Shown: positions 1 to 42,304 of the stretch, piece by piece
How the letters are laid out: each line of letters begins with the position of its first letter
How positions within the stretch are numbered: position 1 is the first letter of the stretch
Virus record (IMG/VR): IMGVR_UViG_2734482773_000007
Direction: 5' to 3' (one strand)
Length of the DNA stretch: 42,304 nucleotides
DNA from: a virus
Taxonomy: Duplodnaviria; Heunggongvirae; Uroviricota; Caudoviricetes
The notes under the pieces: generated by a model
What the model was told of the DNA's origin: nothing
The model's input: the letters and a program-made list of their open reading frames with translations, nothing else
Database searches by the model: none
Program-made: the position numbers and the translations under genes

Positions 1-270
<270 letters not shown>

Positions 271-469
271 TTACCGTTAAATCATTTTAAAATCAGTAAG
301 TTGTATCGAGTTTATATGCTTTACTGTCATTAACTTACTGTATGTTGATCCAGTGTATTTAACCTTGATAAACTCAGTCCAGCAACACAAAACCGCAACA
401 CATTGCATTTTGTCCCGTAGAAAAGACTTGTATGTGTGAGCTTGTTTTCTGCGCCTACGCAGATAAGGA

Positions 470-1873
470 TTGAGAATGCCGCGCACTGTAACACATAATC
501 CGGATAGCCCCAATAATGACGATGTTTTAGCCGCATCTGAAAAATGGGACGCCTGTAAACCCCCCTATACCAGCGCACACATGAAAATCTGTGTTGCTGC
601 CGCCAAAATCATCCTCGCTGCTTCCGGTGTGGCTCGCCGTTCCAAATACGAAAAAGAGAACTATCTCCGTATCGATTTCAGCAAAGCCGGTAAGGTTACA
701 TTTTACGCCGAGTTTCCAAAAAAGATGGGCCTCAAAGGTAAAAAGCTCGGCGAGTGGCCGGAGCTCGCTATCCAGCTGGCGCGCGAAAAAGCACTAGGTA
801 TGGCTGACGGTGGACTGCGGGCAGAGTCCGTACATGCAGCGCTGGAAATGTACCGGGATGACCTCAAAGCCAAAGTAGCCCGGCAGAAGCTGAGCCCGGA
901 CAGTTTCACAACCTACGGGGTGCGTATCGACCGGATTAAAGCAACGTTCGGCGAGCGCGAGGTGTTCAGCGACGTAACATACAGTCGGCTGGTGGAAGTG
1001 CTGGACGAGTGGATCGCCACTCGCTCGAACAATAACGCCCTGGAGTTGTTTGCCGAGCTCCGTCGGTTCTGGAAGTTCTGCGCACCTACTCTTTGCAACG
1101 GCCGCAATGTTGCCGCCAGTTTGCCAGATGATTATGTTTCCTCCCGCGTACAGAAACCCACCCCCACACGGCTTTTTACCGATATTGAATCAATCGCCCG
1201 ACTCTGGCTCAATGTTGCTGCCTGCACCTCTGTACACCAGAAGAATGCTGTTCGCTTCATGATCATCACTGGCGTTCGTCCGATTAATGTCCATAACCTG
1301 CGCTGGGACTACGTTCACGAGGAGGCTGGTGAAATTGTTTATCCGGAAGGGGTTATCGGCATGCGAGGGGCTATGAAAACACAAAAGGCTTTCCGGCTGC
1401 CGATAACGCCTGAGATCCGGCGGATTATCGACGAGCAGAAAGCCTGGCGTGATTCAGTTCCTGAGTGCAACAGGGATTATGTATTTTTGCAGCCACGTGA
1501 TCCAATGCAGCCATTTTCAAAACGATCACTGGATAAGCTGGTGAAAACATACAGCCCGGACGGGGCTGTAAAAGGAATAAAACATGATGGGACTGTTAAA
1601 GGGAAAGACGGTGCATTTAATACGATGTGCCGTAAATTCCTTAAGAGCAATGTTATTGCCTTGATGAAGGAAAGAGGCTATTCCCGCTCAGACCGAAGGG
1701 AAATCAGCCTCCTTTGCCTTCACCACTCCAGCAAGTCAGATGACCCGATGGCAGAACATTACGACTTTTCTGATGAGATTTTACAGGAAGAGATTGCGTT
1801 GAAGCGCGAAGCTTTCGAGGCTCACGAGCGGAGCATACTTGCGCAGGTGGCATTGCTACGGCGGCGAGGTTAA
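470..1873 (+). CDS. phage integrase, tyrosine recombinase family
   Basis: 467-aa ORF at the prophage edge next to a host gene and divergent from a Xis/AlpA-like gene; segment ITGVRPINVHNLRWDYV resembles box I (TGxR...L.W.D.D) of tyrosine recombinases. True start may be an internal Met. Confidence 0.7.
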   Translation: MRMPRTVTHNPDSPNNDDVLAASEKWDACKPPYTSAHMKICVAAAKIILAASGVARRSKYEKENYLRIDFSKAGKVTFYAEFPKKMGLKGKKLGEWPELAIQLAREKALGMADGGLRAESVHAALEMYRDDLKAKVARQKLSPDSFTTYGVRIDRIKATFGEREVFSDVTYSRLVEVLDEWIATRSNNNALELFAELRRFWKFCAPTLCNGRNVAASLPDDYVSSRVQKPTPTRLFTDIESIARLWLNVAACTSVHQKNAVRFMIITGVRPINVHNLRWDYVHEEAGEIVYPEGVIGMRGAMKTQKAFRLPITPEIRRIIDEQKAWRDSVPECNRDYVFLQPRDPMQPFSKRSLDKLVKTYSPDGAVKGIKHDGTVKGKDGAFNTMCRKFLKSNVIALMKERGYSRSDRREISLLCLHHSSKSDDPMAEHYDFSDEILQEEIALKREAFEAHERSILAQVALLRRRG

Positions 1874-2070
1874 TACCGGCTGCGACATTTTTGAATGAAA
1901 GCGTCGACATTTCGGCGCTCATAACGAACTACTTTTGCACTGAAACGAATTGGTGCCAGGATAGCCCGATGACGATGCTTAATATTCCACTCACATAGCG
2001 TTTTCTGTGTAATACCTAACTTTTGGCATACTTCATCCGGGGTGAGTAAATCGTCGGGTTTCTCGCTCAT
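1870..2070 (-). CDS. AlpA/excisionase-family small DNA-binding protein (putative Xis)
   Basis: 66-aa ORF, 4-bp overlap with the helicase gene, position next to int; LTPDEVCQKLGITQKTLCEW looks like a MerR/Xis-type helix-turn-helix. Confidence 0.6.
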   Translation of the reverse strand: MSEKPDDLLTPDEVCQKLGITQKTLCEWNIKHRHRAILAPIRFSAKVVRYERRNVDAFIQKCRSRY

Positions 2071-3461
2071 GCTATACCTCTCTTTTTCATGGCATCGAGC
2101 AGGATGTCCTGCACTGTTCGTTTTGAGTTGCGCCGCTCCATCACCATTTCGTCCATAGTGTCGGCAGCAATAATGTGGTGAATAAATACCGGACGATTGT
2201 GTCCGGCCTGTATCTGTCTGGTTGGGCCGATACGTTCAATAATTTGCTGATACTGCTCCAGGTCCCACCAGTGTGAGAAAAATACCAGTATGTTTCCGCC
2301 GTCCTGCATGTTCAGACCGTGGCCCGCGCTGGCTGGGTGTGCAAAGAGAACAGGAATCTTTCCGGAATTCCAGTCACGTAGTGTCTGTGGATCTTGGTCG
2401 AGGTGACGACCGCGAGGAAATGCTTTAAGCAAGCGTTCAAGATCGTGTTTCCAGTGATAAGCAACCAGCACAGGTGCGCCAGCTGCTTCGGTCAATATGC
2501 TGTCCAGCGCCTGTAGTTTGGTGTCATGCAGTTCTGACCAACTTCCGGCGTCGTCTGTGTATACTGCGCCACTGGCGATTTGCAGACACTTCAGTGTCTT
2601 TGCCGCGGCGTTCGGTGCTTCGATGCCTTCGCCATTCAGCTCGAGGAACATTTCCTTTTCCATTTCACGATACTGCTGACGGGCCTTCGGCGGCATATCC
2701 ACGCGGATTACGTTATGGATGGGGGCTTTGATATCGAACCAGTCGGCCGCATCCAGCGAGAGGGTCACATCGGCTAATGCTCGCTGTATTTCAGCCTGTG
2801 AGTGAGCAAACGGCTCCAGTTTGGTCCAGCTCTGCCCTGGAAACTGTATCGAGTTGAACCAGCGTGAGGTAAACGCGCCGTAAGTGCGTCCGAGACGTTG
2901 CCCCTGGTCCACAAACCACGCTTGTCCCCACAAATCTACCAGGCCGTTCGGTGCTGGCGTACCGGTGAGATTTATCCAGCGCCGGACATACTTATGCGCC
3001 ACTTTGCCCAGCGCCGCCGCGCGCTTACCACCACCTCGCAGCCGGAAGGATTTTAGCCGGGTGCTTTCATCCGGAATGACAGTACCGAACGGCCATCGTT
3101 CTCCCAATTCTTCAACCAGCCAGACAAGGTTATCGTAGTTGATGGTGAACACGCTTGCGTTGCTGTTCGCCAGCGCCGTAGAGCGCGCTTTGGCATTACC
3201 AACAATCGGCTGTACCTCGATATTGCGCAGATGCTTCCATTTCAGCGCTTCATCCGGCCATGTGCTTGCTACAACGCGTAGCGGCGCGAGGACCAGTGCG
3301 GGGCGTGTTTCTGCCCCTGCCATAAAGAGATCTTCCAGCGTAGTGAGCGTTGCCACGGTTTTACCCATCCCCATCCCTGCCCAGATGTTGCCGCGCAGGG
3401 TTTCGGTTTCGTGGTTGATAATGAGATCTTGGTAGGGGCGAGGTATATATTTTTGGGGCAT
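2067..3461 (-). CDS. SNF2-family DEAD/DEAH-box helicase
   Basis: 464 aa; Walker A GMGMGKT near N-terminus, DEST (DExx-like) motif, C-terminal helicase motifs; RBS GGAGCC 7 nt upstream of ATG. Confidence 0.85.
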   Translation of the reverse strand: MPQKYIPRPYQDLIINHETETLRGNIWAGMGMGKTVATLTTLEDLFMAGAETRPALVLAPLRVVASTWPDEALKWKHLRNIEVQPIVGNAKARSTALANSNASVFTINYDNLVWLVEELGERWPFGTVIPDESTRLKSFRLRGGGKRAAALGKVAHKYVRRWINLTGTPAPNGLVDLWGQAWFVDQGQRLGRTYGAFTSRWFNSIQFPGQSWTKLEPFAHSQAEIQRALADVTLSLDAADWFDIKAPIHNVIRVDMPPKARQQYREMEKEMFLELNGEGIEAPNAAAKTLKCLQIASGAVYTDDAGSWSELHDTKLQALDSILTEAAGAPVLVAYHWKHDLERLLKAFPRGRHLDQDPQTLRDWNSGKIPVLFAHPASAGHGLNMQDGGNILVFFSHWWDLEQYQQIIERIGPTRQIQAGHNRPVFIHHIIAADTMDEMVMERRNSKRTVQDILLDAMKKRGIA

Positions 3462-3477
3462 ATAATATGGCTCCTAA

Positions 3478-3511
3478 ACAACAAAAGGCCAATTTAGGCC
3501 TTTTGTTGTTT
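3478..3511. terminator. perfect 14-bp-arm palindrome (AACAACAAAAGGCC-N6-GGCCTTTTGTTGTT), possible bidirectional terminator
   Basis: Read directly; GGCC core stem followed by U-rich arm on both strands; sits immediately downstream of the AT-rich gene 3525..4442 and upstream of the helicase RBS. Confidence 0.45.
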
Positions 3512-3524
3512 TAAAAAATGTTAT

Positions 3525-4442
3525 TTATAATAGTGCTGTTACTATTGCATCTTTAAAAATATTTTCTTCTTCATTTATTAAAGGTGATGACAGATGAATA
3601 ATTACTTCTTTTCCTGTCAATACTATTTGCTCGACTTGAAATCCTGCGTTGTGTAGTCTTTGGCGTAACTTTTCTAGTGCTGATTTTGATATACTAAATC
3701 CTTCACTCCTTATAGTATAACTGGCAACTCCATTTTTAATAATATCTACAGAGTTGTCAATTTCCTGCTGCGAGTAATTTTTCGGTGAGTCGAAAAATCT
3801 GGATTTTGTCGTTGCTGTTGCCCTAAGAGATATCAATAATGATTTGATATCTTTAATCTCAGATGCCAGATACTCAGTTTCTGATACTTCTTTCTGGTCT
3901 AGTTGTGCAACTTTGAAAGTGCCAAAATGTTTGAGGAATGTTGTGTATTCAGGATCAGTTACTGACTTTAAATATGTTTCTTTTATCTTGCTCGCAAGTC
4001 TTTCTTTGAATAAATTGATTGATTGGTATCTTAAATCCGAAGGGTACTCTAAATGTTCAATTGATGAAATGTCAAAGCTATAAGGAGTGCGCTCGTCCTT
4101 AATAATTACGGTCGGTTTGTCAAATGCGAGACGCATTCCTAATTCAAACATTACATTAGCGTTTCGAGCACTTATATCGCAAACAACTATGGGGTTTTCA
4201 TAAAGATTTTGAACAATTCGTTTTTGTATTACTGCAACATCATCATCTGAACTTACCAAATTTGCCTTGAATCCGGCATCATTTGATGCTTCACAAATAA
4301 TGTCATGAACATTTCTCCAATGTCCAGTGGGATAACCTTCTATGTCCGCAATTGGCATAATAATGCCGCATATATGAGGTGGCATATTTTTGTTGTCTTT
4401 TACATCATCTTGGTTTATTTCTTTCGTTTGTTGCTTAGCCAT
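3525..4442 (-). CDS. AT-rich accessory protein: N-terminal TIR-like/ThsB-like domain plus ~170-aa C-terminal domain of unknown function
   Basis: 305 aa; codon usage visibly AT-rich versus neighbours; N-terminal pattern IIMPIADIEG ... NPIVVCDISARNANVMFELGMRLAFDKPTVII resembles the beta-strand / N-V-x-x-E-x-G core of TIR-like (ThsB/DUF1863-type) folds; RBS AGGAGT upstream. Confidence 0.5.
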   Translation of the reverse strand: MAKQQTKEINQDDVKDNKNMPPHICGIIMPIADIEGYPTGHWRNVHDIICEASNDAGFKANLVSSDDDVAVIQKRIVQNLYENPIVVCDISARNANVMFELGMRLAFDKPTVIIKDERTPYSFDISSIEHLEYPSDLRYQSINLFKERLASKIKETYLKSVTDPEYTTFLKHFGTFKVAQLDQKEVSETEYLASEIKDIKSLLISLRATATTKSRFFDSPKNYSQQEIDNSVDIIKNGVASYTIRSEGFSISKSALEKLRQRLHNAGFQVEQIVLTGKEVIIHLSSPLINEEENIFKDAIVTALL

Positions 4443-4457
4443 AGCTTACACAGACTC

Positions 4458-4742
4458 CTATTGTAATTTTTTGCCTAATATACATGAAAGCTCCTTACTA
4501 TCCAGTACTACCACGGTAAAGCCCAGTTTTCGCAGACGTTCATGCTCGCGCAACTGATCAGGTCGTGGTGGTTTGCCTGGTGCTTTGCATTCGACAAAAA
4601 CGATGCGACCGCCGGGTAGCAGAACAATGCGATCTGGTACCGAGCGGAGACCGGGAGATACGAACTTAAAGGCAACCCCGCCAGCCTTTTTTACTTCAGC
4701 GACGAGGTGCTTTTCGATTAGGTTTTCACGTTCATAGGCCAT
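4458..4742 (-). CDS. VRR-NUC domain nuclease
   Basis: 94 aa; PD-(D/E)xK-like core (VLLPGGRIVFVECKAPG); VRR-NUC commonly accompanies SNF2 helicases in phage replication modules. Confidence 0.75.
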   Translation of the reverse strand: MAYERENLIEKHLVAEVKKAGGVAFKFVSPGLRSVPDRIVLLPGGRIVFVECKAPGKPPRPDQLREHERLRKLGFTVVVLDSKELSCILGKKLQ

Positions 4743-4936
4743 TAGCTTTCGCCTTCCTGCTTTTTGCGTTTCTTCATGCAGATAGCGCAGTTCTCAGGAT
4801 GGTCATGCCATTCGTCAATCCTGATACCTGTGAACATCCATTTTCCGCATAGTGATATGGCTTCCCCCGAATTAAAGAAATGTGCTTTTTTCGACAGGGC
4901 GGGGAGCCCCCAACCTTTATTATCGATATTAGACAT
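4742..4936 (-). CDS. small hypothetical phage protein (Cys/His-containing)
   Basis: 64-aa ORF, 1-nt overlap with VRR-NUC start suggests translational coupling; contains HDHPENCAIC. Confidence 0.45.
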   Translation of the reverse strand: MSNIDNKGWGLPALSKKAHFFNSGEAISLCGKWMFTGIRIDEWHDHPENCAICMKKRKKQEGES

Positions 4937-5120
4937 CGTCCACCTCCTTACGCTTTTCGCGCATGTTCTGCATCAGACAAAAATCAAACCGACGTTCGCT
5001 TTGGCCCAGACCTGCATCGCCCGGTCGTACCCGCTGGACTGTTCAAGGCGCAAAGCCTCCCGCGCAGTCCGGTAATAAAGCGGACTGTCCCGGTATTTAA
5101 ATGACATAGGGTTTTTATTC

Positions 5121-5147
5121 CCAAATAAAAAACCCCGCGATGCAGGG
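5121..5147 (-). terminator. rho-independent terminator downstream of 5172..5933
   Basis: On the minus-strand RNA: CCCUGC-AUC-GCGGGG stem-loop (one G-U pair) followed by UUUUUUAUUU; 25 nt past the stop codon. Confidence 0.55.
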
Positions 5148-5171
5148 TTGTAATCAACAATAAGGGGGTAA

Positions 5172-5933
5172 TTACGAGGAAGCGTTAGCTATTTGAGCTT
5201 GTGTAAATTCGAAACCAGAATTTTGTAACCGTTGCACTAGACGAGGAACTGTTTCACGTACATGGTCGTTGAAATTCAGATACAAAATCCCGTTAGCATC
5301 AGAAGGCTGTTCTAGGTGCTGTTTCTGAAGGATTGCTACATTGCTGCGCCCTAAGGACGAAAGAAGCATACCCATCTCGAGTACAACGTTCTGTCTTGCG
5401 CGGGGTTGGATTTCTGCTTCACCGGCGCGCTTTGAGTATCCCATATCATCAGGTGTCAAAAGAACAATCCCGAAACGGGTAGCAGTTTGTCCTTGCCCAA
5501 TTTCACGTTCAAGCTCTTCAATAATGGTGAGTCCAGTCCCTCCCGTATTCTGCAAAATGAAATGGTCTGGTAATCCAAGTTTATGAAGGATTAGCTCAAG
5601 TTGCTCCTTTGCAGTATGGTCATGGCCGTGAACAATGAATATCTTTTTGGGGAGCTCAGATGGCTGTTCTACGGCTAGTGGTGTTGCCGTGGGTGGCGTT
5701 CCTAAATGGGTCATTATTGCAGTTTCAACATTGGGACGTTCTTGAGGGTTACCTTGAAACTGAATGGTCCGGGTGGTGTAAAGGTTAACAATTACGCCAT
5801 TCGTTAAACGATAGCAGTCACAAGTCTCACGCTGTTCGTGGGAAAAATTGGTGAACCCACACTCCCTCAAAAAGTCAGGAAAAGTTTCTCTCGGGTATGG
5901 ATAGGTGATCGGCATTTCAGTTAGTTCCTGCAT
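5172..5933 (-). CDS. two-domain accessory protein: N-terminal unknown domain plus C-terminal TIR-like domain (candidate anti-phage effector)
   Basis: 253 aa; C-terminal half KIFIVHGHDHTAKEQLELILHKLGL ... RFGIVLLTPDD ... ARQNVVLEMGMLLSSLGRSNVAIL matches what I recall as the TIR-like 'predicted nucleotide-binding' family signature (VFIVHG start, NV..E.G core); own terminator downstream. Confidence 0.55.
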   Translation of the reverse strand: MQELTEMPITYPYPRETFPDFLRECGFTNFSHEQRETCDCYRLTNGVIVNLYTTRTIQFQGNPQERPNVETAIMTHLGTPPTATPLAVEQPSELPKKIFIVHGHDHTAKEQLELILHKLGLPDHFILQNTGGTGLTIIEELEREIGQGQTATRFGIVLLTPDDMGYSKRAGEAEIQPRARQNVVLEMGMLLSSLGRSNVAILQKQHLEQPSDANGILYLNFNDHVRETVPRLVQRLQNSGFEFTQAQIANASS

Positions 5934-5997
5934 AAGTATTGTTCCTTTAATTTACTCGAATTCAGCATGTCGCCATAGCTCGATAAGGTGAGTTATA

Positions 5998-8061
5998 TCA
6001 ATCTTTTTTGTAGTGGTACGCCTCAAAACCGCCAGCGTTCAGTGGGATATCGGGCGCCCATTCGGGGTCAGTGGAGAGAAGCGCGGAAAGCGCTTTATCG
6101 TTGAAATCTTCTGTGTCAGGTGCTTCGGTGATCACCTCGTCGTGTACCGTCAGCACAATGCTGTAACCGGCATCTTCGATAAGCGGTATGTTTCCGGCCA
6201 GAACGTCGCGGGCGGCCGCCTGGGTGACGTTCTCCACCAGCTTTCCGCCGTAGGTTTTGAGTCGTTGCCATTTACGCGAATAAGAGTTAACACCCATGTA
6301 GGTGATATTCCCTTGTTCGATAACCGGAGACGGGTAGCATACAGCGCGTCCGGATGGTAGCTGTATGCGCAGCCACGCGCCATCGCGGCGGATTTTAAGA
6401 TAACCGCAATACAATGTTTTTTGCGGTGTGGCGATTGCAGTGCGGACGGTGCGCTCCAGTTCGTACCAGAAATCGCAGGTCGCCGGGTGCGCCCTGCGCC
6501 AGAGACGTTTAAGTGAGTCGCAGGCGATAAATACCCGTTCAGAAAGCCCGTAGGTTGACTTGCGTTTAACCGATTCGTCGTACCAGCTTTTCGCCTCGCG
6601 GATAACATCGCGGGGAATGTTTGGCAGTGCGGCGTTCGCCAGCTCGTCGAGATCGAGACCGTAAACCAGCGCAAAAGTGATGAAAGCCGATACACCACCA
6701 CCATAACCCAGACCGAGCTCCATGACTTTACCGATCTGACGCATGTGTTTATCAACATCATTTGGTGCAATATCGAAAGCTTTTGCATACGCCAGTTTAT
6801 ATAAGTCCGGACCCGTTCCGGCGTCGTACTCTCTGAATGCATTCAGTTTCCATTCTTCTCCCGCCAGCCATGCCAGCATACGGCCTTCAATGTTCGACAA
6901 GTCACTTACCACCAGCTTTTTGCCTGTTGGCGCGATAATGCAGCCACGTAACGCTGAACTGGTTAGTTCCATGATATTGTCAAACAGCAGGTCTGCACAT
7001 CCGGCTTTCAGTGCTTCGATGCCTTCGTCTATTTGTTCCTGTTTTAGTGAAGGGCGGGGAAGGTTCTGGGGCTGGAATAGCCGTCCGGCCCAACGACCGG
7101 TACGTGACGCCCCGCAGAACTGTAGCGTACCGCGTAAGCGCCCGTCGTGGCTTACGCCTTTCATCAGTGCCTTGTATTTACTGGTGCTGGTAGTACTGGC
7201 CTGCAGGCGGATAGCCAGCAGTTCTTTCACGGCAGATGGTAAATCGGGGTCGGCAATACGACGTTCCAGAGTACTGCGTTGCATGTCTGGTAGCTCCACA
7301 CCGTAGGATTCAACAATGTGCTTAATCAACGCGTCTCGTTGTGTGGCTGCCTGCACTTCGCCATCAGTCATTTCCTGTGTACGCTTTGCCAGGCGCTTTT
7401 GTTCCTGGTCTACCGCATCGATCGCAGCGCGTGCGAGTTCCACGTCCATGCAGACGCCCCGGTCGTTGATCTGCTGATCACGATGCCAGAGCGCCAGTTC
7501 TGTCCCCTGATAATTCCACTTCGGCAGACGTTTATAGACTTCGCGCATTGCCTCGATATCCAGTCCGGCGTAAGCAACAAAGCGCCGCCATTCTTCCGGG
7601 TGGGTTTTGCTGGTGGCCCGGCGCAGTTTGCTGTTTTTCGGGCGTGGCTTACAGAACAGCTGGATCAGCGCTTTACCTTCTTTGTCCTTCGCTTTGTCTT
7701 GCGGGACGCCTAGTACTTCGCAGAGTTCCCCCAGAGACCCCGGGAGACCGTGCGCCAGCGCCTGCACCATTGTGTCGCGCCAACGTTCGATTGGCGGTGC
7801 CAGGCGCGGCATTGCATAACGCAGGACGGTGCGGTCGAAGTGAGAGTTATGGAAATAAAGCAGGGTTTCAGGGTCTGCGATTGCTTCGTATAAGCCGTGT
7901 GGAATACCACCACCGGCAGTGATATCCCACACGTTTACGGGTCCGTCGTTGATAGCCCATGCGAACAGCATCACTTCAACGCCTTCGGCATACGCATGGG
8001 TACCGTTCGTAATAGGGATTTCGCAATAGGTTTCTAGGTCACCCCATAGTATATTGGACAT
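5998..8061 (-). CDS. family-A DNA polymerase (PolA-like, with N-terminal 3'-5' exonuclease-like region)
   Basis: 687 aa; overall resemblance to phage PolA proteins; sits within helicase/nuclease/primase replication module. Confidence 0.75.
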
Positions 8062-8117
8062 AAAATAACCTTGTGTGATATATGGTTATGTAGGTGTAAA
8101 TAAACAAGGAGACGGCG

Positions 8118-8387
8118 GTGTTTAGCTTTGGTATCGGAATACTTTCATTGATAGGTATTATTGCTTTCCCCATTCTTTATATTTTAGGGAGAATAGTTCG
8201 GGCTGGTGGCGCATGGCTCGAACGTGAAGAAGGTCCTAAGGATCGTGTTCTTCCCAAAATTATAATTTTTGCGCTTATTGGGTTCTTTCTTGGGTGTTTG
8301 GCTCAGCCTGTATGGGACAGCATTTCGGTATGTAGAGACTATGGCAATCCAATAGGGAAATGTCTTTTTAAATTCAATGAATTTTAA
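8118..8387 (+). CDS. small membrane protein on the opposite strand (moron-like)
   Basis: 89 aa, GTG start with AAGGAG RBS 6 nt upstream; two hydrophobic segments (FGIGILSLIGIIAFPILYIL and IIIFALIGFFLGCLA); AT-rich; orientation opposite to the surrounding operon. Confidence 0.5.
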   Translation: MFSFGIGILSLIGIIAFPILYILGRIVRAGGAWLEREEGPKDRVLPKIIIFALIGFFLGCLAQPVWDSISVCRDYGNPIGKCLFKFNEF

Positions 8388-8403
8388 TTTTTAGTATTGC
8401 GGT

Positions 8404-8444
8404 AGGCTGGTTTGGATAACTATTTTCTTAAGCCAGCCTTTGTT
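8404..8444 (+). terminator. hairpin (AGGCTGG ... CCAGCCT) plus T-rich tail after the membrane-protein gene
   Basis: 7-bp perfect stem with a long 22-nt loop then TTTGTT; weak but correctly placed. Confidence 0.3.
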
Positions 8445-8454
8445 ATAAGAAATA

Positions 8455-9093
8455 TTAAGCATCTACCCCTTCGTCAGAAGGGAGGCCGATCATTTCGTTG
8501 AGAGTTTCGCGTCGTATAGCTGGCGGAAGCGGAGCAGATGGTGCATCGGCTGGCAGAAGTTCTTTAGCTTCAGGCCACTCTTCCAGCAGGCGCTTAACTG
8601 TGCGCACTTTACTGAGTGCAGCGCTGACATTCTGTCGAATGTCTGACTCATCGCTCTGTATCTGCTCATAAAGTGCATCAAACCCGTAAAACTCTGTAAC
8701 TAGAGGGTCATTTGCCAGAAGGGTAAATTCCCCCGGCGCGATTTTGTGAATATGGTCTGGTGACCCTGATTCATATCCTCGATAGTTACCGTTGAAATAG
8801 ACGGTAACCCGAGAACCTGCCAGATTCAGACACATGTAACACTCTTTCCTGATAATATTATTGGCGGTTTTTAATGCTTCGGGGAATTTTGATACCAGTG
8901 TTTCTATTTTTTTTATAATTTTTAATATTTCAGCTTCTTTCTCTACGCCCCCGATAGCTGCAAGCCGAACACGTTCGGCCCATTCAACACGAGCAGCTCG
9001 TAGTGCTGATTTACGTTTGGGGATACCCGCTTTCTCAAGTGCGTTATTGATGATTTGAGTTTTAAGGTGATTAGTTAATACGGGCTGTGACAT
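8455..9093 (-). CDS. hypothetical phage protein
   Basis: ORF extends to 9123 but GAGGGA RBS precedes the Met at 9093 (MSQPVLTN...); no recognisable motifs. Confidence 0.5.
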   Translation of the reverse strand: MSQPVLTNHLKTQIINNALEKAGIPKRKSALRAARVEWAERVRLAAIGGVEKEAEILKIIKKIETLVSKFPEALKTANNIIRKECYMCLNLAGSRVTVYFNGNYRGYESGSPDHIHKIAPGEFTLLANDPLVTEFYGFDALYEQIQSDESDIRQNVSAALSKVRTVKRLLEEWPEAKELLPADAPSAPLPPAIRRETLNEMIGLPSDEGVDA

Positions 9094-9144
9094 TATTCTT
9101 TCCCTCATGAGATACCCCAGCACGTAGCTGGGGGATGAATATTT

Positions 9145-9693
9145 TTAAATTAGTGCTTCAGCATCAGCACCTTCGCTGATATCGTCGAAATCGTCAGCGC
9201 TTGCCACTCCGCCGCCAGCGAATGCATCGCCGTCTCGCAGGAACTGGACTCCGCCGAGTGAGGCATTAATGCGTTTACCGAAATTATTGTCCTGTGCCCA
9301 GATATCGATAACGGCGTTTACATAGCACCCTGCATAGGGACGTCCATCAGCCTGAATTAGTGGCGAACGATCGCGATCAAGAACAGCTGGGCGCGCTTTG
9401 TTAGCAGCGTTCAGGAAGAAATTGCCGGGAAAGCCTTCATACTCTGCTTTTTCATCACCATCATGCAGGCACAGATTGAGTTTTTTCTCCAGCTGGTTAT
9501 AAATGGACTCCCACTTCTCCCCCCATTTTTCCTTCGCTACCTGCTTCATAGCTTTACGGATTTCTTCCAGTTGTGGGTGTTTGGGAGACATTAAAAATAC
9601 TGCGGAGAAACGCGGATCGCCTTCGCCGTTTACAGTTTTAGCTTCAAACAGAGACGGGAAGGCCAGACGAACATTGTTCAGCTTCAGTTTCAT
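9145..9693 (-). CDS. DUF2815-like phage protein (possible ssDNA-binding fold)
   Basis: 182 aa starting MKLKLNNVRLAF, which I recall as typical of the DUF2815 family found beside DUF2800 in phage replication modules. Confidence 0.5.
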   Translation of the reverse strand: MKLKLNNVRLAFPSLFEAKTVNGEGDPRFSAVFLMSPKHPQLEEIRKAMKQVAKEKWGEKWESIYNQLEKKLNLCLHDGDEKAEYEGFPGNFFLNAANKARPAVLDRDRSPLIQADGRPYAGCYVNAVIDIWAQDNNFGKRINASLGGVQFLRDGDAFAGGGVASADDFDDISEGADAEALI

Positions 9694-9708
9694 GGGGATT
9701 TCCTTAAA

Positions 9709-11010
9709 TCAGATGAGGTCTGCGGTTAGCGTATCGTCGGATACGTCGTCGAAATCATTTACAGGGTTGATATTGAGTGCGGGGCGTGGGTCTGACTCGG
9801 GAACGACGGTGGGTTTACCATCAGCTCGTGTTATCAGTGCCTCGACTTTTGACCAACGGCGCGGACTGGCCTTTTTGATAAGTTTTTCGGCTTTTGTGGG
9901 ACTAATAAGTTTAAAGTCGAATACTTCTTCAGTTTTGTACCTGAACTGGTCCTTCAGAAGTGCGCGAGCTGCCTCTTCGTCACTCCAGGCCCGGTTACCT
10001 TGTTTTCCTGTTACCAGTTTAAACCCCGGTACCGGATGTCCGGCATTGAGTTCATTGTGAACCCGGTCCCGTACTGCCTTTAGCCAGGATTCAATAAAGT
10101 CGGCCTGGCTATAGATCTCTGCAAGCTGCTCAATGGTTAACAGAGGTACACGTGCGCTGGCATTGGTGATTATTTCGCTGACAGGCTTTGTCAGATCTTC
10201 AAAATCGCTGGCCGCTGTTTGTAAATGCTGCATTTTCTGGGCAGTGCAAATAGCTTTTGCTTTACAGAAGCGGCACTGTTTTTCTCCAGGTATGAAGTTT
10301 TCCAGCGGTAGTGTCTCAATGCCTTCGCATTCAGCAATATTGAGAACAAGGATCGCACTGGTTGCGGCCTCCAGCGCCCGTTCACCGAAAGACTGAAGTT
10401 CCTGTACGGTTAACGACCATTCTGAAACGTGGTTGAGCCTTGGTTGGTGAATAAATAATCTTACAGTTTCAAAGTCATACAGCATGCTGAATTGTTCAAG
10501 CGCACCCAGAGCATACAGTTGTAGTTGCTCATTTTGTTCTGCATCAATGCGGACGCCTTTGCCATATTTCAGGTCGTGGATTTGTAATTCGTTACCAGCG
10601 ATGATTATGCCGTCGGCAGTTCCGAAAGATTCTTCCACACCCGTTATATGTGAGAAATCAACACGTTGTTCAACCAATAGTTCATTATTCTTTGCAAGAG
10701 TCCAGACCGTATCAACATACCGGCCGACGGCTTCGACCATTTCATCATCCACCTGTGGGCCAGATTTATCATCAGGATTTTCGCGAAGGGGGTATGAGCC
10801 GAGAAACATAGAAACATTGCATCCGGCGTAGTGTTCCAGGTGGCTTTGCCTGTTTCGTAGAACTTTTTCAGCAAGCGCGTGCGCTGCAGTGCCCTCGATT
10901 GCAAAAGTTGTTTCTTTATCCGGTTGTGTGGCCTCCAGCGCCAGACTTCCTGGGCAGCGCATCCATCGATGCGCTGATGATGGAGAAAGTTGTGCGTGAA
11001 CGTCTGGCAT
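9709..11010 (-). CDS. DUF2800-like PD-(D/E)xK nuclease (Cas4-like phage exonuclease)
   Basis: 433 aa; N-terminal [15 protein letters not shown] signature; Cys cluster [10 protein letters not shown] near C-terminal third. Confidence 0.6.
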
Positions 11011-11012
11011 GA

Positions 11013-11915
11013 TTAACCCTCCAGTGCTTTTTCAGCTAGGGTGATTACTTCAGCGAGATTTTCATCCGTTACTTCACCAAGTTTCCTGGCTCCCTGTTTT
11101 TCCAGAATTGCAATAGCTTCTGCCCGGTAGCCCCCTTTTGCTAACTGGAGGATCAACCCTTCAGCTTGTTTGCGTAGTGCCGCGAAATCAATTGTATGGT
11201 CATCTTTGGCGTCATTATTCTGGCTGGAATTTGCTGCGTCTCTGCGTGCAAATTCTTCCTGCAGCTGAAGGTACTCAACACGGTTGATCTCGATATGGCC
11301 TTTTTTCAGCATCTCGTTCAACTTGCGTAAGGTGTGGAGTTCACTGGCTGCTGTGCCGGATACATTTTTGACGTAAAACGGCCCCGTGCGTTCTCCATCC
11401 TTGTTACTGGCCTTTTTCGGCTTAACTTCATCACGCCCATCCGCAGGTGCATCAAGTAGCTGCTCGGCAAAAGCACGTCGCTCGCCGATGGTTGGCAGGT
11501 CGTCCCAGAACTTAAGGATGTTACGGGACAGGTCCAGGAGAGCAGGTTTAAGCAGCGCCCTGGCTCGTTTGACGCCCTGCAATGCGCTGTCGAGAGCATC
11601 AATCTGAACTACTCGTTTATCGCCTTCAGCATCACGGTAGGCAACAGCACGTTGCAGCATGTCTTCTGTGATAGGGGTGGCTACCGGGTAGAAACCAGCC
11701 AGTGCGATAACGTCGCTGAACTCCAGATCATCCAGTGTCATTGCCGCTGACATATTTTCAGTTTCAGTTGCTGTATCCCGACATTCCTGCACTCGTGAAA
11801 TCGTGTCAGGATGCATAACAATGCCTGATGCCATTGTGCGGATAAGACGTTCAAGCAGCGCATTATGTTGTGCCAGAAGTTGATTATTAAGTTCTAGACT
11901 GGTTTCTAAACTCAT
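11013..11915 (-). CDS. hypothetical phage early protein
   Basis: 300-aa ORF, 3-bp spacing from upstream gene; helical, charged; no motif recognised. Confidence 0.5.
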
Positions 11916-12094
11916 ACTGTGGTCCTCGCTACAAGGAGAATGAAAGTGATGATCAGACCGAGCGCAGTGGCAACGGCCAGACCGGTCATCAAATCGAAGT
12001 TTTTACGGCGATAACGGAGAACATCGCGCCCCGTCAGTCGATGGATGTGTTCAGGTTTCATCGGTTGTATTCCTTTTTTCATATCGGGGAGCAC
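11912..12094 (-). CDS. small membrane protein
   Basis: 60 aa with C-terminal hydrophobic helix (LAVATALGLIITFILLV); 4-bp overlap with next gene. Confidence 0.4.
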   Translation of the reverse strand: MLPDMKKGIQPMKPEHIHRLTGRDVLRYRRKNFDLMTGLAVATALGLIITFILLVARTTV

Positions 12095-12151
12095 GCTGTT
12101 GCGAGTGCGCTTTCAGACATAAAAAAGCCCGTCACGTGAGGCGGGCAAAGA

Positions 12152-12373
12152 CTACACACAGCAATTACATGGATGATTCAGTTGGTATTGTTGCGTACGT
12201 GGTACCACAAGGTTGAAGCGGACACGCCAGTGCGTTGCAATGGTATGCAGGAAAGCACCACATCCAGGGCAGTGCTCATAACATTCGTTGATTTGGTATC
12301 GTTTTGGCTTTGGTGTCAGAAGCTGTGTTTGGCAAGCAGGGCATTCACCTTTGAGCGGTTTATACGTTTTCAC
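12152..12373 (-). CDS. small zinc-ribbon protein
   Basis: 73 aa with CPAC ... CPGC pairs; first gene leftward of the repressor, i.e. the N/early-regulator position. Confidence 0.4.
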   Translation of the reverse strand: MKTYKPLKGECPACQTQLLTPKPKRYQINECYEHCPGCGAFLHTIATHWRVRFNLVVPRTQQYQLNHPCNCCV

Positions 12374-12656
12374 GCCGTTTCCTCATTCAGTTCACTTTGG
12401 TGGTTCGGCGGCTTCGACTTGTATCAGTAGACAGTACTTCGCCGCACCCCAAAGGGAACTTACTGACCCGTATTGCCGACATCCTGTCCCGCCACGGTCC
12501 CGACGCATGGTTTAGAGTCGCGCCGTTCGACTTGTGGCTAAAGATACAATTTGAGTTGTATTGTGTAAACCACAAATGTGGTATTTTGTGGGGTGTGAAT
12601 ACTACTTTATTGATATTTAAGTGAATTTAATTTGTAAGACTTTACAAATGGGGTAA

Positions 12657-12676
12657 GGGAGGCTGTTACGCCTCCC
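12657..12676 (-). terminator. stem-loop directly after repressor gene stop (GGGAGGC-N6-GCCTCCC)
   Basis: Perfect 7-bp GC-rich stem 20 nt past the cI-like stop; followed on the minus strand by a moderately U-rich stretch. Confidence 0.45.
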
Positions 12677-12695
12677 GATATTTACGGTGGGAATA

Positions 12696-13319
12696 CTAAC
12701 GTTTACGGCGGTAAATACGGTGTTCGATCATTACACCTATGATCTGTAAGTTCATATCTGCACTACGAAAAATAGGGTAATCAGGATTTAGGGGGATTAA
12801 TTCAAAGTCGTCGATGCCGATTCCTAATGGACGGTATTTTTTAAATGTAGCTTCGTGACCGTCGTTTTTGGCGACAACAAACTCCCCTGGTGCAGGACAT
12901 AGATCAGGATCGATGATAACAATGTCTCCTTCTTTAAACTCTGGTTGCATGCTGTCGCCATCGATACGTAATGCGAAGCATGTTTCTGGAATGTCAGAGT
13001 CTGCCAAAATATATTCAAATTCCCCTGTCAGATCTGTTATGTCTCTTGCTTCTGTAAGCTCTCCTGCCTGAACGTAACTTAATATAGGTATGCGTCTGGT
13101 ACTTATCTCCGCGAGAGGCATAATATTTTTACCGTTCAGTAGCCAGTCTGGGCTACATTTCAAGGCCTTAGCCAGATCCAGAAGATTGCGTGGCTTTCTG
13201 GTTCGTCCACTTTCGATGGATTCTATGGATTGTTGGCTAACCCCTGCAGAATTCGCTACTTCCACTTGAGTCATTCCTAATTCCAAACGACGTGCTTTAA
13301 AACGGGCTGCGAGAGACAT
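12696..13319 (-). CDS. CI-like prophage repressor (HTH_XRE + S24/LexA-type peptidase domain)
   Basis: N-terminal HTH (LGMTQVEVANSAGVSQQSIESIESG), C-terminal autocleavage-type domain (DGDSM ... K motif region); start chosen at internal Met (MSLAARF); divergent from a Cro-like gene. Confidence 0.85.
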   Translation of the reverse strand: MSLAARFKARRLELGMTQVEVANSAGVSQQSIESIESGRTRKPRNLLDLAKALKCSPDWLLNGKNIMPLAEISTRRIPILSYVQAGELTEARDITDLTGEFEYILADSDIPETCFALRIDGDSMQPEFKEGDIVIIDPDLCPAPGEFVVAKNDGHEATFKKYRPLGIGIDDFELIPLNPDYPIFRSADMNLQIIGVMIEHRIYRRKR

Positions 13320-13382
13320 GGGATTAGTCCTTCTGGGTTGTATTAATGTGTATCCCCACATTAAAAACAATTTTTGTTGTAT

Positions 13383-13412
13383 TTGACAAACCTTGTTTGT
13401 TGTTGCTAAATA
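13383..13412 (+). promoter_or_regulatory. PR-like promoter for cro-like gene (TTGACA ... TAAATA) within operator region
   Basis: Perfect -35 TTGACA at 13383-13388, -10-like TAAATA about 18 nt downstream, then GAGGTG RBS and ATG at 13440; palindrome TTAATGTG-N6-CACATTAA lies just upstream (putative operator). Confidence 0.45.
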
Positions 13413-13439
13413 CCACTAAAATTGTATGAGGTGAAAGCA

Positions 13440-13652
13440 ATGACCTTAGCGACCCGAGTAAAAGAACGACGTAAAGAACTCAAAATGACGCAAGTTACGT
13501 TGGCTGAGCTCACAGGAGTGAGCCAGCAGGCAATAAACAGAATTGAAAGTGGTGTTATTGCTCGGCCACGTTATCTTCTTGAAATGTCTATAGCATTGGA
13601 TTGCGACCCTAATTGGCTGTTGTATGGCTCACAAAACGATAAAAAGGCTTAA
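13440..13652 (+). CDS. Cro-like HTH_XRE regulator
   Basis: 70 aa from internal Met; HTH LKMTQVTLAELTGVSQQAINRIESG; divergent from the repressor. Confidence 0.75.
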   Translation: MTLATRVKERRKELKMTQVTLAELTGVSQQAINRIESGVIARPRYLLEMSIALDCDPNWLLYGSQNDKKA

Positions 13653-13655
13653 CCC

Positions 13656-15848
13656 ATGTCCGATAGCAAACCATGGGGAGCTACGCCTGATGAGTGGTTT
13701 CATTTCGACCTGGTATTGGGGAGAACTGATCATCTTCTCCCAGTTGTATGTAACCCCAGTGCGACCATATCCCCTGATAGTAAACTGAAAGCGTTGGGTA
13801 AGACGCCGAGTCGCTATAACCGGGACCGCCAGGTCACCGGTATTGCTCAATGGACCGGGCATGTTGTTACTGAGCATGATTTTGCCCGCTGGTCGAATGA
13901 ACCGGATTATGGCATCTGCGTGCGTACAGGCCATGGCTGGCTGGCGCTGGACTGTGATAGCGAAGATGAAGACATTCAGGCAGATATTCGCAAAACGCTT
14001 GTGCAACTTCTGGGTGAGTTGCCGCCGCGACGCTGGCGAGCAAACAGTAATAAGTGTCTGTATCTGCTGGCCGTTGATGGTGATTTCCGTAAGCGTATCC
14101 ATCGCCTGGCGGGGGATATGGGCATTATCGAGTTGCTGGCGAACGGGCAGCAGTTCGTTGCCTGCGGTACGCACAGCAGCGGCGCGCGTATTGAATGGGA
14201 CGGCGGTTTGCCGGATGAACCTCCGGCTATTACTGGTGAGCAGCTTGAAACGCTGTGGCAGCGCCTGGCTGAACAACTCCCTGTGTCGGTAACCACCGAA
14301 GCGGGCAACACGAAGATGCGCGACCGATCAGCATTCACGCCCGGCGCGACGGATGATACAGCTGAATATCTTGATGCCAATGGCTGGACGCTGCTGGATG
14401 GCGCAAATGGTGAACGATATATCCGCTGTCCGTTTGAAGACGGCCACAGTAGCGGGGGCGATCCAACAAGCACAGTTTATTTTCCTGCGGGAACCGCGGG
14501 CTTTGAGCAGGGGCATTTTAAATGCCTGCATGCCAGTTGTGCGCATCGTGATGACGGAGATTTCCTTAATGCCATTGGGATCCGCAACGACGATTTCGAA
14601 GATCTGACCAGCACCGAAGTGGCGGAACCTTTACCGCTGCCTGCTTTCGAGCGTGATAAATGGGGGCGTATCGAGGCAACAATCAGCAACGCAGCCAAAG
14701 CAGTAGTACGCCCTGATTTTGTGGACATCGATATTCGCTTTGACCAGTTCCGCGACGAAATCATGTTTGCCCCTGCAGGATCCGGACAATGGCGGGCATT
14801 CACCGATGCGGATTATGCGCGCCTGCGCATCACGATGGAAAAGCGGGGATTTAAACCTGTTGGTCGTGAACTTATTCGCGATGTGGTGTTACTTGCAGCC
14901 GATGAACAACCATTCGATTCAGCGATCACCTGGCTGAACGGACTGGAGTGGGATGGCGTGTCGCGCATCGAATGTTTCTACCATACGCACTTCGGTACCG
15001 CCGACACGCCTTATACCCGTGCGGTGTCTATGTACATGTGGACCGCGTTGGCGGGGCGAGTACTGGAGCCAGGCATCAAAGCGGATATGGTGCCGATCCT
15101 CGTTGGTCCGCAGGGCTGCGGTAAGTCTTCCGGAGTGGAGGCACTGAGCCCTGATCCTGCGTTTTTTACTGAAATCTCTTTTGCCGAAAAAGACGATGAT
15201 CTCGCTCGAAAAATGCGTGGTCGGCTGGTGGCAGAGATTGGTGAACTGCGCGGACTTAATACCAAAGAGCTGGAGTCAATCAAAGCGTTTGTGACGCGTA
15301 CTCACGAAAACTGGATCCCGAAATACCGGGAGTTCGCCACCCAGTTTCCTCGTCGCCTGGTGTTCGTTGGTACCACCAATGAGGACGAATTCCTTGCGGA
15401 CAAGACTGGTAACCGTCGCTGGCTCCCCGTGGAAGTGTCGAAAGTCGACGTGAAAGCGATAAAAAGAGATCTCCTTTTACTTTGGGCTGAGGCTCGTGAG
15501 GTGTTTCAGCGTCTGGGGGGTATCCAGTTCCGTGAGGCTGAACAACTGGCAGCGAGTGTCCATGAACAGTACACCATCAAGGATGCTTGGCTTGAAACGG
15601 TAGAGAAATGGCTCGACACGCCAGACCTGATGACTAATGAACTTCCGCGAAATTGCGAATTTTTACGCGCAAGTGATGTTTTGCGTGATGCGATTGGGCT
15701 AAATCCTGACCGCATCGGAAAACGCGAAGAAATGCGAATTAGTAATGTTTTGCAAAATTGCGGGTATAAGCGTGCCCAAAGGCGAATTGGGGGGAAAATG
15801 ACTCGAATTTTTGAGGCGGTGTCCCAACCTGTACCAACCTCAAAATAG
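13656..15848 (+). CDS. DNA primase: N-terminal PrimPol-like domain plus C-terminal VirE/P4-type NTPase
   Basis: 730 aa; Walker A GPQGCGKSS and Walker B-like LVAEIGE in the C-terminal half; N-terminal region resembles bifunctional primase-polymerase; followed by iterons. Confidence 0.75.
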   Translation: MSDSKPWGATPDEWFHFDLVLGRTDHLLPVVCNPSATISPDSKLKALGKTPSRYNRDRQVTGIAQWTGHVVTEHDFARWSNEPDYGICVRTGHGWLALDCDSEDEDIQADIRKTLVQLLGELPPRRWRANSNKCLYLLAVDGDFRKRIHRLAGDMGIIELLANGQQFVACGTHSSGARIEWDGGLPDEPPAITGEQLETLWQRLAEQLPVSVTTEAGNTKMRDRSAFTPGATDDTAEYLDANGWTLLDGANGERYIRCPFEDGHSSGGDPTSTVYFPAGTAGFEQGHFKCLHASCAHRDDGDFLNAIGIRNDDFEDLTSTEVAEPLPLPAFERDKWGRIEATISNAAKAVVRPDFVDIDIRFDQFRDEIMFAPAGSGQWRAFTDADYARLRITMEKRGFKPVGRELIRDVVLLAADEQPFDSAITWLNGLEWDGVSRIECFYHTHFGTADTPYTRAVSMYMWTALAGRVLEPGIKADMVPILVGPQGCGKSSGVEALSPDPAFFTEISFAEKDDDLARKMRGRLVAEIGELRGLNTKELESIKAFVTRTHENWIPKYREFATQFPRRLVFVGTTNEDEFLADKTGNRRWLPVEVSKVDVKAIKRDLLLLWAEAREVFQRLGGIQFREAEQLAASVHEQYTIKDAWLETVEKWLDTPDLMTNELPRNCEFLRASDVLRDAIGLNPDRIGKREEMRISNVLQNCGYKRAQRRIGGKMTRIFEAVSQPVPTSK

Positions 15849-16003
15849 AGGTTGGTACATTTTAACTAATTGAATTTAAAGGCCTGTACCAACTGTACCA
15901 TCTGTACCAACCTAATTACTAAGAACCCCATATATATATATAAGTCGCTTGGGGAAAAGGTTTGAAAAGAGCTGGTACAGGTGGGTACAGGTTGGTACAG
16001 GCC
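15828..16003. repeat. iteron cluster with AT-rich spacer (candidate replication origin)
   Basis: At least eight copies of the 9-10 bp motif GGTTGGTACAG / CTGTACCAAC in both orientations (15828-15839, 15850-15859, 15884-15912 three tandem, 15971-16000 three tandem) flanking ATATATATATATA at 15930-15943. Confidence 0.6.
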
Positions 16004-16129
16004 GAACAAGGAATTTTTTGCACATAACAGCGTGTAATAAGCGAATCGGAACTGCGTTATCCACACCCACGGATAAACAAACGTGGTTCTCAGAAAATTT
16101 TTTCGTAGCAAAACGTAGAGGTCAGAGCT

Positions 16130-16552
16130 ATGCGTAATATTCAACAGGTTTTAGAGCGCTGGGGTGGCTGGGCTGCGAGTGAAGGTGGTAGCGTCTACTT
16201 TCCTCCTGTTGCAGCTGGGTTTAAGAATCTGCTACCCGCGACGCAGTCTGGAAGGCTGAAATGCAGTGACAATGACGGTCTTATCATCAACTCCGCTATG
16301 AGCTGCCTGAAGAAAAAAGATCCGTATCTGTGCACGCTCCTTGAGTGGCATTACGTCCAGGCCATGCCCGTGCGGACGATGGGTGAGAAGCTCGGCGTAT
16401 CTCACACCCACGTTCTGAAGAGGCTTCAGGCGGCAGAGGGATTTATTGACGGTTGCTTAGCCATGCTGGATGTGGTGCTCGAAATGGATCAGTCGGTTCA
16501 GTCAAAGCCTCAGGCTATCAGGACTTTGCGTAGGAGCTGCTCGGCGGCATAA
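16130..16552 (+). CDS. Q: late-gene antiterminator Q (phage 82/21 type)
   Basis: 140 aa starting MRNIQQVLERWGGWAA, closely resembling what I recall of the phage 82-type Q protein N-terminus; located just upstream of the lysis cassette. Confidence 0.7.
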   Translation: MRNIQQVLERWGGWAASEGGSVYFPPVAAGFKNLLPATQSGRLKCSDNDGLIINSAMSCLKKKDPYLCTLLEWHYVQAMPVRTMGEKLGVSHTHVLKRLQAAEGFIDGCLAMLDVVLEMDQSVQSKPQAIRTLRRSCSAA

Positions 16553-16553
16553 T
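16526..16553 (+). promoter_or_regulatory. candidate late promoter (PR'-like): TTGCGT-N16-CATAAT overlapping the 3' end of Q
   Basis: Read from sequence; position is analogous to lambda PR', which overlaps the end of Q. Confidence 0.35.
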
Positions 16554-16583
16554 ATCCAGCAATCAATCACGTAAGGGAACCAG

Positions 16584-16925
16584 ATGGCTCTGATCAGCGT
16601 TCGCAACAGATTTGAAAGCTTCATGGAACAGAGGTACCCAGACCTGTCGTTGCAGGTCAAAGGTAATATTGGCGCATCAATGAAGGCTCAACTTGGCATC
16701 AGGATTGAACGAGAATTGTACAGTGAAGATGTTACTTACTGTGATTCAGCAGTTCAGTTGATGTGGACACTCTTTCAGGCAGGTGTTCTGGCCGAACGAA
16801 GAGCTACCAGCGTTACGCTTCCTGCGCTGAAGGCAAAGCCGGATAGCTTCTACGATGCGGGTTATAACGAAGGTATTCAGGACTGTCGTAAACATCTGAC
16901 GGCATCAGGCATCAAGGTAAGATAA
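16584..16925 (+). CDS. hypothetical protein in the Q-to-lysis interval (moron position)
   Basis: 113-aa ORF with AAGGGA RBS; followed by a strong terminator; no motif recognised. Confidence 0.5.
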   Translation: MALISVRNRFESFMEQRYPDLSLQVKGNIGASMKAQLGIRIERELYSEDVTYCDSAVQLMWTLFQAGVLAERRATSVTLPALKAKPDSFYDAGYNEGIQDCRKHLTASGIKVR

Positions 16926-16992
16926 AAAATAGTTGTGGAATTCCAAAAAGCCGATTAGCCTGATATCTGTTGAAAACAGTTCATCACGAAGA

Positions 16993-17016
16993 GGCTCCCG
17001 CAAGGGGGCCTTTTTT
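16993..17016 (+). terminator. rho-independent terminator (GGCUCCC-GCAA-GGGGGCC + U6)
   Basis: 7-bp stem with one G-U pair, GNRA tetraloop, six U; candidate tR'-type terminator that Q would read through. Confidence 0.7.
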
Positions 17017-17246
17017 AATGCTCTATTCTCAGTAAAAGTTAATAAAACAGGGTTTTCGTCGCGAAAAAACGCTATGCAGTTTTTGCCCTTTTTTATGCAC
17101 CTTTTATTCACTCGAATTTCGTCATTCTGGACCACTTAAGTTGATTAAATAGGCCTTTCATCGCAAATCTATTGCGAGCGGTGATCGTATGGTTCCTATA
17201 ACGTACATTATGTTAAATAACTTCCTTTTTTAACAAATTTAACAAG

Positions 17247-17269
17247 GTTCGCTATGGCGAACTTTTTTT
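17247..17269 (+). terminator. second rho-independent terminator (GTTCGC-TATG-GCGAAC + T7)
   Basis: Perfect 6-bp stem, 4-nt loop, seven T; between Q region and holin. Confidence 0.6.
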
Positions 17270-17370
17270 GTATTCAGGGCCCACCGAAGGACGGCTCATA
17301 ACCCAATCCTACGGGCGTATACGCAGGGCCCGCCTTTCAACAACACCCCGTAATGGCGGAGGTGGGAAGT

Positions 17371-17712
17371 ATGAAAATGCACAATGCTCCTCATTCCTGG
17401 CCTGACTTACTGGAACTCTTACAAAGTTGGTGGCGTGGAGATACGCCGTTGGGCGCAGTGGTTATGTCAATTGTTATGGCTGGTTTGCGCATTGCCTATT
17501 TTGACGGTGGCGGCGGCTGGAAACGAAAAACGCTTGAGATTTTGCTCTGTGGTGCTCTGACGCTGACTTTTGCATCCGCTCTTGAGTATGTCGGATGGCC
17601 TAAATCGCTTTCTGTTGCCATTGGTGGTGGTGTTGGGCTGATCGGTGTCGATGCTATTCGTGGGGCTGCAATGCGAGTAATCGGTAACAAGTTTGGTGGC
17701 TCTAAGGAGTAA
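17371..17712 (+). CDS. holin with Met-Lys-Met dual-start motif
   Basis: Hydrophobic segments (VVMSIVMAGLRIAYF; ILLCGALTLTFASAL; AIGGGVGLIGV); starts MKM like lambda S107/S105; GGAGGTGGG RBS; directly upstream of the endolysin. Confidence 0.7.
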   Translation: MKMHNAPHSWPDLLELLQSWWRGDTPLGAVVMSIVMAGLRIAYFDGGGGWKRKTLEILLCGALTLTFASALEYVGWPKSLSVAIGGGVGLIGVDAIRGAAMRVIGNKFGGSKE

Positions 17713-17715
17713 TTC

Positions 17716-18192
17716 ATGCAGACACTAAATTCCCAACGTAAAGCTTTCCTGGATATGGTGGCATGGTCAGAAGGAACGGATAACGGGCGACAACCGACAC
17801 GTAATCACGGTTATGACGTTATCGTCGGAGGTGAGTTGTTCACTGATTACTCCGATCACCCTCGCAAACTTGTCACGCTAAACCCGAAGCTTAAATCAAC
17901 AGCCGCAGGCCGGTATCAGCTTCTTTCACGCTGGTGGGATGCCTACCGCAAGCAGCTTGGCCTGAAAGATTTTTCGCCAGAAAGTCAGGACGCTGTGGCG
18001 CTGCAGCAGATTAAAGAGCGTGGCGCTTTACCGATGATTGACCGTGGCGATATTCGTCAGGCAATCGACCGTTGCAGCAATATCTGGGCGTCGTTACCTG
18101 GTGCAGGTTACGGTCAGTATGAACATAAAATCGGTGACCTGATTTCCAGGTTTAAAGATGCTGGTGGGGTGGTAAATGAAGCTGACTTATAA
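17716..18192 (+). CDS. R: endolysin, lambda R-type lytic transglycosylase
   Basis: 158 aa; long stretches (NQRKAFLDM.AWSEGTDNGRQ.TRNHGYDVIVGGELFTDYSDHPRKLVTLNPKLKST.AGRYQLLSRWWDAYRKQLGLKDFSP) match my recollection of lambda R nearly exactly. Confidence 0.85.
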   Translation: MQTLNSQRKAFLDMVAWSEGTDNGRQPTRNHGYDVIVGGELFTDYSDHPRKLVTLNPKLKSTAAGRYQLLSRWWDAYRKQLGLKDFSPESQDAVALQQIKERGALPMIDRGDIRQAIDRCSNIWASLPGAGYGQYEHKIGDLISRFKDAGGVVNEADL

Positions 18193-18700
18193 GATTGTCA
18201 TCGCGGCATTTTTCTTCTCTGTCTTTGGGGCGCTCGTCTGGTCTGCAAACCATTACCACAGCAAGTATCAGGCAGAAAAGTTGCGGGCTGATAAAGCGGA
18301 AGGTGAAGCTGAATATCAAGGGAAAGTGATAGCTAATCAGGCATTAAACTTCAATCGTTTTAACCAGATAGCAGAAAACGCAAGCCGATTAAATTCTCTG
18401 GTCGACATCGGTCACGAGAAGACAGTCATCAAATACCGTGAGGTTCTGCTCCGTGAAAAGAACTGTGATTTCCCTGTTCCTGTTGATATTGCTGTCGGGT
18501 TGCTCAACTACGCGAACCGTTTACGCGCCAGCGCATTGCACGCCGATTCCGGGGACATTGACTCAGCCGGTGATCGTGCCACTACCACCAGAACGTTGAC
18601 ATATTGCCAGGCTGTTCTGTGGATTAACCCACTGTTGGCAGCCATCGAGAAGGCGAATAACCAGTTGGCTGGTGTCCGACAAATAGAACAGTCCCGGTAA
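18176..18700 (+). CDS. Rz: Rz-like i-spanin
   Basis: 174 aa, N-terminal TM helix (IVIAAFFFSVFGALVW), coiled-coil periplasmic part; overlaps the end of R as in lambda. Confidence 0.7.
   Translation: MKLTYKIVIAAFFFSVFGALVWSANHYHSKYQAEKLRADKAEGEAEYQGKVIANQALNFNRFNQIAENASRLNSLVDIGHEKTVIKYREVLLREKNCDFPVPVDIAVGLLNYANRLRASALHADSGDIDSAGDRATTTRTLTYCQAVLWINPLLAAIEKANNQLAGVRQIEQSR
18453..18599 (+). CDS. Rz1: Rz1-like o-spanin lipoprotein embedded in Rz (+1 frame)
   Basis: Translated by hand: (V/M)KRTVISLFLLILLSGCSTTRTVYAPAHCTPIPGTLTQPVIVPLPPER; lipobox LSGC, Pro-rich tail; only GTG starts available (18453 chosen, 18465 or 18438 possible). Too short for the ORF track. Confidence 0.55.
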   Translation: MKRTVISLFLLILLSGCSTTRTVYAPAHCTPIPGTLTQPVIVPLPPER

Positions 18701-18761
18701 TAGCATTACAGAAGCTCTTCCAGGAGGGGCTTCGATAATGACCTGATAACTGGAAAATAAA

Positions 18762-19334
18762 ATGACTAAGAAGCTGAAAGCAAAACACGAGGTGTTTTGT
18801 CGCGAGTTTCTTGTCGATCTGAATGCTACACAAGCAGCTATTCGCGCAGGCTACGTCTCCAGGCGAGCACATGTTACGGGGGCTGAACTATACGGTAAAC
18901 CTGAGATACGCGCCCGTATTAACGAGCTAAAGCAGGAGCGTATTGATCAACTGGGCATTGATGCGAATTATGTGCTGATGCGACTGGTTGAGATCGACAG
19001 GCTCGATGTGGCTGACATCCTGGAGGACGATTTAAGTATTAAGCCTCTGTCTGCGTGGCCGGAATCGTGGCGTCGGTACCTGAGTGGATTTAACCTCGCT
19101 GAAATGTTTGAGGGGCGAGGAGATGACAGAGAAATGGTCGGGATCCTTAAAAAGATTAAGTGGCCTGATAAGGTTAAAAACCTTGAGTTGCTTGGGCGTC
19201 ATGTTTCTGTTCAGGCGTTTAAAGACAACGTCAAAAATGAAGTGACTGGCGCTGATGGAGGACCCGTCAGAACAGAAATTACCAACTTAACGCCGGAGCA
19301 GGCTGCAGAGGCGTATAGAAAAATGATGGGCTAA
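18762..19334 (+). CDS. terminase small subunit
   Basis: 190 aa; N-terminal [24 protein letters not shown] is the typical Terminase_2-type HTH signature; precedes TerL. Confidence 0.75.
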
Positions 19335-19336
19335 GT

Positions 19337-20959
19337 ATGCCGTTACCATTCCCCTTCGATTTTAAACATCCTGATTACCAGATGGTTTTTGAATGGCGGA
19401 TGGAACGCCTACAGCGCATTCGCCAGAATCCTGAAATATTGCCCGTATTGAAGCAGTTTTACCGAACCAATCCGGCTCAGTTCATCATCGACTGGGGCAT
19501 GACAACGGACCCGCGTAATATTGATTATGGCCTGCCGGTGACCATTCCGTTTTTACTCTTCCCTAAGCAGGAGGAGTGGATCCACTGGATTATGGAACGC
19601 TGGGGCAATCGGGAGAATGGTATTACCGAAAAATCCCGTGAAATGGGGCTCAGTTGGACCGCGATCGGACTGGCCTGCTCGCTTTGTCTCTTCAACAAAG
19701 AAATGGTTATCGGTTTCGGCTCCCGTAAAGAGGAATACGTCGACAGCACTGGTGACCCGAAAGCATTGTTCTGGAAGGCACGCAAGTTCGTGGAAACGCT
19801 ACCTGTAGAGTTTCGCGGTTCGTGGAGCGAGAAGAAGCACGCGCCATATATGCGTGTTGAGTTTCCTGAAACTGGTGCCGTTATCAAAGGCGAGGCTGGC
19901 GATAATATTGGTCGTGGTGACCGTACCACGCTTTATCTGGTTGATGAGGCTGCATTCCTTCAGCGTCCTCTGCTGATTGATGCGGCGTTGTCACAAACGA
20001 CGCGTTGCCGTATCGACCTGAGTTCAGTTAACGGCATGGCTAACCCGTTCGCTCAGAAGCGTCATGGCGGGAAGATACCGGTATTCACATTCCACTGGCG
20101 GGATGATCCTCGCAAGGATGAAGAGTGGTATCGCAGGGAATGCGAGAAAATCGATAATCCGGTGGTGGTGGCACAGGAACTTGATCTGAACTACAGCGCA
20201 TCAGCGGAAGGAGTCCTGATTCCATCCGAATGGGTACAGGCTGCCGTTGATGCGCATATCAAACTGGGTATCCAGCCAACAGGCAAACGACTTGGCGCGA
20301 TGGATGTCGCCGACGAAGGCAGGGACAAAAATGCCTTTTCCACCCGTCATGGCTTCCTCCTGGAAAATGTGCGGGAATGGTCCGGTGTGGGCAGCGACAT
20401 TTATCAGTCCGTCGAGAAGGTTTTCGGCTTTTGCGAACAGGACAACCTCGAAGAGTTTCGCTTTGACGAGGACGGGCTGGGCGCTGGCGTTCGCGGCGAT
20501 GCACGCGCTATCAACGAACTGCGTAACGCTGCGCGTCGACCGTCAATACTTGCCACACCGTTTCGAGGTAGTGGCGCGGTATTTGATCCGGATGATGAAG
20601 CTGTTCGCGGGGACAACGGGCAAGCCGCACGTCTGAACAAGGACTTCTTCGCTAACGCCAAAGCCCAGAGCTGGTGGCGGTTACGTAAACTTTTTCAGAA
20701 TACCTGGCGCGCCGTGGTTGAAGGTATGGCTTACAACCCGGACGAAATCATCTCAATCAGCAGTAGCATGGCACTCAAAGATAAACTCATCATCGAGCTT
20801 TCGCAGCCGACCTATTCCATTAATGGTGTGGGAAAAATAGTTATTGATAAACAGCCTGATGGAACCCGATCGCCAAACCTTGCCGACTCGGTGATGATCA
20901 ACTATGCCCCAATGAATTCAGCCCTGAACATCTGGGAGCTGCTAGGGAGACAGGCCTGA
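19337..20959 (+). CDS. terminase large subunit
   Basis: 540 aa; Walker B-like LYLVDEAAF, deviant Walker A-like region; position between TerS and portal. Confidence 0.7.
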
Positions 20960-22425
20960 TGGCACGAAACAAACAAGCCCTGCGGCGAACTGCGCAGGCC
21001 ACAGCTGATGGTTATGAGAATTTTATTGCCCGCGTAGGGATGCAGACACCTAACCAGCACTCAGCATCCACCTACCGGGCTAATTTCACCAGTCGTAACC
21101 GCATGCTGGTGGAATGGTCCTATCGTTCGTCCTGGATCATCGGCGAAGCGGTCGATGCTATCCCGGATGATATGACCCGCAAAGGCATTCGCATCACTTC
21201 GGAAATTGATGCAAAAGATCGCGGCATTCTCGAATCACAACTGGATGAGTTGCAAATCTGGGATGCGCTGAATGACGTGCTGAAATGGTCGCGCCTCTAC
21301 GGCGGCGCGGTGGGTTTCATCATGATTGAGGGGCAGGCACCAATGACCCCGCTGCGACCCGAAACCATCGGTAAGGGCAAGTTTAAGGGGATTCTCCCGC
21401 TCGACCGCTGGATGATTGACCCGGTACTGACCCGCCGCATTAAAGATATGGGGCCGGACCTGGGTAAACCTGAGTTTTACGATGTGGTGACCACAGCAAC
21501 GGGAATTCCTGCCTGGCGCATTCATCACAGTCGACTGATTCGCTTTGATGGCGTCACGTTGCCATTTCAGCAGAAGATGACCGAGAACGAATGGGGAATG
21601 TCGGTTGTAGAGCGTATCTGGGATCGGCTTACCGCGTTCGACAGCGCTACTGTCGGCGCGGCGCAGCTGGTCTACAAAGCGCATTTGCGTACCTACAGCG
21701 TGGAGAAGCTACGCGAGCTTATCGCACTTGGTGGTCCTGCGTATGAAGCGTTGCTGAAGAATATTGACCTGATTCGACAGTTCCAGAGCAATGAAGGCAT
21801 GACTCTCATGGACTCGCGGGATAAGTTTGAAACCCATCAGTACAGCTTCAGTGGTCTGGATGACATCCTTTCACAGTTTGCAGAACAGATTAGTGGAGCT
21901 GTTGGTATCCCACTGGTGCGGTTGTTCGGACAGTCCCCGAAGGGATTTTCTACCGGCGATGCAGACCTTGCCAACTATTACGACCGGGTAAGCTCGTTAC
22001 AGGAGAGGCGTTTACGTCTTCCGGTGCGGCGGATACTGGACATCATGCATCGTTCGGAGCTTGGCAAGCCGCTGCCGGACGATTTCACGTTTGAGTTTAA
22101 CCCGCTCTGGCAAATGTCTGATGTCGATCGCTCAACGGTGGCGTTAAACACTACCAACGCAATCAGTACGGCGCTGGGTGATGGTCTGATGACACTGAAA
22201 GCCGCTATGACTGATTTGCGCGAAAATTCTGACGTAACCGGCATCGGGGCATCCATTACCGACGAGGACATCGAGAATGCCGAAGATGAAGCGCCGCCCG
22301 GCATCGGCGAACCTGATGACGAACCGCAGGAACCGTCAGGCGGAAATCCGCTATCGAACCAGCCTACGCAGGATAGCGCGGGCGGTCGGAGACATCGTAA
22401 ATGGTCGCTACGATGGTTCAAATGA
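20959..22425 (+). CDS. portal protein
   Basis: 488 aa, position after TerL (ATGA-type start overlap), acidic C-terminal tail; family resemblance to DUF1073-type portals. Confidence 0.65.
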   Translation: MARNKQALRRTAQATADGYENFIARVGMQTPNQHSASTYRANFTSRNRMLVEWSYRSSWIIGEAVDAIPDDMTRKGIRITSEIDAKDRGILESQLDELQIWDALNDVLKWSRLYGGAVGFIMIEGQAPMTPLRPETIGKGKFKGILPLDRWMIDPVLTRRIKDMGPDLGKPEFYDVVTTATGIPAWRIHHSRLIRFDGVTLPFQQKMTENEWGMSVVERIWDRLTAFDSATVGAAQLVYKAHLRTYSVEKLRELIALGGPAYEALLKNIDLIRQFQSNEGMTLMDSRDKFETHQYSFSGLDDILSQFAEQISGAVGIPLVRLFGQSPKGFSTGDADLANYYDRVSSLQERRLRLPVRRILDIMHRSELGKPLPDDFTFEFNPLWQMSDVDRSTVALNTTNAISTALGDGLMTLKAAMTDLRENSDVTGIGASITDEDIENAEDEAPPGIGEPDDEPQEPSGGNPLSNQPTQDSAGGRRHRKWSLRWFK

Positions 22426-23050
22426 CAGTATCACGGAAATTATTGAGGCGCTGGAACGCTACAGTGAAATCATCACCCCCTGGGCGACAAAGGTCGCGGA
22501 AAACTTTACTGCGGACCTAACCCGGCAGAACGAGAAAGTTTGGCGGCAACACAGCAAGAACATCAGTCGCGAGCTCCGCAATCTTGTGGAAAGCGCTCCT
22601 GTGGGCCAGGTGATGCAATCCATCATCGCCGAACAGGTCAAGTACATCAAATCGCTCCCCCTCGAGGCGGCTGACAGGGTGTACGACATCCAGAATCGGG
22701 CGATTGAAGCTGTTGTGACCGGTGGGAGAGCAGAACATTTTGCTAAAGAAATAGCAGCATCGGGTGATATAGCAAAGTCCAGAGCTGACCTGATTGCCCG
22801 TACTGAACTTGGACGTGCAACCGGCGCGCTGGATCAGGCGCGTGCGCTGGCAATTGGTTCGAATGGTTATATCTGGCGTACAGCCGAAGATGGTGACGTC
22901 AGGCATTCTCATCGGGAAATGGAAGGTAAATTTGTCGAATGGGGCAAACCTCCAACGCTTGACGGCATGACAGGTCACGCTGGCGAGTTCCCGAATTGTC
23001 GTTGTTATAAAGAAATTGTTTTTCCCACCTCCCATTCTTACCCCGCCTGA
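22277..23050 (+). CDS. head morphogenesis protein (Mu F / SPP1 gp7-like)
   Basis: 257-aa ORF; position after portal; overlaps portal 3' end by about 149 bp in another frame (start may be the internal Met at 22316). Confidence 0.55.
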   Translation: MPKMKRRPASANLMTNRRNRQAEIRYRTSLRRIARAVGDIVNGRYDGSNDSITEIIEALERYSEIITPWATKVAENFTADLTRQNEKVWRQHSKNISRELRNLVESAPVGQVMQSIIAEQVKYIKSLPLEAADRVYDIQNRAIEAVVTGGRAEHFAKEIAASGDIAKSRADLIARTELGRATGALDQARALAIGSNGYIWRTAEDGDVRHSHREMEGKFVEWGKPPTLDGMTGHAGEFPNCRCYKEIVFPTSHSYPA

Positions 23051-23064
23051 ATCGCAGGTAACAC

Positions 23065-24285
23065 ATGAAATATTTTTTCAATACCCGGCTGGGGGAAACC
23101 CGCTATCAGCTGGCTGACGGCTCGTTGCTGTGCAAAGACGTGCCGATAGGACGAACAGGTAAGCAGCTCTATGGTGCTGATGACCTGCCAAAACTGAAAC
23201 CCGATAAGTTCGGTGAAATAGTCGTCACGCGTTCTCCTGAGCAGGTATTCCATCCCGCCACGCTTGCCTCATTCGAAGGAATGAGTATCACGGTGTTGCA
23301 TCCCGAGGATGAAAACGGGGATGTGCGGCTGGTGAATCCAGAGAACTGGAAAGAGCTCGCGGTCGGGCATCTTCAGAATGTCCGGCGCGGGACGGGTGTG
23401 CAGTCTGATTTGATGCTGGCTGACCTTATCGTCAAAGACGAAAACGCCATTCAGCTGATCGAAGATGGCCTGCGCGAAGTGTCGTGTGGCTATGACGCGG
23501 AATATAAGCAGACTGAGCCGGGTAAGGCTGAGCAGGTTGATATTACCGGAAACCATGTGGCTCTTGTCCCCAAAGGCAGAGCCGGAAATCGTTGTGCAAT
23601 TGGAGACAGAGACACAATGGCAAATCAAAAGAAAAGCTGGTGGACCCGCATGCGCACGGCCATCAAAACGGGTGACGCTGACACCATGAACGAACTGGTG
23701 GAGTCGGCTCCCGCATCGGTTACAGGAGATGAGGGGGATTTGCCGCAGGGCGTTAATCTCAACATCAACCTGTCCCCGCAGCAACCGCTACCGGACAAAG
23801 CACCAGAGATGGGCGGAGGTCCAACGGGCGACAGTGATGATGACCTCAAAACATTACTGAAAGCCCTGCTGGCTAAGCTGGAAGGAAATGCGACGGGCGA
23901 TAACGACAATAAGCCTGACGATAATCCGACCGGTGACGGCGAGGACGATGAAGAGGAAACCACGATTACTGGTGACTCAGCCTGGCGTGCCGAAGTTATC
24001 GTTCCGGGTATTGATCTGAGCCGTAAGATGAAACCGACCGCGTTCAAACGTGAGGTTCTGGCTTCTGCTGACAAAACGCTGGTTCGCCAGATAGTCGGTG
24101 ATGCGGATATCCGCAAATTGCCGAAACAATCGGTCGACATGGCGTTTAATGCCGTGTCTGAGATTGCCAAAGGGCGAAACACCCGCGCCACCACCGGCGA
24201 TGCACAGCGCCCAAATATGGGCATGACCAGTATCGCTTCCCTGAACAAACAAAACGCTGAATTCTGGGCAAACCGTAAAGGGTAA
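23065..24285 (+). CDS. scaffolding/prohead-core-like protein with acidic low-complexity region
   Basis: 406 aa; central highly acidic tract (GDSDDDL ... GDGEDDEEETT) typical of scaffold proteins; between portal/morphogenesis and capsid genes. Confidence 0.5.
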   Translation: MKYFFNTRLGETRYQLADGSLLCKDVPIGRTGKQLYGADDLPKLKPDKFGEIVVTRSPEQVFHPATLASFEGMSITVLHPEDENGDVRLVNPENWKELAVGHLQNVRRGTGVQSDLMLADLIVKDENAIQLIEDGLREVSCGYDAEYKQTEPGKAEQVDITGNHVALVPKGRAGNRCAIGDRDTMANQKKSWWTRMRTAIKTGDADTMNELVESAPASVTGDEGDLPQGVNLNINLSPQQPLPDKAPEMGGGPTGDSDDDLKTLLKALLAKLEGNATGDNDNKPDDNPTGDGEDDEEETTITGDSAWRAEVIVPGIDLSRKMKPTAFKREVLASADKTLVRQIVGDADIRKLPKQSVDMAFNAVSEIAKGRNTRATTGDAQRPNMGMTSIASLNKQNAEFWANRKG

Positions 24286-24288
24286 AAA

Positions 24289-24795
24289 ATGAATAATGTA
24301 TTTCTGTACCGGATGCCTGTTGGCATTGCCGGGGCTGTCTCTCGCCCGCAGGACTTAACCGTCGAACCGGTTGTCCTTAAATCCGATAACGCCTTCGCTG
24401 CCTATGGCCTGGCTGGTAAATACGATGATGACGGTTTTTTCGTGCCGCTGGCAGATGGTGATACCGCAGACAAGGTGAAGGGGATCTACGTGCGCCCTTA
24501 TCCGACCACGTCGCAGCCGGACATGGTTCGCCAGGTGGGAACAGGCAAGAACTTCCCGGGCGACGCCATGAAGCGTGGCTACGTGACCGTTAATCTCGGT
24601 TCTGATTTTGATGCCAGCACCATCAAAAAAGGCGACCCGGTATACGTTGTCGTCTCCACTGATGAATCCATCAAAGTGCCGCTGGGTGGATTCATGTCCA
24701 CGTCAGTCAGTGGCAAAAATGTGGTGCTGACCAACGCTGAATTCACAGGTGCCGGTGATGCTGACGGCAATGCAGAAATTTCCTGGAAGATTTAA
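24289..24795 (+). CDS. head structural/decoration-like protein
   Basis: 168 aa immediately upstream of the major capsid gene. Confidence 0.45.
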   Translation: MNNVFLYRMPVGIAGAVSRPQDLTVEPVVLKSDNAFAAYGLAGKYDDDGFFVPLADGDTADKVKGIYVRPYPTTSQPDMVRQVGTGKNFPGDAMKRGYVTVNLGSDFDASTIKKGDPVYVVVSTDESIKVPLGGFMSTSVSGKNVVLTNAEFTGAGDADGNAEISWKI

Positions 24796-24806
24796 GGAAC
24801 AGACGA

Positions 24807-25748
24807 ATGATTACTTTTGATCAGGCAACCGTTGACAGCTCTGGTGCCTTTCTCATCGGGGAGCTGGAGCGACTCGACCAGACGCTGAACCTGCCACTGG
24901 TGGGGTACACCTGGACCCGCGATATTCAGTTGCGTGAAGATGTCTCTATCGCAGATGACATTTCCAGCTGGACGAATACCAGCTTCGCCGCTGCGGGTAC
25001 TGGTGCAAATCCGAATGGCAAAAACTGGGTAGGCAAAGACTCAACCGCTATTGCTGGCGTGAACGTGGATATCGGCAAATCCGGTAACCCGCTGAACCTG
25101 TGGGGGATGGAACTTGGCTGGACGGTCATAGAATTGCAGGCTGCTCAGCAGGTCGGCCGCCCGATTGATACGCAGAAGTATGACGGGATGCAACTGAAAT
25201 GGCAGATGGATAACGATGAACAGGTATATGTTGGCGATTCCGCATTAAACCTGAAAGGCCTTGTTACCCTGGACGGCGTGCCTGTCAACAACGCTGCCAA
25301 AACGTGGGCAACCTCAACACCGGACGAAATCCGCGCAAGTATTAACCAGGTGCTGTCTGATGCGTGGGCCGCTTCTGGTTACTCTGTGGTTCCGCGTGAT
25401 TTGCTGATCCCGCCTGAGCAGTTTGCTCTGTTGTCCAGCATCATCGTTTCATCTGCGGGTAACCAGTCCCTGTTGACGTATCTTCAGACCAACACCATCA
25501 GCTATCACCAGAACGGTGTTCCGCTGAATATCCGCGCGGTTAAATGGCTGAAAGGCCGTGGTGTGGGGAAAAAGGATCGCATGGTTGCGTATACCAACGA
25601 TAAAAAATACGTCCGCTACCCGCTGGTTCCGCTTCAGAGCGTGCCGGTGCAGTATCGCGGTCTGTATCAGATCGTCACTTACTACGGCAAGCTGGGTGCG
25701 GTTGAGCCAGTGTATAAAGAAACTCTGTCCTATGTGGACGGTATCTGA
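24807..25748 (+). CDS. major capsid protein
   Basis: 313 aa; position and size; followed by a strong stem-loop typical of capsid mRNA 3' ends. Confidence 0.65.
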   Translation: MITFDQATVDSSGAFLIGELERLDQTLNLPLVGYTWTRDIQLREDVSIADDISSWTNTSFAAAGTGANPNGKNWVGKDSTAIAGVNVDIGKSGNPLNLWGMELGWTVIELQAAQQVGRPIDTQKYDGMQLKWQMDNDEQVYVGDSALNLKGLVTLDGVPVNNAAKTWATSTPDEIRASINQVLSDAWAASGYSVVPRDLLIPPEQFALLSSIIVSSAGNQSLLTYLQTNTISYHQNGVPLNIRAVKWLKGRGVGKKDRMVAYTNDKKYVRYPLVPLQSVPVQYRGLYQIVTYYGKLGAVEPVYKETLSYVDGI

Positions 25749-25758
25749 TAACCAGAAT

Positions 25759-25774
25759 GGCCCCGAAAGGGGCC
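25759..25774 (+). other. perfect stem-loop GGCCCC-GAAA-GGGGCC after the capsid gene (mRNA stabiliser/attenuator)
   Basis: Read from sequence; no U-tract follows, so probably not a full terminator. Confidence 0.4.
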
Positions 25775-25788
25775 TGAAGGAAACTGAA

Positions 25789-26157
25789 ATGGCGAAAGAA
25801 AAACTGGTTACCATCCATGTTCACACCCCGTTTACGCTGACGCTCGGCGATCAGTCAAAACAGGAGTTTGGCCGGGGACGACATAACGTACCGGAAGAGG
25901 TCGCGTCGCACTGGTTCACCCAGGCGCACTCTGAAATTTCCGAAAGCGTGATTAGCGACACCGATGATCTGCAACCCATTATCGACGGCCTGCAAGCGCA
26001 GATTGCCGACAAAGATAAGCTGATTGCCGATCTGAAAGATGCATTGCTCAAACTGCAGGAGCAGAACGATAGCCTGCAGGCGCAGATTACTGCCGCCCGG
26101 ACTGGCGGTAATGGGGCTAAAGATGCCAAAGAATCAAAGTCTGCCAGCGGTAAGTGA
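25789..26157 (+). CDS. hypothetical head-associated protein with coiled-coil C-terminus
   Basis: Start moved to ATG at 25789 ([10 protein letters not shown]) downstream of the stem-loop; the longer tracked ORF begins inside the capsid gene. Confidence 0.5.
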
Positions 26158-26530
26158 TTTTCGCCGCGACTTCCCGCAGTTTGCTGACCCGGCAAAATAT
26201 CCCGACGCCCAAATCGGGTTCCGTCTGAATCTGGCCGATGAACTGCTGAGCGAAAATGTCACCGGCAAAAAGTTGTTTCCGTACTTTGCCGGGTTGTTCG
26301 TTGCGCATTACATGACGCTCTGGGCGGCAGACAGCCGGGCTATTCTGGCTGGTGGTCCGGGCGGTTCAACCAATGGTGTTCAGTCCTCAAAGTCCGTTGA
26401 CAAGGTAAGCGTCAGCTATGACACCAGCGTGACGCTGAATCCTGATGCAGGTTTCTGGAATAACACCCGATATGGCGCTGAATTTTATCAGTTGATCACG
26501 ATGTTCGGTGCAGGCGGTCGCCAGCTATGA
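26123..26530 (+). CDS. head-tail connector-like protein
   Basis: Start chosen at [10 protein letters not shown]; operon position. Confidence 0.45.
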
Positions 26531-27081
26531 GTTTCAAAAGCGGTGTAACAACGAGGGTGGATAACACTAAGGCCATTCTGGATGCGCTCAGGTCGTTAAC
26601 CAAAAAAGATGTGCTGGTCGGCATCCCTTCGGAAGACAGCGGGCGGGATGATGTTCCGTTTGGTAATGCGGGCATCGGTTACCTCAACGAATACGGCTCA
26701 CCAGAGCAGAACATCCCGCCACGACCTCACCTGGTCCCCGGCGTTAAATCGGCAGAAGAGCAGACGGTGCCGCAGCTCAAAGCCGCGGCGCAGGCTGCAC
26801 TTGATGGTAATGCTGCGGGAGCAGAACGCGCACTCAACCGTGCCGGAACACTGGCCGCTAATGGCGTCAGGCGTTACATGACCATTACCGGCTTTACGCC
26901 GCTTGCTGACAGTACTGTTGAAGCCCGGGCTCGTCGGGGGCGCAAGGGGGCAACACTGGAACTTGCCCGGCGTGCTGCTGGCGAATCCCCGGGAACCGAA
27001 CTGGCGAAACCATTAATTGACACCGGGCAATATCGCAGAGCGATTACCCATGTTGTGAGGGATAAAAATGCCGACTCTTGA
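26527..27081 (+). CDS. head-tail joining/structural protein
   Basis: 184-aa ORF with 4-bp overlaps on both sides (tight operon). Confidence 0.5.
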
Positions 27082-27457
27082 TGTAACAGATGTGCTTTTT
27101 GACCCCGATTTTTGCGACTTCAATTTGTGGGTAACACGCCGTGTGCAAACGGTGGATGAGGACGGGATCGGCAGCGACAGCGAAGTTAAAAAGCAGTTTG
27201 CCGGAGTCGTAACTGTTGATCGCTCTCTGGAAAACCGTCGTATGCAGGCCGGGCAGGTAATCAGTGGTGCAATTCTGATTGTGACGACTGAGCGACTGAC
27301 GCAGGGACAGACTGGCCGTGATGCCGATATCGTGACGTATCAGGGCCGTGATTATCGTGTGACTTTCGTCGACCCGTATACAGCGTATGGTGCCGGATTC
27401 GTTCAGGCGCATTGTGAGTTGCTGCCGTTTGATGGGGGAATTCCGGTTGAGCAATAA
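27068..27457 (+). CDS. head-tail adaptor-like protein
   Basis: 129-aa ORF in structural operon. Confidence 0.5.
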   Translation: MPTLDVTDVLFDPDFCDFNLWVTRRVQTVDEDGIGSDSEVKKQFAGVVTVDRSLENRRMQAGQVISGAILIVTTERLTQGQTGRDADIVTYQGRDYRVTFVDPYTAYGAGFVQAHCELLPFDGGIPVEQ

Positions 27458-27995
27458 CACCAGCACAGAGCGCGGATGGCTGATACCAACCAGTGGCGAT
27501 CCGGATTATGACGAAGCGCTCGACAGGCTGTTAAGCCAGTGGATGCGTAACGTTTCCGGTCTGTCTGCCGGGATGGTTCGTCCGCGCTGGCAGAAAGAGC
27601 AACCGCCACTGCTACCGGCTGAAACGAACTGGTGTGCGTTTGGGGTTATCGGATGGTCAGGTGATGACAGTCCGGCATTCACCAGACAGACCGATGATGG
27701 CTCTCAGCTCTGGCGGCATGAAACGATTGAGTGTATGGCTTCGTTTTATGGTCCGGCGGGGATGGTGTATGCGTCCCGGTTTCGTGACGGTATATCTGTA
27801 CCGCAGAACAACGCAGCACTGAATGCGCTGGGGCTGTCTCTTGGCGATTACACAGGTCTGACTCCCTTCCCTGAACTTATTAATCAGCAATGGGTCCGCC
27901 GCTACGATATGACGGTGCGTCTGCGCCGGAAGGTTGTGCGCGAGTACGGTATTAAATCGCTGGTGGAAGCACCAGTCATCTTTTTCGGAGATTAA
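27432..27995 (+). CDS. tail completion-like protein
   Basis: Start ambiguous (27387 or 27432); operon position. Confidence 0.45.
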   Translation: MGEFRLSNNTSTERGWLIPTSGDPDYDEALDRLLSQWMRNVSGLSAGMVRPRWQKEQPPLLPAETNWCAFGVIGWSGDDSPAFTRQTDDGSQLWRHETIECMASFYGPAGMVYASRFRDGISVPQNNAALNALGLSLGDYTGLTPFPELINQQWVRRYDMTVRLRRKVVREYGIKSLVEAPVIFFGD

Positions 27996-27998
27996 GCT

Positions 27999-29144
27999 AT
28001 GGCACAGGGCTTGCCTGTATCAAACGTTGTTAATGTTGATGTGATCATGTCGCCGCGTGCAGCATCAGGGCGAAATTTTGGTGCATTACTCATTCTCGGC
28101 CCGTCCACAATCATTCCGGTAAGTGAGCGCATTCGCCGTTATTCTGCCGCGGAAGATATTGGAAAAGATTTTGGCGTGGAATCACCAGAATATAAGGCTG
28201 CGCAGGTGTTTTTCTCACAATCACCGAAACCTCAGGAGGTTTTTGTTGGTCGTTGGGTGAAAACGAAGGGAGACAGCGAACAGGCCACGCCTGAGACGCT
28301 GGAGCAGGCTGTGAATGCCATGCTCGATTATACTTCATGGTATGGGCTGGGGATTGCTGACGATGAAGATATTCCGGATGCAGACTGGCTGAAAGTGGCT
28401 GCGGCGATCGAATCCTCTTCTGTAAGCCGTATTCTGGCGATTACGACAAGCGATGAGAAATGCCTGCAGACTGCATCCAGCGATGATTTGGCATCAAAAC
28501 TGAAAACCGCCGGATATTCACGCAGTTTTATTCAGTATTCATTGGGTAATAAATACGCTGCGTTATCTGCATTTGGCCGGGCATTCACGGTTAATTTCAA
28601 TGGCAGTAATACCGCGATTACGCTCAAGTTTAAGCAGGAGCCGGGTGTCGGGTATGAAACACTGACAGTCAGCCAGGCATCGGCACTTGATGCAAAAAAC
28701 TGCAATGTGTTCGTGTACTACCAGAATGATACAGCTATCCTCCAGCAGGGAGTGATGGCTAACGGCGATTTCTTTGATGAACGCCACGGCCTGGACTGGT
28801 TACAGAATTATGTGCAGACCAACCTCTATAACCTGCTTTATACCAGCACCACGAAAGTTCCCCAGACTGAAGCCGGTATTACCCGACTGTTATCAAATGT
28901 TGAAAAATCACTGGATCAGGCCGTTCAGAATGGACTGATTGCTCCGGGCGTATGGAACGGGGGCGACCTTGGTCAGCTGTCATCAGGTGACACACTGCCC
29001 AAAGGTTATTACGTATACGCCCAGCCGCTGAATGAACAGGCACAATCAGAACGTGAAGCCCGTAAGGCTCCGGTGATTCAGGCTGCAATAAAACTTGCAG
29101 GCGCGGTTCATTACGCTGACGTACAGATTAACGTTGTTCGCTAA
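27999..29144 (+). CDS. tail sheath-like protein
   Basis: 381 aa directly upstream of tube-like, chaperone and tape-measure genes; assignment mainly positional. Confidence 0.5.
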
Positions 29145-29154
29145 GGGGAAGTGA

Positions 29155-29595
29155 ATGTCTACCTATTCTTTTATGGATGTCACTGCGACGCTGACCGGGC
29201 CGACCGGTTCGATTGACCTCGGGTACGGTTCTGCAAGTTCTGAAGAGGGGATTGTGGTTGCGATGGGCGGTCCTAAAAACACCATGACCGTCGGTGCTGA
29301 TGGTGAAGTGATGCACAGTCTCCATGCAGATAAAAGCGGGACGATTACCGTTAACCTTCTGAAGACATCACCGACAAATAAAAAATTGTCGCTGGCGTAT
29401 AACGCACAGAGCCAGTCTTCTGCCACATGGGGGAATAACGTTATTGTGATCCGAAACAAGGTCAGCGGCGACATCATCACGGCACGTAGTGTTGCGTTCC
29501 AGAAACAACCGGATAATGCCAACGCTAAAACCGGTAATACGATGCCGTGGGTGTTTGACTGCGGCAAGATTGACCAGGTTCTCGGGGAGTTTTAA
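29155..29595 (+). CDS. tail tube-like protein
   Basis: 146 aa between sheath-like gene and tail assembly chaperone. Confidence 0.5.
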   Translation: MSTYSFMDVTATLTGPTGSIDLGYGSASSEEGIVVAMGGPKNTMTVGADGEVMHSLHADKSGTITVNLLKTSPTNKKLSLAYNAQSQSSATWGNNVIVIRNKVSGDIITARSVAFQKQPDNANAKTGNTMPWVFDCGKIDQVLGEF

Positions 29596-29598
29596 TAC

Positions 29599-30051
29599 AT
29601 GGAATTCGAAATCAAAGGCGTGAAATATCGCGCGGTAAAACTCAGCGTTTTTGACCAGCTGAAAGTGACCCGCAAACTTCTGCCGGTGCTGGCAGGAATG
29701 ATGTCAGATTTCGGGAGCATTCGCTCCCGTTTGCCTGCTGACGGCAAAATCGACACCGTGAAATTCGAGCAGTTAAAACCGGTGTTTGAAACCATGCTCC
29801 CGCGTATCGCTGAGGAATTGTCTTCCCTGACCGAAGATGACACCGATGCGATTATTCATCCCTGTCTTGCGGTGGTATCGCGGCGTCATATGGACGGATG
29901 GGTGCCGGTATTTACCCAGGGCGAACTGATGTTTGATGATATTGACTTGCTGGTCATGCTGCAGCTGGTGGCGCGGGTGGTCGCCAATTCGCTGGGAAAT
30001 TTTTTGCCTACATCCCTTACCAGCACGACGCAGAGCCTGCAACAGGGCTGA
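29599..30051 (+). CDS. tail assembly chaperone (G-like, short form)
   Basis: 150 aa immediately upstream of tape measure; contains slippery run AAATTTTTTG near its 3' end. Confidence 0.6.
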   Translation: MEFEIKGVKYRAVKLSVFDQLKVTRKLLPVLAGMMSDFGSIRSRLPADGKIDTVKFEQLKPVFETMLPRIAEELSSLTEDDTDAIIHPCLAVVSRRHMDGWVPVFTQGELMFDDIDLLVMLQLVARVVANSLGNFLPTSLTSTTQSLQQG

Positions 30052-30239
30052 CGTTTAACAGCCTGCCGGACGGGCTGTCCTACCTTCTCAATCCGGTTGA
30101 CGCCGGGTTAATTCCTTATACAGCACTTAAAGATGGCTCTGTCGATTTGTACGACATTGCTCTCTTGAATGACCATCTGGCGGTAAAAGCGGATAACCAG
30201 CGGCGCATTGAGAAATGGAGAGAGGATAATGAACGCTGA
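29997..30239 (+). other. putative -1 programmed frameshift site and extension (GT-like long form of chaperone)
   Basis: Slippery heptamers A_AAT_TTT / T_TTT_TTG at 29997-30006; the -1 frame stays open from there to the TGA at 30237-30239 and encodes a plausible 78-residue extension overlapping the tape-measure start. Confidence 0.5.
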
Positions 30240-32217
30240 AACTATTAAAGATTTCCTCGTCTCGCTTGGCTTTAGTGTGGATGATGCAGGAGCGAAAAAG
30301 TTCGGTTCTGTCCTCGCCGGTACAACTGCAAATGTCATCAAAATGGGGCTGGCCGTCGAAGGAACTGCACTGTCCGTGGTGGCCTTCACGGCTAAGATTG
30401 CCTCCGGCCTGGATAATCTTTACTGGGCGTCACAGCGCACTGGCGCGACAGTCCAGGGAATTCAGTCTATTGGCTATGCGGTTTCACAGGTTGGCGGCAG
30501 TGTGGACGCTGCGCGATCTTCTCTGGAAAGCCTCTCCCGGTTTATTCGTAACAATCCCGGGGCAGAGGGATTTCTGAATCGCCTGGGGGTACAGACACGG
30601 GATGCCAGCGGTAACATGCGTGACATGGCCGCTATTTTTACAAGTGTAGGCCAGAAGCTCAGCGGCATGCCGTATTACCGGGCTAACCAGTATGCGCAGA
30701 TGCTGGGCATTGACGAAAATACCCTTATGGCGATGCGCCGGGGTGTGGGTGGCTTCTCCGGGCAGTACAGCGCAATGGCGAAAGCTATCGGCTTCAATGC
30801 TGACGAGGCGGCCAGAAGCTCCAACAAATTTATGACCTCCCTGCGTGAGTTTGGCGCGATGGCAGGCATGGCCCGTGACAAAATCGGCTCTAATCTTGCG
30901 GGTGGGCTTGCGGGTTCGCTGGACACCCTGCGCCGCCATATCCTGGACAACTTCCCTCGTATCGAGCAGACCCTGACGAAAGCCATAAAAGGCATTCTGG
31001 CGCTCGGGGATATTATCGGGCGGCTGTTCTTCAGACTGATTGAGGGGACATCAGGCCTCATCACCTGGTGGCAATCGCTGGATAAGCAAACGCGGGAGTT
31101 GATCTCGCTGTTTGGCGCACTGACGATTGCGCTGCGCATTCTGAACAGTACGTTCTGGATGTCGCCGATTGGCCTCATTACCGCGCTGGCGGCGGGTATT
31201 GCCCTCCTGTGGGAGGACTATCAGACCTGGAAGGAAGGCGGCGACAGCCTGATTGACTGGGGCAAGTGGAAACCGGAGGTCGATGCCGCGCTGAAGATGG
31301 TTCGTGACCTTAAAACGACCGTTAACGACCTGGCGAAAGCGCTGGCGAAACTACTCAATATTGACCCCAAATCATGGTCCCTGAAGTGGGATTTCAGCAA
31401 CTTCATCGACCAGATGGGCGAATTCAGCAAAATGCTGAACATGATCGCCGACCTGCTCAACGCTATCAAAGATGGCCGCTGGGCTGATGCCGTCAGCATC
31501 GGCAAACAGATACTTAATCAGGGCAGCGAAAATCCGTCAGCGATGCCGATGGTTACAGACAGCGCTAACAGTACTGCCGACTGGATTAAAGAGCACTGGG
31601 GATTCGATCCCCGCAGTGTGGGCCGGACGGTACGCGGCTGGTTTGGTGATGATGAGCCGGAACAACATGCACAGGCTACGAAACGAGGAGAACGGAATAA
31701 CAATCCGGGAAACCTTAATTTTGCTGGTCAGGCGGGGGCTTCTCTTGAACGCCCGGGCGGGCGATTTGCCAGATTTGAAACTGCTTTTGATGGATTACGG
31801 GCTCTTGCTCGTCAGTTAATGCTGTACGCCGGACGGGGAATAAACAGTGTGGAGAAAATTATCTCTACCTGGGCACCTGCGTCTGATAATAACAACACAA
31901 CTGCGTATATCAGGGCTGTATCGCAACGACTGGGAGTGGATCCCCGGGCTGCCCTGAATATGAGCGATCCGCAAACCATGTCAGCATTGATGAGCAGCAT
32001 TATCCAGCATGAAAATGGAAGAAATATCTATTCCCGAGAGCTGATTAATAAGGCTGCCGTGGCAGGAATTAGTGGCAAAGTGACAGAGGTTAACCAGCAA
32101 AATACCTACCACATTTACGGTGGCGGAGATCCGCACGCTGTCGGTAATGAGGTTGCACGTCGGCAACAGTCTGCAAATGCTCAGGTCATGCGAAGTAATC
32201 AGGTGAGGGTGGGTTAG
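30229..32217 (+). CDS. tail tape measure protein
   Basis: About 660 aa, helical/Gly-Ala-rich with hydrophobic segment; start set at ATG 30229 after GGAGAGAGG RBS (the ATG at 30208 is part of that RBS). Confidence 0.75.
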   Translation: MNAETIKDFLVSLGFSVDDAGAKKFGSVLAGTTANVIKMGLAVEGTALSVVAFTAKIASGLDNLYWASQRTGATVQGIQSIGYAVSQVGGSVDAARSSLESLSRFIRNNPGAEGFLNRLGVQTRDASGNMRDMAAIFTSVGQKLSGMPYYRANQYAQMLGIDENTLMAMRRGVGGFSGQYSAMAKAIGFNADEAARSSNKFMTSLREFGAMAGMARDKIGSNLAGGLAGSLDTLRRHILDNFPRIEQTLTKAIKGILALGDIIGRLFFRLIEGTSGLITWWQSLDKQTRELISLFGALTIALRILNSTFWMSPIGLITALAAGIALLWEDYQTWKEGGDSLIDWGKWKPEVDAALKMVRDLKTTVNDLAKALAKLLNIDPKSWSLKWDFSNFIDQMGEFSKMLNMIADLLNAIKDGRWADAVSIGKQILNQGSENPSAMPMVTDSANSTADWIKEHWGFDPRSVGRTVRGWFGDDEPEQHAQATKRGERNNNPGNLNFAGQAGASLERPGGRFARFETAFDGLRALARQLMLYAGRGINSVEKIISTWAPASDNNNTTAYIRAVSQRLGVDPRAALNMSDPQTMSALMSSIIQHENGRNIYSRELINKAAVAGISGKVTEVNQQNTYHIYGGGDPHAVGNEVARRQQSANAQVMRSNQVRVG

Positions 32218-32804
32218 TGGATATTCTCTCTACACTTTTTCATCAGCAGAGCAGAAAAATAGGAATGATTGTTCCCAGTGTTGTTATTTCAGAGAAGCAT
32301 ACAGATATGCTTGAAATAACAGAGCATCCGGTAGAGGTCGGGGCTGCTGTCGCTGATCATGCCTATAAAAAACCGTCAGAAGTGGTGATGGAGGTTGGTT
32401 TCGCCGGTGGCGGCGCATTGCTGGATTTTGCCAGTAACCTGACGGCTACCAGCCTGCTCGGCCTGAGTCCTCAGCAGACGTATCAGGAGCTACTGGATCT
32501 GCAGGAAAGCCGTATCCCCTTCGATGTGGTAACCGGTAAACGGCTGTACAGCAACATGTTGATCCGGGCGCTGGAAGTGACGACGGACAAGACAACCGAA
32601 AACGTCCTGTCCGCCGTCCTCACCCTGAGGGAGGTCCTTATCTCCCGGACACAGCAGATCACCGTCGCTGATAAAACCAACATGAAGGAAGGGGCCAGCA
32701 CGTCGGCGGTACAGAACAGCGGCAACAAAACCACAAAGCCTCCAGATACTTCACTGCTGAAAAGCATCACGGGTAACGTGGTGTCATTACTGGGAGGCGG
32801 ATAA
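32217..32804 (+). CDS. tail/baseplate-associated protein
   Basis: 195-aa ORF, start overlaps tape-measure stop. Confidence 0.45.
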   Translation: MDILSTLFHQQSRKIGMIVPSVVISEKHTDMLEITEHPVEVGAAVADHAYKKPSEVVMEVGFAGGGALLDFASNLTATSLLGLSPQQTYQELLDLQESRIPFDVVTGKRLYSNMLIRALEVTTDKTTENVLSAVLTLREVLISRTQQITVADKTNMKEGASTSAVQNSGNKTTKPPDTSLLKSITGNVVSLLGGG

Positions 32805-33106
32805 TGACAATTCAGGAAATTCCGCTGACAGCGGACAACCAGCAGTTCAGCATCGTCCTGGGTGGTGTCACCTGGCGGATTAGCATCATATGGCGCGATC
32901 CTTACTGGATTATGGACCTGCAGAACGACAGAGGGGAGCCGGTAATCTCCGGTATACCTCTCGTCACTGGCGCTGACCTGCTGGCGCAGTACGCCTGTAT
33001 GGGACTTGGTTTTAAGCTGTTGGTGGTCTGCGATGACAACACACAGGATTATCCCACGAAAACTGACCTGGGCGGGCGCAGTCATTTACTGGTATCAACG
33101 GAGTAA
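32804..33106 (+). CDS. small tail protein
   Basis: 100-aa ORF, start overlaps upstream stop. Confidence 0.45.
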   Translation: MTIQEIPLTADNQQFSIVLGGVTWRISIIWRDPYWIMDLQNDRGEPVISGIPLVTGADLLAQYACMGLGFKLLVVCDDNTQDYPTKTDLGGRSHLLVSTE

Positions 33107-33108
33107 GC

Positions 33109-34176
33109 ATGTCACAGAACTGGATGAGACATTTCGAGCTGCAGCTTGTGGACGGGAACGGTCAGGGAATTGAGCTAAGTGATTTCAAAGTCACCTTTAC
33201 GATCGACTGGTTCAACATCAGCAGCGCGTCCCGGGTAGGGACTATCAAAATTTATAACCTCTCGGCAGATACTGTGAACCGAATTACCGGGCAGGAGTTT
33301 TCGAAAGTGCGTCTGATTGCGGGTTACGACGGTATCGCGCCGGAGGTGTCGGCAAGCGATGTCGGGACCGTGCGGGAGGTTGATGCGGCGGACGTGGGCC
33401 AGAGTGATGGCCGCAACTACGGACTGATTTTCAGCGGTGAAATTCGCTACTCGGTCACAGGAAAAGACAGCCCGGTTGATTCCTACGTCCTGATTCAGGC
33501 AGCCGATACAGATCTGGCTTTTGCCACCAGTATAACCTCACAGACGCTGGCTGCCGGTTACACGGTCGCTGATGTGAACCGTGCGCTGATGAAAGACTTC
33601 GAAGCCAAAGGTGCGACCGAAGGCCTGACGCCTGAAATGCCTGCTACTGTATTCCCCCGGGGGCGGGTACTCTTTGGCATGACGCGGCATCTTATGGATA
33701 ATGTAGCCGGGCAATGTGGCGCAACATGGCAATTCGTGGATGGTCAACGCCAGATGGTGGCGAATAATGAATATGTTCACGAAGCGATTGTGCTCAACAG
33801 CGCTACCGGGCTTATTGGCATGCCGCAGCAGACTATCGGTAACGGCGTAAACGTCCGCGCGCTTATTAATCCGAACATCCGGGTTAACGGGCTCATTCAA
33901 CTGGATCAGGCTTCAGTGTATCGTACCGCGTTGTCGAACAACGATATCGCGATGGCCGGTGGGCAGATCACCGACCAGAACACGGACGGAAATATTACGC
34001 TAAGCGGCACCACATCGCAGCCTGCCAGCATCGCAACGGATGGCGTTTATATTGTGCGTGGGATTATGTACACTGGCGACACAAGGGGGCAGGCGTGGTA
34101 CATGGATATGATGTGTGAAGCACGTGGCGCGGCTGATCTACTTTCGTCCTCAGCGCAGCAAAGGATTTATTCATGA
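33109..34176 (+). CDS. baseplate hub-like protein (Mu gp44 / late control D-like position)
   Basis: 355 aa; position after tape measure in Mu-like order. Confidence 0.45.
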   Translation: MSQNWMRHFELQLVDGNGQGIELSDFKVTFTIDWFNISSASRVGTIKIYNLSADTVNRITGQEFSKVRLIAGYDGIAPEVSASDVGTVREVDAADVGQSDGRNYGLIFSGEIRYSVTGKDSPVDSYVLIQAADTDLAFATSITSQTLAAGYTVADVNRALMKDFEAKGATEGLTPEMPATVFPRGRVLFGMTRHLMDNVAGQCGATWQFVDGQRQMVANNEYVHEAIVLNSATGLIGMPQQTIGNGVNVRALINPNIRVNGLIQLDQASVYRTALSNNDIAMAGGQITDQNTDGNITLSGTTSQPASIATDGVYIVRGIMYTGDTRGQAWYMDMMCEARGAADLLSSSAQQRIYS

Positions 34177-34520
34177 AGCGTATGAAGTTAGTTTTGACAA
34201 TTTCGTTATTATTTTCTTGTTCAGCAGCTTTTGCTGATTTGCAATGCGGCGGATATCTACTTCATGCAGCTGATAACGGTTGGACAAAAATCAACGGTGA
34301 GCAGGTAACATCACAGAAGATTACGTTTCTTGGTAAGAAAGATGACTGGGACAACGTTAAAACGAACATGGGCCTGATGCCTTCTCGCGATGGCAACAAT
34401 TACGGCTTTGAGTTTGTGAAGCGTAACGGAAAAGCTTTCCTGAACGTCCAGCTTCTGCAGAACAGCATGGATGCGCCTAAAATCATCGGATCATTCCCTT
34501 GTAAAAAGGCGTTACGCTAA
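34173..34520 (+). CDS. small secreted protein (cleavable signal peptide), moron-like
   Basis: 115 aa; N-terminus MKRMKLVLTISLLFSCSAAFA then DLQ fits Sec signal with AFA cleavage site; AT-rich; inserted between baseplate hub and spike genes. Confidence 0.55.
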   Translation: MKRMKLVLTISLLFSCSAAFADLQCGGYLLHAADNGWTKINGEQVTSQKITFLGKKDDWDNVKTNMGLMPSRDGNNYGFEFVKRNGKAFLNVQLLQNSMDAPKIIGSFPCKKALR

Positions 34521-34547
34521 AGTTTGATGTCAATCTTCCGAGATGAG

Positions 34548-34582
34548 CGCTTTAAGGTTGACGAGATATTGTTCAAAGTTCA
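34548..34582 (+). promoter_or_regulatory. candidate promoter for the 34616..35771 cassette (TTGACG-N17-CACAAT)
   Basis: Read from sequence; weak -10. Confidence 0.25.
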
Positions 34583-34615
34583 CAATCACAATCCCTTTAG
34601 TAAGAGAAATAATCC

Positions 34616-35389
34616 ATGGCGGCAGGCATCCCATTAGAAAAAGCGCAAAAATATATTGAACAATTCAATGCGCTTCTATTGGATAGGGAAAGTTTAGATC
34701 CCTTCACTGAAAAGAAAATTCGAGAGGAACTTTCTGTCTCTCCAACGCCTGCTACCAACATTGCACTATCTTATCTGGATGCAATAACCGGAAAGATTGA
34801 AAGCGCGTTACGTTATCTCAGGATAAGCCTAGAAGTAAACGATGTAACGTTGGCAATGCACTATCATCACATTTTAATTAATACATTTAGCTATAATGAA
34901 CTCAAGGATGTCTATGTCCCGCTGGCAAAGAAGTATCGGACAAAACTCTTTAGTCACAACGCATACAGTTGGGCGTACCGTTGCGGCGAGCGTGAACAGT
35001 TAAAATTTTATATGGAAGAGCACATTAAGCTTCTTTCTGAATCAGAAGGCAGGAGTAATGCTATGAAGCACAAAGAAGAACTCCTTGCAGAAATGGATAA
35101 TTTCTATAGCGCCACACAGTGCTCGAAGGAACAGTTCCAGACCTTAGCATCCATAATCTGGGGCTTGCTAAGTGAATACAAGGCTACGACAGGTTTCGTT
35201 CAGCTTAGTGGAAGCGGTTGCTATGTTGTTGATATTAAAAATCTTGAGCCTAAAACTATTGCCAAAATGAACTTCGACTTGGCTGATAGAGTCTGCGCTG
35301 AATCTAAACTGGATGATTGTTCCCTGTTAGCTAGATTTACCTCTCCGCGTCAGTTGCATACGGGGGTGAGCTACCATGTCGGTAACTAG
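34616..35389 (+). CDS. hypothetical helical protein, first gene of AT-rich two-gene cassette
   Basis: 257 aa, AT-rich codons, no signal peptide, no catalytic motif recognised; overlaps next gene by 14 bp. Confidence 0.55.
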   Translation: MAAGIPLEKAQKYIEQFNALLLDRESLDPFTEKKIREELSVSPTPATNIALSYLDAITGKIESALRYLRISLEVNDVTLAMHYHHILINTFSYNELKDVYVPLAKKYRTKLFSHNAYSWAYRCGEREQLKFYMEEHIKLLSESEGRSNAMKHKEELLAEMDNFYSATQCSKEQFQTLASIIWGLLSEYKATTGFVQLSGSGCYVVDIKNLEPKTIAKMNFDLADRVCAESKLDDCSLLARFTSPRQLHTGVSYHVGN

Positions 35390-35771
35390 CAATCAGATTC
35401 TCGATACCGCTCGATTATGTCTGTCTGAAAATATTGAGAGTGGATTTCGAAGCGCTATCTCAAGGGCGTATTACAGTATGTTACATGAGTCTATTAGCTC
35501 ACTTACTGCCATACCGCATTTTACCCATGAGCATCACAAAAATACTGTGGGTTATATGTCAACGCCCTCAGAGTGCAAATCAGAGCCATACCCGACAAAT
35601 ACACTGAAATCCCTAGCTTTCGTACTTCGCCAGTGGCGGGATGCTAGAAATGAAGCTGACTATGATCTGACGAATGTGACTGTTTCGAAAGAGATGGGAC
35701 AGGATGCAATCGAGGCTGCTGAACTCTATTTTGAGCGCTGGGAACAGCTAAAGTCTGCTAGAGTTTCATGA
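35376..35771 (+). CDS. small helical protein with HEPN-like features, second gene of cassette
   Basis: 131 aa; SRAYYSMLHES contains an R-x6-H spacing and AYY..LH helix start reminiscent of HEPN domains; tentative. Confidence 0.5.
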   Translation: MSVTSNQILDTARLCLSENIESGFRSAISRAYYSMLHESISSLTAIPHFTHEHHKNTVGYMSTPSECKSEPYPTNTLKSLAFVLRQWRDARNEADYDLTNVTVSKEMGQDAIEAAELYFERWEQLKSARVS

Positions 35772-35788
35772 ATAAAATTAACGTTATC

Positions 35789-35813
35789 AAACCCGCTTCG
35801 GCGGGTTTTTTGC
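35789..35813 (+). terminator. rho-independent terminator (AAACCCGC-TTCG-GCGGGTTT + T-tract)
   Basis: Perfect 8-bp stem, UUCG tetraloop, U-run; 18 nt after cassette stop. Confidence 0.8.
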
Positions 35814-35830
35814 TTTCTGGAGCCTACTAA

Positions 35831-36583
35831 ATGGCAGTATCTGACCAGACCCGCAGCGGCGACCTTGCCGAAACATTCAAATCTGAACGGGAAACAACAA
35901 AGAACCAGATCCGTGTCGCCTTGCCTGGCATTATTCAGTCATTCGATCCTGATGCGGTGACGGCAGTTGTGCAGCCTGCTATCCGTTCGGTTGAAAAGGA
36001 TAATGACGGCAACCGCATTACCAAAAATTACCCATTGCTGGTGGATGTGCCAGTGGTATTCCCGCGCGGCGGAGGATGTACGCTAACATTCCCAGTTAAA
36101 GCCGGTGATGAATGTTTGGTGATTTTTGCCGATCGTTGTATTGATTTCTGGTGGCAGAGTGGCGGGATACAGGAGTCGGTCGATGACAGAATGCATGATT
36201 TATCGGATGCGTTTTGTATTGTCGGTCCCCAGTCGCAGGCAAGGAAGATTAGCGGTATTAATACCAGTGCCACACAGTTGCGTAGTGATGACGGCAGCAC
36301 CTATTTTGAGCTTAATCCTGATACCAGGAAAATTAAAATTGTCGCTCCAGGTGGTCTTGATGTGGTTGTCCCTCTGGCTGATTTTTCTGAGAAAGTAACC
36401 ATTCATGGCCTGTTAACCTGGATGGGTGGCATGGTGGGGTCTGTTGTTTCTGGTGTGGCTTCAAAAATCACTGGTGCTGTTGAGTTCTTGGGGAGCGTTA
36501 AGGCTAACGGCAAGCCAATCGATGATACGCACACTCATGGCGGTGTTCAGCGCGGTGGAAGCAATACCGATGGGGTAAACTGA
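35831..36583 (+). CDS. baseplate spike / assembly protein V-like
   Basis: 250 aa; gpV/Mu gp45-like position; Gly-rich C-terminus. Confidence 0.6.
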   Translation: MAVSDQTRSGDLAETFKSERETTKNQIRVALPGIIQSFDPDAVTAVVQPAIRSVEKDNDGNRITKNYPLLVDVPVVFPRGGGCTLTFPVKAGDECLVIFADRCIDFWWQSGGIQESVDDRMHDLSDAFCIVGPQSQARKISGINTSATQLRSDDGSTYFELNPDTRKIKIVAPGGLDVVVPLADFSEKVTIHGLLTWMGGMVGSVVSGVASKITGAVEFLGSVKANGKPIDDTHTHGGVQRGGSNTDGVN

Positions 36584-36936
36584 TGCGATACAGACGTGAA
36601 GACGCCGATGGCGATTACACCTTTGGCAGCGGTGATGACACCTGGCTGATTAACTCACCGGAGGCCGTGGCGCAGGCGGTAAAAACGCGATTCGAATTGT
36701 GGTATGGGCAATGGTTTCTCGACACCACCGAAGGGACTCCGTGGATCCAGTCCGTGCTCGGTAAGCAGAAGCCGGAAACCTACAACCTGGCGATCCGTAA
36801 GCGCATTCTGGAAACGCAGGGCGTTAAATCAATCCTCTCTTTCAATACGACGGTGGATACCACGACCCGACGTGTCATGTTTTCCGCTGAAATCGACACT
36901 CTTTATGGAATAACGACTGTTACATCGGAGGCGTAA
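36583..36936 (+). CDS. baseplate wedge protein (GPW/gp25-like)
   Basis: 117 aa, start overlaps upstream stop; position between V-like and J-like genes. Confidence 0.55.
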   Translation: MRYRREDADGDYTFGSGDDTWLINSPEAVAQAVKTRFELWYGQWFLDTTEGTPWIQSVLGKQKPETYNLAIRKRILETQGVKSILSFNTTVDTTTRRVMFSAEIDTLYGITTVTSEA

Positions 36937-38135
36937 TGGCTCTGAACCTTGATTCTCTCGGTTTATCTGCAAAGGTAACCGCGGAGGGGATCAGTGCGCC
37001 TGATTATCAGACGATACTCAGCACCCTGATTAGCTATTTTCAGCAGATTTATGGTAGTGATGCCTACCTCGAACCGGACAGCAAAGACGGCCAGATGGTG
37101 GCTCTGATGGCGCTGGCGATTCATGATGCCAATAATACGGCGATAACTGTCTACAACTGTTTTTCACCGGCAACCGGCTATGGGGCTGCACTGACCAGTA
37201 ACGTGAAAATAAATGGTATTTCACGTAAAGGCGCGACGAACTCTACGGTTGATTTGCTTCTTACAGGAACTGCCGGAACAACCATCATTAATGGCAGCGT
37301 GAAAGACAGTAATAATGTGATATGGCGTTTGCCTGCTTCAGTGGTGGTAGGCGTGGATGGTACAGTGATGGTGACCGCAACATGTTCCGTCAGTGGTGCA
37401 GTGGCGGCGCTGGCTGGAACTATCACTGAAATTAATACGCCAACCCGTGGCTGGGTTTCGGTAACCAATCCTGCTGCAGCTACTGTGGGCACTCCGGCAG
37501 AAACTGACGCGGAGTTACGTATCCGCCAGTCGCAGAGTGTTGCGTTGCCATCAATAACCCCATTTGAAGCACTGGATGGTGCTGTTTCTAATGTTACCGG
37601 TGTAACCCGCCACAAACTCTATGAAAACGATACTGGTTCGGAGGACGGTAACGGGTTACCGCCACACTCTGTTGCTGTAATTGTGGATGGCGGTGATGTA
37701 ACGGATATTGCTCAGGCTATCAGAGGGAATAAAGGCCAGGGGACAGCCACTCACGGTACAACATCCGTTACGGTTCCGGATAAATACGGCAATCCCCATG
37801 TAATCAAATTCTCGCGTTCCAGTGATGTGCCTGTTTATGCCCGGATTAAATTAAAAGTTTTTACGGGTTATACCTCACAGATAGGGCAGCAGATCCAGCA
37901 GGCTATTTCCGACTATATCAATAGTCTGACGATCGGTGATTCGGTCCTTTTAAGTCGCATTTACTCACCGGCGAATCTTGGCGTGGTGAGTGGCGGGAAT
38001 GCACGCTATTACGATATTCAGGAACTGACGATTGGTAAATCCCCGGGGGCTTTGTCGTCATCAAACATTGATATTAGATATAACGAATCTGCGTCCTGTA
38101 CCCCGAAAAATATCGTTATAACGGTGGAGTCATGA
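36936..38135 (+). CDS. baseplate J-like protein
   Basis: 399 aa; position and size. Confidence 0.6.
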   Translation: MALNLDSLGLSAKVTAEGISAPDYQTILSTLISYFQQIYGSDAYLEPDSKDGQMVALMALAIHDANNTAITVYNCFSPATGYGAALTSNVKINGISRKGATNSTVDLLLTGTAGTTIINGSVKDSNNVIWRLPASVVVGVDGTVMVTATCSVSGAVAALAGTITEINTPTRGWVSVTNPAAATVGTPAETDAELRIRQSQSVALPSITPFEALDGAVSNVTGVTRHKLYENDTGSEDGNGLPPHSVAVIVDGGDVTDIAQAIRGNKGQGTATHGTTSVTVPDKYGNPHVIKFSRSSDVPVYARIKLKVFTGYTSQIGQQIQQAISDYINSLTIGDSVLLSRIYSPANLGVVSGGNARYYDIQELTIGKSPGALSSSNIDIRYNESASCTPKNIVITVES

Positions 38136-38812
38136 GCAAATACACCGAACTAATCACAAACTACCACGCCACCAAACCTAAATTTCTTGCACATGTTGAT
38201 CTGATGACCCGGCCGCTTATTTATGTTGCGGCTGCCACCAGCGGGCTGATTACTGCATTTGATATTGACTCTGCGGTTGGTGTGCAACTTGACATTCTGG
38301 GATTGTGGATCGGACGTAGCCGTGTTGTCAGCCAGCTTATCTCAGGTATCTATTTCAGCTGGGATACCGACGGGCTTGGATATGATCAGGGTGTATGGCA
38401 GGGACCATACGATCCTGATTCCGGATACATGTACCTCAGCGATGAAATTTATCGTGTCATCCTTAAAGCGAAGATTGCGATTAATAACTGGGACGGACGG
38501 AATGATTCGCTTCCAGCAATTCTTGACGCGGCGACAGCAGGATCCGGGCTGCGAATGCAGATTGTCGATAACCAGGACATGACGATATCGGTCTGGGTCT
38601 TTCCTGATACTGATATTTCAGATGTATCGCGTGAGTTAATTGCTGCAATTAAACAGGGATATCTCACAGTAAAAGCCGCCGGGGTGTGGGCGGGTGACAT
38701 TGAAACACCTTCGGTGGAAACCCCATCGGAAGGCTCAAAATTTTTTGGTTTTGATATGGATAACGAATTTATCAGTGGTTTTGATGTAGGGGCATGGGGA
38801 GTATTACTCTGA
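38132..38812 (+). CDS. baseplate/tail protein I-like
   Basis: 226 aa between J-like gene and tail fibre. Confidence 0.5.
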
Positions 38813-39909
38813 TGGCAAAAAATGACTTTAAAACATTCGCAACGGGTAAAAATGCCAATGTTATGTCGCAGGAGGAATGGGAAGCGTTGCCTGCGCTTTT
38901 ATCCGGATTTACAGCAGGGAAAGCATCCAGTGCGCAAGTCAATAAGGTTATTCGGCAGGCCAGCTTTATTGCATCTGCAATAGCACAATATACAGCAAAT
39001 GAAAGTGGACTGGATGTACAGGACGATGGCGATCAGGCCGGCTTTATCGCAAAAATGTCGTCTGCATTAGATAAGAACTATCAGAGAATTAATGCCATAC
39101 TTACCGCACTTGCTAATCTTTCAGCATCCGAAAACAAATTACCGTATTTTACCAATCAAGATACCGCTAATTTGGCTGACCTGACACAGGTTGGGCGAGA
39201 TATTTTGGCAAAAAGCTCTGTTGCTGATGTCCTTAAATATCTTGGTTTGGAAAATAATTCGACCTTTCCTGTAGGTGCCCCGATCCCGTGGCCATCAGAT
39301 ACAGTTCCATCTGGTTATGCTCTGATGCAGGGACAGACTTTTGACAAGTCTGCATACCCGAAACTTGCAGCCGCTTATCCGTCAGGCGTGATCCCTGATA
39401 TGCGTGGCTGGACAATCAAAGGTAAGCCTGCAAGTGGACGTGATGTTCTTAGCCAGGAACAGGACGGCATTAAATCGCACACCCACAGCGCCAGTGCTTC
39501 AAATACAGATTTAGGGACAAAAAACACATCATCGTTTGATTATGGAACTAAATCTACGAATAACACTGGTGCGCATACCCATAGCGTTAGCGGAACAGCA
39601 GCTTCAGCAGGTGCACATACGCATCCGATATCTCAGGGGGATAATGCTAACGTTAGCTCCGGTAGAGTAGCTTCGTCGAACTCTGCTCAAACTCACTTAG
39701 GTGCAACGAATTCTGCTGGCGCGCATACCCACTCAGTATCAGGTACTGCAGCAAGTGCTGGGGCGCATACACATACTGTCGGTATTGGTGCTCATACGCA
39801 CTCCGTTGCGATTGGCTCACATGGACACACCATCACCGTTAACGCTGCTGGTAACGCGGAAAACACCGTCAAAAACATCGCATTTAACTATATTGTGAGG
39901 CTTGCATAA
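38812..39909 (+). CDS. tail fibre protein with internal His/Thr-rich repeats
   Basis: Start at ATG overlapping upstream stop (MAKNDFKTF); repeated [19 protein letters not shown] units; conserved C-terminal FNYIVRLA. Confidence 0.7.
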
Positions 39910-40481
39910 TGGCATTCAGAATGAGTGAACAATCACGAACCATCAAAATTTATAATCTGCTGGCCGGAACTAATGAATTTATTGGTGAGGGTGACGCATA
40001 TATTCCACCTCATACAGGTCTGCCAGCAAACAGTACCGATATTGCACCGCCAGATATTCCTGCAGGCTTTGTGGCTGTTTTCAACAGTGATGAGGCATCG
40101 TGGCATCTCGTTGAAGACCATCGGGGTAAAACCGTCTATGACGTGGCTTCCGGCGACGCGTTATTTATTTCTGAACTTGGCCCATTACCGGAAAATGTCA
40201 CCTGGTTGTCGCCGGATGGGGAGTTTCAGAAGTGGAACGGCACAGCTTGGGTGAAAGATGCAGAAGCAGAAAAACTCTTCCGGATCCGGGAGGCGGAAGA
40301 GAAAAAGACAAGATTAATCCAGGAAGCGACTGATAACATAACAATTCTGCAGGATGCCGTTAATTTTGAAATGGCAACTGATGAGGAAATCTCGATGCTA
40401 TCTTCCTGGAAAAAATACCGGGTATTAGTGAGTCGGATTGATATAAATACAGCCCCGGATATCGTATGGCCAGAGCTGTGA
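39909..40481 (+). CDS. tail fibre assembly protein (Tfa)
   Basis: 190 aa; typical Tfa features incl. C-terminal ...IVWPEL; directly after fibre gene. Confidence 0.7.
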
Positions 40482-40491
40482 TTAAACGGAA

Positions 40492-41037
40492 TTATGTGTG
40501 AGATGAGTTATAAATAATTTCAGAGTGAAATTTAGTAATGAATGTGGAGTCATCAGGAATGTCATGCAGTACCAATGCATGAGCTCCTATTTTTACATTA
40601 TTCCCTATATGCACTTTGCCACCAAGGATGGTGGCGTTACAGCCAATGGTTACATTATTTCCTATGACAATATCCATATCATTAAATTCACCGCGAAGTC
40701 CAATAGTTACCCCTGGCTTAATTGAACAATTTTCACCTATTGTAACTTTGTGACCGATAACAACGCCATTGAGATAAGATATGTCGAACCCTTTACCAAT
40801 ATTTACAGTTAAGGGAACGGTTACATTGTATTTATCAAGAATGAAGCGTTCTATTTTTCCTGCAATCTTTCGCCGGTATCCTCCTTTATCAAAAAGATAT
40901 TTTGCTACGCGCCACCAAAATAAATAACGTAATCTTCTGTGTTTTATTGCGCGAACAATTGCTTTTCGCCAGGAGAAAGGGCGTTTATAACCTATTACTT
41001 CATAGTGTATACAGTTTTTAAGTTCACTAATATTCAT
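40492..41037 (-). CDS. hexapeptide-repeat acyltransferase (left-handed beta-helix; candidate lysogenic-conversion acetyltransferase)
   Basis: 181 aa; repeated [LIV]-G-x-x-x-x-I-G units (VVIGHKVTIGENCSIKPGVTIG ... IGNNVTIGCNATILGGKVHIGNNVKIG); AT-rich; convergent with Tfa, 10-bp gap. Confidence 0.7.
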   Translation of the reverse strand: MNISELKNCIHYEVIGYKRPFSWRKAIVRAIKHRRLRYLFWWRVAKYLFDKGGYRRKIAGKIERFILDKYNVTVPLTVNIGKGFDISYLNGVVIGHKVTIGENCSIKPGVTIGLRGEFNDMDIVIGNNVTIGCNATILGGKVHIGNNVKIGAHALVLHDIPDDSTFITKFHSEIIYNSSHT

Positions 41038-41121
41038 ATGTCTATTATTCAGTAAAGATAATTCTGTAACTTATTATTATATTAAGTTTAATGAGATTTT
41101 TCTACAGTTTACTGTCTTACT

Positions 41122-41250
41122 CTCACGCCGGAGCAATGGGCGCAGGCTGGACGACAAATTGCATCAGGAGTTTCTCGCCAGAAAATGGCGATCATCTATG
41201 ATGTTGGCGTATCGACTTTGTATAAGAAGTTTCCGGTCGGAGATGAATGA
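41122..41250 (+). pseudogene. 3' remnant of a serine DNA invertase (Pin/Gin/Hin family), C-terminal HTH only
   Basis: Hand translation LTPEQWAQAGRQIASGVSRQKMAIIYDVGVSTLYKKFPVGDE* matches my recollection of the Pin C-terminus; in-frame stop at 41092 and only 84 bp separate it from the acetyltransferase start, so the catalytic domain is absent. Confidence 0.6.
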
Positions 41251-41252
41251 AA

Positions 41253-41285
41253 CCGTGGCACGTCGTATGCAAGAACGTGCCACGG
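41253..41285. other. perfect 10-bp inverted repeat CCGTGGCACG-N13-CGTGCCACGG
   Basis: Read from sequence; lies right after the invertase-remnant stop and downstream of the minus-strand gene 41332..41979; possible terminator. Confidence 0.4.
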
Positions 41286-41331
41286 CTGGCTGATAAGCTT
41301 GTAAAAATCTTGAACAGGGAGTGGAGCATTT

Positions 41332-41979
41332 CTATGAAGCTAATTTGTTTAATTTCATTTGTAGCGACTTTACTTCTTGGTCGATAATGTTGAATCCCTT
41401 ATTGACTGCATCTCTTAGTTCTGCATCAATATTTTTTATCCCTTGAGCATAATCTACCATTACATCTATTTTTTCATCATGTAATCTCTTATACATGGTT
41501 TTATCTTTGTTATTGTCAGCCATACCAATAAGGATTTTTTCATAATCCTCAATGAGTTTGTTGTTTCCTTTAAATGATTGTATTAATGACCGTGAATATG
41601 TGTAGATATTAATTATTGAGTCTCTGGCAGAATCATTTAGTTTTGCAATGACATTCGCATTTTGCTCATAGAATGTGAAATTATCATCCCCTACAGGGAA
41701 AGTGAGAATTAACATCTGTCCGGGTTTGATATTATCAATGTGTGTTTTCATCCTTTTATTATATAAATTGATTAGGGTGAAAACTTCTCCCTTAACACCT
41801 TTTAATACTGAAAGTTGCAATTCAAGGGATTCTCTTTCTGTCTCTACTTTAGACAGCTTAGCTTGTTGGGTAACTCCTTTTAGGGTAAACCATCCGCCAA
41901 TAAGAGTACCAACTAGAGCTGTGAGGGAGGAGGATAACCATCCAGGAATGCTATTTAAAAAATTACTAAATTCACTCAT
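41332..41979 (-). CDS. AT-rich hypothetical protein with N-terminal transmembrane anchor
   Basis: 215 aa; N-terminal hydrophobic segment LSSSLTALVGTLIGGWFTL then coiled-coil-like region; strongly AT-rich. Confidence 0.5.
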   Translation of the reverse strand: MSEFSNFLNSIPGWLSSSLTALVGTLIGGWFTLKGVTQQAKLSKVETERESLELQLSVLKGVKGEVFTLINLYNKRMKTHIDNIKPGQMLILTFPVGDDNFTFYEQNANVIAKLNDSARDSIINIYTYSRSLIQSFKGNNKLIEDYEKILIGMADNNKDKTMYKRLHDEKIDVMVDYAQGIKNIDAELRDAVNKGFNIIDQEVKSLQMKLNKLAS

Positions 41980-42037
41980 TATAAGTACTCGCTAATATTG
42001 AACGATATATATATCAAATTATTATAAAACTCGTCAG

Positions 42038-42304
42038 CTACTGGAGAAGGCTACCTGAACTTCGATCTATTCCTGCATCCATATAGTTGATGGTCTTCTG
42101 GAGCTCTTCGATTAGGGCAACAGCTTTTGCTCGAGAAATGCATATTAGTTGATCCGGAAATTCTTGTAAGGGCCAGTTTGGTATACAGGCCATGTTATCA
42201 GTGAAGGATGCAGACAAGTAAACTTCATTGGTAACCAGAGAATAGCTTACCTCAAAATTGGTGAGTTCCGGCAAACTGCTAACGTTTGACTCTTTTCTGC
42301 GCAT
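42038..42304 (-). CDS. hypothetical protein (N-terminus at window edge; may extend beyond)
   Basis: 88-aa ORF whose ATG coincides with the last three bases of the window, so the true start may be upstream outside the window. Confidence 0.35.
   Translation of the reverse strand: MRRKESNVSSLPELTNFEVSYSLVTNEVYLSASFTDNMACIPNWPLQEFPDQLICISRAKAVALIEELQKTINYMDAGIDRSSGSLLQ

Follow-up and report, generated by a model that had tools for sequence, protein, structure and literature searches.

In phage 21, the -35 element of the late promoter PR' lies 7 nt past the stop codon of the antiterminator gene Q, two 8-bp Q-binding subsites (QBEu/QBEd) are found between the -35 and -10 elements, and the terminator ends at +50 (Shi 2019, PMC6606751; Yin 2019, bioRxiv 10.1101/651190). 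The phage 21 Q protein is included in Pfam family PF06530, which is named the Q21 family (PMC9388147), and the Q21 and lambda Q families have been reported to lack similarity in sequence or structure (PMC9388147). We compared this organization, as given by the OL657228 annotation and the two studies above, with the Q-to-lysis region of a window of 42,304 nt (the whole stretch of viral DNA analysed here; IMG/VR record IMGVR_UViG_2734482773_000007). As in phage 21, the window has a Q gene of family PF06530 with lysis genes downstream of it (Table 1). When compared directly, the window Q gives a weak match to the Q21 structure 6p18_P in the PDB (E=0.17), and the Q of another locus of the same PF06530 family (L032) matches it with E=3.8e-5. 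On account of the latter match and the naming in PMC9388147, the label 'Q82 family' for PF06530 was dropped.

A first-pass annotation, made from the letters alone, had described a 113-aa open reading frame (ORF) with a ribosome-binding site and a strong GNRA-loop terminator 3' of it, all of which are present, and had placed the ORF in a constitutively transcribed interval between PR' and the terminator tR'. This placement is contradicted by a cassette linked to Q that lies 3' of the ORF and that abuts Q where no gene is inserted; the comparative evidence thus indicates that the ORF lies in the Q-to-PR' gap and outside the PR'-to-tR' interval. Our preferred reading, which we regard as reasonably probable, is that the ORF, a bona fide gene of Pfam family PF26207, is accessory and non-essential and occupies an insertion slot between Q and Q's own late promoter, with the late cassette at 16933-17016. 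On this reading the ORF is an ordinary accessory gene, and the value of the analysis is modest. It corrects a plausible regulatory reading by placing the late promoter of prophages of this type after the ORF, and for a subgroup of the Q21 family it supplies a defined sequence, open to testing, that holds the late promoter and the putative repeats bound by Q. This subgroup is found in prophages of E. coli pathotypes (O55:H7, O103:H2, ETEC H10407) and in the Stx2e phage phiP27.

Table 1. Features of the Q-to-lysis region, with positions in the 42,304-nt window
Feature	Position	Strand	Basis
Antiterminator gene Q, 140 aa	16130-16552	+	PF06530 E=6.6e-42; phrog_79
P1, upstream promoter candidate of the first-pass annotation, TTGCGT (16526-31)-N16-CATAAT (16548-53)	16526-16553	+	overlaps Q stop codon
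Ribosome-binding site AAGGG (Shine-Dalgarno-like)	16573-16577	+	sequence reading; 6 nt 5' of ATG
ORF, 113 aa, ATG start	16584-16925	+	open-reading-frame call
Segment deleted in four isolated phages	16588-16873	+	alignment to phage vB_EcoM-611R5, script-verified
Putative late-promoter and Q-utilisation cassette (candidate PR')	16933-16969	+	conservation, Q linkage, phage 21 layout
Assignment 2: -35 TTGTGG (16933-38), -10 TAGCCT (16956-61)	16933-16961	+	hexamer reading
Assignment 1: -35 TTCCAA (16941-46), -10 TATCTG (16964-69) after TGn	16941-16969	+	hexamer reading
Direct repeats AGCCGATT (16949-56) and AGCCTGAT (16957-64)	16949-16964	+	between assignment-1 hexamers; 8-bp period
Small hairpin CTGTT-GAAA-ACAG, start of putative leader	16967-16979	+	per-sequence folds
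Intrinsic terminator (candidate tR'), GCAA loop and T6	16988-17016	+	fold -21.1 kcal/mol, z=-4.5 vs shuffles
Second, weaker terminator-like hairpin, between candidate tR' and holin	17244-17272	+	scan; -10.4 kcal/mol, z=-2.5
Lysis cassette, first late genes	17353-18700	+	PF05106; phrog_126, phrog_90, phrog_214
Holin	17353-17712	+	part of lysis cassette
Endolysin	17716-18192	+	part of lysis cassette
Rz-like spanin	18176-18700	+	part of lysis cassette

A Q-linked cassette downstream of the ORF

The segment at 16933-17016 begins 380 nt after Q and ends 337 nt before the holin gene. In a close relative (L021), the cassette is identical over 78 alignment columns (100%), running from the 3' end of the ORF through 16983, while the synonymous sites of the ORF are 62% diverged. 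Loci bearing the cassette were counted as those with the 17-mer TTGYGGAATTCCAAAAA and a PF06530 Q gene upstream, yielding 45 loci (44 viral contigs and the phiP27 record), across which the cassette keeps both its sequence and its link to Q. In 17 of the 45, it directly adjoins the 3' end of Q or overlaps it. The gap from the Q stop codon to the cassette is -26 or -99 nt in 11 loci, +11 in four, +17 or +18 in two, and +214 in a single locus with a partial Q match; it is 347-380 in 23 loci, every one of which has this ORF, and 1333 in the four remaining loci, which are of the phiP27 type and have a GIY-YIG nuclease gene. Loci with an insertion have exactly one gene between Q and the cassette, a pattern that marks the junction between Q and the candidate PR' as an insertion slot. 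In Klebsiella phage ST13-OXA48phi12.2, the core of the cassette likewise lies between Q and the holin gene. A comparative paper on Stx pR' does not cover the cassette.

Like the ORF, phiP27 L22 (a GIY-YIG/T5orf172 protein) and mEp390 gp47 are each a lone extra gene between a PF06530 Q and the cassette core, and their sequences are unrelated to that of the ORF. Unlike the ORF, mEp390 gp47 is on the opposite strand and has its own annotated terminators. The first-pass annotation had likened the position of the ORF to that of the toxin genes in Stx phages. A cargo slot at the boundary between Q and the lysis genes is borne out by phiP27 and mEp390; the analogy with Stx phages is imprecise, since stx genes are downstream of tR' and need Q (PMC7547250 and established knowledge of Stx phages).

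From its conservation, its linkage to Q and its layout, we infer that the cassette is PR' and the Q-utilisation site (qut). As in phage 21, a -35 element is followed by 2 bp, two 8-bp direct repeats and a -10 element overlapping the last base of the repeats, and a short leader would end in an intrinsic terminator (50 nt in phage 21, ~41-49 nt predicted in the window). The distance from Q is 380 nt rather than the 7 nt of phage 21 because the ORF is inserted between the two. The repeats themselves differ, the putative subsites of the window being AGCCGATT/AGCCTGAT and those of phage 21 ATTGAGCA/AATGAGCA. The register of the repeats is kept in relatives, as ATCCGAAT/ATCCTGTT in phiP27 and AGCCATTT/AGCCTGTT in another cassette-bearing locus (L044). 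As the window Q is no more than a distant relative of phage 21 Q, the likeness in layout is suggestive and is not taken as proof.

Two readings of the promoter hexamers are possible (Table 1). Both have 17-bp spacing and a weak match to the sigma-70 consensus (3/6 and 3/6), and one has an extended -10 TGn; a simple promoter scan of the window called neither pair. Alignment with phage 21, aimed at fixing the start site and pause element, did not separate the two assignments. Phage 21 has a sigma-dependent pause element, whereas no clear TAnnnT element is seen at +2 to +7 of the window under either assignment. We infer a start of transcription at ~16968-16976, a range of ~8 nt that reflects the lack of a clear -10-like pause element at this expected position. 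A conserved hexamer of TAAGAG type (TATCTG in the window) is similar to the pause element of phage 21, TAAGCT, but follows the other -10-like hexamer at a distance of only 8 bp.

The putative leader contains no ORF. In folds of individual sequences, the stem of the small hairpin at its start, CTGTT/AACAG in the window, is replaced by GTGGT/GCCAC in phiP27 and by GGTGG/CCACT in a further relative (L060). The candidate tR' starts ~20 nt past the cassette and has a 12-bp stem with a G+C-rich core of 7 bp; a simple terminator scan missed it because extension of the stem consumed the T tract. A compensatory change from C-G to T-A is found in its stem in L021, and 10 of 14 cassette variants have an equivalent hairpin followed by a T-run, ending 78-90 nt from the cassette start. 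A search of 15800-17450 with Rfam at a permissive threshold gave only sub-threshold matches, and these lay on the terminator. Similar to lambda 6S RNA and StxS, which are short PR'-to-tR' RNAs, the candidate PR' of the window should give a constitutive, terminated leader; StxS comes from a much longer interval of 258 nt (PMC7547250).

Expression of the ORF

The ORF begins 31 nt past the Q stop codon with no hairpin in between, and we find no convincing promoter of its own; it is therefore probably co-transcribed with Q. Under our preferred reading, the ORF would share the delayed-early transcript of Q, with translation starting from its own AAGGG site, around which the block ATCAATCAYGTAAGGGAACCAGATGG is kept in the alignment to L021. 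The protein would then appear at the early-to-late switch of lytic growth and not in lysogens. Polymerase starting at the candidate PR' could then reach the lysis genes only with Q, which would carry it past tR' and past the second hairpin. Two findings count against this scheme, namely that a relaxed promoter scan of 15850-16130 gave no convincing promoter for Q, and that a terminator-like inverted repeat lies 5' of Q at 15830-15859.

The first-pass annotation had instead drawn a 'PR'-like promoter' at the end of Q (P1). In its moron form, this model has P1 constitutively active in the lysogen, where a transcript of ~450 nt running to the GCAA-loop terminator would express a lysogenic-conversion or exclusion gene. 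Its elements are in part real: the P1 hexamers are present and kept in L021, a strong terminator does lie 3' of the gene, the boundary between Q and the lysis genes is a known cargo slot in phiP27 and mEp390, and PR'-to-tR' transcripts can be functional, as with StxS (PMC7547250). As a promoter, P1 is no better than expected by chance. It agrees with the consensus at 8 of 12 positions and falls under the threshold of the promoter scan, and 114 sites in the 42.3-kb window are equally good or better. Its conservation in L021, the only relative to keep it, is confounded by coding constraint because P1 lies inside the Q coding sequence, and the spacer there differs at 6 of 16 positions. No comparable promoter precedes the homologue in three more distant loci (L024, L025, L029), and three other loci with a homologue (L034, L035, L002) leave no space for one. 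Homologues that follow a lambda-type or DUF1133-type Q lie directly 3' of a promoter-plus-terminator unit, again with no space for a further promoter.

The element that is both conserved and linked to Q is, moreover, 3' of the ORF. We judge P1, on these comparisons, to be a fortuitous match, and the moron model to be unlikely. With the late promoter after the ORF, the gene should not be treated as a constitutive lysogenic-conversion candidate. In one locus (L027), a homologue apparently does have a lambda-type PR' on its 5' side and the first intact terminator on its 3' side, so the arrangement proposed by the first-pass annotation exists in the family, though not in the window. The -10 hexamer of P1, CATAAT, is a good one, and P1 could still fire.

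The encoded protein and family PF26207

The ORF had been said to encode a protein with no recognisable motifs. By profile matching, the product is a member of PF26207 (Phage_phiTE_015): matches to PF26207.1 are precomputed for two protein clusters (P0001 and P0002) that are 99% identical to it, as well as for 60+ profile matches that include distant homologues. The same protein is already named in RefSeq, where the RefSeq/PGAP name for the gene at the same E. coli locus is 'phiTE_015 family protein'. Among PHROGs its matches, phrog_343 included, are to families without an assigned function, apart from phrog_15831, whose 'head closure' label we took to be an annotation artefact. Local scans of the protein with Pfam-A and NCBIfam gave no match. 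Homology and structure searches, which the first-pass annotation had proposed, led to the family and to no fold or function match: neither the sequence and fold searches nor the literature on phiTE_015 and PF26207 pointed to a function, and PADLOC defence-system models gave no family at E<=1. Scans of genome-collection contigs with peptide patterns produced pattern matches among which no relative was confirmed.

The product (12.7 kDa, pI 8.6) is predicted to be a soluble, mostly helical cytoplasmic protein. Its maximum Kyte-Doolittle value over 19 residues is 0.94, with no transmembrane segment and, as the first-pass annotation had noted, no signal peptide; an AlphaFold2 model (pLDDT 72.7) has helices at residues 4-17, 55-74 and 89-107, in which the conserved residues are concentrated. 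In an alignment of 12 sequences, down to 29% identity, F10, E11, W61, L79 and P80 are invariant and Y52, Q58, G67, D91, G93, N95 and E96 are at least 90% conserved, and the C-terminal conserved motif reads V-x-L-P-x5-P-D-x-F-Y-D-A-G-Y-N-E-G-I-x-D-C. PF26207 members share with the window protein a length of ~85-115 aa, a central helix with aromatic residues and Trp, and a C-terminal L-P...Y-D-x-G-Y-N-E-x-I-x-D-C motif. The enterobacterial subfamily differs from the distant members in its longer N-terminus and in its position, which is tied to Q genes, while the distant members are located 3' of primase genes, in groups of small early genes, and have no Q gene in their vicinity.

At 18 of the 19 loci of this subfamily, an antiterminator gene directly precedes the homologue. 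Three families (PF06530, PF03589, PF06576) are represented among these antiterminators, and the homologue is found immediately 5' or immediately 3' of the late promoter. Such a position would be expected of a protein tied to the late switch, one that modulates Q antitermination, RNA polymerase/NusA or the timing of lysis. We nevertheless consider this improbable: the distant members have no such neighbour, the gene is often deleted or frameshifted in phages that are still viable, and searches revealed no structural or sequence likeness to any transcription factor. The presence of unrelated genes in the same slot in phiP27 and mEp390 is better accounted for by a recombination hot spot. In a narrower form, the enterobacterial branch alone would be a dedicated partner of the late switch, with a target common to all Q types (RNA polymerase, NusA or lysis timing). 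This would explain its retention beside Q across three antiterminator families and on either side of the late promoter, and we hold it to be quite unlikely. Within our preferred reading of an accessory gene, we suggest, tentatively, a factor that is aimed at the host or at defence systems and that would help, without being needed, at about the time late expression begins. The persistence of one PF26207 branch beside three antiterminator families offers a lead for assigning a function to the family.

Selection on the ORF and its dispensability

Judged by its substitution pattern, the ORF is a genuine gene, since dN/dS is 0.062 relative to L021, in which the homologue is 86% identical (pN 0.076, pS 0.616). 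For more distant, unsaturated pairs, dN/dS ranges from 0.15 to 0.4. Homologues are found in six genera (Escherichia, Rahnella, Yersinia, Providencia, Proteus and Xenorhabdus) at 36-50% identity and with the invariant motifs. Genome comparison also shows the gene to be dispensable, as it is absent from 76 of 138 E. coli prophages of the same type and from four isolated phages. In the latter, a frameshifting deletion of 286 bp has left a remnant of 9 codons, and one-nucleotide frameshift alleles of the ORF are found as well.

That the ORF is a chance frame or a decaying remnant in the spacer between Q and the promoter is highly improbable: the lack of a known function, the loss of the gene from more than half of the related E. 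coli prophages and the frameshift alleles would suit such a reading, but the strong purifying selection, with dN/dS of 0.06-0.2 over the informative pairs, on which we rejected the view that it is not a gene, and the conservation over six genera run counter to it, as does the 3' remnant of the deletion lineage, all of whose differences from the window are synonymous when read in the original frame.

A PF26207 gene downstream of the Q antiterminator

The window is a temperate E. coli myovirus prophage, and the region around its Q gene is 99-100% identical to prophages integrated beside yfhL in many E. coli genomes. The ORF, its ribosome-binding site and the terminator beyond it are present as the first-pass annotation had described. 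Comparison of the ORF with an 86%-identical homologue in a close relative (locus L021) gave a non-synonymous difference of 0.076 and a synonymous difference of 0.616 (dN/dS 0.06), with values of 0.15-0.4 in other informative pairs. Homologues at 36-50% identity were found in a Proteus/Vibrio phage and in Rahnella, Yersinia, Providencia, Proteus and Xenorhabdus prophages; residues invariant across them lie in an N-terminal helix (F10 and E11), in a central V-Q-L-M-W helix and in the C-terminal motif L-P...P-D-x-F-Y-D-A-G-Y-N-E-G-I-x-D-C. This conservation at the protein level shows that the ORF is a real gene, and its family, of unknown function, is already catalogued: the earlier statement that the protein has no recognisable motifs gives way to a precomputed match to Pfam PF26207 (Phage_phiTE_015) on clusters 99% identical to it, and to the RefSeq name 'phiTE_015 family protein' for the gene at this locus. 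Local copies of Pfam-A and NCBIfam returned zero matches for the protein. Members of the close subfamily are few, with 16 clusters at 50% identity in a set of 1.84 billion representatives; a broader profile recovered 84 proteins, none of them named and nearly all assigned to PF26207. The product is 12.7 kDa with a pI of 8.6, and no hydrophobic segment was found in it.

Features around the Q gene and the ORF (window coordinates)
Feature	Position	Strand	Details
VapE-type primase gene	ends 15848	+	
Iteron-like array	15819-16003		
Q-type antiterminator gene	16130-16552	+	PF06530, E=6.6e-42
Promoter proposed in first-pass annotation	16526-16553		TTGCGT-N16-CATAAT, overlaps Q stop codon; 8/12 consensus positions
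Ribosome-binding site	6 nt 5' of ORF ATG		AAGGG
ORF	16584-16925	+	
Mechanical ORF	16905-17135	-	76 aa
Mechanical ORF	16933-17139	+	68 aa
Conserved block, putative PR' + qut	16933-16969		
Candidate -35	16941-46		TTCCAA
8-bp repeats, putative Q-binding subsites	16949-56; 16957-64		AGCCGATT; AGCCTGAT
Candidate -10	16964-69		TATCTG, preceded by TGn
Possible alternative -35	16933-38		TTGTGG
Possible alternative -10	16956-61		TAGCCT
Small hairpin	16967-16979		
Strong intrinsic terminator, putative tR'	16988-17016		GCAA loop, T6 tract; -21.1 kcal/mol, z=-4.5
Non-coding stretch	17017-17352		
Promoter-like site	17236..17207	-	TTGTTA-N18-CATAAT
Second terminator-like hairpin	17244-17265		
Direct repeat CAGGGCCCRCC	17275; 17324		
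Holin, endolysin, Rz genes	from 17353	+	

A conserved cassette between the ORF and the lysis genes

Reading the flanks of diverse ORF homologues revealed a conserved block directly 3' of the ORF in every homologue locus with a PF06530-type Q. The block follows the pattern TTGYGG-AATTCCAAAAA-N6-TAnnnT-N2-TAAGAG-like, with a hairpin and T-run 25-60 nt further on. Here it is identical to that of L021 at all 78 columns compared (100%), as against 62% synonymous divergence in the adjacent ORF, and the terminator stems of the two differ by a compensatory C-G to T-A change.

A 17-mer scan of viral contigs yielded 67 stretches, 44 of them with a PF06530-like Q upstream; together with the phiP27 phage record these made 45 Q-linked loci. 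The block starts before the Q stop in 11 of the 45 (by 26 nt, or 99 nt in one), 11 nt after it in four, 17-18 nt after it in two and 214 nt past a partial Q hit in one. In a further 23 it starts 347-380 nt past the stop, with the ORF filling the gap every time, and in the four loci of phiP27 type the distance is 1333 nt and the gap holds a GIY-YIG/T5orf172 gene. In Klebsiella phage ST13-OXA48phi12.2 the cassette core follows Q and precedes the holin gene; mEp390 has a reverse-oriented gene, unrelated to that of phiP27, interposed between Q and the core. The linkage and the distribution of gaps indicate that the cassette travels with Q and the late genes and that, as judged from these loci, the junction between Q and cassette accepts insertion of single genes. 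The phiP27 slot gene (1262-2491 of its locus) encodes 409 aa with MUG113 and T5orf172 (GIY-YIG-like) domains; that of mEp390 (529-1410) encodes 272 aa on the reverse strand and has annotated bidirectional terminators.

The Q proteins of phage 21 and the window fall into one Pfam family (PMC9388147). Against the Q21 structure, a family member from locus L032 scores E=3.8e-5 and the window Q gives only a weak match (E=0.17). The late control region of phage 21 has been defined experimentally: in its annotated genome, the PR' -35 sits 7 nt past the Q stop, 8-bp Q-binding subsites ATTGAGCA and AATGAGCA separate it from the -10, TAAGCTG at +2 is a pause element and the terminator ends at +50 (PMC6606751; bioRxiv 10.1101/651190). 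The window cassette can take the same layout of -35, 2 bp, two 8-bp repeats and -10, which would place the start near 16976 and give a leader of about 41 nt. Relatives vary the bases but preserve the 8-bp register, phiP27 for instance having ATCCGAAT/ATCCTGTT. The alternative hexamers, also possible, would place the start near 16968; because no clear pause element was identified in the cassette under either assignment, the start is uncertain by about 8 nt. From its conservation, linkage and layout, we infer that the block comprises PR' and qut.

The small hairpin at the very start of the putative late leader may give the RNA a structured 5' end; in per-sequence folds its stem differs by subgroup (CTGTT/AACAG in the window, GTGGT/GCCAC in phiP27, GGTGG/CCACT in locus L060). 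In many relatives, phiP27 and six other loci (L024, L025, L035, L119, L120, L121) among them, a conserved gene pair lies between the late cassette and the lysis genes, one gene encoding a 65-69-aa protein (annotated in phiP27 as a TrmB-family regulator) and the other a roughly 350-aa N6/N4 DNA methyltransferase; the window is without this pair.

Expression, dispensability and antiterminator partners

The first-pass annotation had placed a PR'-like promoter at the end of Q and the ORF in a constitutively transcribed PR'-to-tR' interval. As that promoter falls below the scan threshold and 114 window sites score at least as well, the match is no better than chance, and the Q-linked cassette sits downstream of the ORF instead. 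While the observation was largely correct, its regulatory interpretation is unsupported: the ORF appears to lie in a cargo slot between Q and PR'. No hairpin was found in the 31-nt gap between Q and the ORF, and a promoter-like site upstream of the ORF is absent from three more distant loci with the same arrangement (L024, L025, L029; gaps 15-29 nt). On the simplest reading, the ORF would be co-transcribed with Q on a delayed-early message. No convincing promoter was found 5' of Q in 15850-16130; positions 15830-15859 hold an inverted repeat resembling a terminator. A weak functional proposal is that the product probably acts in the cytoplasm as an accessory factor, produced at about the time of the switch from early to late expression.

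The gene is dispensable. Among 138 complete E. coli genomes with the region, 62 have the ORF segment at full length and 76 do not, and single-nucleotide frameshift alleles also occur. In the four isolated phages nearest to the window, those of the vB_EcoM-...R series, a deletion of 286 bp (16588-16873) causes a frameshift, so that nine codons remain; the end of Q, the ribosome-binding site, the terminator and the cassette are all retained. What is left of the gene there departs from the window sequence only at positions that were synonymous in the original frame, so the deletion occurred in an allele that was functional and had diverged.

In 18 of 19 subfamily loci the gene lies directly downstream of an antiterminator gene, and three antiterminator families are represented; more distant PF26207 members come after primase genes, in the company of small early genes. 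The recurrent adjacency to antiterminator genes of three families is the sole lead on function, and a recombination hot spot would explain it equally well. Where a homologue follows a lambda-type (PF03589) or DUF1133-type (PF06576) Q, the order is Q, lambda-like promoter, terminator, ORF and second terminator, which leaves no space for a further promoter; by this gene order the homologue would be the first Q-dependent late gene. Locus L027 has a degraded-looking first terminator, and its homologue may truly lie inside a PR'-to-terminator interval. Another, L028, has a lambda-type Q and PR', yet a partial PF06530-type cassette (GTGTAAGAGT...CACACAGCTTA...terminator) follows the homologue (about 4307-4420), which suggests that ORF and downstream cassette moved as a single unit between phages of different Q types.

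Neighbouring non-coding DNA

The two mechanical ORFs run across the late cassette and its terminator and are in all likelihood spurious calls in regulatory DNA; phage vB_EcoM-611R5 has a 38-aa hypothetical protein annotated over part of the minus-strand ORF. The 336 nt separating tR' from the holin gene are conserved with L021 as far as about 17240, despite the different genes downstream. The iteron-like array between the primase gene and Q, with five direct CTGTACCA(AC) copies and three to four inverted ones flanking (TA)6 at 15931-15942, is probably a replication origin or initiator-binding region; one inverted pair is the repeat scored as terminator-like by the scan, and L021 has a seemingly different repeat unit at this position.

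What the first reader, a model, noticed from the sequence alone, without database searches (positions are those of the whole stretch)
29997..30239. Programmed -1 frameshift in the tail assembly chaperone
The run AAATTTTTTG provides overlapping slippery heptamers near the end of the chaperone gene. After a -1 shift the reading frame remains open for a further 78 codons of plausible protein sequence (… TGLTFNSLPDGLSYLLNPVDAGLIPYTALKDGSVDLYDIALLNDHLAVKADNQRRIEKWREDNER) and ends inside the start of the tape-measure gene, the conserved G/GT arrangement.
Basis: seen in the sequence. Interest (0 to 1): 0.45.

Follow-up and report, generated by a model that had tools for sequence, protein, structure and literature searches.

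The report
Phage tail chaperone −1 frameshift site
A prophage tail-assembly chaperone gene carries a strongly conserved slippery run that most likely lets some ribosomes slip back one base and make a longer "GT" protein; this is real but an ordinary, well-known feature of long-tailed phages, and databases mis-annotate it as a separate small gene.

Summary
The chaperone gene (29599-30051, Pfam Phage_TAC_15) contains GGGAAATTTTTTG (29994-30006). The -1 frame then stays open for 78 codons to TGA 30237-30239, overlapping the tape-measure ATG (30229) by 11 nt.

The -1 segment is real coding sequence. It hits Pfam DUF6889 (E 1e-20). It has no ATG/GTG/TTG until only 30 codons remain. Across 81 diverged relatives it shows coding periodicity and no stop codons, against 323 and 431 in the other frames.

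In 97 of 99 related loci (Enterobacterales, Acinetobacter, Burkholderia, Bordetella, Ralstonia) T lies -1 to G, with a slippery motif at the same alignment position. Codon choice at the site is far from background: GGA 75/81 vs 15%, TTT 81/81, TTG 77/78 vs 9%. No RNA stimulator was found, as in phage P2, whose E/E+E' frameshift uses the same TTTTTTG.

This is a new member of a known kind. Practical value: RefSeq splits T off as a "DUF6889 family protein" from a CTG start, or names it "NTP pyrophosphohydrolase"; DUF6889 is best read as the T domain. No experiment exists for this family.

The parts
29599..30051 (+). Gene G: tail assembly chaperone, 0-frame product of 150 aa
   Evidence: ORF. Pfam Phage_TAC_15 E 2.5e-30. 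PHROG 1688 'tail assembly chaperone' E 3.6e-64. AlphaFold model of the 97%-identical fusion P0001 matches BFVD myovirus tail assembly chaperones, E 1e-8, TM about 0.7 normalised to the target. Sits between the tube gene and the tape-measure gene.
29994..30006 (+). Slippery run GGGAAATTTTTTG: three overlapping in-frame heptamers, G_GGA_AAT (29994), A_AAT_TTT (29997) and T_TTT_TTG (30000)
   Evidence: Sequence. In 81 unique diverged relatives T_TTT_TTN is present in 81/81, X_XXT_TTT in 74/81 and G_GGA_AAT in 71/81. Synonymous-site identity peaks here (0.75 vs about 0.50 baseline).
29997..30006 (+). Most likely shift window: tRNA-Phe on UUU (30001-30003), either in the A site (A_AAU_UUU) or in the P site (U_UUU_UUG)
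   Evidence: Inference from comparison. A Phe codon preceded by T is the only element common to all 19 phage-panel loci. TTTTTTG is the P2 E/E+E' shift site (PMC3091744). H_HH.U_UU.Y heptamers and the U_UU.Y tetramer are among the most shift-prone in E. coli (PMC4066793).
30003..30239 (+). T segment: -1 frame extension, 78 codons plus TGA; the C-terminal part of the 213-aa GT fusion
   Evidence: Open frame. Pfam DUF6889 E 1.2e-20. PHROG 4364. Codon-position divergence 0.28/0.24/0.56, and 0 stops in this frame vs 323/431 in the other two over 81 loci. No ATG/GTG/TTG before 30147.
30003..30051 (+). Dual-coded stretch: G C-terminal tail in frame 0, linker of GT in frame -1
   Evidence: Mean pairwise amino-acid identity is 0.59 in the -1 frame vs 0.38 in the 0 frame over the same nucleotides. 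Modelled as a disordered linker, pLDDT <50 for residues 134-159.
30217..30231 (+). Purine-rich Shine-Dalgarno-like run GGAGAGAGG and the ATG of the tape-measure gene, embedded in the last codons of T (…EKWREDNER*)
   Evidence: Sequence. The same AAATGGAGAGAGG(A/C)TAATGAACGCTGA is found in SEN34, YP3, 606R2 and Mulock. An 11-nt overlap of T stop and TMP start is the commonest arrangement (39/81 loci).
30229..32217 (+). Tail tape-measure protein gene (662 aa); presumed binding partner of the G domain
   Evidence: PHROG 2276 'tail length tape measure protein' E 8e-283. Weak Pfam PhageMin_Tail hit. The partner role is inferred from the lambda model (PMC5009743).
29155..29595 (+). Tail tube gene (146 aa) immediately upstream; presumed binding partner of the T domain
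   Evidence: Pfam KPP10_Orf10 / DUF3277 tube family E 6.8e-61. The partner role is inferred by analogy with lambda gpV.

Best explanation
This is the G/GT-type programmed -1 ribosomal frameshift of a temperate SEN34-like (Brunovirus-like) myovirus prophage of E. coli.

Most ribosomes translating the chaperone gene end at TGA 30049-30051 and make the 150-aa chaperone G. A minority slip back one nucleotide on the run A_AAT_TTT_TTG (29997-30006), with tRNA-Phe re-pairing perfectly from UUU to UUU. They continue in the -1 frame to TGA 30237-30239 and make a 213-aa GT protein. GT consists of the G domain, a roughly 25-residue flexible linker and a small helical T domain (Pfam DUF6889).

The signal is the slippery run alone; there is no RNA stimulator.

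By analogy with lambda and P2 (inferred, not shown here), many copies of G plus a few of GT coat the tape-measure protein. The T domain recruits the tube protein, so the fixed G:GT ratio set by slippage efficiency is what tail assembly needs. Neither protein would end up in the virion.

Shown here: the sequence anatomy, the coding status of T, the lack of an independent start, and family-wide selection on the slip site. Inferred: that the shift is ribosomal, its efficiency, the exact slip codon, and the protein partners.
For: Anatomy:
- Three in-register heptamers, a 78-codon -1 extension, and a T stop overlapping the TMP start.

Identity of the parts:
- G = Phage_TAC_15 (E 2.5e-30) and T = DUF6889 (E 1.2e-20).
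- PHROG tail assembly chaperone.
- Fold match to myovirus TACs.
- Gene order sheath-tube-G/T-TMP.

T cannot start on its own:
- The first ATG/GTG/TTG in its frame leaves only 30 of 97 codons.
- PGAP has to invoke CTG starts with no SD.
- The position of the first canonical start varies from 11 to 146 codons before the stop, or is absent, among relatives.

T is translated in the -1 frame from the slip site:
- Codon-position divergence of 0.28/0.24/0.56 equals that of the G body.
- 0 vs 323/431 stops.
- In the dual-coded stretch the -1 frame is the better conserved, 0.59 vs 0.38.

Conservation:
- tblastn of GT gives two pieces in all 40 phage records.
- T is -1 to G in 97/99 loci.
- The slip motif sits at the same alignment column but changes sequence: A_AAT_TTT, C_CCT_TTT, G_GGT_TTT, T_TTT_TTT.

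Selection on synonymous codons at the site vs background in the same genes:
- GGA 75/81 vs 0.15.
- AAT 75/75 vs 0.45.
- TTT 81/81 vs 0.53.
- TTG 77/78 vs 0.09.
- A narrow peak of synonymous-site conservation lies at the site.

Precedent:
- P2 E/E+E' shifts -1 at TTTTTTG without a downstream structure (PMC3091744).
- G-T frameshifting is general in long-tailed phages (PMC5009743).
- Heptamer and tetramer efficiencies in E. coli (PMC4066793).
- Homologous sites are annotated as frameshift products in Mulock and Magia.
- All 82 close relatives keep exactly T6.
Against: - There is no experimental detection of GT for this phage family; the SEN34 and Mulock papers do not mention it.
- No stimulatory RNA element was found: window fold z -0.72 and +0.54, family consensus energy about 0, no Rfam hit. 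Efficiency may therefore be low, although lambda and P2 also lack one.
- Two distant members (Edwardsiella ZHS: GAT TTT; Burkholderia E192a: TCT TTT) have no strict heptamer, only a T_TTT tetramer.
- Sequence analysis cannot separate ribosomal slippage from RNA-polymerase slippage on the T6 run.
- The GT structure model has only moderate confidence (mean pLDDT 66), and there is no PDB match.
Confidence: 0.9

Rival explanations
1. T is an independent small gene (the RefSeq/PGAP model): a 54-58 aa 'DUF6889 family protein' initiated at a CTG codon (window 30063 or 30075) downstream of the G stop, with no recoding.
For: PGAP annotates it this way in E. coli genomes. Databases hold 28 clusters of 43-108 aa stand-alone ORFs of this kind.
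Against: - The starts used are CTG, with no Shine-Dalgarno sequence in the 20-25 nt upstream.
- Gene callers pick different starts in different genomes, and the first canonical start is not positionally conserved.
- The -1 frame is conserved as protein upstream of these starts, right back to the slip site, and better than the overlapping G frame (0.59 vs 0.38).
- This model gives no reason for the selection on GGA-AAT-TTT-TTG codon choice, or for T always lying in the -1 frame with an open overlap (97/99).
Confidence: 0.04
2. The fusion arises by transcriptional slippage. RNA polymerase adds one extra U on the T6 template run, so a fraction of mRNAs carry U7 and encode GT in a single frame, without ribosomal slippage.
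For: A T6 homopolymer is invariant in the enterobacterial members (81/81; 82/82). A U7 message would encode exactly the GT protein, as the natural T7 variant P0001/L181 shows.
Against: - Distant members keep the two-frame arrangement with only T4 runs (CCCTTTTA, GGGAAATTTTA) or an interrupted run (Bordetella GGA AAT ACT TTC).
- By general knowledge, efficient bacterial transcriptional slippage needs runs of about 8-9 or more. This is my recollection and was not checked here.
- Selection on the rare GGA codon upstream of the T run (75/81 vs 15%) fits tRNA re-pairing (A_AAT), not polymerase slippage.
- The same TTTTTTG in P2 is described as a translational frameshift.
Confidence: 0.04
3. The two-frame arrangement is a frameshift mutation, sequencing error or decaying pseudogene in this particular prophage.
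For: Homopolymer runs are error-prone. Single loci with T7 (L181) or T5 (L180) do exist.
Against: The same T6 and -1 arrangement is found in 82/82 close relatives, in 300 complete E. coli genomes with >=80% coverage, in plaque-forming phages (606R2, SEN34, YP3, Mulock), and in 97/99 diverged loci.
Confidence: 0.01

Closest known systems
Phage P2 E / E+E' tail chaperone frameshift (Christie et al. 2002, as described in PMC3091744)
   Same: Contractile-tailed temperate coliphage. The chaperone gene lies between the tube gene and the tape-measure gene. The -1 shift is at the identical heptamer T_TTT_TTG. There is no downstream RNA structure. The extension ORF lacks its own start.
   Different: No detectable sequence relationship: the Pfam scan of G/GT returned only Phage_TAC_15 and DUF6889. 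P2 E is 91 aa and E+E' 142 aa, against 150 and 213 aa here. Here TTTTTTG is embedded in a longer run with two further heptamers.
Phage lambda G / GT frameshift (Levin, Hendrix & Casjens 1993; Xu, Hendrix & Duda 2004, 2013, 2014; reviewed in PMC5009743)
   Same: Same gene position and logic: a low-level -1 shift near the 3' end of G gives GT. The first heptamer here (G_GGA_AAT) differs from lambda's G_GGA_AAG (the lambda heptamer is cited from my own knowledge) only in the last base. The functional model of G binding the tape measure and T binding the tail tube subunit is taken from lambda.
   Different: Lambda is a siphovirus. There is no sequence similarity. Lambda slips with tRNA-Lys on AAG, whereas this family's common element is tRNA-Phe on UUU. 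The G:GT ratio and the partners have not been measured here.
Annotated 'tape measure chaperone frameshift product' of Klebsiella phage Mulock (MN098327, QFG06717.1) and Burkholderia phage Magia (NC_070954, YP_010668111.1)
   Same: Same protein family (G 58% and 42% identical, T 64% and 42%). Same position. Mulock has the identical GGGAAATTTTTTG run.
   Different: Magia uses C_CCT_TTT. These are database annotations only, with no experiment and no discussion in the Mulock genome paper. The window's own lineage (E. coli prophages, 606R2, SEN34, YP3) is not annotated with the frameshift.

Membership tests
G/GT-type tail assembly chaperone programmed -1 frameshift (Xu, Hendrix & Duda 2004 definition) | Two overlapping ORFs located between the major tail (tube) gene and the tape-measure gene | tested here: met
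   Tube 29155-29595, G 29599-30051, T to 30239, TMP from 30229.
G/GT-type tail assembly chaperone programmed -1 frameshift (Xu, Hendrix & Duda 2004 definition) | The second ORF is in the -1 frame relative to the first and lacks its own translation initiation signals | tested here: met
   -1 frame. No ATG/GTG/TTG until 30147, and no SD before the CTG codons used by PGAP.
G/GT-type tail assembly chaperone programmed -1 frameshift (Xu, Hendrix & Duda 2004 definition) | A slippery X_XXY_YYZ heptamer in the 0-frame register inside the overlap | tested here: met
   G_GGA_AAT, A_AAT_TTT and T_TTT_TTG at 29994-30006.
G/GT-type tail assembly chaperone programmed -1 frameshift (Xu, Hendrix & Duda 2004 definition) | The arrangement and slip site are conserved among homologues despite sequence divergence | tested here: met
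   97/99 loci are -1. The motif sits at the same column with changing sequence. Codon-choice selection. T is coding in the -1 frame only.
G/GT-type tail assembly chaperone programmed -1 frameshift (Xu, Hendrix & Duda 2004 definition) | Both G and GT proteins are made from one start at a fixed ratio, and both are required for tail assembly | not testable with these tools
   Needs a western blot or mass spectrometry, a reporter assay and genetics. No such data were found for this family.
G/GT-type tail assembly chaperone programmed -1 frameshift (Xu, Hendrix & Duda 2004 definition) | G binds the tape-measure protein, T binds the tail tube subunit, and neither is in the virion | not testable with these tools
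   Inferred from lambda (PMC5009743).
Pfam Phage_TAC_15 (PF21822) | HMM score above the gathering threshold over most of the model | tested here: met
   106.1 bits vs cutoff 22, model positions 1-122 of 127.
Pfam DUF6889 (PF21829) | HMM score above the gathering threshold | tested here: met
   73.4 bits vs cutoff 23.9, model positions 2-40 of 40, on the -1 frame peptide.
P2 gpE / E+E' protein family (sequence membership) | Detectable sequence similarity to P2 E/E+E' family models | tested here: not met
   The Pfam scan at E<=0.01 returned only Phage_TAC_15 and DUF6889 for G and GT. The site works like P2's but is not a sequence member of that family.
Frameshift sites with an RNA stimulator (dnaX / IS3-type) | A conserved downstream hairpin or pseudoknot, or an upstream SD-like element | tested here: not met
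   Window z-scores -0.72 and +0.54. RNAalifold consensus about 0 kcal/mol over 38 diverse sequences, upstream and downstream. No Rfam hit.

The most novel reading that the evidence does not exclude
The shift signal may not be a single heptamer. It may be a 13-nt 'multi-slip' run centred on tRNA-Phe. Across the whole family the only universal element is a Phe codon preceded by U (a U_UUY tetramer). The P-site codon is free to change (AAU, CCU, GGU, UUU), and in two phages it does not permit tandem re-pairing at all. In the enterobacterial branch two or three overlapping heptamers would then give successive chances to slip. That would raise efficiency without any RNA stimulator and would produce two GT isoforms (…GNFF-AY… and …GNFL-AY…).
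Probability: 0.25. Interest if true: 0.35.

Novelty: new member of a known kind. Interest (0 to 1): 0.15.

Why it matters
Biologically this is the expected G/GT recoding of a long-tailed phage, so it changes no concept. Its value is practical.

1. The prophage family is common. 333 of 5,426 complete E. coli genomes hold a match. RefSeq systematically splits the T part off as a 54-58 aa "DUF6889 family protein" from a CTG start, and many nr entries call it "NTP pyrophosphohydrolase". The correct model is one joined CDS with ribosomal slippage.

2. It gives Pfam DUF6889 and PHROG 4364 (both "unknown function") a specific reading: the T domain of the GT chaperone in the DUF3383-sheath / DUF3277-tube myovirus tail lineage.

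3. The family is a clean comparative example. The position of the slip site is conserved while its sequence turns over, and the site works without an RNA stimulator.

Tried and rejected
- **RNA stimulator.** I folded the window 3' of the site (z -0.72) and across it (z +0.54). I ran RNAalifold on 38 sequences of <85% identity, upstream, downstream and both; consensus energy was about 0 and mean z-scores were -0.5 to +0.7. Rfam at gathering threshold and at E<=1 gave nothing relevant. Rejected.
- **Upstream nucleotide conservation** (…GTGGCGCGGGTGGTCGCC…), considered as an SD-like stimulator. The synonymous-site scan shows the conservation peak is narrow and centred on the slip run, not upstream. 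Not pursued further.
- **Solved-structure relatives of GT.** The sequence search gave none. Foldseek against the PDB gave all E>3. Only the BFVD predicted viral structures were informative.
- The first attempt to seed the genome scan with an 18-sequence alignment failed because it was too diverse; a 9-sequence enteric alignment worked.
- **Literature on SEN34 and Mulock.** Neither paper mentions the chaperone or the frameshift.
- **-2/+1 shifting on the T run.** The +1 frame closes at 30058 after a short non-conserved tail. Rejected as a source of a meaningful product.
- **The three ORFs at 34173-35771 as a defence system.** No PADLOC or Pfam hits.

Full report
**Observation.** The 0-frame ORF 29599-30051 encodes a 150-aa protein that ends …VANSLGNFLPTSLTSTTQSLQQG*. 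Around the site the codons are TCG CTG GGA AAT TTT TTG CCT. In the register needed for tandem tRNA slippage, the run GGGAAATTTTTTG (29994-30006) holds three overlapping X_XXY_YYZ heptamers: G_GGA_AAT, A_AAT_TTT and T_TTT_TTG. The -1 frame is open from 29946 to TGA 30237-30239, and after a shift it adds exactly 78 codons with the quoted peptide. The -1 stop overlaps the ATG (30229) of the next gene by 11 nt. The coordinates and the description are correct.

**Is it more than chance?** A 78-codon open stretch alone is not rare. However, among the 56 in-frame strict heptamers in the 90 ORFs of >=90 aa in the window, the median -1 open length is 11 codons. Only eight heptamers have a -1 frame running >=30 codons past the 0-frame stop. 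Three of them are this site. The other five lie in shadow ORFs, one in an alternative frame of the tape-measure gene and the rest antisense to real genes.

**Context.** The window is a temperate myovirus prophage. Its genes include:
- a CI-like repressor, a VapE-like replication protein, antiterminator Q and a holin;
- terminase, portal and capsid genes;
- a neck terminator, a DUF3383 sheath (27999-29144) and a DUF3277/KPP10_Orf10 tube (29155-29595);
- the chaperone and the tape-measure protein (30229-32217);
- Dit-like, plug, hub, spike, baseplate J, fibre and fibre-assembly genes.

It is 97% identical over this region to Escherichia phages vB_EcoM-606R2/689R2/611R5/683R1, 84% to Yersinia phage YP3 and 77% to Salmonella phage SEN34 (genus Brunovirus). 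333 of 5,426 complete E. coli genomes hold a match.

**What the two reading frames encode.**
- G matches Pfam Phage_TAC_15 (E 2.5e-30) and PHROG 1688 "tail assembly chaperone" (E 3.6e-64).
- The -1 peptide on its own matches Pfam DUF6889 (E 1.2e-20) and PHROG 4364, both of unknown function.
- An AlphaFold model of the natural fused relative P0001 (97% identical to the predicted GT) has a mixed alpha/beta G domain (pLDDT 70-89 in its core), a low-confidence linker at residues 134-159 that spans the shift junction, and a small helical T domain.
- The model has no PDB relative. In BFVD its best matches are myovirus proteins annotated as tail assembly chaperones (E 1e-8, TM about 0.7 normalised to the target).

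**T has no start of its own.** In the window's -1 frame the first ATG/GTG/TTG is at 30147, leaving 30 of 97 codons. RefSeq nevertheless annotates a 54- or 58-aa "DUF6889 family protein". The start codons used are CTG (window 30075 or 30063) with no Shine-Dalgarno sequence upstream. Public protein collections hold only truncated T pieces of 43-108 aa that begin at different positions. Many are named "NTP pyrophosphohydrolase".

- tblastn with the predicted GT finds 40 phage records. In every one the match is two pieces, meaning two frames, down to about 30% identity in Burkholderia, Acinetobacter, Bordetella, Ralstonia and Providencia phages.
- I fetched 18 phage loci and 80 loci from different bacterial species. 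In 97 of 99 loci T is in the -1 frame relative to G. The exceptions are a copy with a T5 run (L180) and one with an indel (L131).
- Across 81 unique enterobacterial-type loci, the part of T beyond the G stop shows pairwise nucleotide differences of 0.28/0.24/0.56 at codon positions 1/2/3. This is the same pattern as the body of G (0.33/0.22/0.57).
- That part contains no stop codon in the T frame, against 323 and 431 in the other two frames.
- In the stretch coded in both frames, the -1 frame is the better conserved protein (0.59 vs 0.38 identity). Translation of T therefore begins at the slip site, not downstream of the G stop.

**The slip site itself is under selection.** Comparing codon use at the site with background use in the same 81 genes:
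- Gly is GGA in 75/81 (background 15%).
- Asn is AAT in 75/75 (45%).
- Phe is TTT in 81/81 (53%).
- The next Leu is TTG in 77/78 (9%).

The Ser and Leu codons just upstream vary freely. Synonymous-site identity is about 0.50 along the gene and peaks narrowly at 0.75 over the site. These sequences are not phylogenetically independent, so the binomial P values (1e-23 to 1e-81) are only indicative.

**Which heptamer?**
- In Enterobacterales T_TTT_TTN is present in 81/81 loci, X_XXT_TTT in 74/81 and G_GGA_AAT in 71/81.
- The rare GGA codon can only be explained by A_AAT_TTT or G_GGA_AAT, because the -1 frame is not read upstream of the shift.
- In distant phages the homologous column carries A_AAT_TTT (Acinetobacter), C_CCT_TTT (Burkholderia Magia and BgManors32, WC36-2), G_GGT_TTT_TTC (Ralstonia), T_TTT_TTT (Providencia), or G_GGA_AAT followed by ACT_TTC (Bordetella).
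- Two phages (Edwardsiella ZHS, Burkholderia E192a) keep only a T_TTT tetramer.
- The single universal element is a Phe codon preceded by T.
- Published E. coli measurements rank the U_UU.Y tetramer second among tetramers and place H_HH.U_UU.Y heptamers among the most efficient (PMC4066793). TTTTTTG is the shift site of the P2 E/E+E' chaperone (PMC3091744).

I therefore place the shift within 29997-30006, with tRNA-Phe on UUU 30001-30003 in either the A site or the P site. I cannot resolve which. The two options give GT proteins that differ in one residue (…GNFF-AY… or …GNFL-AY…), and both are 213 aa.

**No stimulator.** The RNA 3' of the site folds no better than shuffled sequence (z -0.72), and the same holds across the site (z +0.54). 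There is no consensus structure in 38 diverse relatives and no Rfam match. This matches what is reported for P2 and its relatives.

**Mechanism and function.** The best-supported reading is a programmed -1 ribosomal frameshift. It yields G (150 aa, major product) and GT (213 aa, minor product) from one start. By analogy with lambda (PMC5009743), G and the G part of GT bind the tape-measure protein and the T domain recruits the tube subunit. This functional part is inference.

Rivals:
- Independent initiation of T (PGAP's model) fails on start signals, on conservation upstream of the proposed starts, and on the codon-choice data.
- Transcriptional slippage on T6 cannot be excluded by sequence. 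It is disfavoured because distant members keep the arrangement with T4 or interrupted runs, and because GGA is under selection.
- A mutation or sequencing error is excluded, since 82/82 close relatives have T6 and the arrangement is family-wide.

**Comparison with what is known, and novelty.** The site meets all sequence-level criteria of the G/GT class; the protein-level criteria are untestable here. It works like P2 E/E+E' (same heptamer, no structure) but is not a sequence member of that family. Homologous sites are already annotated as frameshift products in two GenBank records, Mulock and Magia, without experiment or discussion. The window's own lineage is not annotated this way. It is a new member of a known kind. 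The main value is corrected annotation and a functional reading of DUF6889. Interest is low.

Noticed in passing
window 34173-35771: Three ORFs lie between the baseplate hub gene (33109-34176) and the spike gene (35831-36583). They encode 115 aa (with a signal-peptide-like N-terminus, MKRMKLVLTISLLFSCSAAFA), 257 aa and 131 aa. None has a Pfam or PADLOC hit. GC is 0.42-0.45 against 0.53-0.57 in the upstream tail genes. The query spanning this region (33900-36000) is only 39% covered in the closest phages. It looks like a variable cargo ('moron') slot inside the tail module.
   Followed up: partly
window 30063-30239 and homologous ORFs in public databases (P0122, P0124, P0125, P0127, P0129 and others): The T segment is widely deposited as a stand-alone 43-78 aa protein named 'NTP pyrophosphohydrolase' or 'DUF6889 family protein'. 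PGAP starts it at CTG codons. The pyrophosphohydrolase name has no support in any search here and looks like a propagated misannotation.
   Followed up: yes
L181 (Logan assembly SRR23924998), around position 996-1008; protein P0001: One assembly has GGGAAATTTTTTTG (T7 instead of T6). This hard-wires G and T into a single 213-aa ORF. All 82 close relatives examined have T6, so this is either a homopolymer sequencing error or a rare GT-only mutant.
   Followed up: yes
L180 (Apirhabdus apintestini CP138906.1, second copy) and L131 (Enterobacter sp. R1): These are the only two of 99 loci where T is not -1 to G. L180 has a T5 run (GGA AAT TTT TGC) and a diverged G (37% identity). L131 has an indel downstream. 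Both are probably decaying prophage copies.
   Followed up: partly
L092/L100 (Acinetobacter phages), L091 (Burkholderia BgManors32), L094 (WC36-2): about 21 nt immediately 3' of the slip site: TTTTATTCAAGGGCTGCTTAC is identical at the nucleotide level in phages of low-GC Acinetobacter and high-GC Burkholderia, although their G proteins are each only about 27-30% identical to the window's G. Both reading frames are conserved there (FIQGLLT / FYSRAAY), so dual coding is the likely cause. An RNA or nascent-peptide role was not tested.
   Followed up: no
window 30214-30231: The conserved C-terminus of T (…EKWREDNER) is encoded by AAATGGAGAGAGGATAATGA. This sequence also carries the purine-rich Shine-Dalgarno-like run and the ATG of the tape-measure gene. 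Synonymous-site identity rises again at the end of T (about 0.63), consistent with this double duty.
   Followed up: partly
window 30229-32217: The C-terminal third of the tape-measure protein (residues about 443-650) matches phage endolysin and tail-transglycosylase families in PHROGs. PGAP names the homologous E. coli gene 'lytic transglycosylase'. The tape measure therefore appears to carry a peptidoglycan-degrading domain.
   Followed up: no
window 40400-42304: GC drops to 0.35-0.38 at the right end of the window. This stretch holds a minus-strand hexapeptide-repeat acetyltransferase (40492-41037) and an ORF with no family hit (41332-41979). It may be lysogenic-conversion cargo or the host flank.
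   Followed up: no

Follow-up and report, generated by a model that had tools for sequence, protein, structure and literature searches.

The window analysed here, the whole 42,304-nt stretch of a virus of the Caudoviricetes (IMG/VR record IMGVR_UViG_2734482773_000007), carries a small gene in the junction between its baseplate hub gene and its spike gene, the product of the latter being named membrane-puncturing spike protein by PGAP (Table 1). The small open reading frame extends from ATG to stop over positions 34173-34520 of the plus strand and encodes 115 amino acids. It is a real, conserved gene, as its protein matched phrog_3443 (E 1.1e-53, residues 1-112 aligned to a profile of 115 positions) and had 404 homologs in Enterobacterales, and the family is a narrow one (64 cluster representatives among 1.84 billion proteins). 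The unannotated phrog_3443, to which distant paralogs and array copies also belonged, was its sole PHROG match, rendering membership uninformative with respect to function. Scans of the protein returned no Pfam, NCBIfam or PADLOC family, and no study of the gene was found in the literature.

Table 1. Features of the hub-spike junction in the window, with the evidence for each.
Feature	Coordinates	Strand	Evidence or description
Baseplate hub gene (left flank)	33109..34176	+	phrog_196 baseplate hub, E 1e-88; PF22759 E217_GP41
Shine-Dalgarno AAGGA and ATGA overlap	34161..34176	+	Read from sequence
Small gene (predicted exported protein)	34173..34520, stop codon included	+	115 aa including signal peptide; ORF, phrog_3443 (E 1e-53), homologs, AF2 model
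Predicted signal peptide, residues 1-21 (MKRMKLVLTISLLFSCSAAFA)	34173..34235	+	n-h-c layout; predicted SPase I cut after AFA
Hypervariable segment	34180..34370	+	Signal peptide and mature residues to about 65; strands b1-b5, loops L2 and L4
Conserved C-terminal half	34371..34517	+	Alignment; entropy 0.3-0.5 bits
Two-gene cargo cassette	34616..35771	+	257 aa (phrog_17809) and 131 aa (phrog_5176)
Rho-independent terminator	35789..35815	+	AAACCCGC-TTCG-GCGGGTTT plus T-run; 22 nt ahead of the spike ATG
Membrane-puncturing spike gene (right flank)	35831..36583	+	PF18352 spike N-terminal domain, E 4e-44; GpV Apex motif

The start of the small gene is tied closely to the end of the hub gene. Specifically, a Shine-Dalgarno sequence (AAGGA, 34161-34165) lies upstream of its ATG, which overlaps the hub stop codon as ATGA (34173-34176), and in nearly all loci the gene began 0-15 nt past the end of the hub match. 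Translational coupling to the hub gene within the late operon is strongly supported at the sequence level, so that the product would be made at least together with the late tail operon. The gene had been described as AT-rich in the initial annotation, and this was confirmed, with a GC content of 0.428 in the window as compared to 0.540 for the hub and 0.497 for the spike. Across 42 loci the means were 0.45 for the small gene, 0.52 for the hub and 0.54 for the spike, and the small gene fell below the hub in 37 of them. Relatives of the locus were present in Klebsiella, Salmonella, Yersinia, Photorhabdus, Serratia and Pantoea.

That the protein carries a Sec-type signal peptide, as initially proposed, was borne out by its own sequence features and by the layout shared among its homologs. 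The charged n-region MKRMK (+3) is followed by the hydrophobic core LVLTISLLFSCSAAF (best 10-residue hydropathy window, 2.44) and then by A-F-A with D as the next residue, in keeping with the n-region, h-region and AxA end of a Sec/SPase I substrate. The same n-h-c layout recurred in nearly all of 121 homologs inspected, with a small-x-small end, mostly AxA, placed two or three residues ahead of an invariant cysteine. The signal sequence was the most variable segment of the protein (2.1 bits in the entropy profile), such that the architecture is kept among homologs while the sequence varies freely. Export by the Sec pathway, predicted to yield a mature form of about 94 residues, is thus strongly supported. 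In the window protein, LLFS-C16 also fits a PROSITE-like lipobox. However, relatives that were 80-89% identical lacked one, the motif [LVI][ASTVI][GAS]C was not conserved, and a lipobox was found in just 6 of the 121 homologs, for which reason lipid attachment was rejected as a trait of the family. Most members are predicted to be soluble periplasmic proteins rather than lipoproteins, while in two relatives (P0255 and P0276), encoded in the same slot, the domain forms the C-terminus of long, lipobox-bearing lipoproteins.

For the mature protein, a small, eight-stranded up-and-down beta-barrel is predicted (AF2 model, pLDDT 84). Two cysteines, C25 and C110, were present in 120 of 120 sequences at the two ends of the mature chain, and a disulfide between them probably staples the first strand to the last. 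The C-terminal half contains the L5 loop MPxRDGNNYGF, the segment KRNGKAFLNV, the L7 loop QNSMDAPK and the invariant C110, and the conserved loops NGExVTSQK, MPxRDGNNYGF and QNSMDAPK lie at one end of the predicted barrel. A sequence-profile search of the PDB with the protein gave noise only, and Foldseek comparison of the model with PDB and BFVD produced no match at E < 0.01. The best structural matches were ligand-binding barrels, for example avidins and 5hal.

This plan resembles that of the MliC/PliC inhibitors (PF09864), which have a signal peptide or lipobox, an eight-stranded barrel of about 90 residues and a cysteine near each end, and which, like the present family, come in soluble and lipoprotein versions. 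Under this reading the protein would be a periplasmic inhibitor of animal lysozyme, a product of lysogenic conversion aiding survival of the lysogen in its host. The lead came from the UniRef name of one homolog (P0118, "C-type lysozyme inhibitor domain-containing protein") and from an S-x-x-G-x-x-Y-like loop visible by eye. Membership in MliC/PliC was rejected on a Pfam scan, in which MliC matched 0 of 28 members at E values up to 10, and on an hhalign comparison of the family with an MliC/PliC alignment, which returned a probability of 0.6%. Moreover, the PDB profile search yielded no MliC or PliC chain, the loop is lost in distant members, and a conserved host-enzyme target would not predict the hypervariability and gene arrays described below. 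We consider this type of inhibition improbable.

With respect to its distribution, the small gene directly followed the hub in about 130 related loci, and was beside the hub in 42 of 42 genome loci and in 80 viral loci. It was fixed within the clade and missing from less closely related phages: Pam3, BP63, Bordetella IFTN9 and Acinetobacter Ab105-1phi, all of the same baseplate architecture, go directly from hub to spike, and the Hafnia phage yong1, whose hub is 78% identical, has in the slot an unrelated 136-aa protein that lacks a signal peptide. The gene was therefore missing in five phages with homologous hubs, and does not have the ubiquity of a baseplate component. Further, the baseplate proteins annotated for Pam3, which span tube initiator to wedges, include no counterpart of the small protein; no virion proteomics was found in the literature for the relatives, the SEN34 paper containing none. 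Because phages with the same baseplate pass from hub to spike, and yong1 has an unrelated gene there, these comparisons strongly support the small protein as a putative accessory product and not part of the virion, in line with the early view that it has no obvious role in tail assembly. That it is a clade-specific, moron-like accessory gene of SEN34/Brunovirus-like temperate myophages of Enterobacterales is likewise strongly supported.

A factor for tail or baseplate assembly, or a minor virion or ejection protein with a hydrophobic N-terminus serving as a membrane anchor and not as a cleaved signal, would fit the fixed position between hub and spike and the coupling to the hub. The divergence of the small gene also tracked that of the adjacent hub C-terminal half best (rho 0.72), which may be simple linkage. 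The absence from same-baseplate phages, including Pam3, and from yong1 speaks against such a factor, as do the decoupling of alleles from the structural genes (below), the conserved AxA site and cysteine pair, which are typical of periplasmic proteins, and the occurrence of lipoprotein fusions and multi-copy arrays. A structural or assembly role is accordingly very improbable.

Downstream of the small gene, the terminator was the sole terminator-like site within positions 32800-36200, and an equivalent hairpin, with compensatory stem changes, was present in every locus that has a gap ahead of the spike gene. It stood directly 3' of the small gene in five loci. Four of these (L037, L083, L099 and L109) have a cargo-free arrangement of gene plus terminator, and in the fifth (L138) gene and terminator lie between plug and hub instead. 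In the window, the cassette sits between the small gene and the terminator and was regarded as later cargo; its proteins had no Pfam, NCBIfam or PADLOC match. The initial annotation had correctly placed the small gene directly upstream of this cassette, and had suggested that the three genes may form one accessory island. They are indeed adjacent, all have a GC content of 0.42-0.44 and no terminator separates them. However, the cassette was present in 0 of the 42 genome loci, while the small gene was present in all 42. The cassette also paired with different small-gene alleles that were only 67-69% identical, and alleles 92-99% identical carried other cargo. Homology to relatives stopped exactly at the small-gene stop codon and picked up again at the terminator, and other E. 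coli copies held DUF4282, a YafO toxin pair, DUF2335 and other cargos in this interval. The island is thereby largely refuted by comparative data. The cassette is only one of many alternative cargos, assorting independently of the small-gene allele, and the two share only an insertion hot spot with a common terminator.

The small gene itself has the hallmarks of a moron in that it sits between genes adjacent in related phages, deviates in base composition and has a downstream terminator. A promoter for expression in the lysogen was not found, promoter-like sites being at chance frequency (5 found, 5.2 expected), and the hub 3' end had no excess conservation at synonymous sites that would signal an embedded promoter.

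Variation within the gene was concentrated at its 5' end, where about 200 nt had 35-68% nucleotide identity between flanks of 83-100%, a block with which the entropy profile agreed. In one comparison (L095), identity was 100% downstream of the hypervariable block, 92-98% upstream and 44-68% inside it. While cluster labels of the hub, Dit, spike N-terminus and J agreed mutually (AMI 0.83-0.92, with 0.92 for hub versus spike N-terminus), those of the N-terminal half of the small protein agreed with none of them (AMI 0.03-0.42; for the small gene, 0.42 with the hub and 0.38 with the spike N-terminus). Small-gene alleles are thus decoupled from structural genes that are tightly co-inherited. A search for co-varying partners among the tape-measure C-terminus, spike, hub and fibre exposed only correlation of the adjacency type, with weak cluster agreement, so that no cognate target in the same phage is indicated by tape measure, spike or hub. 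The tape-measure C-termini of all loci fell in one homologous class, leaving no SLT versus non-SLT split to correlate.

In two of the 42 genome loci and in none of the 80 viral loci, the gene occurred as an array. One of these (L037) has four diversified paralogs in tandem, with a copy of the hub 3' end ahead of every one, and the other (L026) has seven to eight diversified paralogs in tandem, with shorter hub 3'-end remnants between several of them.

The variable half and the arrays bear on whether the protein serves the host cell in a way unrelated to phages, for example as a lipocalin- or avidin-like ligand binder, a stress or serum-resistance factor, or a virulence factor. The ligand-binding barrels among the best structural matches, together with the moron-like composition and terminator, would be consistent with such conversion, as would a stand-alone chromosomal copy in Erwinia psidii. 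The latter does not represent a broad bacterial family, as the stand-alone homolog has only 3 clusters. The family is narrow and locked almost exclusively into one tail-gene junction, and its hypervariable half and the arrays suggest that its partner is a polymorphic macromolecule, making a host-directed function quite unlikely.

We tentatively favor a function of the small protein as an envelope-level exclusion or immunity-like factor, to which we assign a probability of roughly 0.4; a role as exclusion factor or periplasmic inhibitor is plausible, though unproven. Homology to superinfection-exclusion proteins (Spackle, Sim, gp15, Ltp, Cor, Llp) was absent in Pfam, NCBIfam, PADLOC and PDB searches, so that this reading draws on context only. 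The protein would act in the periplasm, intercepting a step of infection by competing contractile-tailed phages; candidates are penetration by the tail tip, injection of DNA and the muralytic domain at the C-terminus of the tape measure. In this tail family the tape measure ends in an SLT-like muralytic domain, a possible target close at hand. The conserved loops at the barrel end would recognise a part of the target that is itself conserved, specificity would be set by the hypervariable N-terminal half, and an arms race could lie behind the diversification, the swapping of alleles and the occasional tandem arrays. Several observations count against exclusion, namely that allele types do not co-vary with tape measure, spike or hub, that IFTN9 and yong1 have SLT-type tape measures and no small gene, that arrays are rare, and that, with no lysogenic promoter detected, late-only expression would be odd for an exclusion factor.

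The coupling to the late operon would also fit a protein that masks a receptor or other surface component, binding a host envelope receptor or co-receptor and blocking adsorption of competitors, as do T5 Llp and phi80/N15 Cor. Being made late, it would also keep progeny virions from firing on the debris of lysed cells. Cor and Llp, both encoded in tail modules, are precedents for receptor masking, some relatives of the small protein are lipoproteins, and the hypervariable half could follow polymorphic surface proteins of the host. However, the genes to which it is linked are hub and spike, not those for the fibre or for receptor binding, an association with the fibre C-terminus was absent (AMI 0.03, in a test of low power given too many fibre clusters), and the family is mostly soluble and periplasmic with few lipoproteins. 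We regard masking as unlikely.

Several known systems share aspects of what is proposed for exclusion by the small protein. T4 Spackle (gp61.3) is likewise a small periplasmic phage protein with a signal peptide. The Spackle fold is all-helical, and the two proteins have no similarity in sequence or fold, with nothing related emerging from PDB searches. Spackle is also an early gene, whereas the present gene is hypervariable and in the late tail operon. Spackle inhibits the tail lysozyme in the periplasm, which confers superinfection exclusion, and its target is the muralytic activity at the tail tip of incoming contractile phages (PMC7677548). The present family likewise has a muralytic, SLT-like domain, on its tape measure.

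The small gene also resembles HK97 gp15, lambda lom and phi80/N15 cor in being an extra gene that separates tail genes lying side by side in relatives. As in these lambdoid morons, it has a deviant composition, a downstream terminator and a product predicted to be targeted to the envelope. HK97 gp15 and Cor exclude phages. Unlike lambdoid morons, the small gene had no detectable promoter and was fixed across the whole clade, not sporadic. The proteins differ as well, with gp15 in the inner membrane, Lom an OmpX-like outer-membrane barrel and Cor a lipoprotein, while the small protein is predicted to be a soluble beta-barrel. Finally, the likeness of its arrays to the immunity genes and orphan arrays of T6SS, CDI and Rhs systems is organisational only. 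In contrast to these systems, no toxin partner came to light, the arrays carry a hub fragment that is conserved and not polymorphic, and no tail gene co-varies with the alleles.

A bolder form of the exclusion reading, which we consider doubtful, is that temperate contractile phages possess a polymorphic periplasmic "tail-tip immunity" system. The protein would then combine a conserved barrel face, docking onto the tail-tip or muralytic complex of the incoming phage, with a swappable N-terminal half that sets which competitors are blocked, and recombination at the hub 3' end would capture new specificities, giving orphan-like arrays of 4-8 copies comparable to the immunity arrays of T6SS, CDI and Rhs.

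Whatever its function, the small gene marks the hub/spike junction as a well-defined moron hot spot, in which a fixed gene for a predicted exported protein is followed by variable cargo and then by a conserved terminator, and which offers a place to look for defence and toxin cassettes. Prophages with this locus are common, matching in 336 of 5,426 complete E. coli genomes and occurring in other genera. If the exclusion reading is true, they would encode envelope-level phage-exclusion proteins of a new, uncharacterised family with a built-in specificity module, which would bear on competition between prophages, on host-range prediction and on phage therapy against lysogens.

The 115-aa ORF behind the baseplate hub gene, which the initial annotation had singled out as an AT-rich gene inside the tail module directly before a two-gene cassette, is a real gene. 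Its product matched phrog_3443 (E 1e-53) and had 404 homologs in Enterobacterales, in a family that was narrow (64 cluster representatives among the 1.84 billion of the protein search). Its ATG shares bases (ATGA) with the stop of the 355-aa gene before it, an overlap that assigns it to the late operon. The gene order was confirmed; these genes belong to the tail tip of a contractile-tail module. GC content was 0.428 (hub gene 0.540), and in 37 of 42 related loci the small gene was lower in GC than the hub. All genes of the run that begins with the Q antiterminator (16130) and includes lysis, head, and tail are on the plus strand, and this run is a lambdoid late operon.

Features of the tail-tip region surrounding the small gene
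Feature	Position	Strand	Setting or basis
Tape measure	30208-32217	+	tail-tip module
Dit-like protein		+	tail-tip module; after tape measure, before plug
Pam3-gp18-like plug		+	tail-tip module; between Dit-like gene and hub
E217-gp41-like hub	33109-34176	+	directly upstream of small ORF
Shine-Dalgarno AAGGA of small gene	34161-34165	+	sequence reading
Small gene, 115 aa	34173-34520	+	ATG-to-stop ORF
Weak promoter-like site	34558-34586		upstream of cassette
257-aa gene (phrog_17809) and 131-aa gene (phrog_5176), overlapping	34616-35771	+	tail-tip module, between small ORF and spike; PHROG matches
Rho-independent terminator	35789-35808 (to 35815 in wider span)	+	22 nt before spike ATG; homology resumes there
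Spike with GpV apex motif	35831-36583	+	tail-tip module
Sheath initiator, baseplate J, DUF2612 wedge, fibre, fibre chaperone		+	tail module; downstream of spike

An E. coli chromosome carries the same 2 kb at 100% identity, and matches to the locus were found in 336 of 5,426 complete E. coli genomes. The identical copy (locus L049; E. coli PK8276, NZ_CP080146.1 2815200-2825200) belongs to a deleted prophage remnant at tRNA-Thr/proA, in which integrase and early genes adjoin the baseplate plug gene and PGAP left the 131-aa gene uncalled.

The comparison took in 42 loci of species-representative genomes plus 80 viral contigs of IMG/VR, with hubs from 100% down to 48% identical to that of the window. 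Cargo was absent from loci L038-L043, L097, and L114, in which the spike ATG lies 11-14 nt past the small-gene stop; a terminator alone followed the small gene in L037, L083, L099, and L109, and other loci carried 0.3-4 kb of unrelated cargo on its 3′ side. The E. coli junction between hub and spike is a hot spot for cargo and holds DUF4282, a hypothetical protein with a YafO-family toxin, DUF2335, an HMG-box protein, or others according to strain (including L050, L051, and genome matches H36-H49). Relatives share nucleotide homology through the small gene as far as its stop (about 34507), and again from about 35790. A hairpin equivalent to the terminator there, with compensatory stem changes, was found in every locus having a gap before the spike gene; across genera it stayed 20-25 nt ahead of the spike start irrespective of cargo (L001-L051), and the only loci without it were those in which small gene and spike gene adjoin. 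In L138, with a hub 44% identical, the small gene and its own terminator sit between plug and hub (L138:5001-5330), as would be expected of a mobile "gene plus terminator" moron. There is strong support for the small gene as a moron-like unit with a fixed place at the junction of hub and spike in SEN34-like prophages. A stand-alone chromosomal homolog in Erwinia psidii (protein P0289, L139:5001-5339), between tsx/yoaK-like genes and a LysR regulator, was outside any visible prophage; this type comprised only three protein clusters.

A terminator is understandable within a late operon of essential genes only on two conditions: antitermination of late transcription, for which the window has the Q gene, and a need to stop other transcription. 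It hints at a non-late promoter upstream. The search found no such promoter: promoter-like sites were at chance level, and synonymous sites at the hub 3′ end, a test for an embedded promoter, were not unusually conserved.

The independence of the small gene from the cassette is likewise strongly supported. The initial annotation had allowed that the three genes might form one accessory island, yet the 257- and 131-aa pair was found in none of the 42 genome loci, and it co-occurred with small-gene alleles just 67-69% identical, whereas alleles 92-99% identical carried other cargo. The small gene and cassette are hence adjacent occupants of one hot spot, and it is highly improbable that the three genes form a functional island. 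The cassette itself has a GC content of 0.42-0.44 and the conserved terminator downstream, and its proteins had no match in Pfam, NCBIfam, or PADLOC. Copies 44-55% identical (257-aa gene 44-45%, 131-aa gene 55%) occupied the same slot in Yersinia-type tails (L086, L088, L090), and L046 carried a 263-aa gene with a 127-aa phrog_5176 gene. The cassette would appear to be of a two-gene type that recurs, its small partner being conserved, and may encode a toxin-antitoxin or defence pair.

The canonical Sec signal peptide of the initial annotation held up at the level of prediction: the N-terminus reads MKRMK, then LVLTISLLFSCSAAF, then AFA|D, and its n-h-c layout was common to 121 homologs, with a small-x-small motif 2 or 3 residues before an invariant cysteine. 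This segment was the most variable stretch of the protein, as expected of a signal peptide. A lipobox pattern (LLFS-C16) also fits the window protein; however, only 6 of the 121 homologs had a lipobox and relatives 80-89% identical lacked it, so that SPase I export is the predicted family trait and lipoprotein status as such a trait was ruled out. In Salmonella phage SEN34, RefSeq places the start of SEN34_20 (L002:3501-3842) at an internal Met, giving 77 aa that lack the signal peptide and the initial strands; the match by tblastn begins 108 nt further upstream, right behind the hub gene.

An AlphaFold2 model (input alignment of 28 sequences; pLDDT 84) placed eight strands after the signal helix. 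C25 and C110, on the first and last strands, were invariant in 120/120 sequences, and a disulfide between them would close the barrel. An exported accessory protein with a predicted beta-barrel is strongly supported. Conservation was strongly asymmetric along the chain in the entropy profile: loops L3 (NGExVTSQK), L5 (MPxRDGNNYGF), and L7 (QNSMDAPK) and the strands around them were conserved, and variation fell in b2-L2-b3 and L4-b5. Judged by up-and-down topology, the three loops would share one barrel end. Two longer homologs, P0255 (292 aa) and P0276 (265 aa), are lipobox lipoproteins with the domain at the C-terminus behind an N-terminal domain of ~190 aa of unknown type; the P0255 gene lies in the same slot after the hub (L046-L048; L046:6001-6879).

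The overall plan of the small protein resembles that of MliC, and UniRef titles one homolog "C-type lysozyme inhibitor domain-containing protein", which would make it a lysozyme inhibitor. Against this, no family member matched PF09864 even at E up to 10, a PDB search with the family profile recovered neither MliC nor PliC chains, and hhalign gave a probability of 0.6% against an MliC/PliC alignment built here. Membership in MliC/PliC was rejected on all three, a lysozyme inhibitor is improbable, and an MliC/PliC-like mode of action is possible but unsupported.

Hypervariability of the N-terminal half, with occasional array expansion, is also strongly supported. Compared with ten loci whose hub genes were 80-97% identical in nucleotides, identity fell to 35-53% at 34189-34278, then rose to 73-96% over the gene's 3′ half. 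L095 matched the window at 100% over a stretch starting near 34500 and including the entire cassette, and at 92-98% in the hub, but at only 44-68% in about 34150-34350. The allelic segment has sharp boundaries and takes in the signal peptide and some 40 residues at the start of the mature protein. Tandem arrays occurred in two genomes. Pseudescherichia vulneris (L037, 629-2849) had four paralogs that had diversified, with a copy of the hub 3′ end in front of each, while the complete chromosome of Serratia aquatilis (L026, 4458-9346) had seven intact and one broken paralog over 5 kb. In the Serratia array, shorter hub 3′-end remnants separate several paralogs, and an IS256-like transposase (7325-8533, minus strand) has inserted and breaks the row. 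All of these paralogs kept the signal peptide and cysteine pair and matched phrog_3443.

Presence and absence among relatives, a check proposed in the initial annotation, came out as follows: the gene was fixed directly behind the hub across the 42 genome loci and 80 contigs, noted exceptions apart, and missing in five phages. In the more distant Bordetella IFTN9, Acinetobacter Ab105-1phi, BP63 (lytic, Salmonella), and Pam3, with the same gene order and homologous hubs, the spike gene is immediately 3′ of the hub, and the slot of Hafnia phage yong1 (hub 78% identical) holds an unrelated 136-aa protein lacking a signal peptide, with no family member found there. These arrangements bear out the view that the protein has no obvious role in tail assembly. 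Moreover, cluster labels of the hub, Dit, spike N-terminus, and J agreed with each other at AMI 0.83-0.92, whereas those of the small-protein N-terminal half agreed only poorly with all four, at 0.03-0.42, despite its place between hub and spike. By these comparisons the small protein is probably not a tail part, and a structural or assembly role is very unlikely.

We infer, at a probability of roughly 40%, that the small protein acts in the envelope against competing phages, most plausibly by preventing injection or penetration of the tail tip, as a counterpart of T4 Spackle, which is described as an inhibitor of the tail lysozyme in the periplasm (PMC7677548). A candidate target would be the SLT-like muralytic domain that ends tape measures of this tail family. 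The C-terminus of the window tape measure (residues about 480-657) matched endolysin and "tail injection transglycosylase" PHROGs and was homologous to tape-measure C-termini of relatives that match Pfam SLT (L046; yong1 as annotated), suggesting a muralytic tail-tip activity. Against exclusion, no homology to any known exclusion factor and no lysogenic promoter were found, small-gene alleles did not co-vary with tape measure, spike, or hub, and the same tape-measure domain occurred in related phages without the small gene. Receptor masking or protection of progeny is unlikely, and another host-directed conversion function slightly more so.

The initial proposal of a lysogenic-conversion factor is reasonable but unproven. 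The protein is uncharacterised, although a moron-encoded envelope protein in a tail operon is of a known kind, and its unusual diversification pattern makes the small gene a promising candidate for a new exclusion family, and one open to direct test.

What the first reader, a model, noticed from the sequence alone, without database searches (positions are those of the whole stretch)
34616..35813. Overlapping two-gene AT-rich cassette with HEPN-like second gene inserted in the baseplate operon
Two ORFs (257 aa and 131 aa) overlap by 14 bp, are AT-rich, have no resemblance to tail proteins, and are closed by a perfect UUCG-loop terminator, interrupting an otherwise contiguous tail module between the hub-like and spike-like genes. 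The small protein has an R-x6-H spacing and helix pattern (SRAYYSMLHES) reminiscent of HEPN RNase domains; the larger partner is uncharacterisable by eye. A HEPN-like toxin with an unknown partner is the organisation expected for toxin-antitoxin or abortive-infection modules, and I do not recognise this pair as a described system.
Basis: partly seen in the sequence, partly recalled or inferred. Interest (0 to 1): 0.8.

Follow-up and report, generated by a model that had tools for sequence, protein, structure and literature searches.

The report
Mobile prophage HEPN–TPR two-gene cassette
Two overlapping genes wedged into a prophage's tail-gene cluster form a self-contained, mobile unit (own promoter, a TPR-like protein, a HEPN-type predicted RNase, own terminator) that hops between cargo hotspots of many unrelated temperate phages and is most likely an undescribed toxin/immunity-type anti-phage module, although no function has been tested.

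Summary
ORF-A (34616-35389, 257 aa) and ORF-B (35376-35771, 131 aa) overlap by 14 bp. They are low-GC (0.42-0.44 vs about 0.53), lie between the baseplate hub and spike genes, and end at an 8-bp UUCG-loop terminator.

ORF-B is a genuine HEPN domain of the AF0298/UPF0332 (HEPN-T, PF05168) type. ORF-A is a TPR-like helical array plus a small alpha/beta domain. It has no Pfam family, no solved counterpart and no nucleotidyltransferase features.

The pair is obligate from both sides, co-diverges (r = 0.95) and is under purifying selection (dN/dS about 0.08). It carries a phylogenetically conserved sigma-70 promoter and a terminator. It occupies at least eight positions in unrelated temperate phages, including the validated P2 gpA-gpQ defence hotspot. 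In E. coli the hub/spike slot is itself a cargo hotspot holding diverged alleles of this pair, a YafO-toxin pair, DUF4282 and DUF2335.

Best reading: a moron-borne TA-like/abortive-infection module with a non-MNT partner for a HEPN-T effector. It is absent from PADLOC, Pfam (ORF-A) and the searched literature. Toxicity and defence are inferred, not shown.

The parts
34509..35788 (+). Variable cargo segment of the hub/spike slot (the exchanged DNA)
   Evidence: Alignments of eight slot types: homology to other prophages ends at the last codons of the small ORF (about 34508) and resumes at the terminator hairpin (about 35789). Flanks are 98-100% identical while the cargo differs.
34558..34563 (+). 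-35 element (TTGACG) of the cassette's own sigma-70-type promoter
   Evidence: TTG is invariant in 14 upstream regions from four phage contexts, while the surrounding sequence is scrambled (mean identity 51%). Also found by the consensus scan, which on its own is not above chance.
34581..34586 (+). -10 element (CACAAT; TAGAAT/TAAAAT in other alleles), 17 nt after the -35
   Evidence: Positions A2, A4 and T6 are invariant or nearly invariant across all 14 aligned alleles and contexts. The predicted transcription start is around 34593-34595 (inference).
34616..35389 (+). ORF-A, 257 aa: TPR-like helical array (about 7-139), two long helices (146-187), a small alpha/beta domain (192-242) and a conserved disordered tail (247-257). 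Proposed partner, regulator or sensor of ORF-B.
35362..35370 (+). Shine-Dalgarno-like GGGGGTGAG for ORF-B, inside the 3' end of ORF-A (translational coupling)
   Evidence: Read directly from the sequence. An 11-26 bp overlap of A and B is retained in all 35 unique pairs.
35376..35771 (+). ORF-B, 131 aa: HEPN domain of the AF0298/UPF0332 (HEPN-T) type, the proposed RNase effector or toxin. Key invariant residues: E21, R25, R30, Y32, Y33, H37, H54, R91, D95, Y96.
   Evidence: PDB profile hits 9xbd E 3.6e-10 and AF0298 E 1.9e-6. AF2 pLDDT 89.7. Foldseek top hit AF0298, TM 0.68/0.71. A homologue passes the PF05168 gathering score. Motif census over 35 alleles and the broad alignment. dN/dS about 0.07.
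35789..35814 (+). Intrinsic terminator (8-bp stem, UUCG loop, U-run)
   Evidence: A hairpin plus T-run follows ORF-B in every context, with compensatory stem changes in the lambda-like copies. In the myovirus slot the same terminator also closes all other cargo types.
34173..34520 (+). Small secreted/lipoprotein-like ORF (115 aa) forming the left border of the slot. It belongs to the phage backbone, not to the cassette.
   Evidence: phrog_3443. Present in all slot variants but fast-evolving, 45-100% identity. An allele is annotated as the STY1065/STY2022 family.
33109..34176 (+). Baseplate hub gene (left flank)
   Evidence: phrog_196 at 1e-88; PF22759 weak.
35831..36583 (+). Central spike gene (right flank)
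   Evidence: PF18352 at 4e-44 plus the Apex motif.

Best explanation
The segment is a self-contained 'moron' carried by a temperate phage: its own sigma-70 promoter, ORF-A, a translationally coupled ORF-B, and an intrinsic terminator. It sits in a recombination hotspot between the baseplate hub/small-ORF genes and the spike gene.

ORF-B is a HEPN-T (AF0298/UPF0332-type) domain. It is predicted to dimerise into a metal-independent RNase that uses R91 with the alternative His54 (plus D95/Y96, R30/H37).

ORF-A is a TPR-like protein that replaces the nucleotidyltransferase (MNT) partner normally found with this HEPN clade. It is predicted to bind ORF-B and hold it inactive in the lysogen. Its variable TPR surface would act as the sensing or release element. 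On infection by another phage, or on loss of ORF-A, ORF-B would cleave cellular RNA and abort the infection.

Shown here: the anatomy, HEPN identity, obligate pairing, co-divergence, purifying selection, the conserved promoter and terminator, mobility between at least eight phage loci, and residence in a validated defence hotspot.

Inferred: RNase activity, toxicity, neutralisation by ORF-A, and the anti-phage phenotype.
For: HEPN identity of ORF-B:
- PDB profile hits.
- Fold match to AF0298, TM about 0.7.
- A 69%-identical homologue passes the PF05168 gathering score.
- R-x3-D-Y and H54 align to the same residues of AF0298 and 9xbd. This matches the 'alternative His' active site proposed for AF0298-type HEPN-T and AbiV (PMC3710099).
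- SR[AS]YY..H, H54 and R..[AS]DY are kept in every allele down to 26% identity.

Pairing:
- ORF-B lies directly downstream of ORF-A in all loci examined (over 60 loci), with an 11-26 bp overlap in all 35 unique pairs.
- Distant ORF-B members all have an A-family partner.
- Pairwise identities of A and B correlate at r = 0.95.
- dN/dS is about 0.08 and 0.07.

Module autonomy:
- Conserved -35/-10 elements.
- A terminator with compensatory stem changes.
- Cassette divergence is decoupled from the flanks: flanks 96-100% identical against cassette 30-53%.

Contexts:
- Myovirus hub/spike slot; lambda-like TMP/gpM; siphovirus TAC/TMP; lambdoid O/P region.
- P2 gpQ-gpA hotspot, the old/tin locus validated by Rousset et al., PMC9122126.
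- Downstream of antiterminator Q; Mu-like mor/gemA; P2-like gpS/gpV.

Other support:
- The same E. coli slot also holds a YafO-toxin two-gene allele.
- ORF-A has no invariant residues across its wide family, and its variability concentrates in TPR helices 4-6. That fits a binder or sensor rather than an enzyme.
Against: - There are no functional data of any kind.
- The canonical catalytic His is absent (Y96). RNase activity of AF0298-type HEPN-T proteins rests on a proposal, so ORF-B could be a non-catalytic binding domain.
- ORF-A is large, well folded and has no DNA-binding domain, unlike classical type II antitoxins.
- No PADLOC model matches beyond a weak HEPN_IX touch (E = 3e-4).
- A thematically similar fused 'HEPN-TPR' from the P4 hotspot was tested by Rousset et al. 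and is listed only among non-validated systems.
- Conservation of the ORF-A C-terminal tail is confounded by the overlapping ribosome-binding site of ORF-B.
Confidence: 0.55

Rival explanations
1. A purely selfish addiction (toxin-antitoxin) cassette. The pair persists and spreads because losing it kills or arrests the cell. It stabilises itself and the prophage without giving meaningful protection against other phages.
For: The antitoxin-first, translationally coupled two-gene layout is present. The pair is highly mobile between loci and exchanges alleles. It is retained in a degraded prophage remnant next to thrW in strain PK8276. A YafO TA-like allele occupies the same slot.
Against: The module was found only in temperate-phage cargo hotspots, including one experimentally shown to be enriched in anti-phage systems. 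ORF-A lacks the small, labile, DNA-binding antitoxin architecture. Many TA systems of this kind turned out to be defence systems, so the two readings are not exclusive.
Confidence: 0.15
2. A phage-benefit function used during lytic growth or establishment. For example, an RNase that shuts off host or competitor transcripts or degrades defence signalling molecules (counter-defence), with ORF-A as its chaperone or targeting subunit.
For: Half of the insertion sites lie inside late tail operons, so late read-through transcription would also express the pair. HEPN enzymes include ring nucleases and RNA-processing enzymes (established knowledge; PMC3710099).
Against: The module carries its own conserved sigma-70 promoter and terminator, the signature of lysogen-expressed morons. 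It is dispensable, since most related prophages lack it: only 27 of 353 E. coli genomes with this slot carry this allele. It also sits in early-region and P2 accessory hotspots unrelated to late genes.
Confidence: 0.12
3. ORF-B is a catalytically inactive HEPN acting as a nucleotide- or RNA-binding adaptor. The pair would be a regulatory or sensing complex (for example modulating host physiology or lysogeny) rather than a toxin-based system.
For: The canonical His is replaced by Tyr in every allele. The HEPN census notes inactive HEPN versions that act as binding domains (PMC3710099). The sacsin and kanamycin-nucleotidyltransferase HEPN domains are precedents (established knowledge).
Against: An unusually dense set of invariant polar residues (E21, R25, R30, H37, H54, R91, D95, Y96) is kept down to about 26% identity. 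H54 matches the alternative catalytic His proposed for this clade. AbiV, linked to this clade by the shared alternative His in the census, is an experimentally shown RNase (bioRxiv 10.1101/2024.05.05.592566).
Confidence: 0.1
4. The two proteins are lineage-specific tail or baseplate assembly factors.
For: Position between the hub and spike genes, and recurrent placement next to spike or tail-tip genes in four contexts.
Against: The pair is absent from most prophages with 98-100% identical flanking tail genes, where unrelated cargo replaces it. It is also found outside tail operons: O/P region, Q-downstream, Mu mor/gemA, P2 gpA-gpQ. It has a HEPN fold, its own promoter and terminator, and no tail-family match.
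Confidence: 0.02

Closest known systems
HEPN-T / PF05168 / UPF0332 proteins (Archaeoglobus AF0298, PDB 2hsb; PDB 9xbd/9xbc 'HEPN domain-containing protein')
   Same: Same fold and size (about 125-131 aa). SxAYY in helix 2, the His in the helix-2/3 insert (H54) and the R-x3-D-Y motif at the end of helix 3 all align. ORF-B belongs to this clade.
   Different: These proteins are typically stand-alone, or paired or fused with a minimal nucleotidyltransferase (MNT) (PMC3710099). Here the invariable partner is a 257-aa TPR-like protein with no nucleotidyltransferase features. The window protein itself does not reach the Pfam model; only some homologues do.
HepT/MntA (HEPN-MNT) type VII toxin-antitoxin systems
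   Same: A two-gene operon with a small HEPN RNase toxin and an upstream neutralising partner. A Tyr next to the catalytic motif is functionally important there, as the AMPylation site.
   Different: There is no MNT or nucleotidyltransferase, and no RX4HXY motif (here R-NEAD-Y). Any neutralisation must work by binding, not by AMPylation.
AbiV (Lactococcus) abortive-infection HEPN RNase
   Same: Linked to the AF0298-type clade by the shared alternative His (PMC3710099). It is an experimentally shown metal-independent RNase used in abortive infection.
   Different: AbiV is 201 aa, has an Rx5H motif (RNHKSKH) and is neutralised by an RNA (type III TA). PADLOC AbiV models do not hit ORF-B.
HepS (Gifsy-1 prophage solo HEPN abortive-infection protein)
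   Same: A prophage-moron HEPN effector that protects the lysogen. It is activated by a phage tail-tip protein, which gives a precedent for structural-protein sensing.
   Different: HepS is a single protein with no partner, has a canonical R100-x4-H105 motif and forms a tetramer. No sequence relation to ORF-B was detected: PDB profile searches return only 9xbd/9xbc and AF0298 as HEPN hits.
HEPN families associated with TPR/Sel1 partners (LA2681, AbiU2, C6orf70; Rousset pFR83 'HEPN-TPR')
   Same: The theme of a HEPN nuclease combined with alpha-solenoid repeats, either fused or in an operon, in conflict loci.
   Different: These are different HEPN families with canonical Rx4-6H. The pFR83 HEPN is unrelated to ORF-B (hhalign 0.6%) and was not validated as a defence system.
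Phage morons and prophage defence hotspots (HK97-type morons; P2 gpA-gpQ and P4 psu-int hotspots)
   Same: Promoter-gene-terminator unit, atypical GC, presence/absence polymorphism, and many alternative cargos at one conserved site.
   Different: I found no description of the hub/spike slot of this E. coli myovirus prophage family as a hotspot. The cargo pair itself is uncharacterised.

Membership tests
HEPN superfamily | Four-helix up-down bundle with an insert between helices 2 and 3 | tested here: met
   The AF2 model (pLDDT 89.7) has helices 5-17, 21-42, 74-95 and 105-130 plus insert helices 53-67. Foldseek top hits are HEPN structures: AF0298 at TM 0.68/0.71, then sacsin, ST0689 and HEPN-MNT toxins.
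HEPN superfamily | Rx4-6H motif at the end of helix 3 | tested here: not met
The canonical position reads R91-N-E-A-D-Y96, with Tyr in every one of 35 alleles and in the distant members.
HEPN-T / PF05168 / UPF0332 (AF0298-like) | Significant sequence-profile match to family members or the family model | tested here: met
   Family profile against PDB: 9xbd E 3.6e-10, AF0298 E 1.9e-6. The Rahnella homologue (69% identity) scores 24.2 bits against the PF05168 cut-off of 22. Several homologues carry precomputed PF05168 hits or the JGI label 'UPF0332'. Caveat: the window protein alone gives no Pfam hit.
HEPN-T / PF05168 / UPF0332 (AF0298-like) | His of the motif replaced, with a second conserved His in the helix-2/3 insert (alternative active site, PMC3710099) | tested here: met
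   H54 is invariant and aligns with the His of AF0298 (SKTHRG) and 9xbd (SSHSAV). R91, D95 and Y96 align with R, D and Y of both.
HEPN-T / PF05168 / UPF0332 (AF0298-like) | Typical association: stand-alone, or paired or fused with an MNT nucleotidyltransferase | tested here: not met
   The upstream partner is always an A-family protein of about 260 aa. It has no nucleotidyltransferase hit in Pfam, NCBIfam or PDB, and only TPR-like structural matches.
HepT/MntA type VII TA | RX4HXY motif in the toxin and an MNT antitoxin that AMPylates the Tyr | tested here: not met
   The motif is R-NEAD-Y-D-L and no MNT is present. The mechanism is described.
Type II toxin-antitoxin operon | Two small co-transcribed, usually overlapping genes with the antitoxin first | tested here: met
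   A lies upstream and overlaps B by 11-26 bp in all 35 unique pairs. There is one shared promoter and one terminator.
Type II toxin-antitoxin operon | Toxin arrests growth, antitoxin protein neutralises it by binding, and the antitoxin is labile and usually DNA-binding | not testable with these tools
   This needs expression and interaction experiments. No DNA-binding domain was detected in ORF-A, and ORF-A is large and well folded.
Phage moron | Own promoter and terminator, atypical composition, presence/absence among otherwise near-identical phages | tested here: met
   Conserved -35/-10. Terminator in all contexts with compensatory changes. GC 0.42-0.44 against 0.53. 27 of 353 E. coli genomes with the slot carry this allele, and the flanks are 98-100% identical with different cargo.
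Catalogued anti-phage defence systems (PADLOC-DB 2.0) | Significant match of the component proteins to a system model | tested here: not met
   The window proteins give no hit. Among five alleles, the only result is a weak HEPN_IX touch (best E = 3e-4), and no A protein matches anything.
TPR repeat proteins (for ORF-A) | Tandem helix-turn-helix repeats recognised by TPR models | tested here: inconclusive
AbiV | About 200-aa HEPN with an N-terminal 'shoelace' segment and an RNA antitoxin (abiV2) | tested here: not met
   ORF-B is 131 aa, gives no PADLOC AbiV hit, and has a protein partner under purifying selection.

The most novel reading that the evidence does not exclude
ORF-A/ORF-B is a new family of prophage immune module. 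The hypervariable TPR surface of ORF-A would directly recognise a structural protein (spike, tail tip or baseplate) of superinfecting phages and release a non-canonical HEPN RNase with a Tyr/alternative-His active site. Its repeated insertion right next to spike or tail-tip genes (hub/spike, TMP/gpM, TAC/TMP, gpS/gpV) would reflect genetic linkage between the sensor and the resident phage's own 'escape' variant of the trigger protein. This would be analogous to HepS and the Gifsy-1 J protein, but encoded as a two-component system.
Probability: 0.12. Interest if true: 0.8.

Novelty: new variant of a known kind. Interest (0 to 1): 0.58.

Why it matters
If confirmed, this would add a new two-component HEPN system in which a TPR-like protein replaces the nucleotidyltransferase as partner of an AF0298-type HEPN. 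It would also give the first functional handle on the large, uncharacterised UPF0332/HEPN-T clade, whose active site lacks the canonical His.

It defines a previously unreported cargo hotspot (hub/spike slot) in a common E. coli prophage family, seen in 353 of 5,426 complete genomes. That slot also holds other untested candidates: a YafO pair, DUF4282, DUF2335 and several unknowns.

RefSeq leaves the HEPN gene unannotated in at least two genomes, and ORF-A has no Pfam family. Protein-based defence finders would therefore miss the module.

Tried and rejected
- **Single-sequence library scans.** Pfam, NCBIfam and PADLOC found nothing for either window protein. HEPN identity emerged only from alignments and structure.
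- **ORF-A as a cryptic MNT.** Rejected. There are no nucleotidyltransferase hits, and the 'GSG...D' stretch at 198-206 is not conserved.
- **The terminator as a pure backbone feature.** I first concluded this. I revised it after one search showed that a terminator follows ORF-B in every unrelated context, so both statements hold.
- **Fold searches.** The AFDB50 search for ORF-A was unavailable. BFVD gave only two uncharacterised relatives.
- **Pattern-based locus search.** The 54-sequence alignment was too divergent to design patterns.
- **Provenance of 9xbd/9xbc.** Not found in the literature.
- **Prior descriptions.** The DefensePredictor and Rousset supplements contain none of the accessions. 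HepS, Tai, HEC-08 and BcTir/Tpr are different systems. Rousset's pFR83 HEPN-TPR is not homologous.
- **The 190-aa partner of the YafO allele.** It is unrelated to ORF-A.
- **Not possible here.** An A:B complex prediction and 3D clustering of the invariant residues could not be done.
Full report
**1. The observation**

The ORF listing and the raw sequence confirm ORF-A (34616..35389, 257 aa) and ORF-B (35376..35771, 131 aa) on the + strand, overlapping by 14 bp. A GGGGGTGAG Shine-Dalgarno-like element for ORF-B sits inside the end of ORF-A.

GC is 0.42 and 0.44, against about 0.53-0.55 in the neighbouring tail genes.

The left neighbours are a baseplate hub gene (33109-34176; phrog_196, 1e-88) and a small 115-aa ORF with a signal-peptide-like N-terminus (34173-34520). 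The right neighbour is the central spike (35831-36583; PF18352 at 4e-44 plus the Apex motif).

The terminator AAACCCGC-UUCG-GCGGGUUU plus U-run (35789-35814) folds at -13.1 kcal/mol (z = -3.2; 0 of 200 shuffles fold as well).

The window as a whole is a complete prophage, with an integrase, a CI-like repressor, replication genes and head and tail genes.

**2. What ORF-B is**

Single-sequence scans of Pfam, NCBIfam and PADLOC give nothing. PHROGs gives an unknown-function family.

Several lines establish a HEPN domain:
- A profile of 22 homologues hits PDB 9xbd/9xbc ("HEPN domain-containing protein") and Archaeoglobus AF0298 (UPF0332).
- A broader 15-sequence profile raises these to E = 3.6e-10 and 1.9e-6.
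- The AlphaFold model (pLDDT 89.7) is a four-helix bundle with an inserted helix.
- Its best Foldseek match is AF0298 (TM 0.68/0.71, probability 1.0), followed by sacsin HEPN, ST0689 and HEPN-MNT toxins.
- A 69%-identical Rahnella homologue passes Pfam's own HEPN (PF05168) gathering score (24.2 vs 22 bits). Other alleles fall just below.
- Some sources already label homologues "HEPN domain-containing" or "UPF0332".

The canonical position at the end of helix 3 reads R91-N-E-A-D95-Y96, with Tyr rather than His in all 35 unique alleles and in the distant members.

This is the pattern the HEPN census describes for AF0298-type HEPN-T proteins and AbiV. The motif His is missing, and a second conserved His in the helix-2/3 insert is proposed to complete an alternative active site (PMC3710099).

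Here that residue is H54. It is invariant and aligns with the His of AF0298 and 9xbd, as do R91, D95 and Y96.

The HEPN call is therefore right, but the motif argument behind it was not.

**3. What ORF-A is**

The model is confident (pLDDT 91.4). It has four parts:
- eight helices (7-139) forming a TPR-like array;
- two long helices (146-187);
- a small alpha/beta unit (192-242);
- a disordered but conserved tail (247-257).

There is no nucleotidyltransferase signature, so ORF-A is not the MNT partner usual for this HEPN clade.

An exhaustive profile search finds 123 clusters at 50% identity, nearly all stand-alone proteins of about 250-260 aa. No residue is invariant across that wide family. 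Variability concentrates in TPR helices 4-6 (residues 61-106, mean pairwise identity 0.32-0.34), against 0.57 for the C-terminal half. This argues for a binding or sensing protein rather than an enzyme.

Conservation of the tail is partly confounded by the overlapping ribosome-binding site of ORF-B.

**4. The pair is one obligate unit**

In every locus retrieved through ORF-A, an ORF-B homologue lies immediately downstream. These loci comprise 41 IMG/VR contigs, 5 GTDB genomes, and E. coli, Enterobacter and Rahnella loci.

All 35 unique pairs keep an 11-26 bp overlap.

Pairwise identities of A and B correlate at r = 0.95 over 595 comparisons. The median dN/dS is 0.08 for A and 0.07 for B.

Both are therefore real, constrained, co-evolving proteins.

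**5. It is a mobile moron in cargo hotspots**

*The E. coli slot.* In E. coli, 353 of 5,426 complete genomes match the flanks, but only 27 carry this allele. With 98-100% identical hub and spike genes, the same slot holds:
- two further, strongly diverged alleles of the same pair (258+123 aa, hhalign 100%/99.9%; 243+142 aa, hhalign 76%/97%);
- a 190-aa protein plus a YafO-family toxin;
- DUF4282;
- DUF2335;
- several unknowns.

*Divergence.* Cassette divergence is decoupled from the flanks. In Enterobacter kobei, for example, the hub is 96% identical and the sheath initiator 94%, against ORF-A 42% and ORF-B 53%.

*Boundaries.* The exchanged DNA runs from the last codons of the small ORF (about 34508) to the terminator hairpin (about 35789).

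*Positions.* The pair occurs in at least eight positions in unrelated temperate phages:

| # | Position | Host or example |
|---|---|---|
| 1 | Myovirus hub/spike slot | E. coli, Enterobacter, Rahnella and others |
| 2 | Lambda-like, between tape measure and gpM | Enterobacter hormaechei |
| 3 | Siphovirus, between assembly chaperones and tape measure | Includes Klebsiella phage ST405-OXA48phi1.3 |
| 4 | Lambdoid early region after O/P | L063 |
| 5 | P2-like gpQ-gpA locus | Vibrio |
| 6 | Downstream of antiterminator Q | Proteus |
| 7 | Between mor and gemA in a Mu-like prophage | Enterovibrio |
| 8 | Between gpS and the gpV spike in a P2-like phage | Aeromonas |

Position 5 is the locus that Rousset et al. 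showed to be an anti-phage hotspot holding old and tin (PMC9122126).

*Regulatory elements.* Fourteen upstream regions from four contexts share an invariant -35 TTG and the A2/A4/T6 positions of a -10 hexamer at 17-18 nt spacing. The surrounding sequence is otherwise scrambled.

A hairpin plus T-run follows ORF-B in every context. The lambda-like copies carry compensatory stem changes (CCCGCC/GGCGGG becomes CCCAGC/GCTGGG).

Promoter, A, B, terminator is the textbook moron layout. A tail-assembly role is excluded by the non-tail contexts and by the pair's dispensability.

**6. Mechanism (inferred)**

By analogy with HEPN toxins and abortive-infection effectors, ORF-B most likely dimerises into a metal-independent RNase. 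The relevant precedents are:
- HepT/MntA;
- AbiV, an experimentally shown RNase linked to this clade;
- HepS, a prophage HEPN triggered by tail-tip proteins.

ORF-A is translated first and is coupled to ORF-B. It would hold ORF-B inactive, and would release or activate it when its variable TPR surface meets a phage cue or when ORF-A is lost.

None of this was tested. The missing canonical His keeps a non-catalytic reading alive. An A:B complex model could not be run.

**7. Comparison and novelty**

ORF-B is a member of the HEPN-T/UPF0332 clade. The system is not HepT/MntA (no MNT, no RX4HXY), not AbiV (size, protein partner, no PADLOC hit) and not HepS (which is solo with Rx4H).

HEPN-plus-TPR/Sel1 associations are known for other HEPN families (LA2681, AbiU2), and as a fused, non-validated "HEPN-TPR" in the P4 hotspot. 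That protein's HEPN is unrelated to ORF-B.

No PADLOC model, Pfam family (for ORF-A), accession match in two large screening papers' supplements, or paper in the searched library describes this pair.

I rate it a new variant of a known kind: a HEPN-based TA/abortive-infection-like module with a new partner family, together with an undescribed hotspot.

**8. Verdict**

- Confidence in the defence/TA-like mechanism is about 0.55.
- Interest is about 0.58. It is a solid, experimentally tractable lead rather than a categorical surprise.

Noticed in passing
window 34173-34520 (+): A 115-aa ORF with a signal-peptide/lipobox-like N-terminus (MKRMKLVLTISLLFSC...). It overlaps the hub stop codon and forms the left border of the slot. 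It is present in all variants but evolves fast (45-100% identity), and one allele is annotated 'STY1065/STY2022 family phage-derived protein'. It could be a surface or superinfection-exclusion factor.
   Followed up: partly
L014:1299-2289 (E. coli 98234), same hub/spike slot: An alternative cargo: a 190-aa protein of unknown function followed by a YafO-family toxin (PF13957, 4e-17). The 190-aa partner is unrelated to ORF-A and is not a YafN-like antitoxin by size. This is another untested toxin pair.
   Followed up: partly
L016:1129-1857, L017:1172-1411, L018:1106-1618, L003:3750-4322: Other cargos of the same slot: a 184+56 aa pair, DUF4282 (79 aa, apparently the commonest), a 170-aa unknown, and DUF2335 (190 aa). 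All end at the same conserved terminator.
   Followed up: partly
window 5172-5933 (-): A 253-aa protein with a CAP12/Pycsar-type TIR domain (PF10137, 3e-31) in the prophage early region. It is a second likely defence cargo on the same prophage.
   Followed up: no
window 3525-4442 (-): A very low-GC (0.34) 305-aa ORF with no Pfam hit, between an SNF2-type helicase gene and the TIR gene. It looks like another accessory insertion.
   Followed up: no
window 40492-41037 (-) and 41332-41979 (-): Low-GC (0.33-0.36) genes at the prophage end, after the tail-fibre assembly gene: a hexapeptide-repeat acetyltransferase and a 215-aa unknown. This is possibly surface or O-antigen modification cargo.
   Followed up: no
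L001:7290-7732 and L004:4082-4524 (RefSeq E. coli); L066:4819-5162 (Klebsiella phage MK416008): ORF-B is left unannotated by PGAP in at least two RefSeq genomes. In the Klebsiella phage record it is split into two small 'hypothetical' ORFs. The HEPN gene is therefore invisible to protein-based defence finders in those records.
   Followed up: partly
protein collection, cluster of P0029: The exact 257-aa ORF-A and 131-aa ORF-B sequences are filed in the same 90%-identity cluster under the ORF-A representative. This is why ORF-B itself did not appear in the first homology search. It is probably a clustering artefact, perhaps bridged by a fused or frameshifted gene call.
   Followed up: no
L001 (E. 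coli PK8276, thrW-proA region): Here the prophage is a remnant. Integrase and a few early genes are joined directly to the baseplate plug gene, and the head and most tail genes are gone. The A/B cassette is nevertheless retained intact at 99.9% identity.
   Followed up: no
L063:8296-8790: In the lambdoid early-region context, a second, different HEPN-like ORF (weak PF18735 HEPN_RiboL-PSP hit, E = 6e-4) lies about 1.1 kb downstream of the A/B pair.
   Followed up: no
window 35831-36583 and homologues: The spike protein next to the slot is markedly more divergent than its neighbours in several prophages (for example 68-70% against 94-98% for the sheath initiator in L003 and L005). Whether spike alleles are linked to cassette alleles was not tested.
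   Followed up: no

Follow-up and report, generated by a model that had tools for sequence, protein, structure and literature searches.

An acyltransferase-like gene and a truncated pin invertase at the site of an invertible tail-fibre switch in a prophage

A mobile host-range cassette has probably replaced a Pin-invertible tail-fibre switch by recombination in the E. coli prophage DNA analysed here (IMG/VR record IMGVR_UViG_2734482773_000007; the whole stretch of 42,304 nucleotides is referred to as the window), and the acetyltransferase-like gene that the cassette carries is a selected accessory gene whose product may modify envelope glycans. The cassette comprises a fibre tip of the Stf type with its chaperone Tfa, a convergent LbH gene resembling those of acyltransferases, and the fossil 3' end of pin. 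The evidence is the anatomy of the locus, its comparison with a sister prophage that keeps the switch, the junction that it shares with lambdoid prophages, and the residue changes and selection in the acetyltransferase-like gene.

Anatomy of the locus and the lost switch

The features of the region are as follows.

38812-39909, plus strand: hybrid tail fibre gene with Collar and Phage_fiber domains (the mechanical ORF start is 38794)
39230-39255, plus strand: weak candidate for a degenerate pix-like site, TCCTTAAATATCTTGGTTTGGAAAAT, where the constant and variable parts of the fibre gene meet
39909-40481, plus strand: Tfa, tail fibre assembly chaperone of 190 aa (Pfam Caudo_TAP, E 4.5e-38; phrog_105, E 1.8e-93)
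40492-41037, minus strand: LbH acyltransferase-like accessory gene of 181 aa, SAT-derived, convergent with tfa across a 10-bp gap
41076-41104, minus strand: best sigma-70-like promoter match of the region (TAGAAA, 17 nt, TATAAT), directed towards the acetyltransferase gene
41106-41121, no strand: right edge of the acetyltransferase cassette and junction with the truncated invertase, its sequence common to all chromosomal copies
41122-41250, plus strand: Pin invertase pseudogene, codons 143-184 (HTH_7 only) and stop, lacking catalytic domain and start codon
41253-41290, plus strand: hairpin with a perfect 11-bp stem (-25.6 kcal/mol, z = -4.6), found 3' of pin in intact and truncated copies
41332-41979, minus strand: backbone right-end gene of 215 aa with a predicted N-terminal membrane segment, located 3' of intact pinE in sister prophages

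The N-terminal ~55-60 codons of the fibre gene, to position 38972, are of the prophage-backbone type, and from 39268 on the gene encodes a lambda Stf-like C-terminal receptor-binding part; its 3' end together with tfa is 94% identical to lambda orf-314/orf-194. The hairpin marks the right end of a block common to lambdoid prophages, and the 215-aa gene marks the return to backbone DNA, its product matching no family in Pfam, NCBIfam or PHROG. The interval delimited by the earlier, sequence-only reading of this DNA ended at 41285, within the conserved hairpin.

What occupied this place in related prophages? A sister prophage in another strain, L002, shares the backbone and the chromosomal site (yfhL/yfhH) of the window, and its gene order is fibre, tfa, tfa', fibre', pinE with both pix inverted repeats, the acetyltransferase gene being absent. 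The window matches L002 over 35786-38972 and 41122-42304, both at 96.7% identity, and of the fibre-switch stretch it has lost everything except the pin 3' end. Because L002 keeps the fibre/tfa/tfa'/fibre'/pinE switch at the same site, the host-range switch was truly replaced in the window prophage; the invertible layout that the sequence-only reading had expected here is present in a prophage of the same type. Where a pin 3' end is accompanied by the 215-aa gene, the recombinase is intact in 55 of the 60 genomes listed (77 qualify in all) and the stub is found in 22.

The invertase remnant was predicted to span ~43 codons, and its length proved to be 42 codons followed by a stop at 41248-41250. 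The frame 1 translation from 41038 onward ends with LTLTPEQWAQAGRQIASGVSRQKMAIIYDVGVSTLYKKFPVGDE and this stop, and positions 41122-41247 are 90% identical to residues 143-184 of the 184-aa PinE (tblastn, E 4e-21). The translated stub matches the resolvase HTH of Pfam (HTH_7, PF02796; E 5.3e-9), in-frame stops lie upstream with no usable start codon, and in RefSeq the identical stretch is entered as a pseudogene 'missing N-terminus'. A tblastn search returned no match anywhere in the window to PinE residues 1-142, so that the N-terminal resolvase catalytic domain with its active-site serine is missing, and no second invertase-like sequence. Crossover sites are likewise missing: gix/pix sites (core AAACCNNGGTTT and the L002 pix sequences) were not found in the window at three or fewer mismatches, and a 26-bp scan near 40482-40491 and 41038-41121, where residual gix/hix-like sites had been suggested, gave chance-level matches only; the gene is flanked by no residual gix/pix site. 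The region's best match, TCCTTAAATATCTTGGTTTGGAAAAT, agrees with L002 pixL at 17/26 bases, a value that ~10% of shuffles reach, and it stands without a partner site; it lies 10-13 bp left of the start of homology to the lambdoid, P2-like and P1-like cassettes and is probably a relic. Lacking both an invertase and usable crossover sites, the window prophage is fixed in one fibre type.

A block shared with other phages

The window is 97.0% identical to a lambdoid prophage of H10407 in a single piece from 39268 to 41292, a block that contains the Stf-like fibre tip, Tfa, the acetyltransferase gene, the pin stub and the hairpin. Homology to the lambdoid locus L019 starts at 39268. The L002 and lambdoid matches have no more than the pin stub and hairpin in common, and the right crossover falls within this shared pin 3' end; SNPs at the start of the stub agree with the lambdoid copies. 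Among 5426 complete E. coli genomes the acetyltransferase gene was found in 91 and the acetyltransferase/pin junction in 65, the latter at 94-100% identity; every chromosomal copy of the gene carries the junction, and the identical junction and stub occur in lambdoid prophages at other chromosomal sites with up to 6% divergence. The same acetyltransferase allele is found in an O177:H21 strain, ETEC H10407, ATCC 8739 and STEC.

Versions of the cassette that have no pin stub, 82-84% identical, occur in P1-like phage-plasmids and a P2-like phage, and the homology of the window to these pin-less cassettes extends to 41105-41111. No invertase remnants were detected by tblastn in the P2-like and P1-like cassettes L003 and L004. 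In the P1-like L071, a 43%-identical acetyltransferase homologue adjoins a cin/pin remnant of codons 1-79, an independent second case of an acetyltransferase homologue next to a truncated cin.

The pin stub lies within the block common to lambdoid prophages, and the scar is therefore older than the arrival of the block here. An invertase scar had been proposed from the sequence, and the stub is present as described; however, it belongs to the block shared with lambdoid prophages at 97% and predates the event that it was taken to record. Similarly, the switch has been lost as proposed, but not through local insertion of an acetyltransferase gene, since the fibre tip and tfa were swapped too. 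In the mechanism that we favour, the donor would most likely have been a lambdoid prophage whose pin was already truncated; its pin stub and hairpin would have recombined with the recipient's intact pin at the right, the left crossover would have fallen inside the fibre gene, and the prophage would have been left locked into a single fibre type. The fossil pin end was apparently itself used as a homology arm. We infer the direction of transfer (lambdoid to window prophage, or the reverse) from block structure and frequency only, and the left junction, 38973-39267, matches neither L002 nor L019, so that more than one event may be involved.

A further question is whether the acetyltransferase gene could nevertheless have entered by itself, as a local insertion replacing the inverted fibre pair, removing most of the invertase and encoding an O-antigen acetyltransferase with a serotype-converting or superinfection-excluding role. 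Its slot and orientation fit the e14-type layout of L002, its GC content is low, it is encoded on the opposite strand, and prophage LbH O-acetyltransferases such as NeuO are known (PMC3046976). However, the replacement of the fibre tip and tfa, together with the identical junction and stub in lambdoid prophages elsewhere on the chromosome, already contradicts local insertion, while an O-antigen substrate is opposed by the absence of the catalytic dyad, by the lack of any polysaccharide-locus link and by the occurrence of one allele across strains of very different sources; taken as a whole we consider this explanation improbable. It could also be proposed that the pin stub is kept because it functions, for example by encoding a small HTH regulator or by acting in cis on the acetyltransferase gene, and its near-identity in 65 genomes and the open frame of the window copy are what such a role would predict. 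Nevertheless, no start codon lies upstream of the HTH and translation from the first in-frame ATG would cover about 21 codons only, a nonsense mutation interrupts the stub's Trp codon in 3/3 lambdoid copies examined, and the P1-like and P2-like copies of the cassette do without the stub altogether; a retained function for the stub is thus very hard to credit.

The acetyltransferase-like protein

The sequence-only reading of 40492-41037 as a hexapeptide-repeat acyltransferase on the opposite strand is borne out: the 181-aa product matches Pfam Hexapep (E 1.1e-13) and Hexapep_2, and its sequence predicts the tandem hexapeptide repeats and LbH domain of the acyltransferase superfamily. Residues 1-180 align with positions 4-184 of the 185-position profile of PHROG 2154 (E 7.9e-78), and it matches serine acetyltransferases (SATs) of solved structure in their LbH domain at E 1e-13. 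In PDB and NCBIfam it is most similar to SAT/EpsC, and its nearest non-phage relatives resemble true short SATs, not glycan acetyltransferases. The short SAT/EpsC/WcaB proteins (NF041874, TIGR01172, TIGR04016), its best relatives, have, as it does, four helices at the N-terminus and then an LbH domain of comparable length; unlike them it scores below all cut-offs and has its dyad and serine-binding residues replaced, and its gene lies in phage surroundings, not in a biosynthetic cluster. The scores are 77.6 against a cut-off of 210.65 for cysE TIGR01172, 52.7 against 397 for NF008349, 85.4 against 150 for EpsC and about 59 against about 195 for WcaB, and a Pfam search gave no match to the SATase_N domain (PF06426). 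Judged by its sequence, the protein descends from short SATs but is not one.

The SAT dyad is His158/Asp143 in E. coli numbering, with residue roles taken from PMC8786284. In ungapped alignments the Asp/His dyad columns are occupied by Thr73/Tyr88 in the 181-aa protein, as they are in all 40 close IMG/VR copies, and the columns of the serine-binding residues Asp157, Arg192 and His193 hold Ser87, Met121 and Asp122. His96 and Asp122 align with the SAT active-site residues Glu170 and His197 (N. gonorrhoeae numbering). All of the alignable active-site positions are substituted (6/6: T73, S87, Y88, H96, M121, D122). The gene is nonetheless under strong purifying selection, with dN/dS of 0.075-0.117 (about 0.1). 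An AF2 monomer model from a 32-sequence alignment had an overall pLDDT of 69.8, with values of 50-65 across the LbH domain, and for this reason it is unfit for judging active-site geometry or for use in fold searching. Binding of CysK through a C-terminal Ile tail in the manner of SATs was also considered, and was rejected because the C-termini vary within the family and have no terminal Ile.

The gene is not of a conserved housekeeping type, the possibility that would have spoken against the earlier interpretation. It is an accessory, moron-type gene: its GC content is 0.35-0.38 versus about 0.47, it lies on the opposite strand, and its presence is variable (91/5426 genomes, absent from L002). 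The promoter-like site at 41104-41076 agrees with 10/12 consensus positions and lies within the part conserved with the pin-less cassettes, while the total of promoter-like matches in the region is no greater than in shuffles; the gene probably has a promoter of its own, and expression in the lysogen is likewise probable. A convergent Caudo_TAP gene lies within 34-80 bp of 21/35 divergent homologues in IMG/VR, and homologues that retain the dyad are convergent behind tfa in many phages. All homologue contexts examined are phage or prophage; among them there is no surrounding polysaccharide gene cluster, and no conserved partner gene except tfa, an adjacency that could mean no more than that the site is a hotspot for cargo in general (bioRxiv 10.1101/2024.10.15.618418). 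The literature search found no functional study of the family, which appears only in passing as a 'serine acetyltransferase' of unknown role (PMC9603915, PMC6456863, PMC6213268).

What, then, might the protein do? We propose that members of the family would use acyl-CoA to modify an envelope glycan precursor and so alter phage adsorption, by receptor masking or lysogenic conversion; NeuO, a prophage-encoded LbH enzyme, acetylates the K1 capsule (PMC3046976). The active site of the window clade is remodelled, and its chemistry is therefore uncertain. The proposal is opposed by the missing dyad and the six changed active-site positions of this clade, by the SAT-like character of the nearest non-phage relatives and by the absence of a polysaccharide cluster around any homologue examined. 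The more specific claim of surface polysaccharide modification with serotype conversion is not supported, the protein being without the Asp/His dyad and no close relative examined lying in a polysaccharide locus, and the same allele in strains of very different sources argues against an O-serotype-specific substrate.

An appreciable but minority possibility is that the 181-aa protein serves a non-glycan function, either as a pseudoenzyme or with a catalytic centre that is new or has moved, examples being the binding and blocking of a host enzyme, the modification of a small molecule or protein, and defence or counter-defence. Both dyad residues and the serine-binding Arg/His are lost in spite of the purifying selection, the 52%-identical Tyr-type subclade is also constrained (L016 vs L014, omega 0.047), and the LbH domain of two family members, P0014 and P0015, is entirely free of His, while His96 and Asp122, placed at SAT active-site positions, would permit a new dyad in the window subclade. 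On the other hand, PADLOC gave no match for the acetyltransferase or the two downstream ORFs, there is no conserved neighbour but tfa, and His96 is not kept throughout the Tyr clade. Some LbH N-acyltransferases of the QdtC/WlbB type work without a catalytic base, and loss of the His is thus not proof of lost activity. A broader reading, which we hold to be somewhat less probable still, is that SAT-derived LbH proteins form a widespread tail-fibre-linked accessory class of phages, the window clade being a pseudoenzyme or a relocated-centre (His96/Asp122) acyltransferase with a new acceptor; tfa-linked proteins of this kind do occur in lambdoid, P2-like, P1-like and other phages, and a pseudoenzyme might, for instance, sequester a receptor-biosynthesis intermediate or enzyme and so block superinfection. 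That the protein is a true serine O-acetyltransferase, an auxiliary metabolic gene product raising cysteine synthesis, is suggested by its PGAP/RefSeq name, 'serine acetyltransferase', and by its best PDB and NCBIfam similarities, but the scores far under the curated cut-offs, the missing SATase_N domain and the fully substituted active site make this extremely unlikely.

Relation to known phage systems

The invertible tail-fibre switches with which the window was compared are the e14 P-segment with Pin, the Mu G-segment with Gin and the P1 C-segment with Cin. The window resembles e14 and L002 in the succession of fibre (plus strand), tfa (plus strand), an opposite-strand slot and invertase (plus strand), and differs from the e14, Mu and P1 switches in having no catalytic domain, no site pair and no alternative fibre set. 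Mosaic exchange of fibre C-terminal/tfa modules among lambda, P2, Mu, P1 and e14 was reportedly described by Haggard-Ljungquist and by Sandmeier. As in such mosaicism, the tip and tfa travel together between unrelated backbones and the boundary falls at the fibre constant/variable junction; the window goes beyond classic exchange in that the unit also holds an accessory gene, convergent with tfa, and the fossil end of an invertase gene. A hotspot at receptor-binding protein genes has been described (bioRxiv 10.1101/2024.10.15.618418), and in JL22-type P1-like phage-plasmids S/U is replaced by tfa and a 'serine acetyltransferase' whose role was called unknown (PMC9603915). This is a replacement of the same kind, by the same gene class, and E. 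coli P1-like plasmids hold a 90%-identical acetyltransferase; however, JL22 sacF is only 37% identical to the window protein, and the plasmid copies have no invertase stub or an N-terminal one (L071), unlike the window. NeuO of prophage CUS-3 is a prophage-borne cytoplasmic LbH acyltransferase and a lysogenic-conversion gene (PMC3046976), but it belongs to another LbH subfamily, the sole match of the window protein being a weak one to the related OatWY (E 1.1e-3 over 49 residues). The catalytic His that is essential in NeuO, the His/Trp pair of NeuO/OatWY and the phase-variable 5' heptanucleotide VNTR are all absent from the window gene, which contains no NeuO-like tandem repeat.

The window locus is ordinary prophage mosaicism, and gene shuffling of this type is common and already annotated. 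It nevertheless provides a clean, datable example of tail-fibre modules moving between unrelated temperate phages, and of how a dead gene fragment can act as a homology arm that brings cargo along. The RefSeq name 'serine acetyltransferase' is a misnomer that covers PHROG 2154 and relatives, which are habitually linked to receptor-binding genes. If the family modifies receptors or envelope glycans, it would be relevant to host-range prediction, phage therapy and serotyping, and if a tail-fibre-linked LbH class exists, its repeated arrival at the cost of switches would mean that host-range switching has been traded for receptor control.

Organization of the prophage right end

The window holds a complete-looking E. 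coli prophage of ~40 kb whose contractile tail belongs to the DUF3383/DUF3277 type and which, as seen in a near-identical genome, lies between yfhL and yfhH. Its late operon ends with baseplate genes, the fibre gene and tfa (tail fibre assembly chaperone gene), in that order.

Features of the prophage
470-1873: integrase, at the start of the prophage
38812-39909: fibre gene of the late operon, a hybrid ORF (mechanical start 38794)
39909-40481: tfa (Caudo_TAP, E = 4.5e-38)
40492-41037, strand opposite to tfa: hexapeptide-repeat protein gene, 181 aa, 10 bases past the tfa stop
41104 (-35) and 41076 (end of -10): promoter-like site with a good consensus match, inside the conserved cassette
41122-41250, plus strand: pin pseudogene (stub)
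41253-41290: hairpin with a perfect 11-bp stem, CCGTGGCACGT(9 nt)ACGTGCCACGG, -25.6 kcal/mol, z = -4.6
41332-41979, minus strand: 215-aa protein gene, low GC, predicted N-terminal membrane segment
42038-42304, minus strand: 88-aa protein gene, low GC, phrog_17793 (family without known function)

The two right-end genes at 41332-41979 and 42038-42304 (GC 0.30-0.38) belong to the backbone and are also found after intact pinE in sister prophages; the 215-aa protein had no match in Pfam, NCBIfam, PHROG or PADLOC. The window fibre gene (38794-39909) is an intact hybrid ORF of 365-371 codons that begins at the stop codon of the baseplate gene before it, and the PGAP flag 'incomplete, missing N-terminus' on its equivalent in near-identical NZ_CP116169 is probably artefactual, the result of comparing it with Stf proteins that are far longer. 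A 253-aa TIR-domain protein (5172-5933, minus strand) adjoins the prophage DNA polymerase gene and matches Pfam CAP12-PCTIR_TIR (E = 2.9e-31) and the PADLOC candidate defence family PDC-S35 (E = 6.8e-109); it is likely the product of a prophage-borne anti-phage defence gene.

The invertase remnant and the origin of the cassette

The plus-strand translation of 41122-41250 is LTPEQWAQAGRQIASGVSRQKMAIIYDVGVSTLYKKFPVGDE followed by a stop, which matches Pfam HTH_7 (E = 5.3e-9) and aligns at 90% identity with residues 143-184 of a 184-aa PinE (E = 4e-21). No start codon lies upstream of the stub, nothing resembling the first 142 residues of PinE occurs elsewhere in the window, and DNA identical to the stub is carried in RefSeq as a pseudogene. 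The 181-aa protein itself matches Pfam Hexapep (E = 1.1e-13) and PHROG 2154 (E = 7.9e-78), a family without known function, so that the hexapeptide acyltransferase ORF and C-terminal invertase remnant described in the sequence-only reading are both real. One Trp codon of the stub (41137-41142 region) has become a TAG or TGA nonsense codon in 3/3 lambdoid copies examined (L019, L020 and L005); the window retains TGG, as would fit either a more recent contact of its copy with intact pin or chance alone. The hairpin lies 3' of the pin stop codon in intact and truncated copies alike and, because it has no T-run, was rejected as a classic intrinsic terminator. This 38-bp element is also present on its own, without annotation, in many genomes of O157:H7 and other STEC.

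A prophage of the same type at the same chromosomal site in strain 23CRST009 (L002) carries fibre, tfa, opposite-strand tfa', the opposite-strand C-terminal part of a second fibre, intact pinE and then, as after the window stub, the 215-aa gene, together with 26-bp pix crossover sites in inverted orientation (L002 positions 3585-3610 and 5495-5520). The two prophages are 96.7% identical over window positions 35786-38972 and 41122-42304, with no match between 38972 and 41122. What are the relative frequencies of the two states? The context of pin 3' end plus 215-aa gene was found in 77 genomes; of the 60 listed, the annotation shows the stub in 22 and an intact recombinase in the others, giving ~55 intact genomes if unlisted records are taken as intact. 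By these annotation counts the intact switch is the usual arrangement for this backbone and probably the ancestral one. The proposal that a host-range switch was replaced, leaving an invertase scar, is thus borne out by the full switch of L002 at the same site and the unmatched window stretch.

The fibre tip and tfa of the window also differ from those of L002. Window positions 39268-41292 form a single continuous block, shared at 97.0% identity with a lambdoid prophage in ETEC H10407 (L019), that contains the last ~213 fibre codons, tfa, the acetyltransferase gene with its upstream region, the pin stub and the hairpin. The H10407 order is J, lom, stf, tfa, acetyltransferase, pin stub, a dinI-like gene and then chromosomal prfC; the block is also found in an O177:H21 strain and, truncated by IS1, at the lambda attachment site of ATCC 8739. 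The junction of acetyltransferase-upstream region and pin stub (41040-41200) is present in 65/5426 complete E. coli genomes, whose copies fall into identity classes between 94% and 100%, and this count equals the number of chromosomal acetyltransferase gene copies. The truncation was therefore a single old event that later spread.

Lambdoid-type (39268-41292) and backbone-type (41122-42304) homologies overlap only in the stub and hairpin, and the first stub SNPs agree with the lambdoid copies. On the simplest reading, a lambdoid cassette with the stub already aboard would have recombined into an L002-like prophage, with the right crossover inside the homologous pin 3' end and the left crossover in the fibre gene. 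Since 38973-39267 matches neither L002 nor L019, the history of the left side may be more complex. A simple insertion of the acetyltransferase gene, as originally pictured, does not fit a scar that is old and widely shared and an apparent import of the whole fibre-tip/tfa/acetyltransferase/stub cassette. The residual gix/hix-like crossover sites that had been looked for did not materialize either, with no pix or gix site surviving in the window. The best pix-like sequence (39230-39255) matches at 17/26 bases, which is chance level; because it lies 10-13 bp to the left of the position from which all cassettes align, it may mark the former border between the constant and variable parts of the fibre gene.

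Related cassettes and other truncated invertases

The cassette proper comprises the fibre tip, tfa, the acetyltransferase gene and ~70 bp upstream of it (window 39265-41105/41111). It is shared at 82-84% identity by the P2-like phage vB_EcoM-613R2 and by P1-like phage-plasmids, with no invertase remnant in either cassette. In the phage-plasmids it directly adjoins lydA/lydB/darA, the normal site of the C-segment and cin. Plasmid copies of the acetyltransferase gene number 27 among complete E. coli genomes, and the published description of the P1-like phage-plasmid JL22 reports that tfa plus a 'serine acetyltransferase' of unknown role take the place of S/U (PMC9603915). A P1-like IMG/VR contig (L071) carries a 43%-identical homologue, with the Asp/His dyad kept, between U' and a cin/pin remnant of codons 1-79 (L071 3525-3761 and 4001-4543; locus adjoining lydA/lydB/darA). 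Here the invertase gene was truncated independently and from its opposite end. Other pin stubs adjoin other cargo beside swapped fibre modules (L021 and L022). Taken with the cassette copies, these cases make invertase scars at swapped fibre modules commonplace. The truncated pin genes of L021 (NZ_OW967003, prophage at dusA) and L022 (NZ_CP042250) comprise a 159-nt stub 3' of a glycoside-hydrolase-family-55-like protein replacing stfP, and, in the same DUF3383-type prophage but elsewhere on the chromosome, a stub of 372 nt.

Active site and possible role of the acetyltransferase-like protein

The best family relatives of the 181-aa protein, EpsC (85.4 bits against a cut-off of 150), CysE (77.6 against 210.65) and WcaB (59.1-59.6 against 194.65-196), all fall far under their curated cut-offs, and its best solved relatives are left-handed beta-helix (LbH) domains of serine acetyltransferases (SATs). 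Active-site columns were read in ungapped stretches bracketed by IGKG and GVVIG.

SAT active-site residues (roles and N. gonorrhoeae numbering from PMC8786284) and their window counterparts
Asp147: Thr73
Asp161: Ser87
His162: Tyr88
Glu170: His96
Arg196: Met121
His197: Asp122

The catalytic dyad, His158/Asp143 in E. coli, is therefore Tyr88/Thr73 in the window protein, and the same six residues occur in 40/40 close IMG/VR copies. Tyr likewise takes the place of the catalytic His in P0013-P0015, a subclade at 52-54% identity, and two of these proteins lack His throughout the LbH domain. Among phage homologues further removed (35-52% identity), an acidic residue and the His are both retained in 37/37 cases, and distant bacterial homologues keep both the dyad and the Arg-His pair. 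With all six active-site residues replaced and sub-cut-off scores, a true SAT is essentially excluded; the chemistry of the window protein would be either non-canonical or absent. The gene nevertheless is not decaying: dN/dS is 0.075 in comparison with the P2-like copy, 0.117 with the P1-like copy, and 0.047 among members of the second Tyr-type subclade.

All ~50%-identical relatives examined are prophage cargo, at prophage ends or adjoining tfa. A convergent Caudo_TAP gene, of several different Tfa types, lies 34-80 bp past the stop in at least 21/35 divergent IMG/VR homologues with downstream DNA, a lower bound obtained with six Tfa queries. A 208-aa His-type homologue, ~48% identical, sits beside a DUF4760 protein at the end of a P2/HP1-like prophage adjoining mntR in E. 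coli (L006-L009), with tfa 4.4 kb away and not adjacent. In Streptococcus thermophilus phages a 'serine acetyltransferase' is likewise placed after receptor-binding genes (PMC6213268), and NeuO is a receptor-modifying gene adjoining receptor-binding genes (PMC3046976). Low GC, opposite strand and the promoter-like site fit an accessory gene that would be expressed from the prophage.

What, then, might the protein do? By analogy with genes such as NeuO, the favoured hypothesis is that it would acylate an envelope glycan precursor and so alter adsorption. For the window allele this is possible and somewhat doubtful, because the active site is remodelled, no link to a polysaccharide locus was found, and the same allele occurs in strains from very different sources. 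The main rival, a pseudoenzyme or an enzyme with a new substrate, is itself rather unlikely. The earlier suggestion of surface polysaccharide modification with serotype conversion is left unsupported by the remodelled SAT active site and missing polysaccharide locus link.

Dozens of RefSeq genomes already contain the cassette arrangement in annotated form, and fibre module exchange and cargo hotspots behind tfa are well-known processes. Modestly new are the systematic linkage of a SAT-like family to tfa genes and the loss of the catalytic dyad in a clade still under selection.

Follow-up and report, generated by a model that had tools for sequence, protein, structure and literature searches.

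An AT-rich cargo gene and a conserved, putatively LexA-controlled gene at the att-proximal end of a SEN34-like prophage of Escherichia coli

The last kilobase of the DNA analysed here (42,304 nucleotides, the whole of which is called the window below) raises the question whether the genes located there are accessory cargo of a prophage and, if so, what such cargo might do. A preliminary description, made from the sequence alone, had noted two strongly AT-rich minus-strand ORFs beyond an invertase remnant, one of them membrane-anchored and the other running to the window edge, and had considered them occupants of an accessory hot spot at a prophage end. The ORF pair is indeed present, at positions 41332-41979 (215 aa, ORF1) and 42038-42304 (88 aa, ORF2). 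Both ORFs are coding, as substitutions with respect to homologues pile up at third codon positions (13/8/45 by codon position for ORF2 compared with SEN34, and 46/28/100 for ORF1 compared with Enterobacter).

Prophage limits and the turnover slot

A BLAST comparison of the empty K-12 yfhL-yfhH site with the lysogen L003, which is 99.9% identical to the window, mapped both attachment sites. The left junction, attL, lies at positions 214-251, within the 5' end of yfhL, and its first 18 bp (TTCACACATATCACAATT) are identical in attR. The latter was found by rightward extension, as had been advised, at positions 44897-44934 of L003, i.e. 207 bp past the window end, with the host gene yfhH next to it. 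The element is a ~40.5-kb SEN34-like prophage inserted at yfhL, and both ORF1 and ORF2 lie inside it, between attL and attR, which disposes of the possibility that they are ordinary host genes outside the prophage. We are highly confident that the right end of the window represents the att-proximal end of an E. coli prophage, which derives from a SEN34-like (Brunovirus-type) myovirus.

The GC content of positions 41332-42304 is 35.4%, compared with 49.3% for the whole window, and just 1.3% of segments of equal length are as low. The claim of strong AT-richness holds for ORF1 (33.2% GC and GC3 of 0.30, with 49.4% GC for the prophage overall), but not for ORF2, which at 43.1% GC and GC3 of 0.44 exhibits only a mild deviation. 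The AT-rich block begins at position 40482 and includes also the gene for a hexapeptide acetyltransferase.

An actual hot spot of gene turnover separates ORF2 from the invertase/tail-fibre module. Comparative genomics of the kind proposed in the preliminary description revealed different contents of this slot across E. coli, Salmonella, Citrobacter and several phages, with at least five occupancy states, the empty one included, between flanks formed by pin/tfa and ORF2. The prophage studied here has ORF1 in the slot; vB_EcoM-611R5 and strain NMBU_W05E18 have an unrelated gene of 281 aa, Salmonella and SEN34 an Acyl_transf_3 gene with small ORFs, Fostie and YeP1 have dinI, and Citrobacter has no gene at all. 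The right edge of the swappable cargo is at about position 42023, where homology with prophages carrying other cargo resumes. Thus, the hot-spot assignment applies to ORF1, whose slot turns over, but not to ORF2, which is a conserved flank and not cargo. ORF1 lies within the prophage, occupies a variable slot between conserved genes and deviates in base composition; judging from its sequence and context, it is true cargo, a horizontally acquired stand-alone cassette.

A second cargo gene, located at positions 40492-41037 of the minus strand (181 aa, 35.7% GC), encodes a hexapeptide-repeat acetyltransferase similar to CysE, EpsC and WcaB (Pfam Hexapep, 1e-13; NCBIfam EpsC, 3e-24, below the cut-off; phrog_2154, 8e-78). 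It has displaced the 5' part of pin together with the invertible segment of the tail-fibre module, and the full arrangement is rare (11 of 5426 E. coli genomes). The invertase remnant, beyond which ORF1 and ORF2 were correctly placed, occupies positions 41122-41250 of the plus strand and comprises the C-terminal 42 codons and the stop codon of a pin/Gin-type gene: according to tblastn, positions 41122-41247 encode only residues 143-184 of the 184-aa PinE, with 90% identity to the intact protein of the locus L002. PGAP labels this remnant a partial helix-turn-helix pseudogene.

The ORF1 protein and its family

ORF1 (minus strand) belongs to a family without a name. No match was found in Pfam, NCBIfam, PADLOC (none at E<=1) or PHROGs (none below E of 0.05), sequence-profile searches of the PDB retrieved nothing for either ORF1 or ORF2, and Foldseek comparisons of the ORF1 fold with the PDB and BFVD returned generic coiled coils and helical bundles only, with the best E-values of 0.03-0.04. 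Searches of Pfam, PADLOC and PHROGs with 54 distant relatives likewise gave no match that would name the family and no PHROGs family named for exclusion; the PADLOC matches of these sequences are scattered over single members, all with E>1e-4, and the sole recurring match, which is weak and was obtained with seven of them, is to phrog_33426, a group of unknown function. Comparison of the ORF1 family by hhalign with SieB of lambda, Orf30 of P2 and Orf97 of 186 produced noise, with all probabilities below 1% (0.5% for SieB). The source names in the 90% clusters of the family are "hypothetical" throughout, and we found no literature that names the protein accessions or the phrog ids.

Membrane anchoring of the 215-aa protein, proposed in the preliminary description, agrees with the family alignments, which exhibit one N-terminal hydrophobic, Gly-rich segment at residues 14-33 (positions 41881-41940, minus strand; WLSSSLTALVGTLIGGWFTL), predicted to form a conserved, glycine-zipper-like transmembrane (TM) helix. 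All close homologues share residues A21, G24, G28 and G29, and the hydrophobicity of the segment is only moderate (KD19 maximum of 1.35). The flanking charges are strongly asymmetric, with K+R of 0.39 on the N-terminal side vs 3.19 on the C-terminal side (the latter side is the heavier one in 50 of the 54 members), and N-extended relatives possess a signal-peptide-like leader ahead of the TM helix. Because three sequence arguments are concordant, we infer that ORF1 is a single-pass (bitopic) inner-membrane protein of N-out/C-in topology with a cytoplasmic three-helix bundle. The bundle, which corresponds to the conserved domain of ~180 aa, is predicted by the AF2 model (pLDDT 80.6, above 90 across most of the helical domain, unconfident at residues 1-36). 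The most conserved motif of the family, FPVGDDNFTFYEQNA (codons 94-108, positions 41656-41700, minus strand), is placed by the model in the loop joining helix 1 and helix 2 of this domain; F101 is invariant, and the consensus Y-P-x-x-Q-D-Y-F-T-V-Y is kept across a family whose members are 20-30% identical.

The family comprises 676 representative clusters (50% identity) at E<=1e-3, with members of ~190-220 aa and the same architecture. ORF1 itself is carried by 80 of 5426 complete E. coli genomes, those of ETEC H10407 and O103:H2 12009 among them. A tblastn search of 50,697 deposited phage genomes yielded no homologues, so the carriage of ORF1 by functional phages is indicated by predicted prophages only. 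Homologues with 64-74% identity are found as a single gene beside HigBA in Enterobacter, as a single gene in an ICE of Dickeya, and right after cI and an HSDR_N gene in lambdoid prophages of Providencia. Other homologues are located between gpS and gpV of P2-like prophages, i.e. in the slot of P2 orf30, or adjoin the integrase in elements of Klebsiella; relatives occur also in a P4-like island and, with 31-32% identity, on 29 plasmids. In four unrelated contexts ~150 bp of upstream DNA moves along with the gene. A partner gene conserved across contexts was sought and none was found, as the neighbours differ in each of them; the idea that ORF1 and ORF2 form a two-gene system was rejected, because either occurs without the other.

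Among the 148 proteins encoded next to the family members in 18 loci there are seven integrases, and several neighbours are related to defence. The matches mapped to individual loci include a PifA-like KAP NTPase encoded directly downstream of an ORF1 homologue (L032, 1.7e-65), an RT_UG29-like protein (L056) and a TIR protein recognized by Pfam (L043/L044). A pooled scan, whose matches are not mapped to loci, added one ThsB-like TIR protein, PDC-S18, PDC-S66, PD-Lambda-2 A/B and mad2/mad8; a further PADLOC match, to pVip, is probably spurious, the matching protein being an NrdG-like radical-SAM protein. With 18 loci only and several of the PADLOC matches unmapped, this link to defence neighbourhoods is anecdotal.

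ORF2, its predicted LexA box and a proposed shared transcript

ORF2 (minus strand, 43% GC) had been regarded as incomplete at the window edge, but it is a complete gene of 88 codons: its ATG is formed by the last three bases of the window, and PGAP and 30 aligned homologues, of 87-88 aa, agree on this start. An alternative in-frame ATG 12 nt further upstream is not conserved. By comparison with its homologues, ORF2 is a phage backbone gene, conserved in SEN34-like phages as the last one ahead of att. Of 5426 complete E. coli genomes, 125 carry it (vs 80 for ORF1), and it matches phrog_17793 (8e-45), although nothing was found at E<=1 in Pfam or PADLOC. PGAP frequently leaves it unannotated, with "none" under the match in about two-thirds of the matches sampled, and the SEN34 paper contains no statement on gene 31. 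In Fostie and YeP1 the ORF2-like gene is immediately followed by dinI, which is missing from the ORF2 locus of our prophage.

The model of ORF2 (pLDDT 76.6, i.e. medium confidence) predicts a net acidic protein with a COMM-like fold, comprising a three-stranded antiparallel sheet followed by a C-terminal helix. Unlike COMM-domain proteins (Pfam PF07258; PMC13392464), ORF2 has no N-terminal HN domain, and the identity is 8-17%; the predicted fold is small and simple, and the likeness could be convergent. The COMMD paper (Liu et al. 2026, PMC13392464) makes no mention of phage or stand-alone COMM proteins. We also considered ORF2 as an excisionase and set this reading aside, because an AlpA-like HTH gene already adjoins int; ORF2 is moreover acidic and has no predicted DNA-binding fold.

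A putative LexA box (ACCTGTACATAATTACAGTC in L001) stops 12 nt before the ATG of ORF2, 13-32 nt beyond the window end. Its CTG-N10-CAG form was found in all nine ORF2 loci examined, with 14-17 of 20 positions matching the LexA consensus. In eight of these loci the box is 11-19 nt upstream of the start of ORF2; the Fostie box is separated by 48 nt from the start as annotated but, as read by eye, by ~15 nt from an earlier ATG. The box has been retained although the upstream DNA around it diverged. In the loci from E. coli, Salmonella, Citrobacter and SEN34 a TTGACT (-35) element was seen by eye at a fixed 17-nt spacing; the predicted -10 element is weak, and promoter and box are both outside the window. 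Two LexA-type sites with at least 14 of 20 matches exist in the 46.5-kb lysogen region, compared with 0.13 expected, and they are situated at the two prophage ends, the second one at window positions 336-355, upstream of int. Given the LexA operator and the conserved -35 element TTGACT ahead of the gene, ORF2 is predicted to be switched on by the SOS response, and we consider such control probable. It is not a property of the ORF1 family as such, since the ORF1 cassettes found elsewhere have no LexA box.

The 58-nt spacer between ORF2 and ORF1 (41980-42037, minus strand) exhibits no stable RNA structure (fold z = +1.5) and thus no terminator between the two genes. Downstream of ORF1, at positions 41251-41287 of the minus strand, there is a stem-loop (14-bp stem, 9-nt loop), after which the minus-strand RNA continues with UUCAUUCAU. 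It lies directly after the stop codon of pin on the opposite strand, and only one of 200 shuffled sequences is equally stable (z = -3.2). This hairpin is the probable intrinsic terminator of an ORF2-ORF1 transcript; ~44 Stx phages share the same 40 bp, and Rfam returned only a sub-threshold match to CssrB. A scan for consensus promoters and terminators flagged neither the ORF2 promoter nor the ORF1 terminator, because the -10 element is weak and the loop is longer than 8 nt. Taken together, ORF2 and ORF1 would form a two-gene transcription unit that runs leftward from just inside attR. The spacer contains also a perfect -10-like TATAAT (minus strand, 42026 to 42021), whose -35 element is poor and which may drive ORF1 just as well as read-through from ORF2.

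Possible roles of ORF1 and ORF2

The mobility of the cassette, the breadth of the family and its absence from known families can be read directly from the sequences. As to function, guilt by association alone suggests that ORF1 is a phage- or MGE-exclusion factor of some kind, the role that we favour and to which we assign a probability of roughly 0.45; that it is specifically a pore-type abortive-infection protein is doubtful. As an exclusion factor, ORF1 would act as a single-gene agent of inter-phage competition. The SOS response would switch on ORF2 from the LexA-controlled promoter, and transcription would run through ORF2 into ORF1 and stop at the hairpin. ORF1 would then be anchored in the inner membrane by the glycine-zipper helix spanning the bilayer, with a short N-terminal end exposed outside and the bundle in the cytoplasm. 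The cytoplasmic domain might sense an incoming or co-induced phage through one of its components, or bind that component, and the oligomerising TM helix might act at the membrane, either by permeabilisation (abortive infection) or by blocking a step of DNA entry at the inner membrane.

Several other explanations have to be weighed against an exclusion role. ORF1 could be a factor of lysogenic conversion or host physiology, e.g. a modulator of envelope or membrane stress, a colonisation factor, or a partner of the acetyltransferase in surface modification. O-antigen-type acyltransferases occupy the same slot in Salmonella and SEN34, a hexapeptide acetyltransferase adjoins ORF1 here, hot spots are known to harbour virulence cargo as well (Rousset 2022, PMC9122126), and no homology ties ORF1 to defence. 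However, 69 of the 80 ORF1-bearing E. coli genomes lack the acetyltransferase arrangement, homologues in other contexts have no acetyltransferase neighbour, the predicted cytoplasmic location of the bulk of the protein fits surface modification poorly, and the recurrent neighbours of the family are integrases, toxin-antitoxin pairs and defence genes; we regard this explanation as unlikely. Still less probable is that ORF1 acts as a selfish toxin or an addiction-type membrane protein, or is a hitch-hiker without function, and persists by moving along in hot-spot recombination. In favour of this, ORF1 would be a small membrane protein with a conserved glycine-zipper TM helix, is accompanied in several contexts by toxin-antitoxin genes (HigBA, CcdAB, PemK/MazE) and has a sporadic distribution, patterns of the close family having detected only seven loci in 185,579 species-representative genomes. 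Against it stand the lack of a conserved antitoxin-like partner, the strong purifying selection over the whole 215 aa in a deep family, and the intact state of the gene in each of the 80 ORF1-bearing E. coli genomes. We give hardly any credence to the notion that ORF1 is the phage's own lysis or late membrane protein (an i-spanin, antiholin or lysis-timing factor): the N-terminal TM helix followed by long helices does resemble Rz-type i-spanins, and predicted expression upon SOS induction would suit a late or induction-linked role, but a separate lysis cassette of the prophage, with a holin, a GH104 endolysin and a gene of 174 aa, is situated at a distance of 24 kb (window positions 16584-18700), ORF1 is missing from 45 of the 125 otherwise similar prophages, its relatives occur in ICEs, chromosomal islets and plasmids without lysis genes, and its predicted C-in orientation is the reverse of that of i-spanins (N-in/C-out), with no o-spanin partner.

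The remaining alternative shifts the emphasis to ORF2, which might be a LexA-controlled antirepressor or SOS modulator, akin to the N-terminal half of 186 Tum, the split Tum of PSP3 and Fels-2 or GfoA of Gifsy, with ORF1 as a mere passenger that settled downstream and plays no part in induction; we consider it doubtful. A conserved LexA box precedes ORF2, a small first gene, and the succession of ORF2 and dinI in Fostie and YeP1 corresponds to the order reported for PSP3, in which the antirepressor gene is upstream and dinI downstream. The COMM-like fold, if correctly modelled, predicts a dimer, and Gifsy antirepressors are dimers acting on repressor dimers (PMC3121763). On the other hand, ORF2 exhibits no sequence similarity to Tum (hhalign probability of 0.4%), and its tblastn matches among all deposited phages are limited to 11 records, with no Gifsy, 186 or PSP3 phage among them. 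An antirepressor would not be needed, since the repressor of this prophage possesses the Ala-Gly site and Ser/Lys dyad that characterise S24 repressors capable of self-cleavage; this objection is weakened by Fels-1, in which a cleavable repressor and an antirepressor are both present (Lemire 2011, PMC3121763).

By analogy only, the closest known architecture is that of the SOS operon of 186 (tum-orf97), transcribed from p95 and composed of a LexA operator, tum, a partial terminator, orf97 and a terminator. Both loci would comprise a LexA box over the promoter, a small gene, an accessory gene of ~215-245 aa and a terminator, and both are located away from the immunity region, near one end of the deposited genome map; the annotation of orf97 in the 186 record reads "expression from plasmid blocks 186 infection". 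In contrast to 186, LexA control of ORF2 is only predicted, neither ORF2 and Tum nor ORF1 and Orf97 share detectable sequence similarity, ORF2 has no DinI-like half, and the backbone is SEN34-like and not P2/186-like. Small LexA-controlled genes adjoining dinI have been described in Gifsy prophages and, as split tum, in PSP3 and Fels-2 (Lemire 2011, PMC3121763). The present locus resembles them in having a small gene with a LexA box outside the immunity region and, in Fostie and YeP1, in the coupling to dinI, but differs in the lack of tblastn homology of ORF2 to phages bearing GfoA or Tum, in the absence of dinI here, in the self-cleaving CI-type repressor and in the putative nature of any antirepressor role.

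As a site, the slot is similar to the anti-phage hot spots of prophages and satellites (Rousset 2022, PMC9122126), i.e. loci of 1-5 kb with high turnover and AT-rich cargo between two conserved flanking genes, although here it is found in another phage group, between the pin/tail-fibre module and a predicted LexA-controlled gene. The ORF1 family is not among the described defence systems (PADLOC-DB v2.0.0 negative). Classic morons include orf30, fun(Z), tin and old of P2. The homologues of ORF1 in P2-like prophages fill the orf30 slot between S and V, yet the family is unrelated to P2 Orf30. In being a small prophage-encoded inner-membrane protein in an accessory position, ORF1 would resemble also SieA of P22 (PMC10883804), SieB and RexB of lambda, gp15 of HK97 and Imm of T4, and its homologues downstream of cI in Providencia prophages take the position of rexAB in lambda. 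However, it shares no sequence or profile similarity with SieA, SieB, gp15 or Imm, and it is predicted to have a single TM helix and to be nearly all cytoplasmic.

The most far-reaching interpretation, which is speculative and rather unlikely to hold in full, combines the proposals for both genes: the ORF1 family would be a new, widespread group of single-gene effectors of anti-phage defence or inter-prophage competition, wired here to LexA, and ORF2 a new SOS regulator with a COMM fold. The family members would then be bitopic proteins of type I/III, in which a cytoplasmic three-helix sensor gates the glycine-zipper TM helix, and ORF2 a stand-alone COMM-fold regulator, e.g. an antirepressor or induction factor. 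As the operon would be LexA-wired, ORF1 would come into action when the prophages of a cell are all induced together by DNA damage.

Nothing in these findings is of an unexpected kind, since prophage-end hot spots, morons and SOS operons are already well known. The ORF1 family is large and yet unseen by Pfam, PADLOC and NCBIfam, with members called "hypothetical" across Enterobacterales; should ORF1 be an effector of exclusion or abortive infection, a compact and easily testable single-gene system would be gained. ORF2 is conserved, evolves under purifying selection and is preceded by a textbook-like SOS box, which makes it a cheap candidate for a new induction-linked factor. The predicted LexA wiring suggests that some prophage cargo may act during SOS-triggered co-induction and not constitutively in the lysogen.

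Limits of the prophage and gene content of its right end

The region is 99.9% identical to that of E. coli DETEC-P1056, in which the prophage extends from a tyrosine integrase by yfhL to ORF2, beyond which lie yfhH, pgpC and tadA of the host. The att sites were located by alignment with the empty yfhL-yfhH site of K-12, with overlapping junctions: attL occupies window positions 214-251 and attR positions 44897-44934 of L003, an annotated lysogen in which position 44690 corresponds to window base 42304; the first 18 bp of the two sites are identical. The rightward extension proposed in the preliminary description thus places the beginning of attR 207 bp past the window end. Because these junctions enclose both ORF1 (41332-41979, minus strand, 215 aa) and ORF2 (42038-42304, minus strand, 88 aa), the two genes lie inside the prophage and are not ordinary host genes.

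The two ORFs, previously located at these same coordinates, are real genes, since third codon positions hold most of the differences from their homologues (13/8/45 at positions 1/2/3 for ORF2 vs SEN34, and 46/28/100 for ORF1 vs Enterobacter). ORF2 had been regarded as incomplete, but its ATG is the final triplet of the window; PGAP uses this codon, and the alignment of 30 homologues (87-88 aa) begins at the same methionine. The strong AT-richness attributed to both ORFs holds for ORF1 (33.2% GC, GC3 0.30) and not for ORF2 (43.1% GC, GC3 0.44): the low GC of the interval 41332-42304 (35.4% vs 49.3% for the whole window, with 1.3% of equal-length windows as low) is mostly due to ORF1. Moreover, the AT-rich block already starts at 40482 and takes in a hexapeptide acetyltransferase gene (40492-41037, 181 aa, 35.7% GC). 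The reported invertase remnant is real; it is situated between this gene and ORF1 (41122-41247) and encodes only residues 143-184 of the 184-aa PinE. The acetyltransferase segment (40482-41121) supplants the alternative tail-fibre/chaperone segment and the first 142 codons of the invertase gene pin, so that this lineage has lost a working tail-fibre inversion switch; such an arrangement is rare (11 of 5426 genomes).

Comparison of related loci reveals that ORF2 invariably occupies the place next to att, whereas the gene on its inner side differs between phages. This position is occupied by ORF1 in the window prophage, by a 281-aa gene unrelated to ORF1 in phage vB_EcoM-611R5 and strain NMBU_W05E18, by an Acyl_transf_3 gene and small ORFs in SEN34 and Salmonella prophages, and by dinI in phages Fostie and YeP1; it is empty in Citrobacter, where ORF2 directly adjoins the invertase gene. 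At the DNA level, homology to prophages with other cargo restarts 15 bp past the ORF2 stop, at window position 42023. Of 5426 complete E. coli genomes, 125 contain ORF2 and 80 contain ORF1, each as a single chromosomal copy. Phage hot spots have been defined as high-turnover loci of 1-5 kb flanked by two conserved genes (Rousset et al., PMC9122126), and the ORF1 slot fits this definition. The suggestion of an accessory hot spot at the prophage end therefore applies to ORF1, the varying cargo, and not to ORF2, the constant flanking gene, which belongs to the phage backbone. We regard this anatomy, i.e. an AT-rich mobile single-gene cassette downstream of conserved ORF2, as solid.

Other parts of the window are also variable. 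The most AT-rich patch (3426-4494, ~34% GC, with an ORF of 305 aa at 3525-4442, minus strand) is missing from the prophage of NZ_CP116169.1, otherwise 97-98% identical, where a different gene takes its place. This patch of the early region, flanked by the helicase and VRR-NUC genes, probably represents a second cargo hot spot. Further segments that do not align with the near-identical reference, namely 8062-9144 (including an ORF of 222 aa at 8455-9123, minus strand), 12193-12378, 16179-17004 and 34140-35798, are additional variable slots in the phage backbone. A 253-aa gene of the replication module (5172-5933, minus strand), situated between those for DNA polymerase and VRR-NUC and annotated in RefSeq as TIR domain-containing protein, may serve prophage-borne defence or counter-defence.

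Predicted SOS control and possible role of ORF2

In L001, a locus that reaches further right than the window, a LexA-like box (ACCTGTACATAATTACAGTC) lies 13-32 nt past the window end and stops 12 nt ahead of the ORF2 start. It has the form CTGT-N8-ACAG with an AT-rich spacer and agrees with TACTGTATATATATACAGTA at 14 of 20 positions. Boxes of this form precede the start in all nine ORF2 loci examined, at a distance of 11-19 nt in eight of them: AACTGTACATAATTACAGTC in 611R5 and NMBU, TACTGTACAAAAAACCAGTA in SEN34, TACTGTATAAAACACCAGTA in Salmonella, AACTGTATAAAAACACAGTA in Citrobacter, AACTGTATTTATATCCAGTA in YeP1, and TACTGTGTATGCATCCAGCA in Fostie, where the box ends 48 nt from the annotated start (an earlier in-frame ATG, read by eye, would put it ~15 nt off). 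The rest of the upstream DNA has diverged, save for TTGACT located 17 nt (spacing also read by eye) upstream of a weak -10 adjoining the box. ORF2 is probably under LexA control. The 46.5-kb lysogen region contains two sites matching at least 14 of 20 positions, vs 0.13 expected from block shuffles; the second (TACTGTATGTTGATCCAGTG, 336-355, plus strand, 15/20) lies 115-130 nt ahead of the integrase gene (470/476-1873). On the circular phage genome attP would have a predicted operator on either side, an arrangement which suggests that int is also SOS-controlled.

The 58-nt spacer between ORF2 and ORF1 has no stable structure (z +1.5), and ORF1 is followed by a 14-bp hairpin and UUCAUUCAU (41251-41287, z -3.2). 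Together with the LexA box, these features make a single SOS-inducible ORF2-ORF1 transcript the simplest prediction from the sequence; ORF1 might additionally be expressed on its own from a TATAAT in the spacer (42026->42021). The hairpin, taken as the 40 bp that follow the stop codon of pin (41253-41292), also occurs, 97.5% identical and unannotated, near the ends of ~44 Stx1/Stx2-converting phages, and gives a sub-threshold Rfam match to the Shigella sRNA CssrB (33.5 bits vs a gathering score of 76).

ORF2 matches phrog_17793 (E 8e-45) and belongs to a narrow family of 61 clusters from Escherichia, Salmonella and Citrobacter. The gene is conserved and under purifying selection, yet PGAP leaves it without annotation in most E. 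coli RefSeq genomes that carry it, with "none" given for roughly two-thirds of the rows sampled. The AlphaFold2 model (pLDDT 76.6) consists of three strands, two of them paired as a beta-hairpin, and a long C-terminal helix, and resembles COMM domains. As ORF2 (net charge ~-4 by our own count) lacks the HN domain and has no Pfam COMM match, we limit this resemblance to the level of the fold, from which dimerization is predicted.

The best architectural match is the SOS operon of phage 186, in which the p95 LexA operator is followed by tum, whose product joins an antirepressor to a DinI-like half, and then, past a partial terminator, by orf97 and a terminator; the annotation of orf97 reads "expression from plasmid blocks 186 infection". 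Gifsy phages carry a LexA-controlled dinI-antirepressor-irsA operon, and PSP3 and Fels-2 have a split tum in which dinI lies downstream of the antirepressor gene (Lemire et al., PMC3121763); in Fostie and YeP1, dinI likewise comes after the ORF2-like gene. By this likeness ORF2 would be an antirepressor, but hhalign detected no relation of ORF2 to Tum, or of ORF1 to Orf97, lambda SieB or P2 Orf30, and we treat these parallels as analogies only. Furthermore, the prophage repressor shows the hallmarks of self-cleaving S24 repressors (a QAG site, GDSM and FKKY), so that an antirepressor would be unneeded; nevertheless, Fels-1 combines a self-cleaving repressor with an antirepressor (PMC3121763), so the two may coexist. 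We favor ORF2 as an SOS-induced dimeric regulatory or induction-linked factor; that it is an antirepressor is a less likely reading.

Family, mobility and possible function of ORF1

Homologs of ORF1 with 60-74% identity are spread over Enterobacterales; all are labelled hypothetical and none contains a Pfam domain. A profile search of 1.84 billion representatives returned 676 proteins at E<=1e-3 (259 at E<=1e-10), nearly always of 190-220 aa and with a shared layout. Deposited phage genomes contain no homolog. Family members occur in a chromosomal islet by HigBA (Enterobacter), in an ICE with CcdAB and a coupling protein (Dickeya), directly after cI and an HSDR_N gene in lambdoid prophages of Providencia, in the S-V interval of P2-like prophages (the slot of non-essential Orf30 in P2), on a P4-type primase island followed by a PifA-like KAP NTPase, adjoining the integrase of a capsid-bearing element in Klebsiella, beside a TIR protein on a metagenomic contig, and, as relatives with 31-32% identity, on 29 plasmids. 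No conserved partner gene was found across these contexts. In four of them ~150 bp of upstream DNA is kept with the gene, and ORF1 thus moves as a cassette. A 56%-identical Klebsiella relative (L039-L042) is always followed, 35 nt downstream, by a gene of 140-142 aa (6702-7127) with no Pfam match, while the integrases differ; this gene may be a lineage-specific partner.

The AlphaFold2 model of ORF1 (mean pLDDT 80.6, residues 1-36 unconfident) is a three-helix bundle (29-82, 116-154, 160-214), with the most conserved motif, FPVGDDNFTFYEQNA, in a loop. We saw no catalytic signature, and neither fold searches of PDB and BFVD nor a sequence-profile search of PDB gave a specific match. The sole hydrophobic segment (residues 14-33) is glycine-rich and of moderate hydrophobicity (KD19 maximum 1.35); A21, G24, G28 and G29 are invariant in close relatives, and G24 is conserved in at least 90% of the family, which would not be expected of a plain membrane anchor. 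Lys and Arg are enriched in the C-terminal flank (mean 3.19 vs 0.39 in the N-terminal flank; C-heavy in 50 of 54 members), and N-extended relatives (+46-100 residues) mostly have a signal-peptide-like leader and a hydrophilic stretch ahead of the TM helix, consistent with a type I layout. Both features predict a cytoplasmic helical domain.

The pooled neighborhoods (148 proteins from 18 ORF1-family loci, several hits having no mapped locus) include seven integrases and matches to PifA, RT_UG29, ThsB-like TIR, PDC-S18, PDC-S66, PD-Lambda-2 A/B and mad2/mad8; a pVip match is probably a radical-SAM false positive. With 18 loci, this association with defense genes is suggestive, not statistical. 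We infer that ORF1 is most likely a phage- or MGE-exclusion factor at the inner membrane, with a rough probability of 0.45. The main rivals are a non-defense lysogenic-conversion factor and a selfish membrane toxin. Within the exclusion reading we lean, at rather long odds, towards pore-type abortive infection, because conservation extends to the TM helix itself and nearly all of the protein is predicted to be cytoplasmic.

Hot-spot morons and prophage SOS operons are already known, and this locus is a variant of them; ORF1 and ORF2 are not a surprise but a cheap, well-defined candidate pair.
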